Below are positions 1-37,083 of a stretch of DNA of 37,083 nt, one piece after another. Position 1 is the stretch's first letter. The number at the start of each line of letters is the position of its first letter. The notes beneath the pieces were generated by a model, which saw nothing but the letters and a program-made list of their open reading frames with translations, had not been told where the DNA came from and did not search any database. The DNA is taken from assembly GCA_012031195.1 (NCBI GenBank), contig JAAUUG010000001.1, positions 1 through 37,083 of the forward strand. The letters are read 5' to 3'. This stretch comes from Oscillatoriales cyanobacterium SM2_1_8. GTDB taxonomy: Bacteria > Cyanobacteriota > Cyanobacteriia > Pseudanabaenales > Pseudanabaenaceae. The position numbers and the translations under genes are program-made.

Positions 1-2
1 GG

Positions 3-227
3 TTGGGCCTGTTCTTTTACGGTTTTTTCCAATTGTTGGCGGGGCAATTTGCCGTGGCCAAGGTTTTGCCCAATCCCTTGGCCAACCGTTTGGCGGCGGT
101 GGTGCGCACGGCGTTGTTGGCGGTGGCGGCCGGCGGTACCATGGTCTTTGGCATCATCGCCTTGGGACTGGTGTTGTTGGGGTTGCAAAAAGCCGTGATT
201 GGCGATCGCCCCGATGCCCCATCTTGA
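3..227 (+). CDS. 3' end of a membrane-protein gene (partial, runs off the left edge)
   Basis: The frame is open from the window edge to TGA at 225-227. The translation is hydrophobic and helix-like (LLAVAAGGTMVFGIIALGLVLLGL). No family recognised. Confidence 0.4.
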   Translation: MGLFFYGFFQLLAGQFAVAKVLPNPLANRLAAVVRTALLAVAAGGTMVFGIIALGLVLLGLQKAVIGDRPDAPS

Positions 228-256
228 GCGCCCCCCATCCATAGGAGAATTCTGCC

Positions 257-1132
257 GTGAGTCGAATTTTGTTGCAGACAACCATTCCCCCCACCGAGGA
301 TGATTGGAGCATTGCCCGGTTTGGGTTGTTGCGGGACAGTTTGGCTGCATTGGGGCATCAAGTGACCGCCCGCGATCGCCAGGTTGATGCCAGCGGCAAC
401 GATCCGGTTTTGAGCAACCTCAGCCGCGGGCAATTCGATCAGGTGTGGTTGTTTGCGGTGGATGTGGGGGACGGGCTCTCCGACGGCGATTGTGCGGGGT
501 TGGTGCGGTTTCGGCAAGAAGGTGGGGGGCTGCTCACGGCGCGCGATCACCAGGATTTGGGGTCGTCGTTGTGCCGGTTGGCCGGGGTGTGCGGGGCGAT
601 CGCCGCGGCCCACCATTTCCACAGCATCAATCCCGAACCCGATCCCACCCGCCATTATCCTGACGACCAAGATACCCCCACCATTTCCTACCCCAATTAC
701 CATTCGGGGCGCAACGGCGATTATCAAGAGGTGACGGTTCCCGAACCCGTCCACCCTTTGATGCAGCGGGCCGACGGTCAACCCATTGCCTTTTTGCCGG
801 CCCACCCCCACGAAGGAGCCGTCCACGCCCCCGATGAGACGGCGCAGGTGATTGCCCAGGGACAAAGCCGGGTTTCCGGGCGATCGTTCAACCTGGTGGT
901 GGCGTGGGAAGGTGGTGGCGCCGGCCGGGCGATCGCCTCTTCGACGTTTCACCATTTTGCCGATTACAACTGGAATGCGGCCATGGCCTGCCCCAGCTTC
1001 GTGACGGAACCCCCCGGAAACACGATGCAAACCGAACCCCAGTCCCTGGCCGATACGCTGCGCTTTATGGAAAATTTGGCCACATGGCTGCACGGCCCCG
1101 CCGATGCGGTGGGGGCCAAGCTGACCCGATAG
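257..1132 (+). CDS. Hypothetical protein, possibly with a ThuA / class-I glutamine-amidotransferase-like fold
   Basis: 291-aa ORF with a GTG start at 257 and AGGAG 9 nt upstream. The patterns ILLQT..DDW, GH.V, FD.VWLF and EGGGLL..RDH resemble ThuA-like proteins. That assignment is unverified. Confidence 0.6.
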   Translation: MSRILLQTTIPPTEDDWSIARFGLLRDSLAALGHQVTARDRQVDASGNDPVLSNLSRGQFDQVWLFAVDVGDGLSDGDCAGLVRFRQEGGGLLTARDHQDLGSSLCRLAGVCGAIAAAHHFHSINPEPDPTRHYPDDQDTPTISYPNYHSGRNGDYQEVTVPEPVHPLMQRADGQPIAFLPAHPHEGAVHAPDETAQVIAQGQSRVSGRSFNLVVAWEGGGAGRAIASSTFHHFADYNWNAAMACPSFVTEPPGNTMQTEPQSLADTLRFMENLATWLHGPADAVGAKLTR

Positions 1133-1352
1133 GAACAATCGCAGGCTCTCCCGGAAACGTAGTGGAACACGAGCTTTCTGTGTCCTGAGATCCTTGCTCC
1201 GTCAGGGGTTTACATTTAGGTCGCCTAGTGAAGTCATTATAAAGCTAGGAGAGTCGAGCCCAGCAACAGCAGAATAGACACGGGTACTTCCCACCCGCTT
1301 CCCAGCATGATTGACTTTTCTAGCCCATGGGTGTTAAAGCTTTCCAAGAAGT

Positions 1353-1479
1353 TATAGTCATTTTAATTAAAACTGACACAATTTTTTCTTGCCCAACGAA
1401 AGCCTAATAGAACCAATACGGGGGCTTCGCCCCTGCGACCCGACTTGTTTTGTCTCGTCACTATGCAAAACAGCTATAA
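1353..1479 (+). mobile_element. MITE/PATE-like repeat, copy A (127 bp)
   Basis: Near-identical to 24129-24254 and, in reverse complement, to 12072-12198 and 30414-30537. Ends are TATAG...CTATA. It contains the palindrome TTTTAATTAAAA and the GC hairpin CGGGGGC-TTC-GCCCCTG. Confidence 0.7.
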
Positions 1480-1611
1480 GAATGTGCCTGTAAAAGGACA
1501 ACATTGACTTTCAAGTTCATACTGAGCAAGGGTTTGAGCTTGGAAAAAGCTGTATCAAATTCAAATTGAATGACTATAACTATACAAGCAAAGGGTTTAA
1601 GGGCGATCACA

Positions 1612-1648
1612 TCCATAAAAAACAAAAATCCCCTCCACGGGGAGGGGA
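1612..1648 (-). terminator. Rho-independent terminator of tuf
   Basis: On the minus strand the sequence reads TCCCCTCC-CCGT-GGAGGGGA followed by TTTTTGTTTTTT. It lies about 30 nt after the tuf stop codon. Confidence 0.7.
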
Positions 1649-1678
1649 CATGCTCTTTAAGATCAAGCCAACTGTGAG

Positions 1679-2911
1679 TTACTTCACAATTTTGGTGACC
1701 ACACCCGAACCAACCGTACGTCCGCCTTCCCGGATCGCAAAACGCATCTCCTGCTCGATCGCAATGGGCGCAATCAATTCCACCGTCATTTTCACGCGAT
1801 CGCCCGGCATCACCATTTCCGCCGAAGTGCCGTCATCCGCCGTAAACGCCTTGATCGTGCCCGTCACGTCCGTCGTCCGCACATAGAACTGAGGACGATA
1901 GCCCGCGAAGAACGGCGTTTTCCGACCGCCTTCCTTGTCCGTGAGGATGTACACCTGAGCTTCAAACTCGGTGTGCGGATTGATGGTCTTGGGTTGGGCC
2001 AACACCATGCCCCGTTCCACCTGCTCCTTGGTCACACCACGCATCAACACACCCACGTTGTCACCGGCCAAGCCTTCTTCCAAGGTCTTTTGGAACATTT
2101 CCAAACCGGTCACCGTGGTATTGCGGGTGTCGCGAATTCCCACCAACTCCACGTTGTCGCCGATTTTCACCTTGCCCCGCTCAATCCGACCCGTAGCCAC
2201 GGTGCCCCGACCGGTAATCGAAAACACGTCTTCCACCGCCATCAAGAACGGCTTGTCTACAGCCCGCTCTGGCGTCGGAATGTAATCGTCCACGGCATCC
2301 ATGAGCTTCCAGATTTTGTCTACCCACGGATTTTCGCCCCGCTGGGTTTTCGGGTTGGCCACCATTGCATCCAAAGCCTGCTTGGCCGATCCCAAAACAA
2401 TCGGGAGGTTGTCGCCATCGAAGTCATAGGAAGCAAGCAGCTCACGCACTTCCAGTTCCACCAACTCGATCAACTCTTCTTCCCCTTCCATCAAGTCTTC
2501 CTTGTTCATGAAGACCACCAGTTGGGGTACCCCGACCTGACGGGCCAACAGAATGTGTTCCCGAGTTTGCGGTTCCGGCCCATCCGCCGCCGACACCAAC
2601 AAAATCGCCCCATCCATTTGTGCCGCACCCGTGATCATGTTTTTCACGTAGTCGGCGTGACCAGGACAATCCACGTGGGCATAGTGGCGATCCTTCGTCT
2701 GATACTCCACGTGAGCCGTGTTGATCGTAATGCCGCGCGCCTTTTCCTCAGGAGCCGCATCGATTTCGTCATACTTGCGACCAGCCGCTTGGCCAGCAGC
2801 TGCGAGGGTCATGGTAATGGCTGCCGTCAACGTCGTCTTGCCATGGTCTACGTGACCAATTGTGCCAATGTTGACGTGAGGCTTGTTGCGTTCAAACTTA
2901 GCGCGTGCCAT
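1679..2911 (-). CDS. tuf: Elongation factor Tu
   Basis: 410 aa. Begins [28 protein letters not shown] and carries the G-domain motifs DCPGH and NKED. ATG at 2909-2911. Confidence 0.98.
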
Positions 2912-3050
2912 GGATCTTCCCGTGTCTCCTTTTCAGATTCAGATAGTTGATAGATTTACCTCAGAGAGGGAAAAATTTGCCAAAGGCTTTGCAAAAGACA
3001 AAGCCCATATCAAATTTTCAATCCCCCTCAAAGCATCGCCAAAGAATTTC

Positions 3051-5171
3051 CTAGTTGTTGCCCTTATTCTTGGCGATAATGGCTTCCGCCACGTTGCGGG
3101 GCACCTCATCGTAGCGGCTGAATTCCATCGAAAACACGCCTCTACCTTGAGTCTTGGAACGAATATCCGTAGCATAACCAAACATCTCCGCCAGGGGAAC
3201 CTGAGCGGCGACTTTGGCAATTCCCTGCTCGGAATCCATCCCCTCGATTTGACCGCGACGGGAGTTCAAATCCCCCATCACGTCCCCGAGAAAGTTTTCC
3301 GGTACATCCACTTCCACCTTCATCATCGGCTCCAGCAGTACCGGGTTTGCTTTCATCACCGCCTCTTTGATCGCCATCGAACCGGCAATCTTGAACGCCA
3401 TTTCCGAAGAGTCAACATCGTGGTAGGAACCATCCACCAGGGTTGCTCGCAAATCAATCACCGGGTACCCCGCCAAAATCCCCGATTCGCAAGCTTCCTT
3501 CATCCCCTGCTCCGCCGGGCCGACGTACTCCTTCGGCACGGTGCCGCCCACAACTTTGGAGACAAACTCGAATCCCGTGCCAGGTTCCGCCGGCTCCAAC
3601 TCAATCACCACGTGGCCATACTGACCCTTCCCACCGCTCTGCCGGATAAACTTCCCTTCAGCCCGGACGGGCTTGCGCACAGTCTCCCGATAGGCTACCT
3701 GCGGCGCACCCACATTGGCTTCGACGTTGAATTCCCGCAACATCCGATCCACCAGGATCTCCAGGTGCAGCTCCCCCATCCCCGAAATGATCGTCTGATT
3801 GGTCTCCGGATCCACGTTGACCCGGAAGGTTGGATCTTCCTTCGACAAGGCCTGCAAAGCTTTGGAAAGCTTGTCCATATCAACCTTGGTTTTTGGCTCC
3901 ACCGCCACCGAAATGACCGCCTCGGGAATGAACAACGATTCCAGAATCACAGGTTTGGCATCGTCACACAGGGTATCCCCGGTGGTGGTATCTTTCAAAC
4001 CCAATACCGCCCCCAAGTCACCCGCCCGCAGCTCGTCCACTTCGATCCGCTCGTCGGCTTTGAGCACCAGCAACCGCGAAATCCGCTCTTTCTTGTTTTT
4101 GGTGGCGTTCAACAGGTAAGTACCTTTGGCCACCACACCCGAGTAAACCCGCACAAACGTCAAGTCACCATACTTGTCGCTCATCAACTTGAACGCCAGT
4201 GCAGCACAGGGCTGGCTGTCGTCGGCACTGCGCTCCACCTCGGCCCCATCGGGCAACACCCCACGAATAGGCGGAATGTCAATGGGAGCCGGCAAGTAGT
4301 CGATGACGGCATCCAACAAGGACTGCACACCCTTGTTTTTGAAGGCGGAACCGCAGAACATCGGCACCATCTTGCCAACAAGGGTCGCCTTTCGTACCGC
4401 CATCCGGATTTCTGCTTCGGTCAGCTCTTCCCCTTCCAAATACTTTTCCGTCAAAGCATCGTCGGTTTCCGCCGCCGCTTCCACCAACTTCAACCGATAT
4501 TCCTGGGCCGTTTCCAACAGGTCAGCAGGAATCTCACCTTCGGAAATGTCGGTGCCTTGGTCGTTGTTGTAGGTATAGGCGCGCATCCGCACCAAGTCCA
4601 CCAGACCCTTGAAGTCCACCTCACTGCCAATGGGAATCTGCAACGGTACCGCGTTGACCCGCAGACGATCGCGCACCTGGCTGTACACCTTGAAAAAGTT
4701 GGCCCCCGTACGATCCATCTTGTTCACAAAGATGATGCGAGGCACCCGATAGCGATCGGCTTGACGCCATACCGTTTCGGTTTGCGGTTGCACACCGCCT
4801 ACGGAGCAAAGCACCGTGATCACCCCGTCCAACACCCGCATCGAGCGCTCCACCTCAATCGTGAAGTCCACGTGACCCGGAGTGTCGATGATGTTGATCT
4901 TGTGCTCAAGGGCTTCCGCCAGAGGTTGCGTTGGGTTCTGAGGATCGCGCTTCGTCCAAGCGGTCGAAATGGCTGCCGCCGTGATGGTAATGCCCCGCTC
5001 CCGCTCCTGAGCCATCCAGTCGGTGACCGCAGTCCCCTCGTGCACTTCGCCGATTTTGTGAACAACCCCTGAATAAAACAGGATGCGCTCGGTAGTGGTT
5101 GTCTTGCCGGCATCAATGTGGGCGGCAATACCGATGTTGCGGACTCTTTCTAGGGGAATCGTTCTAGCCAC
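3051..5171 (-). CDS. fusA: Elongation factor G
   Basis: 706 aa. Contains [31 protein letters not shown] and NKMDR. GTG start at 5169-5171. Confidence 0.98.
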
Positions 5172-5501
5172 GATTGCTTCCTCTTGACGGAATGTAAACT
5201 TTACCTTAAGACATTATGCCATGCCGTGCCCTGTTCAAGATCTGGCCCTCAAGCATGGCGTTTGAAGCTTCTCAGGAGCTTTCTGGGCTTGGCAGCACTT
5301 TGATGCAATACCTTGCACAACACCCGAGCTACACTTCACACATTTTCCAAGTACATTTTTCCAGTACTTTTGCCTGAATCAAAATGCTTGGAGCGGTACT
5401 TCTGGCTCTAAAAACCAGCTCAAGGATTTGCAAAGGATTGATGCTTACAATACACATCGCAGTTGGCAAGCACAATTGGCAACCACAGAGATCCCCAGAC
5501 G

Positions 5502-5972
5502 CTAGTACCGGTAATGGGCAAAAGCCTTGTTGGCTTCCGCCATTTTGTGGGTTTCTTCGCGCTTCCGGATCGCTCCCCCGGTCTCGTTGGAGGCATCCAA
5601 CAATTCGTTGGCCAGCTTGCTGGACATGCCCCGCCCCGATCTCTGGCGTGAGTATTGCACCAACCACCGCAGGGCCAAGGCAGTGCCCCGATCGCTGCGC
5701 ACTTCCATGGGAACTTGGTAGGTAGCCCCCCCGACCCGCCGCGCTTTCACTTCGACCAAAGGCGTAATGTTGCGAATGGCGCGATCAAACACTTCCAAAG
5801 GCGGGTTGCCCGTCTTCGTCTCGATCAGGGTTAGGGCGTTGTAAACAATGCGCGATGCCAAAGAATACTTGCCGCACTTCATCATCCGCAGAATCAGCAT
5901 GTTGACGAGGCGGCTGTTGTATTGGGCATCGGGGGGGGTGGGCCGCTTGGCGGCACGGACTCTTCTCGACAT
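5502..5972 (-). CDS. rpsG: 30S ribosomal protein S7
   Basis: 156 aa. Ends with the S7 signature ([20 protein letters not shown]). It holds the expected position in the str operon. Confidence 0.97.
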
Positions 5973-6013
5973 GGTGGTTGGTTGCTTATTTCCCTAGAAT
6001 TTCCCGCAATCCC

Positions 6014-6433
6014 TTATTTCTTCTTGCCGCCGCCTTTGCCAGCCGCTGCGGCCGGTTGTCCAGGCTTCGGCCGCTTGGCGCCATACTTGGAACGCCCTTG
6101 CTTCCGATCCTTGACGCCGGAGGCATCCAACGTACCGCGGATGATGTGGTACCGCACCCCCGGCAAGTCTTTGACCCGACCACCCCGAATCATGACGACC
6201 GAGTGTTCCTGCAGGTTGTGACCAATCCCAGGGATGTAGGCGGTAACCTCAAAACCCGAGGTGAGACGTACCCGTGCCACTTTCCGGAGGGCCGAGTTCG
6301 GCTTTTTGGGCGTGGTGGTGTACACCCGTGTGCAGACACCCCGGCGTTGCGGACAGGCTTTAAGAGCGGGAGATTTGGTCTTTCGCTGGAGCTTTTGGCG
6401 CTCGCTGCGAATCAACTGCTGGATTGTCGGCAT
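6014..6433 (-). CDS. rpsL: 30S ribosomal protein S12, with a Gly/Lys-rich C-terminal tail
   Basis: The internal ATG at 6431-6433 gives [14 protein letters not shown]...[16 protein letters not shown], the canonical S12 sequence. The track ORF extends upstream to 6604, which is spurious. The tail reads [18 protein letters not shown]. Confidence 0.95.
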
Positions 6434-6497
6434 AGAAATTGGGCTGCGACTGCTTCTGACTTGGCTAAGACAACGGTCAACAACCATAACATGCCGC

Positions 6498-8144
6498 CTA
6501 CACCCTGTCAAGATTGGGTTGGTGGGCGGTGGTCTGGAGCTGCTGCCATTCCGACCGGCCGAGGTGTTGCAGGTACCGCCGGTGCTTTTGGTACACCAGT
6601 CCACTGCCCAGGCTGGCGAGGGTGGCCACCCCCAACCACTGACCGAGGTTCGGTTGGCTGGTTCCGAAGAGGGCGGCGCCGGGAAAGGCGGTGAACAACC
6701 AGAGGAAGGGGATTCGATCGGGGACGATGCCGGCGATCGCCAGGCTGAGGGGCGGCAGAATAACCAGGCTGGCCAGGGTCCCCCCGGCCCACAGCACCCG
6801 TTTGTTGGTTTTGAGGAGCAGGCAACGTTGCCCCAAGATCGCCAAGAGCACGCTCCACAGTCCTAGCAGCAGGGTGGCCATCAAGACGCGCAGCCGCTCC
6901 GGGGTGGTCACGTGGTTGGCGCACAGGAGGGCGATCGCCGTGAGGCCAACCAATCCCGCCTGCGCCAGGGCGATCGCCGGGGGGGCGGGGCTATTTTCGG
7001 CCAGGAAGAGGTCTTGCCAGGGGTATTGCCGGCGGTGGTGACGATGGCGGGCCCAATCCAAAAGGGTTTGGCGATGGGGCGACAGGACGGCGATCGCCGC
7101 GAGGTTGGCCATCAGGATGAGGATGTGCCAAATTTGCAGGGCTTCGGCACCCCAGAGACCGTGTTCCTCCCACACAAAGCCCAGTCCCAGGGTGTACCAG
7201 TACCCCAACAGCAGGTAGGCTTGGGATTTGCGGAAGACGGGGGCTTGGGGATCGGCAAAGCGGCGCTTCAGGCCTGTCCAGGCCCAGCCGGCCAGCCACA
7301 GCAGGTTGGCCAGGGTAAAGGCGTAGGAGATAAACCGCGTGCCGTTGAGGCGGTGACCAAACCAATACACCGGAAAGTTGGTGGCTTGGGTGAAGTAATG
7401 GGCATCGGGCCCCTCCCAGGCGATCGCCAGGTTGCTCAACAAAAAAGTCAGGCTAAATCCCAGGCCGAGACCTCCGGCCAAAACCAAGGTTAAACCGCTA
7501 AAAATGTCGCTGCGCTGTTGTTGGTTGCCGGCGATCGCCGCGAGCAATAGGGTGAGGGGAAACAACAAAACCGTGCCGGCGGCCAAGAGCAGGTAATACC
7601 CGACCACAAACTGGGGATCGGCGGACACTTGGTGAGCCACCCATAGGTGCAAGGGCACAGCACTGGCAAACATCAAACCGCAGAGGCTGGGCACCCCCCA
7701 CAATTTGCCGGTGAGGACGGCGGCGGCCGGTTGGGGGGAAAGCCGCAAAAAGGTGGCGGTGCCTCGGGATTCCTCCCGCTGCATGTCGGCGGCCAAAAAC
7801 AGGACGCTGGGTACCCATCCCCCCAGGGGCAACAACCAGTTCAAACTCCGGAAAACATCCAGGTACCAGCGCTCCCAATCCACCATGAGCCGGTTGTTGC
7901 CGTCCAACAGGCAGGCTTTGTAGGCGCTGGGGGCGCTGGTGAGGCAATAGGTGTGGTAGCGCTCCCCCACGGCCACGGTTTGGGTATCCGGAAGTTGGCT
8001 CCACCACGCCAGCATAAACAGCCCTTGGGCCAGAACGGCCAAAGCCAGGGCGATCGCCACGGTGCGGGGTTGCCACCGTCCTTTCCATTCCCGCATCAAC
8101 TGGGGATTGCGATCGCCAACCCAATCCACAAAATTAGCCAACAT
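6498..8144 (-). CDS. ABC-2-permease-like polytopic membrane protein, paralog 2
   Basis: Start is [23 protein letters not shown], with ATG at 8142-8144. The motif [13 protein letters not shown]...LTGKLWG matches the ABC-2 signature E..GTLE.L..P.....GK. Many transmembrane segments. Shares the N-terminal and RQTLLDW motifs with the upstream gene. Confidence 0.7.
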
Positions 8145-9789
8145 GGTGTTTCTCCGAGGAGGTGGACAAAGCCGGTGCGGTTTCCCGTGCCGCCAAACGC
8201 TGCCATTCCGAAGCCCCTTGCCGCTGCCAAACCCGGAGGCTGAGGCCCAGAATGCCTCCACACACCAAGCTTTGACCCAAAATCCCGGCGATCGCTCCGG
8301 GCCCGAGGGCCGGAACCACCTCGTCGAGCAGCAACACCCAGGTTTGACCCAGGGCCAGCCACAGGGGCCAAACCACGGTTCGCAGGGGCCAGGTGCCCAA
8401 CACCACCAAGCTGGGCAGGGACAGGATCAAAAGACCGATGATGGACATTTGCGCTTCTTGCCGGGGGCGGCGGGCCCACAGCCGGAGGGTTTGCATCAGG
8501 GCGTTCCAGGCGATCGCCGACAGGGTGAGGGACAGACCCATCACCAGAACCTTGCCGAGGGCTTGGGGTTCCTGAAGAAGGGCCCACCCCAACCACAGAC
8601 CAACGTACAAAGCGGCGTTCAGGGCCAGGCAACCCACCCAAGGGCTGCGCTCCCCCAGCACCAAATCCCGCCAGAGGGGCCGGCGATCGCCGCTGAGGTG
8701 CCGGTACCGCAACCAATCCAGGAGGGTTTGGCGTTTTTGCAGACAGCCCGTGGCAGCCAGAAAGAGCCCGGCTCCCCCCAGGTAAAACGGCACGTGATAC
8801 AAGAACGCTTCATGGATTTTGCCGGATGTGGGGAAAAAGCCCAGTACCAACAGGGTGAGGGCCACGGTCAGGAAGTAACTGCCCCCTTTGGTGGGTACCG
8901 GCGCCAAGGGGTTGGCGATGCGGGCGGTGGCGGCCTGGTGCAAACCGCGACCGAATCCCCCCAGCCATCCCCATACCCAAAGATGGGCAAGCCATGGATT
9001 TTGGGTCAAAGACCAGCCGAACCAAGTCAAGTTGCTCTCCCAAGCGGGGGTCAACACGCCGAACCGACTCCAGAGAATTGCGAGACCGCCAAAGGAGATG
9101 AGGGGAACCCCAAGCGTCCAGGCCAGGGCTGCCGCCCCGATCGCCGCACCGGTACTGGTCTGGGGGTGCAATTTTTCTTGGTTTTCCAGGTTGAGGCTGA
9201 GCAAGGCCGCTGCGGTGTTCATAACGCCAATGGCCAAGCCCCAGGTAAGACCGTAGCTGAGCAGGAAAGCGATGGGAATTCCCCCCTGCAGGGCCGCCCA
9301 GAGGTACAAGGGCAAAGTTGTGAGTCCCCCCAGCCAGATCGGGGAAGGTACCCCCCACAATTTGCCTTGGAGGAGCGCCCGGGGCCGCTGGGGCGACAAC
9401 CGCAGAACGTTGAGGGTACCCCGCTGCACCTCCTGGGTAAAGTTGCCGGCCACAAAAGCCACGCTGGGCACGGCGATCGCGTAGGGCCAAATCCAGCTCA
9501 GGGCGACGGCGAGGTGTCGCCACCACAGAGACCAACGAATTTGAATGGGCACTTGGCACAACAGTCGCTCCGGGGACTCGGGTACGCAATAGGCGTTGAA
9601 AACCTTTGTCCCTTCTGGATCGGGCAGCATCAGGACAAAGCCCACCAGCAAAATCCCTTGGAGGAGGGCCGCCCCCCCCACCACCAACCACAGGTTGCGG
9701 GTTGTCAGCCGCCCCTTCAGTTCCCGAAATGCCTGCGGGTTCCAATCCCCCAGCCGGTTTAGCCCCTCCGCCCAAATTTCGCCGATCAT
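8134..9789 (-). CDS. ABC-2-permease-like polytopic membrane protein, paralog 1
   Basis: 551 aa. Contains GDWNPQAFRELKGR, QRGTLNVLRLSPQ...LQGKLWG and RQTLLDWLRYRH. Its last 11 nt overlap the start of paralog 2. Confidence 0.7.
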   Translation of the reverse strand: MIGEIWAEGLNRLGDWNPQAFRELKGRLTTRNLWLVVGGAALLQGILLVGFVLMLPDPEGTKVFNAYCVPESPERLLCQVPIQIRWSLWWRHLAVALSWIWPYAIAVPSVAFVAGNFTQEVQRGTLNVLRLSPQRPRALLQGKLWGVPSPIWLGGLTTLPLYLWAALQGGIPIAFLLSYGLTWGLAIGVMNTAAALLSLNLENQEKLHPQTSTGAAIGAAALAWTLGVPLISFGGLAILWSRFGVLTPAWESNLTWFGWSLTQNPWLAHLWVWGWLGGFGRGLHQAATARIANPLAPVPTKGGSYFLTVALTLLVLGFFPTSGKIHEAFLYHVPFYLGGAGLFLAATGCLQKRQTLLDWLRYRHLSGDRRPLWRDLVLGERSPWVGCLALNAALYVGLWLGWALLQEPQALGKVLVMGLSLTLSAIAWNALMQTLRLWARRPRQEAQMSIIGLLILSLPSLVVLGTWPLRTVVWPLWLALGQTWVLLLDEVVPALGPGAIAGILGQSLVCGGILGLSLRVWQRQGASEWQRLAARETAPALSTSSEKHHVG

Positions 9790-9900
9790 TTTAGGTGGCC
9801 CTTATGCTGGCTTCAGCCTAGCGGGTGTGGCTCCCCCCCGGGCGCGATCGCCATCACTTTGTTGCAATTTGTAAGGAATTTTGAAGCCGAGGTTGCGCCC

Positions 9901-10791
9901 CTAGGCCACCACGGCAATGCCCCCACGGTAGGTGTGGGTCACCCAAAAATCCACCGGCCCGCTGCAGGCTTGGGCGATGCGGTGTCCGGCATCGGCATCG
10001 GGCACCAACCCAAAAACCGCCGACCCCGATCCTGACATCAGGGCGCCGATGGCCCCCGCGTCCATCAATTGGTTTTTCAAGGCCAAAATCTCGGGATGGC
10101 GCGGCAATACGGCCCGCTCCAAATCGTTGAACAGGTGGGGGGCGATCGCCTCCGGTTGACCCGTGGCCCAAGCGCCCAAAAATCGATGCAGCTGCTCACC
10201 CGATCGCACCGCCAACAACCCCTCTTCGCGAAAGATGCGGTAGGCTTCGGGGGTAGCTACGGACAAATGACGGGGTTTGGCCACCACCACCGTCAGCCCT
10301 TCGGTCGCAGGCAACGGGGACAAAATTTCGCCGCGCCCGGTACCCAGAGCCGTTCCCCCCATCACGCAAAACGCCACATCGGCCCCCAGAGTGGCCCCCA
10401 AGGCGGCCAATTCGGATACGGTTAGCCCCAAGTCCCACAACAAATTCCCGGCGACCAACACCGCGGCCGCATCGGCGGAACCACCGGCGAGTCCCGCACC
10501 TGCTGGAATCCGCTTTTCCAGGGTGAGATGGATGCCCCCAAGGTCGGGAAATTGCTGCCGCAAAGCCTGCGCCGCTTGCCATGCCAAATTCCGCCCGTCG
10601 GTCGGCAAATCCGGATCGTCGCACCGCAGCCGGATGGCTTCCGTATCTCCCCGCTCCACGGTTACCCGATCCGCCAACCCGATCGCCTGAAACACGACCG
10701 CCAACTCGTGGTAGCCGTCTGGCCGTCGCCCCCGAATTTCCAAGTAGGGATTGATTTTGGCCGGAGCCAACACCGTCAGGCGATCGCGCAT
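9901..10791 (-). CDS. ispE: 4-diphosphocytidyl-2-C-methyl-D-erythritol kinase
   Basis: GHMP kinase with APAKINPYLEI..RRPDGYHEL and IPAGAGLAGGSADAAA. I chose the ATG at 10789-10791 because it forms a TAATG overlap with the upstream stop codon. The track ORF starts 14 codons earlier, at 10833. Confidence 0.9.
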   Translation of the reverse strand: MRDRLTVLAPAKINPYLEIRGRRPDGYHELAVVFQAIGLADRVTVERGDTEAIRLRCDDPDLPTDGRNLAWQAAQALRQQFPDLGGIHLTLEKRIPAGAGLAGGSADAAAVLVAGNLLWDLGLTVSELAALGATLGADVAFCVMGGTALGTGRGEILSPLPATEGLTVVVAKPRHLSVATPEAYRIFREEGLLAVRSGEQLHRFLGAWATGQPEAIAPHLFNDLERAVLPRHPEILALKNQLMDAGAIGALMSGSGSAVFGLVPDADAGHRIAQACSGPVDFWVTHTYRGGIAVVA

Positions 10792-11057
10792 TACGAAAAC
10801 GTCCGCTTGTAAACGGTTTGCAAACGATCGCATTCGTGGGACTCCCCATCCCGTCGCAGCGATCGCAGCCGATTTTCCACCAACATTTTGGCCATGTTGC
10901 GGGTTACCGACTCGAACCGCACCGCACCATGGCTCTGGTCGATGGTAAAAAACAAACGATAGGCGTACAACGTGGTAAACAGACTGCGCCCGTCTTCGAT
11001 TTCACAGATGCGGGTCAGCAACCCAAAGGTAGGGTGATTCAGGTAGGTTTCTGCCAT
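10791..11057 (-). CDS. Small conserved cyanobacterial protein of unknown function
   Basis: 88 aa, MAETYLNHPTFGLL.... ATG at 11055-11057. Its stop overlaps the ispE start by one nucleotide (TAATG). I believe this is a cyanobacteria-specific DUF family, but that is unverified. Confidence 0.65.
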   Translation of the reverse strand: MAETYLNHPTFGLLTRICEIEDGRSLFTTLYAYRLFFTIDQSHGAVRFESVTRNMAKMLVENRLRSLRRDGESHECDRLQTVYKRTFS

Positions 11058-11197
11058 GCCACAAACGAACGCCCGCCAATTTCAGGGAATAGGAATCCGC
11101 ATTGTACGTCAGATGGGCCCCAATCCGATCTGGGCTGTACTTTTCGCTACACTCCTCAACCAGCCGCTACAATTGGGCCACCTCTATTCTTCGGCCT

Positions 11198-11662
11198 ATG
11201 TCCCCTGTCCGGTTCGATTGGTTAATGCCAAGAGCGATGCCAAAATTGATGCTAACGGTGGTGCTGACAGTGGTGCTGACGGTGGTGCTGACAGCAATCC
11301 CAACAGCAACCATTTGGACTTGGGCGGCGATCGCGGCCCCTGGTTCGGGGAGCCTGCAGGAAAATGGGAAGGAAAGCCTGAACGGCAACCGCACGGGACT
11401 GGCTTGGCAAGGGGCCGACCCGGCGTCCCGCCTCACCTATTGTGCGGCCGCTCTGGCTGCCTTTCGCGGATCCCCCAGCCAAAGTTACATCATTAGCCAC
11501 GACGTGCAAAGTTTGGACGCCTCCGGTCTGTGCGATCGCATCGATCAGTTCTACAGCCTTGAGGAAAATCAAGATCAACGCCTCAGCACCGCGGCCGCCC
11601 TGGCCCCCCTACTATTTGCCGATACCCCCAAAGACCGCCGCTTTTACCCGTCCCTGCGGTGA
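11198..11662 (+). CDS. Hypothetical exported or membrane-anchored protein
   Basis: ORF with a hydrophobic N-terminus (MPKLMLTVVLTVVLTVVLTAIPTA) followed by a soluble region. The start is ambiguous, with ATGs at 11198, 11225, 11237 and 11249. Confidence 0.5.
   Translation: MSPVRFDWLMPRAMPKLMLTVVLTVVLTVVLTAIPTATIWTWAAIAAPGSGSLQENGKESLNGNRTGLAWQGADPASRLTYCAAALAAFRGSPSQSYIISHDVQSLDASGLCDRIDQFYSLEENQDQRLSTAAALAPLLFADTPKDRRFYPSLR
11251..11295 (+). repeat. 12-bp tandem repeat, about 3.75 units (GCTGACNGTGGT)
   Basis: Read directly from the sequence. It encodes the (LTVV)x3 part of the hydrophobic N-terminus of the 11198-11662 ORF. Confidence 0.9.
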
Positions 11663-12003
11663 GCCAAAGACAAGTGAGCCGCAGACAAGCGAGCCGAAGA
11701 AGGTGGCAACAATCCGTCCGTGACCACCAGATCAAAACGCCAATGGGGCACCTGGGCGATTGCCTGGGCCATGGCCCGCAAATCCTCTTGACCGTTAAGC
11801 CCCAACCGCTCCCGGTGCCGCACTTCTACTGCCAGATGGCGATCGCCCTTCGCGGCGACCAAGTCAAACGGATAGCCTGCCTCCGGTGGCAAAGCCTTGG
11901 CTGCGGGCTGCATCACCACTTCATAGCCCCGCTGCCGCAACCAATGCGCCAACCGCGACAACAGCCGTAGTTCGGTTAACCCTTTGTGATGCCGATAGCT
12001 CAT
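11644..12003 (-). CDS. Small PD-(D/E)xK-like protein (archaeal-Holliday-junction-resolvase-like pattern)
   Basis: 119 aa with ATG at 12001-12003. The pattern LAHWLRQRGYEV...FDLVAAKGDRHLAVEVR...WRFDLVV fits a D...E-x-K/R restriction-endonuclease-fold core. Inference from the motif only. Confidence 0.5.
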   Translation of the reverse strand: MSYRHHKGLTELRLLSRLAHWLRQRGYEVVMQPAAKALPPEAGYPFDLVAAKGDRHLAVEVRHRERLGLNGQEDLRAMAQAIAQVPHWRFDLVVTDGLLPPSSARLSAAHLSLAHRRDG

Positions 12004-12071
12004 AGGCCTGCTCTACACTGCCTTTTCTATGGGCCTTACGATTATAGGGAATTTGCACCAAACCGACAAAC

Positions 12072-12198
12072 TTATAGCTGTTTTGCATAGCGACGAGACA
12101 AAACAACTCCGGTCGCAGGGGCGAAGCCCCCATATTGGTTCTATTAGACGTTCGTTGGGCAAGAAAAAACCGTGTCGGTTTTAATTAAAATGACTATA
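12072..12198 (-). mobile_element. MITE/PATE-like repeat, copy B (127 bp, reverse orientation)
   Basis: Its reverse complement aligns end to end with copy A, with few mismatches. Confidence 0.7.
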
Positions 12199-12214
12199 TA
12201 GCTGCAAACCGCTT

Positions 12215-12265
12215 GGTTAAAACGGGGTGCAGGGGTTTCACCCCTGACTGGGGGCGCAGCCCCCA
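12215..12265 (-). terminator. Two tandem GC hairpins downstream of the RusA-like gene (terminator-like)
   Basis: AGGGG-TTTCA-CCCCT at 12231-12245 and TGGGGGC-GCA-GCCCCCA at 12249-12265. On the minus strand they are followed by GTTTT. Confidence 0.35.
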
Positions 12266-12321
12266 ACTCCCCTTTCACGCCCATGTCCGCACTTACCCGC
12301 ATATAGCCATAACCTACCAAC

Positions 12322-12738
12322 TTAAAGTGCGGCGGGATCGGGGGCTTCTTCGATGCGAAGGTGCAAAAATTCCTGATTGCTCTGAAACCCTTCCGCCAGA
12401 GACGTGCTGAGACCCCGCACCCGGTACGTACCGTTCAGGTTGCGCCGCCGGCTGACAAAATCGGAAATTTGATAATCGTCCACATAGATTACCCCGTTCA
12501 GGGCATCTCGTACCGGTTTCACGATGTTGTCGCTGTCCGGTACCCCCGATTCGTCTCCCGCCGGGGCTTCAAAAAAATGCGTGATCGTGACCCGTAGGTT
12601 CTTGCCGGTGGGCGACCCTGACCAAGTAGACTGGGCACGCGATCGCACCGTCGCTTTCCACTCCTGCAACCGCGCCTTGTCTTTGGTTTGATGGGAAATG
12701 GGCTTGCCCACCACCGTAAACTCAAACGGTAACGTCAA
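12322..12738 (-). CDS. rusA: RusA-family crossover junction endodeoxyribonuclease
   Basis: 138 aa. PDSDNIVKPVRDALNGVIYVDDYQI matches the RusA core D-x-D-N-x-x-K-x-x-x-D-A-L...DD-x-Q. TTG start with a GGAGA Shine-Dalgarno sequence. Confidence 0.8.
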   Translation of the reverse strand: MTLPFEFTVVGKPISHQTKDKARLQEWKATVRSRAQSTWSGSPTGKNLRVTITHFFEAPAGDESGVPDSDNIVKPVRDALNGVIYVDDYQISDFVSRRRNLNGTYRVRGLSTSLAEGFQSNQEFLHLRIEEAPDPAAL

Positions 12739-12871
12739 GGACTATCTCCAAGGACTATCTCCCCAAGCTCTTGGCTGCTCATGAATGCTAGGGCGATCGC
12801 CGGGGGACAAGGGTCTTTCCCCCAATTGACCTGACTCTAGGACACCTGCATGGGGGTTTCATGGCCCCCAG

Positions 12872-13221
12872 TTAGGGTTCAAATCCTTCCAATTCCGGAA
12901 CCTCGGCCACCAGGTGCACCCCTTGGATGTACAACGACCGGGCGTACTTGCCAACCTTTTCGATGCAGAGCTTGCTGCCCTGTTTTTGGCTTGCACCGCC
13001 ATGTCGATCGCCGCCCCGACACCCCGGCTGACGATTTTGGTCACCCCATCAAAATCCAGCACAATCGCCGCATATTGCTTCTCAAGGTACGGTTGCACGG
13101 CCTGCCGGAAGCTGGGCACCGTCGTCACGCTGAGGGCCCCCTCAAGTTTCAACAGGACGCGATCGCCGTCGATCTGCTCCGAAATCTTCAATTCGTCTTG
13201 CAGGAAAGAGGAGTGGGTCAT
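12872..13221 (-). pseudogene. STAS-domain anti-sigma-factor antagonist (SpoIIAA/RsbV-like), with an apparent 1-nt frameshift
   Basis: The N-terminal part is in the track ORF (LKLEGALSVTTVPSFRQ...VLDFDGVTKIVSRGVGA). After the C3 run at 12978-12980 the sensible continuation is in another frame (GSKLCIEKVGKYARSLYIQGVHLVAEVPELEGFEP*), ending at TAA 12872-12874. Confidence 0.7.
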
Positions 13222-13358
13222 AACGCTTGAACACCTACAAAATTTAGAACAGGAAAGCCAAATCGGGAGAGAGGTTTCCGTTTACTTTACCGCAAACCCG
13301 GCGCATTTCCCCAGATTGCCCCTCCCCCCAACCCTCCCTCAAGAAGGAAAATCAAGCC

Positions 13359-13886
13359 CTAAAGAAAAGCATACATACGGACGGTCGTGCCTTCGGGGGA
13401 AGATTCAATCTCAACCTTGTCCACCAAGGCTTTGATCATGTGAATGCCAAAACCGCCGCTCTTGACGCCAATTTCGGTCATGGTTTCAAAATCCGGCGAT
13501 TGGACACTTTCCGGGTCAAAGCCCGGGCCCCGATCCGAAACTTCGACCATCAACGATTTGGGCTCGGCGGTCGCCATGATTTCAATGTCGGCATCGGAAA
13601 CGCTGTACAGGATGGAGTTTACACAAGCCTCGGTCAAGGCTTGCACAATGTCTTGCACCCGATCTTCCGAAAACCCCATTTTGCTGGCCAGCACTTGCAC
13701 GGCCGCGATCGGTACGTCTTCTACCCCCTCGATGGGCGGTATGGCGATGCGAAATGTTACCGGCTCTTCCATTGATTCAGCCATCGACGCAGCCATTGAC
13801 TCCATAGACCCATCCCTAGACCAATCCCTAGACCCATCGGCAACAGTGCCGTCCTGTTGCCTTGGTTCCATTTGCCTTGGTTCCAT
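13359..13886 (-). CDS. Anti-sigma regulatory factor / Ser-Thr kinase (RsbW/SpoIIAB-like, HATPase_c_2)
   Basis: Contains LTEACVNSILYS...MVEVSDRGPGFDP...GGFGIHMIKALVDKVEIESSPEGTTVRM. The N-terminus is repetitive and the start is ambiguous, with ATGs at 13886, 13871 and further in. Confidence 0.8.
   Translation of the reverse strand: MEPRQMEPRQQDGTVADGSRDWSRDGSMESMAASMAESMEEPVTFRIAIPPIEGVEDVPIAAVQVLASKMGFSEDRVQDIVQALTEACVNSILYSVSDADIEIMATAEPKSLMVEVSDRGPGFDPESVQSPDFETMTEIGVKSGGFGIHMIKALVDKVEIESSPEGTTVRMYAFL
13857..13886 (-). repeat. Perfect 15-bp tandem duplication that includes the start codon (MEPRQ-MEPRQ)
   Basis: TTGCCTTGGTTCCAT occurs twice on the plus strand. A 12-bp repeat AGACCNATCCCT of about 2.7 units lies at 13806-13840. 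Confidence 0.9.
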
Positions 13887-13937
13887 TATTCCCCCAATCC
13901 GGCGCTTTTGGCGGCCCTCTGTCCCAGGAGTTTTGGT

Positions 13938-14890
13938 TTATTTGCGTAGGGCTTCGGCACCGCCCACCACTTCCAACAGTTCTTGGGTGATGTTCGCTTG
14001 CCGGGCTTTGTTGTATTGCAGGGTCAGGCTCTTGACCAAGGTGTTGGCGTTGTCGCTGGCGCTGTTCATGGCGGTCATCCGGGCTGCCAGTTCGCTGGCG
14101 GCAGATTCCTGGAGCGATCGCAACAATTGGTTGTCGAGGTAAAGGGGCAGCAAGGCATCCAGCAATTCGAGGGGGTCTTGCTCAAAATCATTTGGCTGGG
14201 GACGTCCCGCACCGTGGTTTCCAGGGTTTCCCGTTCCACCACAAATTTGGCATCCCGCACAATCAGCCGAAAAATTTCGTCGTCCTTCGGTTCCAAACCT
14301 TGGGGGCTGAGGGGCAACAGGGTTTGGACGACCGGCCGCGCCGCAATCAACGAAATGAATTTGGTGTAAATGATTTCCACCCGGTCAACGGTCTCGGCCA
14401 AAAAAGCGGACACAATTTCATCGGCAATGCGGTTGGCTTCGGCAGCGGTTGGCACTTGCTCCATCCCCGAAAACTGGGCGGCGATCGGTTGGTCGCGGCG
14501 GGTAAAGTACTGGATCGCTTTGCGCCCAATCAAAAACAAACGATAGTTCAAGCCGGCGCTTTGGAGTTCCCGGATGCGCTGCTCGGCCCGCCGAATGGCG
14601 TTGACGTTGTAGCCGCCGCAGAGACCGCGATCGCCCGTGACCAGCAAAATCCCTACGGTCTTTGGTTCCCGCTCCTGCAACAACGGCAAGCTGCTGGCAT
14701 CTTCAAATTTGAGCCGGGTTTGCAGACGGTAAAGAATCTGGGCAAGGCGATCGGCGAAGGGGCGGGTGGCCAACACCTGCTGTTGGGCCCGTTTCACCTT
14801 GGCGGCGGCCACCAGACGCATGGCTTCGGTAATTTTTCGGGTGTTCTTGACGCTGGCGATGCGATCGCGAATGGATTTGAGGTTTGCCAT
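13938..14890 (-). pseudogene. atpG: F0F1 ATP synthase gamma subunit, with an apparent 1-nt frameshift
   Basis: The N-terminal part starts at ATG 14888-14890 ([31 protein letters not shown]). The C-terminal 75 aa ([14 protein letters not shown]...[17 protein letters not shown]) lie in another frame. Adding one T to the minus-strand T4 run (plus-strand A-run 14184-14187) restores [16 protein letters not shown]. Confidence 0.9.
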
Positions 14891-14915
14891 GAATGGGCGC
14901 TTCCAACCTTTAGCA

Positions 14916-16118
14916 TCACTTAATATATCCCCTGCCGGCCCCCACGCCGACCAATTCTTGATAAACCGCCAAGGCTTGGGGCGCAATCCGGCTCCAATTG
15001 AAGCGGGTGTGCAAATCCAGTTGGGCGGCGATCGCCAAGCGTTGGGCCAAATCGGGCTCCTGCAAAATGCGCACGATGGCTGCGGCCAGGGCGGGGCCGT
15101 CGTTGACCCGGGCAATCAAGCCGGTTTCTTCGTGGCGCACCACTTCGGGCAACCCGCCGGTGCTGGAAACCACCACGGGCACCCCCGCCGCAAAACTTTC
15201 GAGGGCGACAATGCCAAAGGGTTCGTAAAGGCTGGGAAACACGGCGCAATCGGCGACGGCTTGAAACTTGGCAACCTCTCCATCGGCCATGAATCCCGTA
15301 AACAACACCCGCTCGGCAATGCCCAGGTGGGCGACCCGCTGTTTGAGAAAGTGGGTGTGGGTTTCGCCGGAACCAATGACCACAAATTTTATGCGATTTT
15401 GACAAGCGGTCAAAATGTGGGGGGCCGCTTCCAACAACACAAAAATGCCTTTTTCGTGGCTGATCCGGCCGACGTAGTAGACCAAAGCTTCGTCGGGTTC
15501 GGCAAATTGCCGCCGAAAGGCGTCCCGATCGAACTCGGGGGGCGGACGATGGGCGTTGACCCGGGCCAAACTCAAACCGTTGGGAATCACCCGCACTTTT
15601 TCGCTGGGACAGTGCAGCGCACGATGCACTTCTTGGGCCATGTATTCGGAGCAAACCACGACCCGATCGGCTTTGGCGGCCAGATGCACTTCTTTGTGGT
15701 GAACGTGGCGCTGGGCGTCGCTGTAAATGCCGTTGTAACGCCCGAATTCCGTGGCGTGGATCGTGGCCACCAAGGGCAAATTCCATTGCCGTTGCAGGGC
15801 GATCGCCGCGTCGGCCACCAGCCAGTCGTGGGCATGAATCACCTGAAACGGGGCGATCGTCTGTTCCTCTGCCCACTGCACCAGCCGACGGTTGAGGTTA
15901 TCGACCCAACCAAAAAAGTGGGTGTTGGGTTCAATGGGCAACCGATGCACCTGCAGACCGTCCACCGTTTCGAGGGGCGGCGCCGGCGGCGCTTCGACCG
16001 TTGCCACAGTCACTTCAAGCCCCAATTTTACGAGTTCGGGATACAGTTCGGCGACGTGGCGCGAGATTCCCCCGACAATCCGTGGTGGAAATTCCCAAGA
16101 CAATACCAAAACCTTCAT
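14916..16118 (-). CDS. GT4-family glycosyltransferase (group 1)
   Basis: 400 aa. Contains [22 protein letters not shown] and the C-terminal motif [22 protein letters not shown]. Its ATG overlaps the frame-corrected lipA stop as ATGA. Confidence 0.85.
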
Positions 16119-17046
16119 GCTTGCGCCGACCGATCACCATCCAATAACGGCAAAGTGTACCCCTCTTTTTTCGATTTTGGGGTTGCCGCCATAGCCGCCC
16201 GCTCGCCCGCATGGTACGAACTGCGAACCAGGGGCCCGGCATACACCTGGGCAAATCCCAACTCCCGAGCCACAACCTCCCATTCCGCAAATTCCGCCGG
16301 CGCACATACCGCACCACCGGCAGGCGATCGCGCGCCGGCGCCAGATACTGCCCCAAGGTCAACACAGTGCAACCCACCTGCCGCAAATCTTGCAACGCCT
16401 GCGCCACTTCGGCAGCGGTTTCCCCCAAACCCAACATCAACCCCGACTTGATCGGCAAGCCTGGGGCCTGCTGCGCGGCCCGCTGCAACACCGCCAGCGA
16501 GCGATCGTATTTGGCACCTCGGCGAACCGGCCCCTGCAACCGTGCCACCGTCTCGAGGTTGTGGTTGAAACACACCGGGGCCGCCGCGACCACCGCATCC
16601 ACCGATGCCCACCGCCCACCAAAATCTGGCACCAAAACTTCGATCTGGGTGTGCGGCCGGCGATCGCAAATCGCCTGCATGGTTTGGCAAAAATGGGCAG
16701 CCCCCCCGTCCGGCAGATCGTCCCGCGCCACCGAAGTCAGCACCACATACCGCAAATTAAGGGTCACGACGGCTTCGGCAATGCGCTCGGGCTCATGGGG
16801 ATCGAGGCTCTGGGGCGGCTCCCCTTGGGTCACGTCGCAAAAAGCACATCGCCGCGTGCACGCCGTGCCCATCAGCAAAAAAGTGGCCGTACCCTGGGCA
16901 TAGCATTCGCTGCGGTTGGGACAGCGCCCCTCTTCGCAAATGGTATGGAGTTGCTGGGTTTTGACCAACCGTTGCACCGTCGAAATCGCGGACGCCCGAC
17001 CCAAGGGACGACGCAACCAAGGAGGCAACCGGGGCGATAAGGTCAT
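16115..17046 (-). pseudogene. lipA: Lipoyl synthase, with an apparent 1-nt frameshift
   Basis: Radical-SAM motifs are present ([23 protein letters not shown]) starting from ATG 17044-17046. After LPVVRYV, at about 16300, the conserved tail continues in another frame ([33 protein letters not shown]) and ends at TGA 16115-16117. Confidence 0.9.
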
Positions 17047-17135
17047 GGGAACAAAACCGTGTAAGATTGTGGCTTGTATGCTATATACAGCATAGCAATT
17101 CGCCCGTTGACCCATACCGGGAGAGGTCTATCGCC

Positions 17136-17750
17136 GTGTCCGCGTCACGTAAGGTTCTGGTTATCGACGACAGTCGCACCATTCGCAACATGGTGAAGGG
17201 AATGCTCCCTGCTGCCAATTTTGAAGTGCTGGAGGCAGCCGATGGCGTAGCCGGTCTATCGGCCGTCGAGCGGGAAAAGCCCTGGCTCATTATGCTGGAC
17301 TTCATCTTACCCAAAATGAGCGGGTACGAGGTCTACGAAAACATTCGCAAAAATCGCGAGCTGTACCGCATTCCCCTGGTTTTGATGTCAGGGAAAAAAG
17401 AAGAGGTGACCAGCAAAATTTCGGAACCGCTGGAGTCCCACTATCTAGTCTTCATCGAGAAGCCGTTTGATAAAGACAAATTGGCGGCCGCGATCAAAAG
17501 AGCTTACGATCTAGCCAATCAAATCCCCAACGATTACCTGCCGGCGGAACCGGTGGCGGTGGCGGCTGGCAACGGTGCAGCCCCGACTTTGGATCCCGCC
17601 CTGCTGTCCCGCATCGAAGAACTGGAAATCAAGCTTCACCAGACCGAGGATTTGGAAAAACGCCTCAAAGCCCTGGAGCAACAAACGGCGATTCAAGCCA
17701 AACAGATTCAACAGTTGGTGGCGTTCATCAAGCAAAAGTTGGGAGGCTAA
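17136..17750 (+). CDS. Response regulator: receiver domain plus a C-terminal coiled coil, with no DNA-binding domain
   Basis: The REC motifs VLVIDDS, IMLDFILPKMSG, LMSG and EKPF are present. The C-terminus is heptad-like (IEELEIKLHQTEDLEKRLKALEQQ). GTG at 17136 with GGGAGAGG upstream. The track ORF starts at TTG 17067. Confidence 0.8.
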   Translation: MSASRKVLVIDDSRTIRNMVKGMLPAANFEVLEAADGVAGLSAVEREKPWLIMLDFILPKMSGYEVYENIRKNRELYRIPLVLMSGKKEEVTSKISEPLESHYLVFIEKPFDKDKLAAAIKRAYDLANQIPNDYLPAEPVAVAAGNGAAPTLDPALLSRIEELEIKLHQTEDLEKRLKALEQQTAIQAKQIQQLVAFIKQKLGG

Positions 17751-17807
17751 AAATGGATGGTGAATCCCAACTGGTCTTGGGCAACAACATCCTCGGCATT
17801 ATCAACT

Positions 17808-18736
17808 TCATTCCTTAATCAGCAACAAGTAATCCCTGGTTTCCTGACCGGCAAAGCATTGCTGCTCTACCAAGCCATCATGGGCAATGCTAAACAGTCG
17901 GTAATTCTTACGCAAAAAACTCAATTCGTTGAGGCCTTCTTCCGTAATTGGCAATACTTCCAAAACGATATCAGGCTTTTTCTCTAAAATTACCGACTCC
18001 ATTCCCTGCAGAATCAACTTCTCAAAACCCTCTGCATCCACTTTAAATAAAATGTTCTTGGCATCCCCTAGCAGAGAGGAAAATATGTTGGCATCTATAA
18101 ACAATGCATCACTAACACAAATCTCGTCTGAGAAATTTGAAGCAAACTCAGAGAGAAGAGAACCGTAAACTTCAAGAAACCTGTGTTTTGGGCGATACCA
18201 AAATTAAAAATTTGGATGTTTTTTAGTTGATTTGCACGAACGTTCTGCTGCAGTCTAAAGAAAGCTTCACAAGAAGGCTCGAAGGCATAAACTCGACAAT
18301 CAAGATTGTTTTTCTGAATATACCTGCCGAAAAAGACGGTGAAGATTCCTACGTTTGCACCAATTTCAACAATTAAGTCATATTTGGACAATCTGGAAGC
18401 TAGGACGTTGAATACTTCAGTTTCATAGCGTATATTTTGAGAGAACATCACTTCGAAGTCAAATTCACCGGGATGAGGCACAATCCAAAGATCAACTCTA
18501 TCCGCCGAAGTGCCAGCCCAAACCTGCTGTGGTTCAAAAGAAACTCCTTGCCAATCGATATTCCGGAATGAGTTAACAATCTGATTCTTAAACTTGTTTT
18601 CAGGTAGAGAACGAGCGACCTTGCTCCATAAATAAATATATTTTTGCGCCACGTATGGCGATTTGGCAATGACTGAATGCAGTCTATGTGCGATTTTCGC
18701 CAAAAAACTTCTGTTGTCAATATCAGTTGGCTTCAT
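17808..18736 (-). pseudogene. FkbM-family methyltransferase on a low-GC island, with an apparent 1-nt frameshift
   Basis: Contains IVEIGANVGIFTVFF...VYAFEPSCEAFFRLQQNVRANQLKNIQIFNFGIAQNTGFLKF, then the frame changes at the A3 run 18167-18169 to YGSLLSEF...ILFKVDAEGFEKLILQG. I judge the GC content at about 40%, against about 60% or more in the flanks. Confidence 0.8.
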
Positions 18737-18801
18737 AAAGGGAAAAATCAGTTATTTTTTTAGAAAACAGGGATCGCTACTATTCACACAGGGGGTCAGT
18801 A

Positions 18802-18837
18802 ATGAATCCATCGCCATCCGCACAGAGATGGATTCAT
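18802..18837 (-). terminator. Perfect 11-bp inverted repeat between the 18850 gene stop and the FkbM gene
   Basis: ATGAATCCATC, then 14 nt, then GATGGATTCAT. A T-rich tract follows about 35 nt further on the minus strand. Its function is inferred. Confidence 0.35.
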
Positions 18838-18849
18838 CTCTATTAACTG

Positions 18850-19421
18850 CTATTCTCCGATCGCTCGGGCGGCTTGTTGGGTAGCGGTTTGGGCCGATTC
18901 CCACAACAATTGCAGCACCTTGCCCCGCTCGTTTACCGGGATGTAGGTCACCACTTCCCGCAGGGTCGCTCGCACCCGCGTTTGAATCCAGGGTTTGGCG
19001 AACCGATCCAAATTGACAAGGTTGGCGTTGCGGGGCACCGGGTACCGCTGCATCAGGGTTGCCGCAATCGGCAGTTTCTCATCGCAAAACCAGTCGTTGA
19101 CGTTGCCGATGCACAATTCCCAAAATTCCAAGGCGGTTTCGTATTCGCGGAGGGCTCCCTGCAGGCTTCTACCCCGACGGTGTTGCCGGAGTGGGCGGCC
19201 GTATCTACGGCTTGGCGGGCACGAAGCAGGGCTTGACGGTAATCGTTCAACACCAACCGTTCGGTGGTGAGGTGGGTGGGCACCAACCGCATTTGGCGCA
19301 GGGCGTGGACGTTGCTGGCGGCGGTGGGGGCTACGGTTTCCTGGGGGGCGGCGGCACGGGCCAGCCCCGGAGTCAACAACCATAGACCGGCAATCACAGG
19401 AATCCAAGAACGGCAAAACAC
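18850..19421 (-). pseudogene. Hypothetical secreted protein, with an apparent 1-nt frameshift
   Basis: GTG at 19419-19421 sits 8 nt after GGAGG and gives a signal-peptide-like sequence (FCRSWIPVIAGLWLLTPGLARAAAP). The frame changes near 19164-19166, joining ...GNTVGVEA to LQGALREYETALEFWEL.... No family recognised. Confidence 0.5.
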
Positions 19422-19620
19422 GGCGATTTCCTCCGAAGGGTTTTCAAAGAAAGAAGGTTTTCCAAAACTTTCCAAAACAATGTGGAGCTATGAAAACACC
19501 AATTCGGCAGGCTTGAGCCACCTTTTCGCCTGCGCTTGTGGGGTTAGTTTAGCAAGAGCCGGGGCGATCGCGCTAGCCGGAAACCGCTACACTAAGGAGC
19601 CGTACCCCGCAACCGTGCCG

Positions 19621-21306
19621 ATGGCTACCCGAATTTTTCTGTGCGACGAGCGCGAAGAGCCGGAAATCCGTCAATTTATCCGGGAAGCTGCCGCCAGTTT
19701 TGCCAAGGGGGAGGAATACATCGTTACTTGGAGCTGTGCCAACGTCACCTCGATTCAGGTGGGCGATCGCGCTTTGGTGAAGCGCATTGGTCGGCAGCCC
19801 CACGGTTTTTTTGCGGCGGGGTATGTGGTAGCGGCCGAGAAACGTTACCAATTGCGGCTGCGCGATCGCCGTTACCAAAACCTGAGCGAAGCCTACGACA
19901 ACGAATTTTTCCGGGGCAATTTTACGATCTGGCTGGCTTGGGAAGCCTGCACCGACTACGACACGCCGTTGCGTACCGCCCGACTCGAAGAAATGCCGGA
20001 GTTTCGGGGGGCTTTGTTCAACCCGACGGTGGGGGGCGGCGCTTTCCGGGCGGAGTTTGTCGATTTGTTGGAGGAAGAGTGGGAAGATCACTGCGAAGCG
20101 GCCGTCAAGCAAAAACGGGCGTTTCGGCTGGTGGATTTTTTCATTGCCCACGGTCAAAAAGCCAACCAGCAGGGCAAGCCGGCGGAAGCGGTGGAGTGGT
20201 ACGGCCAGGCGATTGACATTGACCCCAACTGTGCCAAAGCATTTGTCGGTTCCGCCAACGCCCTCCAAGCCCTTGGGGAACACCCCCGGGCGATCGCCGA
20301 TTACACCGAAGCCCTCGACATTGGTTCGGCCTACGACAAGGTGGCTTTTTATCGCCGGGGGGTCTCCCATGCCGCCCTCAAGGATTGGGCCGCCGCCGCC
20401 CGCGATTTTGGCCGGGCCGCCGCCCTCGATCCCCGCAACCCCGAAGCCCTCACCCAACAAGCGATCGCCCTCTACAAAACCCGGGACTTTGCCAAGGCGA
20501 TCGCCGCTTTGACCGAGGTGGTGAACCGCGATCCCGAAAACACCGAAGCGTTGTTGTACCTGGGGCGATCGCACTACAACCGCAAAGAATACGAGGCGGC
20601 CTTGGCCCGCATGGAAGCGTTGTTGGATGTGGCACCCGACAGCGCCGAAGGGTTTTACTATCGGGGCGTGATTTTGACCAAGCTGATCCCACCCCGCGAG
20701 CAAGAAGCCCTTTTAGACCTCAAAAAAGCGGCTCGATTGTTCAAGAACCAAAATCAATTGGATCGCTACGTCAAAGCCCGCAATTTGATGGACGTGTTGG
20801 CCACCGAAGAAGGGGAAGACGAAGTGCTGCGGTTGCCCCAAGCCGAAACGCCGGTGCTGACGCCGCCCGCTCCGGCCCCCATGGTCGAGGAATCCCCCAA
20901 AGAAGAAGGGAGAGAAGAAGCGGCCGAGGAAGAGCGCCGGCCCGATCGTCTACGGGAAGCTGAAAAACGGGCCCTGGAATTGGTTTTGGAGCAATACAAC
21001 CAAGAAGGATGGGAAATTGCGCCGGCTCCCTCCCGCAAAGCCGGGTACAAGTTTCGAGCCCTCAGGGGTGAGGTCGAAGAGGATGTAGAAGTCAAAGGTC
21101 TGGTGAGCAGCGATCTCACCTTTGCCATGAGCTCCCGCGAAGTCCGCCAAGCCGAAGCCAATCCCAATTTTGTGCTCTGGGCGATCGCCAATGCCCTCAG
21201 CGAACCGGAACCCCAATGCTGGCGCGGTCGGGAAATCCTCGAAAAATTTGCCCTCGACCCGATGAAGTATTTGGCCCGCTACCAAGGGGAATTGCCCCAG
21301 ACGTGA
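19621..21306 (+). CDS. Multidomain protein: PUA/EVE-like N-domain, TPR repeats, acidic/Pro linker and a DUF3883-type C-domain
   Basis: ATG at 19621, 561 aa. N-terminus has W..ANVTSIQVGDRALVKRIGRQPHGFFAAGYVVA. The middle holds about 5-6 TPR units (AVEWYGQAIDIDPN...). The C-terminus reads EKRALELVLEQYNQEGWEI...GYKFRALRGEVEEDVEVKG...FAMSSREVRQAEANPNFVLWAI, which matches my recollection of the DUF3883 pattern. Confidence 0.75.
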   Translation: MATRIFLCDEREEPEIRQFIREAAASFAKGEEYIVTWSCANVTSIQVGDRALVKRIGRQPHGFFAAGYVVAAEKRYQLRLRDRRYQNLSEAYDNEFFRGNFTIWLAWEACTDYDTPLRTARLEEMPEFRGALFNPTVGGGAFRAEFVDLLEEEWEDHCEAAVKQKRAFRLVDFFIAHGQKANQQGKPAEAVEWYGQAIDIDPNCAKAFVGSANALQALGEHPRAIADYTEALDIGSAYDKVAFYRRGVSHAALKDWAAAARDFGRAAALDPRNPEALTQQAIALYKTRDFAKAIAALTEVVNRDPENTEALLYLGRSHYNRKEYEAALARMEALLDVAPDSAEGFYYRGVILTKLIPPREQEALLDLKKAARLFKNQNQLDRYVKARNLMDVLATEEGEDEVLRLPQAETPVLTPPAPAPMVEESPKEEGREEAAEEERRPDRLREAEKRALELVLEQYNQEGWEIAPAPSRKAGYKFRALRGEVEEDVEVKGLVSSDLTFAMSSREVRQAEANPNFVLWAIANALSEPEPQCWRGREILEKFALDPMKYLARYQGELPQT

Positions 21307-21388
21307 GTTGAAGGGCAGAAAACCCGCTCCTCATTAAATTACCGCCAAATTATCGTCCAACAAATTCACGTTGGATCTGGGGGAGCCT

Positions 21389-22672
21389 TTAGGGGGAAAT
21401 CCCGGCCAACGGCAGGTATACCGTGAACGTGGTGCCTTGATGCCACACCGATTGGCATTGAATTTCGCCGCGATGGGTCTCGTAGATAATTTGCCGGCAA
21501 ATGGCCATCCCCAACCCGGTGCCTTTGCCCACGGGTTTGGTGGTAAACAACGGCTCAAACAACCGCTGTTGGGTTTCAGGGGTCATGCCCAGGCCATTGT
21601 CGGAAATGGCGATCGCCGCCCGATCGCCTTCACGGTAAACATGCACCGTTAGTTGGGGACGGCGATCGCCCATCAACCCCTTGGTGTAGGCTTCTTCCAT
21701 GGCATCGATCGCATTGCCCAGGATGTTCATCAACGCTTGGTTGATTTGACTTGGATAACAGGGCACTTTTTCGATGAGGTGGTATTGACGCACCACGTTG
21801 ACGCCGGGCCATCTCCCCGCGGCTTTTAAGCGATAGGACAAGATCAACAACACCCCTTCCACACTTTCTTCGAGGAGAACGGCGGTGGGGGCCGCCGCAT
21901 CGGTGCGGGCAAAGTTGCGCAACGTGCCGGAAATCGAAACCAGCAAGTTGGCTCCCAATTCCATGCCGTCCAAAATTTTGCGAAAGTCGGTTAGAGCAAA
22001 GTCCAAATCGTTGGCGATCGCCCCCTCATCTCCGAGTTGGCTTTGGTAATACCGGAAATAGGCCGCCATCTCATCCAGGTATTCCTTCGCCGGCGGCAAA
22101 TTGTTTTGAATAAAGTTGATGGGGTTTTTGATTTCGTGCGCAACCCCTGCCATAAGGTTGCCCAAAGAAGCCATTTTCTCGTATTGCAACAATTGGGTGC
22201 GTGCCTGCTGCAAGCGCTCTTCTTGTTCTTGCAATTCTCGAATGGAGGCCAAGGTACGGTTTAGGGTGATTTCCAAATCCTGAAAATCAATCGGCTTGGT
22301 CAAAAAGTCGAAGGCTCCCCGGTTCATAGCGGTGCGGATGTTGCCTAGGTCGCCGTAAGCCGAGATGACAATGGCCCGTAGGCTGCGATCGCGCTCTTGC
22401 AATTTCGCCAAGAGGGTCAGGCCATCCATCTCCGGCATGTTGATGTCGGTCATGACCAAGCGGATGCGGGGCCCCACTTCGTCCAACACCCGGAGGGCTT
22501 CGATGCCGCTATGGGCGAACAAAAATTCGTAGGACGACTCCCGCAGTTGCCGGCGAAACCGCTGCCGAAACAACCGCTCTACTTCCAACTCGTCGTCTAC
22601 AATCAAAACCCCCAGGCGGTTGGTCGCAAGGTTGGGAGTCTCAGCAAAGGAAGAAGCGCTGCGGCCGGTCAT
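21389..22672 (-). CDS. Hybrid response regulator / histidine kinase (REC-HisKA-HATPase)
   Basis: REC motifs VLIVDDE and MTDINMPEMDG. H-box MAGVAHEIKNPINF. G-boxes DNGLGM and GKGTGLGMAI. Confidence 0.9.
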   Translation of the reverse strand: MTGRSASSFAETPNLATNRLGVLIVDDELEVERLFRQRFRRQLRESSYEFLFAHSGIEALRVLDEVGPRIRLVMTDINMPEMDGLTLLAKLQERDRSLRAIVISAYGDLGNIRTAMNRGAFDFLTKPIDFQDLEITLNRTLASIRELQEQEERLQQARTQLLQYEKMASLGNLMAGVAHEIKNPINFIQNNLPPAKEYLDEMAAYFRYYQSQLGDEGAIANDLDFALTDFRKILDGMELGANLLVSISGTLRNFARTDAAAPTAVLLEESVEGVLLILSYRLKAAGRWPGVNVVRQYHLIEKVPCYPSQINQALMNILGNAIDAMEEAYTKGLMGDRRPQLTVHVYREGDRAAIAISDNGLGMTPETQQRLFEPLFTTKPVGKGTGLGMAICRQIIYETHRGEIQCQSVWHQGTTFTVYLPLAGISP

Positions 22673-22686
22673 GTCGATCCCATCCC

Positions 22687-24051
22687 TTAAACCGACTGCA
22701 AAACGGACTGGTCAGTGAATTGCTTGGGCAGAATGAGGGTAAATTCTGTGTACTCCCCCAATGCGGTCGCCACGTTCAGGTTACCACGGTGCTGCCCAAC
22801 CAAGATATCGTGGGTGAGGGACAAACCCAGACCGGTGCCTTCGCCTGCAGGTTTGGTGGTAAAAAAGGGCGTGAAAATTTTTTCGAGGGCTTCGGTGGAA
22901 ATGCCGCTGCCGTTGTCACGGATCACCACTTCGACGGCTTGCCCCCGATCCCGTGTGATCAGGGTGAGCTGGGGCTGAAAGGTTTCGCCGAGGCTGACTT
23001 GTTTGAGCCCCAAGGCGTAGCAGGCGTTGTCGGCCAGGTTGATGATGGCCCGGGTAAAATCGCCGATCACCAGCTCGACCAACCCCACCCCCGGATCGTA
23101 TTGCCGCACGAAGGCGACGTTGAAGCTGCTGTCTTTGGCCCGACGGCTATGGTAGGCCAACTGCACCGATTGCTCGATCAGGGCGTTCAGCTCGACCGGT
23201 TGGGCCTGGCCGCCACCGTCGGTGCGGGCGTGTTGCATCATGCTTTGGATGATGCTTTCGGCCCGCTGCCCGTGTTCGTGGATGGAGCGGGCGTTTTCGG
23301 CCAATTCTTGCACCACCGCCGTCACGTCGGCCCACAGCCCCGGCTGCGGTTGCGCTTGGTAAGCCTGCAACAACTCCTGCAACTCTTGGGCCATGTCCAT
23401 CGAACCGGCGGCAAAGTTGTTGACAAAGTTTAACGGATTCCGCAATTCGTGGGCGACGCCGGCGGTGAGGGTACCCAACGACGCCAATTTTTCCTGGGCC
23501 ACAATCTGCTTCTGGGCTGCCTGCAAATCGGCGAGGGTTTTGACCAATTGCTGGTTTTGGGTTTCGAGGGCACGGGCCAAGGTGTTTAACCGCATGTGCA
23601 GGCGCACCCGTGCCAACACTTCCTCTTCTTCAAAAGGCTTGGTGATGTAATCGACCGCCCCCAACGACAACCCCCGCACCTTGGCCGCGGTTTCGGAAAG
23701 GGCTGTCATAAAAATGACCGGAATATCTTGGGTAATCTCTTCCTCTTTGAGCCGTTCGCAGGTCTTGAAACCGTCGATGCCGGGCATCATCACATCCAGC
23801 AAAATCAGGGCGGGGGGGTCGTAGGCGGCCAGCTTGAGGGCGGTGGTACCGTTGTTGGCTACCGCAACCTCAAAGCCAGCGCTGGTTAAGGTTTTGGACA
23901 GCACCTTGAGGTTGGTGGGGTTGTCGTCCACGATCAAGATGGGGCGCTCAGATTCGGCCCCAACCGGACCGACGGCGAGCAGGTCGGCCGCGATCGCTTT
24001 GGCAGGCTTGAGGTCTGGATGTTCCGGAGAAGCGGGCAGCATGGCAATCAC
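22687..24051 (-). CDS. Hybrid response regulator / histidine kinase (REC-HisKA-HATPase), paralogous architecture
   Basis: REC motifs ILIVDDNPTN and LLDVMMPGIDG. H-box TAGVAHELRNPLNF. ATP-lid motifs DNGSGI and GEGTGLGLSL. GTG start at 24051, or ATG at 24042. Confidence 0.9.
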   Translation of the reverse strand: MIAMLPASPEHPDLKPAKAIAADLLAVGPVGAESERPILIVDDNPTNLKVLSKTLTSAGFEVAVANNGTTALKLAAYDPPALILLDVMMPGIDGFKTCERLKEEEITQDIPVIFMTALSETAAKVRGLSLGAVDYITKPFEEEEVLARVRLHMRLNTLARALETQNQQLVKTLADLQAAQKQIVAQEKLASLGTLTAGVAHELRNPLNFVNNFAAGSMDMAQELQELLQAYQAQPQPGLWADVTAVVQELAENARSIHEHGQRAESIIQSMMQHARTDGGGQAQPVELNALIEQSVQLAYHSRRAKDSSFNVAFVRQYDPGVGLVELVIGDFTRAIINLADNACYALGLKQVSLGETFQPQLTLITRDRGQAVEVVIRDNGSGISTEALEKIFTPFFTTKPAGEGTGLGLSLTHDILVGQHRGNLNVATALGEYTEFTLILPKQFTDQSVLQSV

Positions 24052-24128
24052 CCATCGACATCTCCTAGTAAAGCATTTTGTGGAAACTACGGCCGGCGAT
24101 CGCCCAGTCCCGAAACTCGGCGGGCATT

Positions 24129-24254
24129 TATAGTCATTTTAATTAAATCGACACAGTTTTTCCCTGCCCAACGAAAGTCTAATAGAACCAATACGGGGGC
24201 TTCGCCCCTGCGACCCGAGTTGTTTTGTCTCGTCGCTATGCAAAACAGCTATAA
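24129..24254 (+). mobile_element. MITE/PATE-like repeat, copy C (126 bp)
   Basis: Aligns end to end with copy A. Confidence 0.7.
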
Positions 24255-24264
24255 AGCAATCCGC

Positions 24265-24289
24265 AAAAAAAGGCACCGCTTGGGTACCC
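24265..24289 (-). terminator. Putative rho-independent terminator of psaC
   Basis: On the minus strand, GGTACC-CAAGC-GGTGCC (6 bp with one G-U pair) is followed by TTTTTTT. It lies about 145 nt downstream of the psaC stop. Confidence 0.45.
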
Positions 24290-24292
24290 TCT

Positions 24293-24330
24293 GACTTGAA
24301 TTTTAGACTTGAATTTTAGACTTGATTTTG
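24293..24330. repeat. 13-bp tandem repeat GACTTGAATTTTA, two full units plus a degenerate third
   Basis: Read directly from the sequence. It lies in the psaC 3' region. Confidence 0.85.
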
Positions 24331-24432
24331 GATTTGAGAAGTGGGGTTGCCCACGGCCGTGCTTTTCTAGGCCAGGGACTGACTCCAGATGCCCGGCCCC
24401 CAAACCCTCGGGCAAAACCCCACGCCACGGCT

Positions 24433-25092
<660 letters not shown>

Positions 25093-25179
25093 TTAATACT
25101 TGGCGATACGAACCGTTACACGGTTTGACGGGCCCGCCGGTTTCTGCGTAGGCTAAGGCAGGTTGGGCGGAGGTTGGGC

Positions 25180-26916
25180 ATGGGGGGCTGGGGGTGGTTG
25201 GGTTTGGTGGCGATGGTGGGAACGCCGGCGGCGATCGCCCAAGGGTTGCATTTGACCTATCCGCCACGGCAACACCGCACCGATGCGGCGCGCATTTTCT
25301 TCATTGGCACGTCGCCCGCACCGGTGCAGTTGAACGGCCAACCGATTCGCCAAAGTGCCGCCGGCCATTTCGCGCCGAGCCGACCGTTGCAGCCGGGGAT
25401 CAATCGGTTTGTGTTGCGATCGGGGTCGCAGGAAGTTGCGGTGACGGTGGAGCGCACGGTGGAGCGGCTGCCCCAGACCCTTTCCGATCTACGTCGGCCG
25501 TTTCCGGAGCAGGCGGTGGCGGTGCAGCCGGGGGAGTTGGTGTGCTTTGGGGTGCGGGCGATGCCGGGAGCCCAAGTGCAGGTCGAAATTCCGGGAATTG
25601 GGATCTTGCCGTTGATGGCGGTGGGCGATCGCCCCGAGTTGCCCAGCAATGCGGCGGTGTTGGTGGGGCAAAATCAACCGCAGCCGAGCCGCACGGGAGA
25701 ATACGGCGCCTGCCGAGGGTTTGCCCAACCCCAACGGCTCACGGGTTTGGTCTACAGGACGGTTCGGGGTGCCGCGACGGCCCAGGTGGTGGCCCCCGGT
25801 TCCCTAGAAATTCTCGATCCCGAAACGATTGAGGTGGCGACGGTGACGGTACCGGAGGCGATCGCCCGGACAGGCCCCAGCACCGATGCTTCCCGGTTGA
25901 CGCCGTTGCCCCAGGGTACCCAGGGTCGGGTGACGGGTCGCCAAGGGGATTGGTGGCGGTGGGAGTACGGGGGCTGGGTGGAAGCCAAAAATGTCCGGAT
26001 CGGGCGATCGCCGCGGCCCCCTCGCTCGGTGGTGCGGGGGGTGACGACGCAGACGGCGGGCCTCTGGACGGAGGTGCGCATTCCCCTGACGGTACCGCTG
26101 CCCGTGACGGTGCAGGAACGACCGGGGGCGGTGGAATTGACGGTGCACCACGCGACGGCGGAAACCGACACGATGAAAATCGCCCCCAGTCCCATCCTGC
26201 GGTTGGTGCAGTGGGAACAAAGGACTCCCGATCGCCTCACCTACCGATTGGAATGGAAGGGCGATCGCCTCTGGGGCTACAAAGTGCGCTACGAAGGGAC
26301 AACGTTGGTGTTTTCACTACGCCATCCGCCCCAAGGCCCGATCACCATTCTGCTCGACCCCGGCCACGGCGGCCCGGAAGACCTGGGGGCCCGGGGCCCC
26401 ACCGGCTACCCGGAAAAGGATGTGGCGCTGACCCTAGCCCAGCAAGTGCGGGACATTCTGCAACGGGAGGGGGCGATCGTGGTGATGACGCGGACGGGGG
26501 ATGACGATTTGTGGCCCCAGCAACGGGCGCTCCGCATTGCCGAAGTGGAACCGACGGTGGCCCTCAGCCTCCATTACAATGCCCTCCCCGATGCCGGCGA
26601 TGCGGAAAATACCCAAGGAATCGGCATGTTTTGGTACCACCGGCAAAGCCATGGCCTGGCTCAGGTGCTGCACGATCGCCTGACGCGGGAACTCAACCGC
26701 CCCAGCTACGGCGTGTTTTGGGGGAATTTGGCCCTGGCCCGCCCGACGGTGGCCCCCTCGGTGTTGCTGGAATTGGGGTTTATGATTCACCCCGAAGAGT
26801 TTGAATGGATTGTCTCCCCGGTCGCCCAACACCAACTGGCCCGGGCGATCGCCCGCATCACCCTGGACTGGATTCGCCAAACTCCTGACAGGCAGCAAAG
26901 AAGAAGTAAAATATAG
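25180..26916 (+). CDS. N-acetylmuramoyl-L-alanine amidase (Amidase_3, AmiC-like) with a long N-terminal region
   Basis: Signal-like N-terminus (MGGWGWLGLVAMVGTPAAIAQG). The C-terminal domain reads ILLDPGHGGPEDLGARGP...KDVALTLA...ALSLHYNA...LLELGFM. Confidence 0.85.
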   Translation: MGGWGWLGLVAMVGTPAAIAQGLHLTYPPRQHRTDAARIFFIGTSPAPVQLNGQPIRQSAAGHFAPSRPLQPGINRFVLRSGSQEVAVTVERTVERLPQTLSDLRRPFPEQAVAVQPGELVCFGVRAMPGAQVQVEIPGIGILPLMAVGDRPELPSNAAVLVGQNQPQPSRTGEYGACRGFAQPQRLTGLVYRTVRGAATAQVVAPGSLEILDPETIEVATVTVPEAIARTGPSTDASRLTPLPQGTQGRVTGRQGDWWRWEYGGWVEAKNVRIGRSPRPPRSVVRGVTTQTAGLWTEVRIPLTVPLPVTVQERPGAVELTVHHATAETDTMKIAPSPILRLVQWEQRTPDRLTYRLEWKGDRLWGYKVRYEGTTLVFSLRHPPQGPITILLDPGHGGPEDLGARGPTGYPEKDVALTLAQQVRDILQREGAIVVMTRTGDDDLWPQQRALRIAEVEPTVALSLHYNALPDAGDAENTQGIGMFWYHRQSHGLAQVLHDRLTRELNRPSYGVFWGNLALARPTVAPSVLLELGFMIHPEEFEWIVSPVAQHQLARAIARITLDWIRQTPDRQQRRSKI

Positions 26917-27178
26917 CGTAGTGCTTCTTACAGCCTTTTTCGGGATCAAGTACCACAGTAGCACGGCTCGGGAAAAAGTAAACCGCTGTAGGTTGTCGCA
27001 AGCCCTCTTTTGTCCCCTTCGCCATGTGCTACATTTTTGCTCAAGCAGCTGTATCTGTACTGGCTAACGAATCTTTCTTCCGTCTTTATCTGCAACAGAT
27101 ACCACACTTGACCCAAAAATATGAAAATAGCTATACTTCTATGGTTCGCTTAAGAAATCAATACGAAAACAAGGAATT

Positions 27179-28189
27179 ATGAACTCCAAGAACAAAGATT
27201 ACATATCTAAAAATTTGTATTACATAGAAAAAATTGCCGCTCCTGAAATTCAGTGCTCAATCACGCCTAAACACAGTCAGTTTTACCAACTTGCACACAA
27301 GCATTCTATGGAATGGTCTTTGCAGATGCAGCTGATAACTTCTCGAGGATCTAAGAGCTATACCAAACTAGAGAAAGCTGAATTCGCTTGGTTGGCTGCT
27401 GCAACTTACCCTGAAGCATCCTTGGGTCAACTGGAAATTGCTGCAGATTACATGATTTGGTTTTTCATGTATGACGATGAATATGTTTCGAGTAAGAAGC
27501 CTGATTGTCAAAAAATACTAGAGCAGGTTCAGGAAAGACTGAATGCTGTGATGTATGGTGGAGATTGTATGGAAAGGGATGTTCCAGTGGTGAAAGCCCT
27601 AAGCAATATTTGTTACCGCATTTACCAAGAAAACGGAAGTCAGGGATTCTGGCTAGATCGATTTCGTTTTCACATGGAAAGATATTTCGAAGCCAACCTA
27701 TGGAATCTAAAAGTTTGTTTAGATCAAAGAATCCCTTGTCTAGATGAGTACAAGTCATACAGGATTTACGATATAGGCTTATTGCCAACCCTTGATCTAT
27801 CTTCTCACTTTAATCAAATAGACTACAAAAACGAGTTCTTCAGAACCGAATTATTCGAGCAGGTATCAAGGCTGACGGCCACTCATGTGTATGTGTTAAA
27901 TGATATTTTAGGAATCAAAAAAGAAATTCTGGATGAGGAGCCCATCAATATCGTGTTTGTTCTGCAAAATGCATCGGAAGTAGACCTCCTTCAGGCATAC
28001 GATCAAGCTATTTTGCTTTGCAATCAGGAATTCCAAACCTATGAGGATGCTTGCGACTCCGCTCGTAAGCTTAGGGCTCAAGTAGAACCTGAGATCGAGC
28101 AATACATTAATGTGTGCAACGCTTGGATTCGGGGACACTTTGATTGGTATTTTGTCTCAAAAAGATACAAGTCTCCTGGGACGGTTTAA
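27179..28189 (+). CDS. Class I terpene synthase (single-domain bacterial cyclase type) on a low-GC island
   Basis: 336 aa. Asp-rich motif FFMYDDEYV. NSE/DTE-type motif LNDILGIKKE, with Gly where Ser/Thr is usual. C-terminal RY pair (SKRYKS). Size and spacing fit bacterial sesquiterpene or diterpene cyclases. Confidence 0.8.
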   Translation: MNSKNKDYISKNLYYIEKIAAPEIQCSITPKHSQFYQLAHKHSMEWSLQMQLITSRGSKSYTKLEKAEFAWLAAATYPEASLGQLEIAADYMIWFFMYDDEYVSSKKPDCQKILEQVQERLNAVMYGGDCMERDVPVVKALSNICYRIYQENGSQGFWLDRFRFHMERYFEANLWNLKVCLDQRIPCLDEYKSYRIYDIGLLPTLDLSSHFNQIDYKNEFFRTELFEQVSRLTATHVYVLNDILGIKKEILDEEPINIVFVLQNASEVDLLQAYDQAILLCNQEFQTYEDACDSARKLRAQVEPEIEQYINVCNAWIRGHFDWYFVSKRYKSPGTV

Positions 28190-28343
28190 TCTAGCTTGAT
28201 CTGAGCCAATCTAAGGCTCTCCTGGCTTTATGGCAAAGCACTAGGCGTCTCAAGGGTCAAATCCTGATAGGGCAAGGACACCTCAGGACACAGAAGACCC
28301 CTTACTTCACCGCGTTCCTTGGAGAGCCCAATCTAAACTGAAG

Positions 28344-29197
28344 CTAGGGCAACTTGGGATAGCGATCGAAATCGGGTTTGCGCTTTTCCAAAAACGCCTG
28401 TTTTCCTTCCCGGGCTTCTTCGGTCATGTAGTACAACATCGTGGCGTTGCCGGCCAGTTCTTGGATACCGGTTTGCCCGTCGCACTCGGCATTGAACGCC
28501 GACTTGATGCAACGCAGCGCTAGGGGGCTTTTCTCCAGAATTTCGCGGGCCCAGCGCACCCCTTCCGCTTCCAATTGCTCCACCGGCACCACGGCGTTGA
28601 TCAACCCCATGGCCAAGGCTTCTTGGGCATCGTATTGCCGACAGAGGTACCAAATTTCCCGGGCCTTGCGCTGCCCCACCAACCGCGCCAAATACGAAGC
28701 CCCAAATCCCCCATCAAAACTGCCGACGTTGGGGCCCGTCTGCCCAAACACGGCGTTGTCCGCGGCCAGGGTCAAATCGCAGACGACTTGCAACACGTTG
28801 CCGCCGCCAATGGCATACCCCGCCACCAACGCAATCACTGGCTTGGGAATGGTGCGAATCAGCCGCTGCAAATCCAAAACGTTGAGCAGGGGCACGCCAT
28901 CTTCCGAAATGTAACCGGCTGCCCCCGCACCCGCTGGTCGCCCCCCGAACAAAACGCATACTTGCCGTCGCTGCAGGGGCCCGTCCCCGTCAACAACACC
29001 ACCCCCACATCCATGTCTTCTCGGGCATCGCTGAAGGCCCGGAGCATCTCGGCAATGGTCTCCGGCCGAAACGCATTGCGAACGTGGGGACGGTTGATGG
29101 TAATTTTGGCAATCCCTTCCGTCTTGTGGTACAAGATGTCCTCAAACTTTTGAACTTCTTTCCAAGAAATCTTTTTGGCGGTAGACATCTGTACCAT
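28344..29197 (-). pseudogene. menB: 1,4-dihydroxy-2-naphthoyl-CoA synthase, with an apparent 1-nt frameshift
   Basis: N-terminus reads ...[14 protein letters not shown]...[12 protein letters not shown]. After the C5 run at 28922-28926 the protein continues in another frame ([23 protein letters not shown]...[19 protein letters not shown]). Confidence 0.9.
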
Positions 29198-29245
29198 GGA
29201 ATGCGGATAGCTTACCCATCATAATACGGAACGAAAACTCTGACC

Positions 29246-30402
29246 ATGCGATTGGCCACACGCCTGCAGGGATTGCAAGCCAATGTGTTTGCGGACATGG
29301 ATCGCGCGAAGCAGGAGGCGATCGCGGCGGGGTTGCCCCTGTGGGATTTGTCCTTGGGTTCTTCGGATTTGCCGGTGGCTCCCCACATTGTGGCGGCGAT
29401 CCAAGACAGTTTGCAGGACTCCCATTCCTTTGGCTACACATTGTTTGGGGCCACAGCGGATTTGCGGCGGGCGATCGCCCAGTGGTTGGTGGTCAAATTC
29501 GGGGTCGAGGTCGATCCCGAAACGGAAGTGTTGCCGTTGATCGGTTCCCAGGAGGGGACGGGCCACCTGCCCTTGGCGGTGTTGAATCCGGGAGATATGG
29601 CCCTGTTGCAGAATCCGGGGTATCCCTCCCACTATGGCGGGGTGGCCTTGGCCGGGGGCGTGCCCTACGGCATGGAATTGCGCCCCGAAACCGGTTTTTT
29701 GCCGCAGTTTGACCGGATTCCGGGGGACGTGTTGGCGCGGACGCGGTTGATGGTGTTGAGTTATCCCCACAACCCCACCACGGCGATCGCCCCCAGGGAA
29801 TTTTGGGAGGAGGCGTTGGCCTTTGCCCGGCGGCACGATCTGGTGTTGGCCCACGATTTTCCCTATGTGGATTTTGCTTTGGATGGGAGTTTGCCGCCGT
29901 CGGTGTTGCAGGTAGATCGGGGGCGGGAGCGCAGCTTGGAATTTTTCAGCCTGTCGAAGTCGTACCACATGGGGGGACTGCGGGTGGGGTTTGCCGTGGG
30001 GAACCGGGAACTGATTGGGGCGTTGCGGCGGATCAAAGCGGTGGTGGATTTCAACCAATACCGGGGCATTTTGCGGGGGGCAATCGCGGCGTTGACGGGC
30101 CCCCAAGACGGTTTGGGGCACACCCAGCAAATTTTGCGGGAGCGGCGGGATGCGGCCGTGCAAGCCTTCCGGGCGATTGGCTGGACGGTGCCGGTGCCGG
30201 CGGCCACGATGTATTTGTGGGCACCCTTGCCGGGGGGGGGAAATTCCCTGCGGTTTTGTCAAGAATTGGTAAAAAACACGGGGGTGGCTCTGGCGCCGGG
30301 GAGCGGGTTTGGGTCGGCGGGGGAGGGTACGTGCGTTTGGCCTTGGTGCAGCCTCCGGCGGTTTTGCAGGCGGCGATCGCGGCGATCGGCAAATTTCAGT
30401 GA
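29246..30402 (+). pseudogene. Class I/II PLP-dependent aminotransferase, with an apparent 1-nt frameshift near the 3' end
   Basis: Contains SYPHNPTT and the PLP-lysine motif FFSLSKSYHMGGLRVGF. At about 30328 (GGT-AC, one T missing) the canonical ending GYVRLALVQPPAVLQAAIAAIGKFQ* lies in another frame, with TGA at 30400-30402. The track ORF reads on into the MITE instead. Confidence 0.85.
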
Positions 30403-30413
30403 TAAATTACGAA

Positions 30414-30537
30414 GTATAGCTGTTTTGCATAGCGACGAGACAAGACAAGTCGGGTTGCAGGGGCGAAGCCCCCGTATTGGTTCTATTAGACTTTCGTTGG
30501 GCAGGAAAACCGTATCATTTTAATTAAAATGACTATA
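30414..30537 (-). mobile_element. MITE/PATE-like repeat, copy D (124 bp, reverse orientation)
   Basis: Aligns with copy B. It contains the perfect 16-bp palindrome CATTTTAATTAAAATG. Confidence 0.7.
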
Positions 30538-30555
30538 ACTTTGGCGGCAAACCCA

Positions 30556-31863
<1,308 letters not shown>

Positions 31864-31875
31864 CCGGATAAAACC

Positions 31876-32322
31876 ATGGCAGACCCGACGATCGTTCTCG
31901 GAAATCGCATTTTGTGGGGAGCCGTCGCCGCCAGCCTCAGTGCCCAGAGCCTCAAGCTGATCTTGGTGTTGGTGCAGGAACGGGCTTGGCGACCCCGGGT
32001 GTTGTTCGAGACCGGCGGCATGCCCAGTTCCCATTCGGCCCTGGTGACCGCCTTGGCCACAGGGATTGGCAAAACCCAGGGCTGGGACAGTTCGGCCTTT
32101 GCGATCGCCACGGTGTTTGCGATCGTGGTGATGTACGATGCCACGGGAATTCGGCGGGCGGCGGGCAACCAAGCCAAGGCGATCAACCAAATTGTGAGCG
32201 AGGTGCTGGCCCCCCACCACGATTTGGAATGGGACCCCCTCAAGGAGTTGTTGGGGCACACGCCGTTGCAGGTGGCGGTGGGTTCCCTGTGGGGCTTGGC
32301 GATCGCCTGGTTTGGGGTTTAA
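31876..32322 (+). CDS. Divergent PAP2 / acid-phosphatase-vanadium-haloperoxidase-related membrane protein (DUF212 type)
   Basis: 148 aa. Contains GGMPSSHSALVTAL, MYDATGIRRAAG and LGHTPLQV, which are characteristic of this family. Confidence 0.8.
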   Translation: MADPTIVLGNRILWGAVAASLSAQSLKLILVLVQERAWRPRVLFETGGMPSSHSALVTALATGIGKTQGWDSSAFAIATVFAIVVMYDATGIRRAAGNQAKAINQIVSEVLAPHHDLEWDPLKELLGHTPLQVAVGSLWGLAIAWFGV

Positions 32323-32328
32323 GCGCCG

Positions 32329-32868
32329 GTGTTGATTTTGGTGAACGGGGCCGTGCGATCGGGCAAAAGCGTGTGGGCGGAGCATTTGGCCCACCAGAGC
32401 GGCTTGCCGGTGACCTACCTCGCCACGGCGATGCCCGATCCCAGCGATGCCGACTGGACGGCCCGGCTGCAGGCCCATCGCGATCGCCGGCCGGCCCATT
32501 GGCAGACCCAAGAAGTGCCGTTGCATTTGGTGGAGGCCTTGATGGGGGAGGGGCCGCCCCAGTGTCTGTTGGTGGATGCCCTGGGCACCTGGGTGGCCAA
32601 CCGGTTGCCGTGGCCATGGGAAACTTGGCAGGAAGAAGTCGGCAGGCTGGTGGCGGTGAGCCGGGCCAGTGCCCACACCATCATCATGGTGGCCGAGGAA
32701 ACGGGGTGGGGGGTGGTGCCCCCCTACGAGAGCGGTCGCACCTTTCGCGATCGCCTGGGGAACCTGAGTCGGGGGTTGGGGCGCGTAGCCGATCGGGTAT
32801 ATTTGGTTGTCGCCGGTCACGTCTTGGATTTGCGGTTGTTGGGAACGCCCTTACCGGAGTTTTTATGA
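32329..32868 (+). CDS. cobU: Adenosylcobinamide kinase / adenosylcobinamide-phosphate guanylyltransferase
   Basis: P-loop LVNGAVRSGKS. Also YLATA, LVDALGTW, VAEETGWGVVP and FRDRLG. GTG start. Its stop overlaps the next ATG as ATGA. Confidence 0.85.
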   Translation: MLILVNGAVRSGKSVWAEHLAHQSGLPVTYLATAMPDPSDADWTARLQAHRDRRPAHWQTQEVPLHLVEALMGEGPPQCLLVDALGTWVANRLPWPWETWQEEVGRLVAVSRASAHTIIMVAEETGWGVVPPYESGRTFRDRLGNLSRGLGRVADRVYLVVAGHVLDLRLLGTPLPEFL

Positions 32869-34579
32869 GCCGGTTTTTGAATCGAACGTTGGCCCTGGGG
32901 GCGGTGATGGTGCTGGTCTTGCCGGCGGCCCCGGTGCGGGCCGAACAGGGGGACGTGGTGGAGATCAACGGGGTGGCCGCCAAGGCCCAATGGTGGCGGC
33001 GCCCGGAGGGTTTTTATATCGAAGAGTCCTGGTTTGAGGGGGTGTTGGGGGGGGAACTCCTCAGCAGCGAACGGGTGGAACAACAGCGGGTGAAGTGGTA
33101 TTCCAGCCCGTTTTTTGTGGGCACGCGGCACGATCGCCCGGTGCGCTACCGGTATTTTAATTTGCAACCCCTGATCGAAACGTGGGCGCCGACGGTGCGG
33201 GGCAAGGTGTTGCGGTTGACTACGCCCCCCATCGCCCTCACGGCCCTGCGGCGCAGTCCCCAACCCTGGGGCGACCGCCTGGCTTTGGATTTGAGCGGGC
33301 CCACCCCGTGGCAACTGAGCCGGGAAGGGAACACCGTCACCCTGATGGTGGGGGCCGAAGGCAGCGCCAATTTGGGGGAGGGCACCGGCACCGGCAATTT
33401 TTTGGAAGCCTTGACGGTGCAAAAGCGCAGCCGCCAGACCCAATTGCGGTTGGCGGTCAAACCGGAGGCGGTGGTGCAGGTGGCCACGTTGGCCGATCCC
33501 CCCCGTCTCATTGTGGATGTGCGCAACGAGGCGGTTCCCAGCGATCGCGAGATTGCTTGGGGAGAGGGGCTACGCTACCGGGAGCAGGCCGTAACGGTGG
33601 GCAACGGGCGCGCTTTCCCCAGCCAAACCCTGGAAATCAACCTCCGGCAACCGGGCTTAAAATTGCGGCCCCTGTGGAACCGGGCCACCGGCATGGTGGG
33701 CACCGTTACCTTGCCGTTGTTGGCCGATCGCACCGGCGTGGCGGCCGCTTTGAACGGGGGATTTTTCAACGTCAACCGCCAATTGCCGGTGGGGCCCATC
33801 CGGTTCGAGGGGCGGTGGCTGGCGGGGCCGGTCTTGGAGCGGGGGGCGATCGCCTGGAACGACGAAGGGCTGGTGGCGATCGAGCGGCTGCGGTACCAAG
33901 AAGAAATTCGGGTGGGCGAGCGGGTGGTGCCTTTGGCGGAACTCAACAGTGGCTTTGTGCGAACCGGCATCGCCCGGTACACCCCCGACTGGGGCGCTAC
34001 CTACCAACCCCTCACCGACAACGAAACCCTCATTCCTGTGCGGCTCCAGGGGAACGTGTTGCGGGTAGGGGCCCGGCAGGCGGGGGGCAAGGCCGGCGAA
34101 CGCGCTTTTTCCATTCCTGCCAACGGTTATTTGCTGGTGGCCCGCAACGCCGGCGAAGGGTTGGCGTTTTTGACCGAAGGGGCGGCGGTGCAAGGCATCG
34201 CCCGTACCGTGCCGCCGGTGTTTAGCGAGTTGCCCTATGCCTTGGGGGGGGGGCCCTGTTGCTGAAAGAGGGGCAAACCGTGGTGGATGCCAACCGGGAA
34301 GGATTTCGGCCGCCCTTCGATCGCCAGGGGGCGCCCCGCAGCGTGGTGGCCACCACCGTCAACGGCACCCTGTTGTTGACGGTCGTTGGAGGCACCCCCA
34401 CCCTCGCCGAAACCGTAGAAGTGATGCGGCAATTGGGGGCCCACAACGCCTTGAACCTGGACGGCGGCGGCTCCAGCACGTTGTATTTGGGGGGGCGGGT
34501 GCGCAACCGGCGGCAATTGCGGCCCCTCCACAACGCCCTGGGGATTTTGTTGACTCCCCCCCCCCTGGAATCGTTTTAG
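32865..34579 (+). pseudogene. Secreted DUF2233 / phosphodiester-glycosidase (NAGPA-like) family protein, with an apparent frameshift
   Basis: ATG at 32865 with a signal peptide (MSRFLNRTLALGAVMVLVLPAAPVRA). At the G10C3 tract (34244-34256) the frame changes from ...ALGGGP to LLLKEGQTVVD...SVVATTVNGTLLLTVVGG...LNLDGGGSSTL. Confidence 0.75.
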
Positions 34580-34660
34580 GATGTGCGTTCCATGACCCCA
34601 AACCTGCTCCTGCCCTTGCGCCAACCCTTCCCGGGAGAGGAAGACCAAGTGTCTCGGATT

Positions 34661-34687
34661 CCCCTTCTCCCCCTTTGGGAGAAGGGG
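34661..34687. repeat. GC-rich hairpin element (10-bp stem CCCCTTCTCC / GGAGAAGGGG)
   Basis: Read directly from the sequence. It is intergenic. The motif style matches the CCCCTCC/GGAGGGG hairpins at 1629-1648, 36807-36823 and 36878-36894. Confidence 0.7.
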
Positions 34688-34694
34688 TTAGGAG

Positions 34695-36788
34695 ATGAGG
34701 GAAACACCCCACGCCTTTGCGGAGAACCGTGAACGAAGTGACCTCCCTGCGCGATCGCTGCGGGCCGAAGACTGGGCGGGGGCGATCGCCCTCGCCACCG
34801 ATCCCTGGTGGCGGGGAATTGTCCATCTGGTGGCGGGGGAAGAGGAGGCGGCCCAGGCCGCTTGGTGGTTGGGATTGGCGGAATTGGACGAAGCGGAATT
34901 GCTAGCCCAGCAAACCCGGTTGGCCGAGCTGCTGCGTACCGAAGGTGCCCATTGGCGGGAATCGGGCTATCCGGGACGGGCCTGGGTTTTGGAGCGCTAC
35001 GCCTGCGAGCTGGCCCCCACGGCCGCCGGTTGGGCCCAAACCGTGGTGGATGCTTTGGCCGCCGGTCTGGAGGTTTGGGCCGAAGGGCTGGCGCAAGTCA
35101 CCGACGATCGCCCCGATTTGGCCCTCACCCTGCTGTTGACGGTACCCGATGCCCCCGCCGCCCAAGGGTTTTGGCGACCCTATCAAGCGCAGCCCGCTTT
35201 CCAGACCCTGGCCCTGGCCCGGCTGTTGCCCCAACTGCTGGCGGTGCCCTTGCCCCAGCCTTTGGCCGTGACCCGGATTTGGGCGGAATTTTGCGCCGAG
35301 GTGGGGGGCGATCGCCCCGAGGTGTTGGCGACCCTGACCAACTACTACCAAAACATTGGCGAAAACGGCACCAGCTTAATCTATGCCGAAAAACTGTGGC
35401 ATTCCAGTGTGGACGCTCCCCAAAAGGTGGCCGCCAGTTACCTGTGGGTGCGGGGGTTGATGCAAACCGGCGGGAAGTTCGCCGCAGCGGCGGCCGTGTA
35501 CGAGCATTACCAGGCCGCTGCCCAAGCCGTTTTGGCCCAAGACCGGTCGTTGCCCACCCCCGAACTGCTCAGTTTTATGACCGCCGGGGCTTTCCATTTG
35601 TACCTGGGCGATCGCCCCCAAACCACCCACGCCTTTTTCCGCCAACTGGGGGAATTTGGGCAACGGCACCTGCGGCAACGGTACGGAGCATTTTTGCCGA
35701 CCCAACCCCGGGGCAATCGCCTGCGGGTGGGCTATTTGTCCGAGTGTTTCCGGCGGCATTCGGTGGGGTGGTTGGCCCGTTGGCTGCTGCGGTACCACGA
35801 TCGCCAAGCCTGCGACGTGTTCACCTATTCCCTGATTCCCACCGGCGACGATCTCCATCAAGGTTTTGCCGCCCATAGCCACCTGGTGCCCCTATCTTTG
35901 GCCTTGCCCGTGCCCGAAATGGCCGCCCGCATCCAGCAGGACGGTTTGGATGTGTTGGTGGATTTGGATAGCCTCACCTCAAGCCACGGGTGCGGCGTGA
36001 TGGCCCTGCAACCGGCCCGCCATCAACTCACCTGGTTGGGCAGCGATGCCGCCGAAGTGCCCGCCATTGAGGGATTTATCGTCGATCCCTACGTGCTGTC
36101 GGCCGCCGCCGCCCAAGCCTACGGCTCCGCCCCGAAAATTTTGCCCCAGACCTACATCGCCGTGGATGGGTTTGAAGTGGGGGTGCCCACCCACCGCCGC
36201 CGCGATCTGGAAATTCCCGAAACGGCCGTGGTGTACTTCAGCGCCCAATCCCCCTACAAACGCCACCCCGATACCTTCCGGCACCAAATGCAAATCCTGA
36301 AGGCGGTTCCCCACAGCTTTTTCGTGATCAAGGGCGGCGATCGCGCCACGTTGGCCCACTATGCCCAGACCATCGCCCAGGAAGAAGGGGTCGATCCCCA
36401 ACGGCTGCGGGTGCTGGCGGGCGATCGCACCGAAGAAATCCATCGCGCCAACCTGGCGATCGCCGACGTAGTGCTGGACACCTACCCCTACAACGGGGCC
36501 ACCACCACCCTCGAAGCCCTGTGGCAAGAAATCCCCCTGGTCACCCAGGTGGGGCAACAATTCAGCGCCCGCAACAGCTACACCATGCTGATCAACGCCG
36601 GCCTTACCGAAGGCATCGCCTGGAACCCCGCAGAATACATCGCCTGGGGCATTCGTTTGGGGGAAGACCAAGGGCTACGGCAACAAATCCGGGAAAAACT
36701 CCGGGTCGGCAAACAAAGCGCCCCCCTCTGGGACACCCGCACCTTTGCCCGGCACATGGAAGACCTCTACCGGCAAGTCGTAGGCTAG
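34695..36788 (+). CDS. GT41-type glycosyltransferase (SPINDLY / O-GlcNAc-transferase-like C-terminal domain) with an uncharacterised N-terminal half
   Basis: The C-terminal half reads RLRVGYLSECFRRHSVGW..., LTWLGS, VYFSAQSPYKRHPD and DVVLDTYPYNGATTTLEALWQEIPLVT, which is typical of bacterial SPY-family OGT homologues. Confidence 0.8.
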   Translation: MRETPHAFAENRERSDLPARSLRAEDWAGAIALATDPWWRGIVHLVAGEEEAAQAAWWLGLAELDEAELLAQQTRLAELLRTEGAHWRESGYPGRAWVLERYACELAPTAAGWAQTVVDALAAGLEVWAEGLAQVTDDRPDLALTLLLTVPDAPAAQGFWRPYQAQPAFQTLALARLLPQLLAVPLPQPLAVTRIWAEFCAEVGGDRPEVLATLTNYYQNIGENGTSLIYAEKLWHSSVDAPQKVAASYLWVRGLMQTGGKFAAAAAVYEHYQAAAQAVLAQDRSLPTPELLSFMTAGAFHLYLGDRPQTTHAFFRQLGEFGQRHLRQRYGAFLPTQPRGNRLRVGYLSECFRRHSVGWLARWLLRYHDRQACDVFTYSLIPTGDDLHQGFAAHSHLVPLSLALPVPEMAARIQQDGLDVLVDLDSLTSSHGCGVMALQPARHQLTWLGSDAAEVPAIEGFIVDPYVLSAAAAQAYGSAPKILPQTYIAVDGFEVGVPTHRRRDLEIPETAVVYFSAQSPYKRHPDTFRHQMQILKAVPHSFFVIKGGDRATLAHYAQTIAQEEGVDPQRLRVLAGDRTEEIHRANLAIADVVLDTYPYNGATTTLEALWQEIPLVTQVGQQFSARNSYTMLINAGLTEGIAWNPAEYIAWGIRLGEDQGLRQQIREKLRVGKQSAPLWDTRTFARHMEDLYRQVVG

Positions 36789-36806
36789 GGTGTGTCGCTC
36801 CCAATT

Positions 36807-36894
36807 CCCCTCCTTTGGAGGGGCAGGGGTGGTCCCAAGTGCAGGAGATTTACCACCCCGTCAGGCTTCGCCCGCCACCCCTCCTGGGGAGGGG
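36807..36894. repeat. Two CCCCTCC-N3-GGAGGGG hairpins just downstream of the GT41 gene
   Basis: Hairpins at 36807-36823 and 36878-36894. They have the same stem sequence as the tuf terminator hairpin at 1629-1648. Confidence 0.7.
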
Positions 36895-37024
36895 ATAGTA
36901 CTCCTTGGGTGGATGTGACCCTCTCCCCCCAGCGAGTCGGGCCAACCAGGGACAGGTGGGTTTGGAACGAATTCCGGTGGGTTTTGTTGGGCCTTTGCCC
37001 CATGCCAGATCATGGCAGGGGATT

Positions 37025-37083
37025 TATAGTCAATTTAATTAAAAATTGGACGCGACCACGATTGTTTTGATTGCCTTTACTCC
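37025..37083 (+). mobile_element. Divergent MITE/PATE-like copy E, truncated by the window edge
   Basis: Starts TATAGTCAATTTAATTAAAA, which matches the left end of copies A and C. The interior diverges. Confidence 0.45.

What the first reader, a model, noticed from the sequence alone, without database searches (positions are those of the whole stretch)
19621..21306. PUA/EVE-like + TPR + DUF3883-type fusion protein: candidate single-gene nucleic-acid surveillance or defence factor
The 561-aa protein near the window centre joins three modules that I do not know as a described combination.

1. An N-terminal domain of about 170 aa with the pattern W-x(7)-I-x-VGDRALVKRIGRQPHGFFAAGYVV. This pattern is seen in PUA-superfamily (EVE/ASCH-like) readers fused to HNH or McrB-type type IV restriction proteins.
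2. About 5-6 TPR units.
3. After an acidic, Pro-rich linker, a C-terminal domain matching the DUF3883 pattern (E..A.E.V........GW.V...S....GY...........VEVKG.....F.[LM]S..E...A.......Y.L..V). This is a PD-(D/E)xK-like module recurrent in restriction and defence contexts.

The position that is usually Asp in G-Y-D is Lys here (GYKF), so the nuclease may be inactive or re-purposed. The gene is flanked by a low-GC island and by signalling genes rather than conserved housekeeping partners.
Basis: partly seen in the sequence, partly recalled or inferred. Interest (0 to 1): 0.7.

Follow-up and report, generated by a model that had tools for sequence, protein, structure and literature searches.

The report
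EVE-like reader, TPR, degenerate nuclease
This cyanobacterial gene looks like a restriction enzyme that cuts chemically modified DNA, but its lineage has gained a protein-binding repeat array, lost the cutting residues and become a stably inherited chromosomal gene, so it more likely reads modified DNA or RNA than destroys it.

Summary
Window 19621-21306(+) encodes a real 561-aa protein with three modules:
- A divergent EVE/PUA-like domain (res 1-170). It has no Pfam hit. A family profile hits EVE structure 2ar1, and the AF2 model (pLDDT 96) matches EVE structures best.
- Six TPRs.
- After an acidic/Pro linker, a NOV_C/DUF3883 domain with a PD-(D/E)xK fold (PF13020, above threshold).

The defence interpretation is only partly supported. 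The EVE-like domain defines a family that is cyanobacterial wherever an organism is named. Its C-terminus is either HNH_2 or NOV_C, and more distant relatives are EVE-HNH proteins annotated as McrA. The ancestry is therefore type-IV-restriction-like.

- All 11 short forms (<450 aa) keep the D-E-K triad. One sits on a Tolypothrix plasmid beside an integrase and a C5-methyltransferase.
- All 56 long multi-TPR forms lack a triad residue. In the window protein Asp is replaced by Lys477.
- Long forms occur in about 45 Pseudanabaenales species, in housekeeping neighbourhoods with no defence genes.
- All folded domains are under strong purifying selection (dN/dS 0.02-0.08).

Best reading: an exapted, non-cleaving reader and scaffold for modified nucleic acid. 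It is a new variant of a known kind.

The parts
19621..21306 (+). Complete gene, 561 codons plus stop; monocistronic (divergent gene upstream, convergent histidine-kinase gene downstream)
   Evidence: start fixed by orthologue alignment; dN/dS 0.08 against the 91%-identical orthologue in L075
19621..20130 (+). N-terminal divergent EVE/PUA-like domain (res 1-170). Family-wide conserved residues: W37 (19729-19731), G48-D49 (19762-19767), G62, A65, G67, Y92 (19894-19896), L117, G139, L150, W154
   Evidence: no Pfam hit; 80 homologues in the representative library; profile hits EVE structures 2ar1/2eve; AF2 pLDDT 96.4; Foldseek top hits are EVE structures, then ASCH and YTH; conserved columns; dN/dS 0.02
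20131..20805 (+). TPR array, about six units plus a capping helix (res ~171-395). The first TPR helix continues directly from the last helix of the EVE-like domain
   Evidence: Pfam TPR_2 E=3.7e-24, TPR_1 6.5e-21; AF2 helix 170-177 at the end of the N-domain model; dN/dS 0.08
20806..20940 (+). Acidic, Pro-rich, length-variable linker (res ~396-440), probably disordered
   Evidence: Among orthologues the spacer between the EVE-like and NOV_C domains (TPR array plus linker) ranges from 260 to 639 residues, and the excess lies in the linker; dN/dS 0.32 here, median 0.13 in Pseudanabaena pairs
20941..21303 (+). C-terminal NOV_C/DUF3883 domain with PD-(D/E)xK fold (res 441-561; Pfam match 447-532). 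Motif positions: helix-1 Glu448 (20962-20964); Lys477 in place of the catalytic Asp (21049-21051, 'GYKF'); Glu490-x-Lys492 (21088-21096)
   Evidence: PF13020 31.1 bits, above the 22.1 cut-off; AF2 pLDDT 92; Foldseek matches are PD-(D/E)xK nucleases; motif comparison; dN/dS 0.06

Best explanation
The gene encodes a vertically inherited, catalytically degenerate descendant of a cyanobacterial family of EVE-like-TPR-nuclease proteins. That family is itself related to EVE-HNH and EVE-PD-(D/E)xK modification-dependent (type IV) restriction enzymes.

**Proposed mechanism**
- The N-terminal EVE-like domain binds nucleic acid by capturing a flipped, modified base in its conserved pocket. This is inferred from the fold and from how VcaM4I and THYN1 work.
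- The six-TPR array, expanded from the single TPR of short relatives, is a platform for partner proteins or self-association (inferred).
- The C-terminal NOV_C domain keeps the PD-(D/E)xK fold but has Lys477 where the metal-binding Asp should be. It therefore most likely no longer cleaves and instead serves as a dimerisation and/or nucleic-acid-binding module (inferred).

**Conclusion.** The protein is best read as a chromosomal reader and scaffold for a modified base in DNA (or RNA) in Pseudanabaenales. It is not a restriction nuclease.

**Shown:** the domain identities, the family relationships, the loss of triad residues in all long forms, the synteny and the purifying selection.

**Inferred:** the ligand, the partner binding and the absence of cleavage.
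For: **Domains.**

**Modular family.**
- The same N-domain is followed by TPR+HNH_2, TPR+NOV_C, NOV_C alone, HNH alone, or nothing.
- A profile search reaches about 100 further proteins, mostly ~270-aa HNH fusions. Many are annotated 5-methylcytosine-specific restriction protein A, and some carry PF01878.

**Active-site pattern.**
- 11 of 11 short forms (<450 aa) keep E...D...ExK. 0 of 56 long forms (>=500 aa) do.
- At least four different substitution patterns occur: D->K in the window clade, E->V/I/L/T/A/S in Pseudanabaena, D->N plus E->N in P0009, and E->S plus K->R in Thalassoporum.
- On a rough NJ tree the long forms are monophyletic, with at least two independent first losses.

**The degenerate domain is still functional.**
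- NOV_C dN/dS is 0.06 for window vs L075.
- Its median is 0.040 over 167 Pseudanabaena pairs, equal to the EVE domain at 0.035.

**Distribution.**
- All 69 genome loci are cyanobacterial, about 45 of them Pseudanabaenales species, with one locus found in each genome hit, complete genomes included.
- In Pseudanabaena the conserved order is chorismate mutase / GAF protein / membrane protein upstream and an M1-aminopeptidase-like gene downstream.
- Other orthologues lie among bolA, pilQ, GHL10 and psbEFLJ.
- There are no defence hits and no phage hits.

**Contrast.** A triad-intact short form lies on a mobilizable Tolypothrix plasmid next to an integrase, a C5-methyltransferase and VapC.

**Precedent for the mechanism.** The VcaM4I EVE domain flips 5mC/5hmC into a hydrophobic pocket, and the enzyme dimerises through its nuclease domain (PMC7897488).
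Against: - No experiment supports the reading, and the ligand is unknown.
- The target itself does not reach any Pfam EVE score, and Foldseek TM-scores are only about 0.5.
- PD-(D/E)xK enzymes with relocated catalytic residues exist. Asp488, invariant in the window clade, lies on the same strand as Glu490 and Lys492 and could in principle compensate. Loss of activity is therefore inferred, not shown.
- Conserved synteny within a genus is also expected for an old, fixed defence gene.
- The Nostocales HNH_2 forms, which look catalytically intact, are also syntenic with housekeeping genes. Chromosomal fixation alone therefore does not prove a non-defence role.
- The genome scan used one peptide pattern, so presence or absence across all Pseudanabaenales was not measured.
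Confidence: 0.5

Rival explanations
1. It is still an active single-protein modification-dependent (type IV) restriction nuclease. The EVE-like domain senses foreign modified DNA, and the NOV_C domain cleaves with a non-canonical site, for example Asp488/Glu490/Lys492 with Glu448. The TPRs regulate the enzyme or drive oligomerisation.
For: - Family ancestry and nuclease swapping between HNH_2 and NOV_C.
- YenY4I (PUA+DUF3427+DUF3883) is an active MDRE, though weak and Mn2+-dependent (PMC6765204).
- Glu490-x-Lys492 and the helix-1 Glu are retained, and Asp488 is invariant in the clade.
- The domain is under strong purifying selection.
Against: - The metal-binding Asp is Lys in the whole window clade.
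- Sister clades instead lose the Glu of ExK, so no single alternative site is conserved across long forms: 0 of 56 keep the triad.
- The gene has a core-like, syntenic distribution, with no defence neighbours and no phage or plasmid copies of long forms.
Confidence: 0.2
2. It is a fixed immune sensor that no longer cuts by itself. The EVE-like domain detects modified foreign nucleic acid, and the TPR array recruits or activates a separately encoded effector.
For: - The TPR expansion coincides exactly with the loss of catalytic residues. That fits a shift from cis nuclease to partner recruitment.
- The EVE pocket residues are conserved between short and long forms.
- TPR arrays act as sensor or adaptor modules in other conflict systems (established knowledge; weak PF20308 TPR-S hit).
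Against: - No conserved partner gene lies next to it. The neighbours differ between genera and are housekeeping genes.
- No PADLOC matches.
Confidence: 0.2
3. It is a generic TPR scaffold protein whose terminal domains are structural relics with no nucleic-acid function.
For: - Public annotation calls it only a 'tetratricopeptide repeat protein'.
- The nuclease site is degenerate.
Against: - The EVE-like domain is the most conserved part: dN/dS 0.02, and 57-62% identity where the whole protein has 45-49%.
- The NOV_C domain is as constrained as the EVE domain.
- Relic domains would decay instead.
Confidence: 0.07

Closest known systems
EVE-HNH modification-dependent restriction endonucleases (VcaM4I / TspA15I group; PMC7897488, PMC6765204)
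   Same: An N-terminal PUA-superfamily EVE-type reader is followed by a helical connector and a C-terminal nuclease-fold domain. A profile of the window's N-domain family reaches McrA-annotated EVE-HNH proteins. Cyanobacterial relatives carry HNH_2 in the same position.
   Different: The connector here is a six-unit TPR array plus a disordered linker, not a single helix. The effector is NOV_C rather than HNH, and its catalytic Asp is missing. The gene is vertically inherited among housekeeping genes rather than sporadic.
YenY4I / McaZI (PUA-sf + DUF3427 + DUF3883, and DUF3427-DUF3883; PMC6765204)
   Same: A PUA-superfamily domain is combined with a C-terminal DUF3883 (NOV_C) PD-(D/E)xK domain in one polypeptide.
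   Different: There is no DUF3427 domain. TPRs take its place. YenY4I cleaves 5mC/5hmC DNA and is prophage or defence-island associated, whereas the window protein lacks the triad Asp and is chromosomal and syntenic.
Predicted EVE-PD-(D/E)xK type IV restriction enzymes (Bell, Wolf and Koonin 2020, PMC7641849)
   Same: The core architecture is an EVE-type reader plus a PD-(D/E)xK nuclease. The short relatives P0115 and P0127 (EVE-like directly fused to NOV_C with an intact triad) fit this class.
   Different: That survey does not mention TPR inserts or cyanobacteria. The window protein belongs to a derived long clade with a degenerate site.
Stand-alone EVE/THYN1 and YTH readers
   Same: These are the best structural matches of the N-domain (2ar1, 2eve, 5j3e, YTH domains). 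They are non-catalytic readers of modified bases, which is the role proposed here.
   Different: Sequence identity is only about 10-14% and TM-scores are about 0.5. Those proteins lack TPR and nuclease-fold domains.

Membership tests
Pfam PF13020 NOV_C / DUF3883 (PD-(D/E)xK clan) | Profile match above the curated gathering score | tested here: met
   31.1 bits (33.9 for the isolated domain) against a cut-off of 22.1, res 447-532
Pfam PF13020 NOV_C / DUF3883 (PD-(D/E)xK clan) | PD-(D/E)xK alpha-beta-beta-beta-alpha-beta fold | tested here: met
   AF2 pLDDT 92 with that element order. The Foldseek hits are predominantly PD-(D/E)xK nucleases, prob up to 1.0, TM about 0.5
Pfam PF13020 NOV_C / DUF3883 (PD-(D/E)xK clan) | Catalytic triad D...(D/E)xK | tested here: not met
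   Lys477 replaces Asp ('GYKF'); Glu490-x-Lys492 is present. 0 of 56 long forms have a full triad, against 11 of 11 short forms
EVE domain (Pfam PF01878, PUA superfamily) | Profile match to PF01878 at or above the gathering score | tested here: not met
   No hit for the window domain even at E<=10. Only peripheral family members hit: P0115 21.3 bits and P0119 19.3 bits against a cut-off of 23, plus some precomputed PF01878 assignments
EVE domain (Pfam PF01878, PUA superfamily) | PUA-like beta-barrel fold closest to solved EVE structures | tested here: met
   The family profile hits 2ar1 at E=0.0037. Foldseek ranks 1-3 and 5-8 are EVE or PUA-like structures (2ar1, 2eve, 2p5d, THYN1, 2g2x), followed by ASCH and YTH
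EVE domain (Pfam PF01878, PUA superfamily) | Pocket that binds a flipped modified base | not testable with these tools
   Conserved W37, Y92, F64 and W154 are candidates. Model coordinates could not be inspected, and there are no binding data
Modification-dependent (type IV) restriction endonuclease | Reader domain fused to a nuclease domain in one polypeptide | tested here: met
   EVE-like plus NOV_C
Modification-dependent (type IV) restriction endonuclease | Intact nuclease active site | tested here: not met
   Lys477 in place of Asp
Modification-dependent (type IV) restriction endonuclease | Cleavage that depends on modified DNA; phage restriction | not testable with these tools
   Needs biochemistry and phage assays
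Modification-dependent (type IV) restriction endonuclease | Sporadic distribution in mobile elements or defence islands (typical, not strictly defining) | tested here: not met
   Found in about 45 Pseudanabaenales species at syntenic housekeeping loci. No PADLOC neighbours. No phage copies. Only a short relative is plasmid-borne
TPR repeat proteins | Tandem 34-residue helix-turn-helix repeats matching TPR profiles | tested here: met
   TPR_2 E=3.7e-24, five matched stretches, res ~175-345
Known anti-phage defence systems (PADLOC-DB v2) | Significant match to a system component | tested here: not met
   Only a generic TPR model (E=0.0074) and the C-terminal DUF3883 end of TmtA (E=0.0095)

The most novel reading that the evidence does not exclude
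In the ancestor of Pseudanabaenales, a type IV restriction enzyme was domesticated into a bacterial 'epigenetic reader'.
- The EVE-like domain now recognises a modification in the cell's own DNA or RNA.
- The nuclease domain was inactivated, which removes self-toxicity, and was kept as a DNA-binding or dimerisation module.
- The TPR array was expanded from one unit to six to recruit housekeeping partners for repair, replication, transcription or RNA processing.

This would be a prokaryotic counterpart of eukaryotic THYN1/YTH-type readers, and its evolutionary route from defence to core function could be traced.
Probability: 0.3. Interest if true: 0.8.

Novelty: new variant of a known kind. Interest (0 to 1): 0.55.

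Why it matters
EVE/PUA readers fused to nucleases are the standard design of modification-dependent restriction enzymes. This family shows the same design at three stages:
- on a plasmid with an intact nuclease;
- fixed in Nostocales chromosomes with an apparently intact HNH;
- in Pseudanabaenales, with an expanded TPR array and a nuclease fold whose catalytic residues were lost in several different ways while the domain stayed under strong purifying selection.

If the long form is a non-cleaving reader, it would be a rare documented case of a restriction enzyme exapted into a core nucleic-acid-modification reader in bacteria. It would also give an entry point to how cyanobacteria, whose DNA is known to be methylated, read modified bases.

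In practical terms, the N-domain is a well-defined family (80 representatives at 50% identity) with no Pfam model of its own. Public annotation of these proteins ('tetratricopeptide repeat protein') misses both terminal domains.

Tried and rejected
- **Word-index homologue search, N-domain alone:** found nothing. The exhaustive representative search was needed.
- **Exact look-up of the window protein in assemblies:** not on record.
- **PDB sequence searches:** the single N-domain gave no hit, and the C-domain profile gave no hit.
- **Genome scan:** the 58-sequence alignment A3 was too diverse to derive patterns. It was repeated with the 12-sequence A5.
- **Promoter and terminator scan around the gene:** nothing above shuffled expectation.
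- **PADLOC on the protein and ten neighbours:** only weak matches (receiver-domain proteins, a methyltransferase and generic TPR), which I judge to be noise.
- **Phage collection:** no match.
- **The longer 680-aa GTG frame from 19264:** rejected, because the orthologue start is conserved and the stretch overlaps the divergent upstream gene.
- **Low-GC island next to the gene as evidence that the gene is mobile:** rejected.
  - The gene itself has the ~60% GC typical of most of the window.
  - Homology with the sister genome L075 covers only the gene plus the upstream hypothetical.
  - The island and its FkbM methyltransferase are not shared.
- **A conserved operon partner:** rejected. The upstream same-strand gene is aroH in Pseudanabaena, bolA in P0004/P0006, and absent here.
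- **Literature:** no paper in the library combines 'EVE domain' and TPR in one protein.
Full report
**1. The observation**

Window 19621-21306(+) is an open frame of 561 codons.
- The start is secure. Nine orthologues from the protein database, and more than 60 of the 69 genomic copies recovered, begin with the same M-(A/P/V)-T-R-I-F-L-C.
- The longer GTG frame from 19264 overlaps a divergently transcribed gene.
- The gene is real. Against the 91%-identical orthologue on contig L075, whole-gene dN/dS is 0.08.

**2. The three modules**

*(a) TPR.* Pfam TPR_2 gives E=3.7e-24 with five matched stretches between res ~175 and 345. By eye there are six units plus a capping helix, res ~171-395.

*(b) C-terminus.*
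- PF13020 (NOV_C, formerly DUF3883) matches res 447-532 at 31.1 bits, above the 22.1-bit cut-off. The isolated domain scores 33.9 bits.
- An AlphaFold2 model built on an 18-sequence alignment has pLDDT 92 and the helix/strand order of a PD-(D/E)xK core.
- Its Foldseek matches in the PDB are PD-(D/E)xK nucleases: I-Ssp6803I, the archaeal Hjc resolvases, tRNA-splicing endonuclease, the SPARDA nuclease domain and EcoRV. E-values are weak (>=0.01), but probabilities reach 1.0 and TM is about 0.5.

*(c) N-terminus.*
- The single sequence hits nothing in Pfam or in PDB sequences.
- An exhaustive phmmer search of 1.84 billion cluster representatives finds 80 homologues, 53 of them below 1e-10.
- A profile of 58 of these (A3) hits the EVE structures 2ar1 (E=0.0037) and 2eve (E=1.4).
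- Several peripheral members hit PF01878.
- An AF2 model (pLDDT 96.4, pTM 0.91) has as best PDB matches the EVE proteins 2ar1, 2eve, 2g2x, 2gbs and human THYN1, followed by ASCH and YTH domains.
- The N-domain is therefore a divergent EVE-type member of the PUA superfamily with no Pfam model of its own.

**3. The family**

The N-domain is the unifying element of a modular family. In relatives it is followed by one of five arrangements:
- TPR(s) plus HNH_2 (PF13391);
- TPR(s) plus NOV_C;
- NOV_C directly;
- HNH (PF01844) directly;
- nothing.

A profile search extends to about 100 further proteins. Most are ~270-aa HNH fusions. Many are annotated '5-methylcytosine-specific restriction protein A', and some carry PF01878.

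This is the known design of modification-dependent (type IV) restriction enzymes.
- EVE-HNH enzymes such as VcaM4I flip 5mC/5hmC into a hydrophobic EVE pocket and dimerise through the nuclease domain (PMC7897488).
- YenY4I combines a PUA-superfamily domain, DUF3427 and DUF3883 and cleaves modified DNA (PMC6765204).
- EVE-PD-(D/E)xK fusions were predicted as type IV enzymes by Bell et al. (PMC7641849).

So 'PUA + DUF3883' is not an undescribed combination. The TPR insert is new as far as the searchable literature shows.

**4. Who has it**

A pattern-seeded scan of one genome per GTDB species returned 69 loci, all cyanobacterial.
- About 45 are Pseudanabaena, Pseudanabaenaceae or Tumidithrix species with the long EVE-TPR-NOV_C form (545-703 aa). 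One locus was found in each genome hit, complete genomes included.
- The closest is 'Cyanobacteria bacterium UBA8156', with 94% identity over the N-domain.
- Three Nostoc genomes carry a ~400-aa EVE-1TPR-NOV_C form.
- About 15 Nostoc and Calothrix genomes carry a ~410-aa EVE-TPR-HNH_2 form whose H...N...H motif looks intact.
- Named database relatives are also cyanobacterial (Leptothoe, Trichocoleus, Thalassoporum PCC 7367).

**5. The active site**

Relatives with a canonical NOV_C show helix-1 Glu, G-Y-D and V-E-V-K-G. The window protein has G-Y-K477-F and V-E490-V-K492-G.

Across every unique family member that has both domains, the split is complete:
- 11 of 11 short forms (<450 aa, 0-1 TPR) keep D, E and K;
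- 0 of 56 long forms (>=500 aa, multi-TPR) do.

The losses differ by lineage:

| Lineage | Change |
|---|---|
| Window clade (7 sequences) | D->K |
| Pseudanabaena, Tumidithrix and allies | E->V/I/L/T/A/S |
| P0009 | D->N and E->N |
| Thalassoporum (P0010) | E->S and K->R |

On a rough neighbour-joining tree of the N-domain the long forms form one clade with two sub-clades. These lost different residues first, which implies at least two independent hits, or relaxed constraint on catalysis from the base of the clade.

The domain is nevertheless far from decaying.

| Region | dN/dS, window vs L075 | Median dN/dS, 167 Pseudanabaena species pairs |
|---|---|---|
| EVE-like | 0.02 | 0.035 |
| TPR | 0.08 | 0.044 |
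| Linker | 0.32 | 0.133 |
| NOV_C | 0.06 | 0.040 |

A nuclease fold that loses its catalytic residues in several ways, yet stays as constrained as the reader domain, is the signature of a non-catalytic function. Plausible functions are binding or dimerisation. Relocation of catalytic residues cannot be excluded by sequence alone. For example, Asp488 is invariant in the window clade and lies on the same strand as Glu490 and Lys492.

**6. Genomic context**

*In the window.*
- The gene is monocistronic, lying between a divergent hypothetical gene and two convergent hybrid histidine-kinase/receiver genes.
- Further out are lipoyl synthase, a glycosyltransferase, a response regulator, psaC, an amidase and a terpene synthase.
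- Neither the protein nor ten neighbours give meaningful PADLOC matches.

*In other genomes.*
- Orthologues in other genera lie among bolA, pilQ, a GHL10 hydrolase-like gene, a Ski2-like helicase, psbEFLJ and groESL.
- In Pseudanabaena a fixed order is shared by 24-28 species: GAF protein, membrane protein, type-I chorismate mutase, this gene, and an M1-aminopeptidase-like gene.
- The Nostocales HNH_2 form is likewise fixed between alr, a small HNH gene and a DHH phosphoesterase on one side, and SixA, citrate synthase and ndhA-I-G on the other.

*Mobile elements.*
- There is no homologue in 50,697 phage records.
- Among 72,556 plasmids, the only hit that includes the EVE-like and NOV_C parts is a short, triad-intact form on a 31-kb mobilizable Tolypothrix PCC 7712 plasmid. 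It sits beside a site-specific integrase, a DNA cytosine methyltransferase and a VapC toxin. That gene is listed as strain-specific in PMC9679502.

Homology with the sister genome covers only the gene and the upstream hypothetical, and the neighbouring FkbM methyltransferases are unrelated.

**7. Interpretation**

The evidence fits a trajectory:
- from a mobile, probably active EVE-like-nuclease restriction protein (short forms);
- to a chromosomally fixed protein in Pseudanabaenales with an expanded TPR array and a non-catalytic nuclease fold.

The most likely mechanism has three parts.
- The EVE-like domain captures a flipped modified base. Its most conserved residues (W37, G48-D49, G62, A65, G67, Y92, L117, W154) are shared by short and long forms.
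- The NOV_C domain supplies dimerisation and/or backbone binding. This is by analogy with VcaM4I, which dimerises through its nuclease domain, and with dimeric PD-(D/E)xK enzymes such as Hjc, a top structural match.
- The TPR array recruits partners.

Whether the ligand is self DNA, RNA or foreign DNA is unknown. From general knowledge, cyanobacterial DNA is methylated. That would make an active self-recognising nuclease toxic and could explain inactivation. This is inference only.

The rivals are:
- a still-active nuclease with a non-canonical site;
- a fixed immune sensor that signals through TPR-bound partners;
- a generic TPR scaffold.

**8. Verdict**

The domains, the ancestry and the suspicion of inactivity were right. 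The role as a single-gene defence nuclease is not supported for this clade.
- The feature is a new variant of a known kind: an EVE-PD-(D/E)xK type-IV-like fusion with a TPR insert and a degenerate active site that behaves like a core gene.
- Interest is moderate to fairly high. There is a perfect 11/11 versus 0/56 split between TPR expansion and triad loss, and selection data support continued function. Together these make an exaptation hypothesis directly testable.

Noticed in passing
window 18850-19437 (-): The divergent upstream hypothetical gene is homologous to an intact 190-aa gene in the sister contig L075. In the window it is split between two reading frames near 19165 (aa 1-86 in frame -2, aa 86-191 in frame -1). 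This is a frameshift, so either a pseudogene or an assembly error. The gene has no Pfam domain.
   Followed up: partly
window 17500-18800: A low-GC island (~43% against ~60% in the flanks) holds an FkbM/Methyltransf_21-like methyltransferase split into two overlapping ORFs (17808-18104 and 18095-18736, both on the minus strand). The sister genome L075 has a different, non-homologous FkbM gene at the same position, so this is a variable spot.
   Followed up: partly
window 27000-28200: A second low-GC island (39-44% GC) carries a terpene synthase family 2 gene (27179-28189+, PF19086 E=1.9e-33). It may be a horizontally acquired sesquiterpene or odour-compound synthase.
   Followed up: no
L076 (Tolypothrix sp. 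PCC 7712 plasmid NZ_CP063798) 7001-8185: A short (394 aa) EVE-like-1TPR-NOV_C relative with an intact E/D/ExK motif lies on a mobilizable MOBP plasmid. It sits next to a site-specific integrase, a DNA cytosine methyltransferase and a VapC toxin. This is the defence- or mobile-like context that the window gene lacks.
   Followed up: partly
L053-L069 (Nostoc/Calothrix genomes), match at ~6001-6564: The EVE-like-TPR-HNH_2 form has an apparently intact HNH motif. It sits in a fixed block of alr / small HNH endonuclease / DHH phosphoesterase / this gene / SixA-like phosphatase / citrate synthase / ndhA-ndhI-ndhG in 11-12 species. Copies in L058, L068 and L070 are truncated. A seemingly active nuclease fixed among core genes is itself unexplained.
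   Followed up: partly
window 21389-24051 (-): Two tandem hybrid proteins (receiver domain + HisKA + HATPase_c, 427 and 454 aa) lie immediately downstream and converge on the gene. They are not conserved next to orthologues elsewhere.
   Followed up: no
L003 (Thalassoporum mexicanum PCC 7367) 10001-12814: The orthologue P0010 is 937 aa because the linker between the TPR array and NOV_C has grown to about 400 low-complexity residues. No PF13020 hit is precomputed for it, although the domain aligns. This illustrates extreme length plasticity of the linker.
   Followed up: no

Follow-up and report, generated by a model that had tools for sequence, protein, structure and literature searches.

The window analysed here is the whole stretch of 37,083 nucleotides. 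Within it, an insert of 1,463 bp (26881-28343) lies between a host amidase gene and a host menB gene, and this insert carries a single gene for a class I terpene synthase. The features discussed below are as follows.

25174..26916, plus strand: host N-acetylmuramoyl-L-alanine amidase (Pfam Amidase_3; 82-85% identity to P0153/P0154)
26881..28343, no strand: lineage-specific insert (blastn homology break versus the relatives L021/L023/L024, junction alignments, GC)
27108..27137, plus strand: promoter-like site TTGACC-18 nt-TATACT, 42 nt upstream of the start codon (putative function)
27121..27139, minus strand: solo terminal inverted repeat of a 131-nt MITE family (local alignment score 16)
27179..28189, plus strand: intact class I terpene synthase gene, 336 aa (ORF, Pfam, NCBIfam, phmmer, AlphaFold, Foldseek)
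27473..27487, plus strand: Asp-rich motif D99-D100-E101-Y102-V103 (FFMYDDEYV), positions 5 and 6 non-acidic
27761..27763, plus strand: pyrophosphate-sensor R195, exactly 46 residues before N241
27899..27925, plus strand: NSE triad N241-D242-I-L-G245-I-K-K-E249, Gly at the middle position
28163..28168, plus strand: R329-Y330 (RY pair), from the alignment of homologues
28207..28214, no strand: CAATCTAA, left 8-bp direct repeat, putative target-site duplication of the 114-nt element
28215..28328, no strand: 114-nt MITE-like repeat with terminal inverted repeats GGCTCTCC/GGAGAGCC
28329..28336, no strand: CAATCTAA, right 8-bp direct repeat, putative target-site duplication of the 114-nt element
28344..29197, minus strand: host menB (naphthoate synthase), in two frames
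30949..31863, plus strand: host polyprenyl synthase, GGPP-type, crtE-like (Pfam polyprenyl_synt)

The borders of the insert were located by comparison with three Pseudanabaenaceae-type relatives (L021, L023 and L024), which are metagenome-assembled genomes found by protein search. The blastn homology to all three ended at 26878-26880 and restarted at 28344/28345. The initial annotation had described a segment at 26917-28343 between convergent amidase and menB genes. Both neighbours were confirmed and the right end was correct, but the left boundary is at 26880/26881, inside the amidase gene. The last 12 codons of the amidase (26881-26916; tail TPDRQQRRSKI plus stop) come from insert DNA; the homology to P0153/P0154 stops at residue ~569-572, and the reading frame passes smoothly into the insert. 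On the other side, menB is split into two frames by one missing base in a G5/C5 run (28922-28926).

The insert differs clearly from the host in composition. Its GC content is 41.5% versus 59.5% for the backbone (z = -5.0, 552 backbone windows of the same size), and the segment as first delimited was indeed AT-rich (41.6% versus 58.7% in the rest of the window). The GC3 of the terpene synthase gene is 0.41, compared with 0.72-0.76 in neighbouring host genes, and its codon usage is far from that in the host's codon tables. HIP1 sites were also said to be lacking. The window contains 76 of them and none between 26853 and 29317. The insert alone would be expected to hold 3.0 sites (P(0) = 0.05), and the tuf/fusA region is likewise free of HIP1, so the absence is weak evidence when taken alone.

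The corresponding sites in the relatives are empty. In all three the stop codons of the two genes abut, the amidase-menB spacer being 94 bp in L021, -4 bp in L023 and 15 bp in L024, and no terpene synthase was found within +/-10 kb of the junction in any of them. All three share the full synteny psaC-amidase-menB-aminotransferase-crtE with an amidase 82-85% identical, and from 11.5 to 36.8 kb only three inserts interrupt the colinearity of the window with L021/L023. In the relatives the amidase still ends in its native C-terminus, with a CTAG overlap of the stops; in the window, codons from the insert have taken that place. These three are relatives at 80-88% DNA identity rather than sister strains. 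The best further relatives from an amidase search of genome contigs were only 44-49% identical and had no amidase-menB synteny, and were thus unusable for this comparison. Foreign composition together with empty sites in three relatives shows the acquisition about as well as sequence alone allows. The locus is not vertically conserved and its composition is not host-like, and the earlier impression of a horizontally acquired segment is supported by the empty sites, the GC deviation and GC3.

The insert holds one gene only, with no integrase, transposase or tailoring gene. A tRNA search of the window returned nothing, and the ends of the insert carry no direct or terminal repeats beyond chance. 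With no second gene, tRNA or terminal repeats, this is a plain single-gene insertion rather than a classical genomic island. Given the lack of an integrase, a tRNA and long terminal repeats, illegitimate recombination is the most likely route of entry. Neither phage records nor IMG/VR contained a relative of the terpene synthase, and its plasmid homologues reach at most 26% identity. The whole window gave no Rfam match at gathering thresholds, and with relaxed thresholds the two non-coding flanks gave only chance-level lncRNA matches and no riboswitch or known sRNA. The promoter-like site matches at 10/12 positions, and the region has no more sites of this kind than shuffling predicts. No plus-strand terminator for the gene was found.

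Two kinds of repeat have left traces in the insert. The 19-mer at 27121-27139, noted before as similar to a MITE end, aligns GAAGTATAGCTATTTT-CATA against GAAGTATAGCTGTTTTGCATA on the opposite strand with one 1-nt gap. Its score of 16 was not reached in any of 1000 dinucleotide-shuffled versions of the insert. The 131-nt family to which this end belongs has four copies in the window (1349-1478, 12073-12198, 24128-24253 and 30411-30541). A similar match in the coding region (27804-27828) scored 14, equal to the shuffle maximum, and was judged to be chance. The short GAGCC(C)AATCTAA repeats of the initial annotation are real (GAGCCAATCTAA at 28203-28214, which includes the left CAATCTAA, and GAGCCCAATCTAA at 28324-28336), and they probably represent the target-site duplication of the 114-nt element. 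A second copy of this element, 70% identical over 113 nt (E 1.3e-11), lies in the opposite orientation at ~1144-1260. These are the two known copies, 27 kb apart; no clear duplication is seen beside the second, and both are missing at the corresponding sites of the relatives. A pattern scan of metagenome contigs gave six matches, all of them chance hits with no extended similarity, and Rfam gave no match to the element. The diverged paralogue 27 kb away and the solo MITE end suggest that the insert is resident in this genome.

The 336-aa protein was readily assigned. Pfam PF19086 (Terpene_syn_C_2, IPR034686) matched over model positions 1-196 of 199 (E 1.9e-33), and its 116.4 bits, far above the cut-off of 23.7, bear out the earlier reading as a terpene cyclase. 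The AlphaFold model has 16 helices with pLDDT 95.1 and pTM 0.93, and the top 50 Foldseek matches to this predicted model were all class I terpene synthases (TM 0.78-0.85). Solved sesquiterpene synthases were also matched over the full length by phmmer (7zrn, 3e-27; 9hqd, 1e-23). Profiles and predicted structure thus both place the protein in the class I terpene synthase family and fold. The identity to any characterised enzyme is only 22-27%. All ten NCBIfam matches were far under their cut-offs, the best with 115 bits against an equivalog cut-off of 500, so the protein falls in no product-defined NCBIfam family among those tested (isoafricanol, delta-cadinene, epi-cubebol, pentalenene and geosmin/2-MIB types). 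The initial annotation had held that the product could not be guessed, and this holds. A TS-like N-prenyltransferase of the DabA/KabA type was considered and set aside, its PDB match having only E 0.0045.

Close relatives are extremely few. Among ~15 billion proteins, only two reached about 35% identity or more, and no other cyanobacterial protein exceeded 35%. The closest one, P0002 (52% identity), comes from Lake Erie bloom metatranscriptomes. The window protein belongs to a clade of three members (NJ bootstrap 97/100) that contains no further cyanobacterial sequence. Judging from these searches, the gene belongs to a very rare lineage in which hardly any relative has been sequenced, let alone characterised. 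Looked up as exact sequences, proteins encoded by the window were absent from the records. "Orphan" was an apt word for it, both in this sense and for the lack of tailoring genes in the insert. The non-coding DNA flanking the gene resembled neither the flanks of P0002 nor those of P0003, and hence gave no sign of a shared cassette.

The motifs FFMYDDEYV and NDILGIKKE and the C-terminal RY pair are all present as first described. We compared them with 141 homologues. The D99 and D100 columns are D in 138/141 and 134/141. The Asp-rich motif reads DDEYVS, with V103 and S104 where the third acidic residue is usual; the fifth position is D/E in 120 homologues and V in 5. The NSE triad fits the family pattern N-D-(L/I/V)-x-(S/T, rarely G)-x-x-(K/R)-E; its middle position is S in 109, G in 23 (16%) and T in 4 of the homologues. 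The third acidic residue of the canonical DDxx(x)D/E motif is usual but not defining, and active enzymes without it exist. Examples are sesterviolene synthase (DDFIV) and epi-isozizaene synthase (DDHRN) (PMC10509563), and 4-epi-cubebol synthase (DDAFC) (PMC5082573). Gly in the NSE triad occurs in the active spiroalbatene synthase (PMC8450962). By analogy, DDEYV and NDILGIKKE are known natural variants that would be compatible with activity. Calling the metal-binding motifs atypical was correct against the textbook consensus, but overstated in view of the Gly frequency and the active precedents.

The more unusual deviations sit elsewhere and had been missed. Anchor positions of the family include Pro and Leu at -21 and -14 from the Asp-rich motif, Asn 8 residues after the NSE triad, Trp 6 residues before RY, and an Arg/Glu salt bridge (PMC8450962). 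The sensor Arg lies 46 residues ahead of the NSE Asn (PMC5082573, PMC8450962). The protein keeps P78, L85, D99, D100, R161, R195, N241, D242, E249, N257, W323, R329 and Y330, so that the residues predicted to contact Mg2+ and diphosphate are intact. E176, N179/R180 and E209 are missing in all three clade members and conserved in most homologues (E176 in 130/141). Position 209 is S in the window protein; E209 is the usual salt-bridge partner of R161. The loss of these anchors may mean altered or lost activity. The same deviations are held in relatives at 52% and 34% identity, and P0002 keeps both DDxYV and NDILGxxKE. Between the window gene and P0002, pN is 0.33 and pS is 0.83 (saturated), which suggests purifying selection. 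The clade lacks the third acidic residue and E176/R180/E209 and has Gly in its NSE triad, and this combination offers a natural test case of how much conserved scaffold a class I synthase can shed.

Characterised synthases provide a frame for this comparison. The best Foldseek match is (+)-T-muurolol synthase of Roseiflexus castenholzii (PDB 9hqd/9hqi; TM 0.83/0.91, rmsd 2.1 A over 305 columns, phmmer E 1e-23). It has the single-domain class I alpha-helical fold predicted here, and its Asp-rich motif, sensor Arg, NSE triad and RY pair are arranged in the same way (PMC5082573). Its identity is only 22-24%, however, and unlike the window protein it has the canonical DDQCD and NDVLSYPKE. The best sequence match with a solved structure is 10-epi-cubebol synthase of Sorangium cellulosum (PDB 7zrn; E 3.4e-27, residues 11-333), with ~22-23% identity in the structural superposition. 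Its own motifs are FFFDDVCEN (DDxxE) and NDIYSLRKE, and it has the conserved "WE" Glu that the clade lacks. The top NCBIfam match was the isoafricanol synthase family NF041624 (residues 27-335 against model positions 25-337 of 351), of which the protein is no member at 115 bits. Sesterviolene, 4-epi-cubebol and spiroalbatene synthases share single motif deviations with it and are active; they belong to unrelated Actinomycetota lineages with one deviation each, whereas the clade joins both deviations with anchor loss.

Cyanobacteria are among the phyla richest in single-domain terpene synthase genes (PMC12009305). Known cyanobacterial synthases had been said to differ in size or motifs, but the size argument does not hold in general, as single-domain bacterial and cyanobacterial class I enzymes of 310-350 aa are common. 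The Nostoc germacrene A/selinene synthases and the plasmid-borne Fischerella/Nostoc homologues belong to the same Pfam family, are of similar size and have cyanobacterial hosts. Native cyanobacterial single-domain synthases reach at most ~22-26% identity and fall outside the clade, and the window gene, unlike them, has foreign composition.

Taken together, the locus is best explained by the acquisition of foreign one-gene DNA encoding an intact class I terpene cyclase, a reading that we hold with high confidence. Deletion of an ancestral gene from all three relatives would give the same pattern of presence and absence, and the comparison covers only three relatives, none of them a sister strain. 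This would leave unexplained the low GC3, the un-host-like codon usage and the absence of HIP1, the native amidase C-terminus and CTAG overlap on the relatives' side, and the lack of any other cyanobacterial protein above 35% identity; we regard it as very unlikely. At least as improbable is that an assembly chimera or contaminant was joined into the metagenomic contig. The window is apparently one whole contig, and the menB homopolymer frameshift suggests imperfect sequence, yet host sequence is colinear on either side within that contig, two host-type repeat elements lie inside the insert, and the amidase frame continues through the junction. A repeat-driven mis-join is also unlikely, because the 114-nt copy is too diverged from its paralogue. 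An acquired gene could still be an inactive passenger, either a pseudo-enzyme or a gene unexpressed in this host and not yet decayed. The missing acidic residue and anchors, the lack of tailoring genes and of a convincing promoter or terminator, and the foreign codon usage would fit this, and some terpene synthase homologues whose motifs deviate are documented as inactive (PMC10509563). In contrast, the ORF is full-length, every residue contacting Mg2+ or diphosphate is present, the structure model is confident, the deviations are conserved at 52% and 34% identity despite saturated synonymous sites, and P0002 is transcribed in five environmental libraries. We consider inactivity improbable.

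The remaining choice concerns substrate and product. A sesquiterpene is the most likely product, at somewhat better than even chances. A diterpene (C20) made from GGPP, the main CrtE product in cyanobacteria, is possible but clearly less probable, and would change substrate and product only. Neither can be predicted from sequence, and 37% of 334 assayed bacterial class I synthases were diterpene synthases, one of them cyanobacterial (PMC12009305). A Streptomyces type I diterpene synthase (9m25) ranked fourth by sequence and twelfth by structure, and a GGPP-type synthase gene of the host lies at a distance of 2.8 kb. Spiroalbatene synthase is a diterpene synthase. Among the active enzymes cited, it is also the only one whose NSE triad contains Gly (PMC8450962). 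On the other hand, sesquiterpene synthases lead the matches both by sequence and by structure, and every top NCBIfam model describes one. Characterised cyanobacterial single-domain synthases also mostly use FPP.

Under the preferred reading of an acquired, intact cyclase, the host would be a cyanobacterium from a Pseudanabaenaceae-related lineage that has been little sampled. About 1.3-1.5 kb of low-GC foreign DNA with one gene would have entered where the convergent amidase and menB stop codons once abutted, replacing ~11-20 nt of the old junction. Host MITEs would then have entered the insert, leaving the solo end at 27121-27139 and the 114-nt element at 28215-28328. Transcription may start from the promoter-like site within the insert or come by read-through from the co-directional amidase. 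As is standard for the ionisation-dependent class I family, D99/D100 and the triad N241/G245 (via water)/E249 would bind three Mg2+, and R195 with R329-Y330 would hold the diphosphate. Diphosphate loss from a host-made prenyl diphosphate would then start carbocation cyclisation in the hydrophobic pocket. We infer activity, substrate and expression from sequence. The absence of a prenyl-diphosphate synthase, as first stated, is true of the insert, but the crtE-type gene lies 2.76 kb downstream in host DNA outside it. This gene occupies the same place in L021, its position is ancestral, and its product is the likely source of the substrate, supplied as FPP or GGPP.

Overall, the gene transfer is clear-cut yet rather commonplace, because the metal-binding motifs, odd as they look, are natural variants already known, and the case leaves the general understanding of terpene synthases or gene transfer unchanged. 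Its value lies in being a clean, well-bounded gain of a single biosynthetic gene by a cyanobacterium from a distant low-GC donor, with junctions fixed to the base by the empty sites in relatives. Expressing the synthase would be a cheap way of sampling unexplored terpene synthase sequence space, with a new volatile from a bloom-related community as a possible payoff.

The closest relative raises a more speculative idea. P0002 was found in transcriptomes only. Its UTRs have 11-18% GC, are eukaryote-like and carry no Shine-Dalgarno sequence, and two UTR variants surround an identical protein. These features make a eukaryotic origin of P0002 possible. The three known members share DDxY(V/A), the loss of the E176/N179/R180/E209 anchors and a conserved His210. 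They might represent a new, tiny class I subfamily that is possibly cross-domain, with P0002 perhaps from an AT-rich microbial eukaryote, although we think this rather unlikely. If it were true, the cyanobacterial and eukaryotic copies would stem from a recent inter-domain transfer or a common unsampled donor, and the enzyme might yield a new terpene skeleton for bloom chemistry, as an odour or grazer signal. A eukaryotic P0002 gene would be one expressed in Lake Erie Microcystis blooms.

A protein search with the window amidase found three relatives (82-85% identity). Their contigs share one gene order with the window, namely psaC, amidase, convergent menB and aminotransferase, and in L021, the sole relative contig extending there, a crtE-type polyprenyl synthase comes next. 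None of the three carries a terpene synthase at the amidase/menB region, where the spacing is as follows.

L021, GCA_052746615.1, named Pseudanabaenaceae cyanobacterium: 94 bp
L023, GCA_053502095.1: -4 bp
L024, JGI 3300031989: 15 bp

In alignments with these contigs, DNA homology ended at 26878-26880 of the window and restarted at 28344, which defines the insert.

26881-28343: insert of 1,463 bp, from the homology breakpoints against the three relatives
27179-28189, plus strand: class I terpene synthase gene, 336 aa, from the ORF and a Pfam match

In place of the native final codons of the amidase, which it removed, the insert provides 11 new codons plus a stop. The amidase TAG and the menB CTA of L023 share one overlapping CTAG. 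Elsewhere between 11.5 and 36.8 kb, L021 and L023 are colinear with the window, except at a second insert (17752-21404) and a MITE (30409-30535). No integrase was found within the insert, no tRNA in the whole window and no meaningful terminal repeat flanking the insert. The composition agrees with this acquisition: GC is 41.5% in the insert versus 59.5% on average in the backbone (z = -5.0), GC3 is 0.41 in the synthase gene versus 0.72-0.76 in neighbouring genes, and its codon table is quite unlike the host's. The horizontal origin proposed in the initial annotation is thus borne out by both the relatives without the insert and the foreign composition, and the synthase gene arrived by a clean single-gene insertion. 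The segment had also been described as free of the HIP1 repeat motif. This is true (3.0 sites expected, P = 0.05) and weakly informative: the native tuf/fusA region (1803-6733, 4.9 kb of lower GC), spanning the EF-Tu gene and large upstream ORFs that are probably EF-G, is HIP1-free too, so HIP1 absence alone is no marker of foreign DNA in this genome.

The L021 junction (11741-11834) holds a different, GC-rich 94-bp spacer with a hairpin, CCCTCTCCC-AAAAA-GGGAGAGGG. Several lineages therefore accept small insertions at this convergent amidase/menB junction.

Small repeats were also located in the window.

28215-28328: 114-nt MITE-like element in the insert, inverted ends GGCTCTCC/GGAGAGCC
about 1144-1260, opposite strand: second copy of the 114-nt element
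1349-1478, minus strand: 131-nt MITE
12073-12198, plus strand: 131-nt MITE
24128-24253, minus strand: 131-nt MITE
30411-30541, plus strand: 131-nt MITE, absent from L021
37024-37044, minus strand: partial 131-nt MITE

The two 114-nt copies (28217-28328 versus 1253-1144 on the other strand) are 70% identical (E 1e-11). Both sit just 3' of convergent genes, and both are absent from the matching sites of relatives. No Rfam match to the element was obtained; the strand that continues from menB has a predicted folding energy of -53.8 kcal/mol (z = -3.0). The 8-bp sequence CAATCTAA flanks the insert copy on both sides (28207-28214 and 28329-28336) as a putative target-site duplication. With part of the inverted repeat, it accounts for the GAGCC(C)AATCTAA pair noticed earlier, which is indeed present. 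The 131-nt family (43% GC, ends GAAGTATAGCTGTTTT.../...AAAATGACTATAACTT) has copies 90-93% identical, and the one at 30411 lengthens the aminotransferase ORF to 425 aa versus 385-392 aa in relatives. The reported likeness of a 19-mer at 27121-27139 to a MITE end held: it matches the terminal repeat of this 131-nt family, which is distinct from the 114-nt element, and its score was reached in 0/1000 shuffles. Because the insert contains the 114-nt element and this MITE end, host mobile repeats have entered it. These repeats tie the insert to this genome and argue against a chimeric assembly as its source, and they show that some time has passed since the acquisition.

The 336-aa protein matched Pfam PF19086 (Terpene_syn_C_2) at 116 bits (E 1.9e-33), in line with the family call of the initial annotation. 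Full-length alignments were obtained with two bacterial sesquiterpene synthases of known structure, 7zrn (10-epi-cubebol synthase, E 3e-27) and 9hqd (T-muurolol synthase, E 1e-23). AlphaFold, with 81 homologues as input, gave a confident model (pLDDT 95.1, pTM 0.93), whose top Foldseek matches were class I terpene synthases throughout, led by T-muurolol synthase 9hqd (TM 0.83/0.91). No product-defined NCBIfam model was satisfied; the highest, isoafricanol synthase, gave 115 bits, far under its cut-off of 500. The window synthase belongs to a well-known enzyme family, as a new and divergent member.

The three motifs reported before were exactly present: D99-D100-E-Y-V103, N241-D-I-L-G245-I-K-K-E249 and R329-Y330. 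Residues were counted in 141 aligned single-domain homologues, taken from an exhaustive search that covered representatives of about 15 billion proteins. At the fifth Asp-rich position, 102 carry D, 18 E and 5 V; at the middle position of the NSE motif, 109 carry S, 23 G and 4 T. Active enzymes also carry Asp-rich variants, namely sesterviolene synthase (DDFIV) and epi-isozizaene synthase (DDHRN) (PMC10509563) and 4-epi-cubebol synthase (DDAFC) (PMC5082573), and active spiroalbatene synthase has Gly for the NSE serine (PMC8450962), like G245. The motifs called atypical are thus real but minor, documented variants. At the other important positions named in these papers, P78 and L85 (21 and 14 residues ahead of the Asp-rich motif), R161, N257, the sensor R195 (exactly 46 residues ahead of N241) and W323 (six residues ahead of RY) are kept. 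E176 (Glu in 130/141 homologues) and N179/R180, all within residues 176-180 (nt 27704-27718), are missing in the window synthase and its two nearest relatives, P0002 and P0003, as is E209, with which R161 usually forms a salt bridge; all three proteins share His210, a position that is aliphatic in other homologues (residues 209-210, nt 27803-27808). These losses and His210, rather than the metal-binding motifs, are the genuinely unusual feature and the signature of this three-member clade.

Among 5.8 billion clusters, a word-indexed search recovered nothing beyond the window protein itself and P0002 (51% identity; motifs DDLYV and NDILGVEKE). P0003, at 35%, came in with the exhaustive HMMER search, in which all other hits were at or below 30%. 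In a neighbour-joining tree built from the 70 top hits, the window protein joined P0002 and then P0003, with 97/100 bootstraps at each node. Between the window gene and that of P0002, pS is 0.83, at saturation, against a pN of 0.33, indicating purifying selection on the lineage. No relatives were found in phages and IMG/VR, plasmid homologues reached at most 26% identity, and the three genes have no flanking sequence in common.

P0002 is carried by five Logan contigs (L001-L005) from runs SRR13450944-64, which are metatranscriptomes of Microcystis-bloom microcosms from Lake Erie (PMC8398468). The contigs therefore represent transcripts, which shows natural expression of the gene. The transcripts (1.2-1.3 kb) have A-rich, low-complexity UTRs of 11-18% GC in which no Shine-Dalgarno sequence was seen; the two UTR variants enclose coding sequences differing at one base. 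The coding region has 37.5% GC and zero NCG codons. Together these features suggest an AT-rich eukaryote as the source, or perhaps a bacterium that is likewise AT-rich and does without Shine-Dalgarno sequences. P0002 is known from the Lake Erie bloom metatranscriptomes only. The P0003 contig (L025; 43% GC, HIP1-free) has a 51-nt direct repeat bracketing the gene (9692-9742 and 11330-11380, 86% identical, 1,638 bp apart), which hints that this gene likewise lies within a small insert. No related repeat occurs in the flanks of the window gene.

Since the ligand set is intact, the standard class I mechanism can be inferred. Three Mg2+ ions would be held by D99/D100 and N241/E249, with water presumably standing in for the absent serine hydroxyl at G245; the diphosphate would be gripped by R195 and R329-Y330, and a host prenyl diphosphate would be ionised and then cyclised. 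The host CrtE-type synthase (gene at 30949-31863) could supply FPP (intermediate) and GGPP (product); its nearness to the insert is ancestral and coincidental. Of the bacterial synthases tested, 37% make diterpenes, and substrate is not predictable from sequence (PMC12009305), so a sesquiterpene, favoured by the best hits, is only slightly more likely than not as the product, and a diterpene is possible but less likely. Expression may start at a promoter-like site (27108-27137), a type of site not above its chance count, or may come by read-through from the co-directional amidase, as no terminator was found between the two genes. The synthase is a moderately interesting enzyme-discovery target, all the more as its sole close relative, P0002, may be eukaryotic.

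Other features of the window were as follows.

257-1132, plus strand: ThuA-like protein, conserved in cyanobacteria (thousands of homologues, 55-63% identity)
17752-21404: second window-specific insert, 3.65 kb, absent from L021 and L023
18095-18736, minus strand: 213-aa ORF in the second insert, GC3 0.40, weak methyltransferase-like hit only
19264-21306, plus strand: TPR + NOV_C protein of 680 aa in the second insert

The ThuA-like protein had no Pfam hit at E <= 0.001. A 373-aa minus-strand ORF overlapping its gene is spurious. Part of the second insert is AT-rich, at about 43% GC. Compared with L021 and L024, menB (minus strand) lacks one base in a G5 run (28922-28926) and is therefore read in two frames, either through a homopolymer sequencing error or because this phylloquinone-pathway gene is a real pseudogene.
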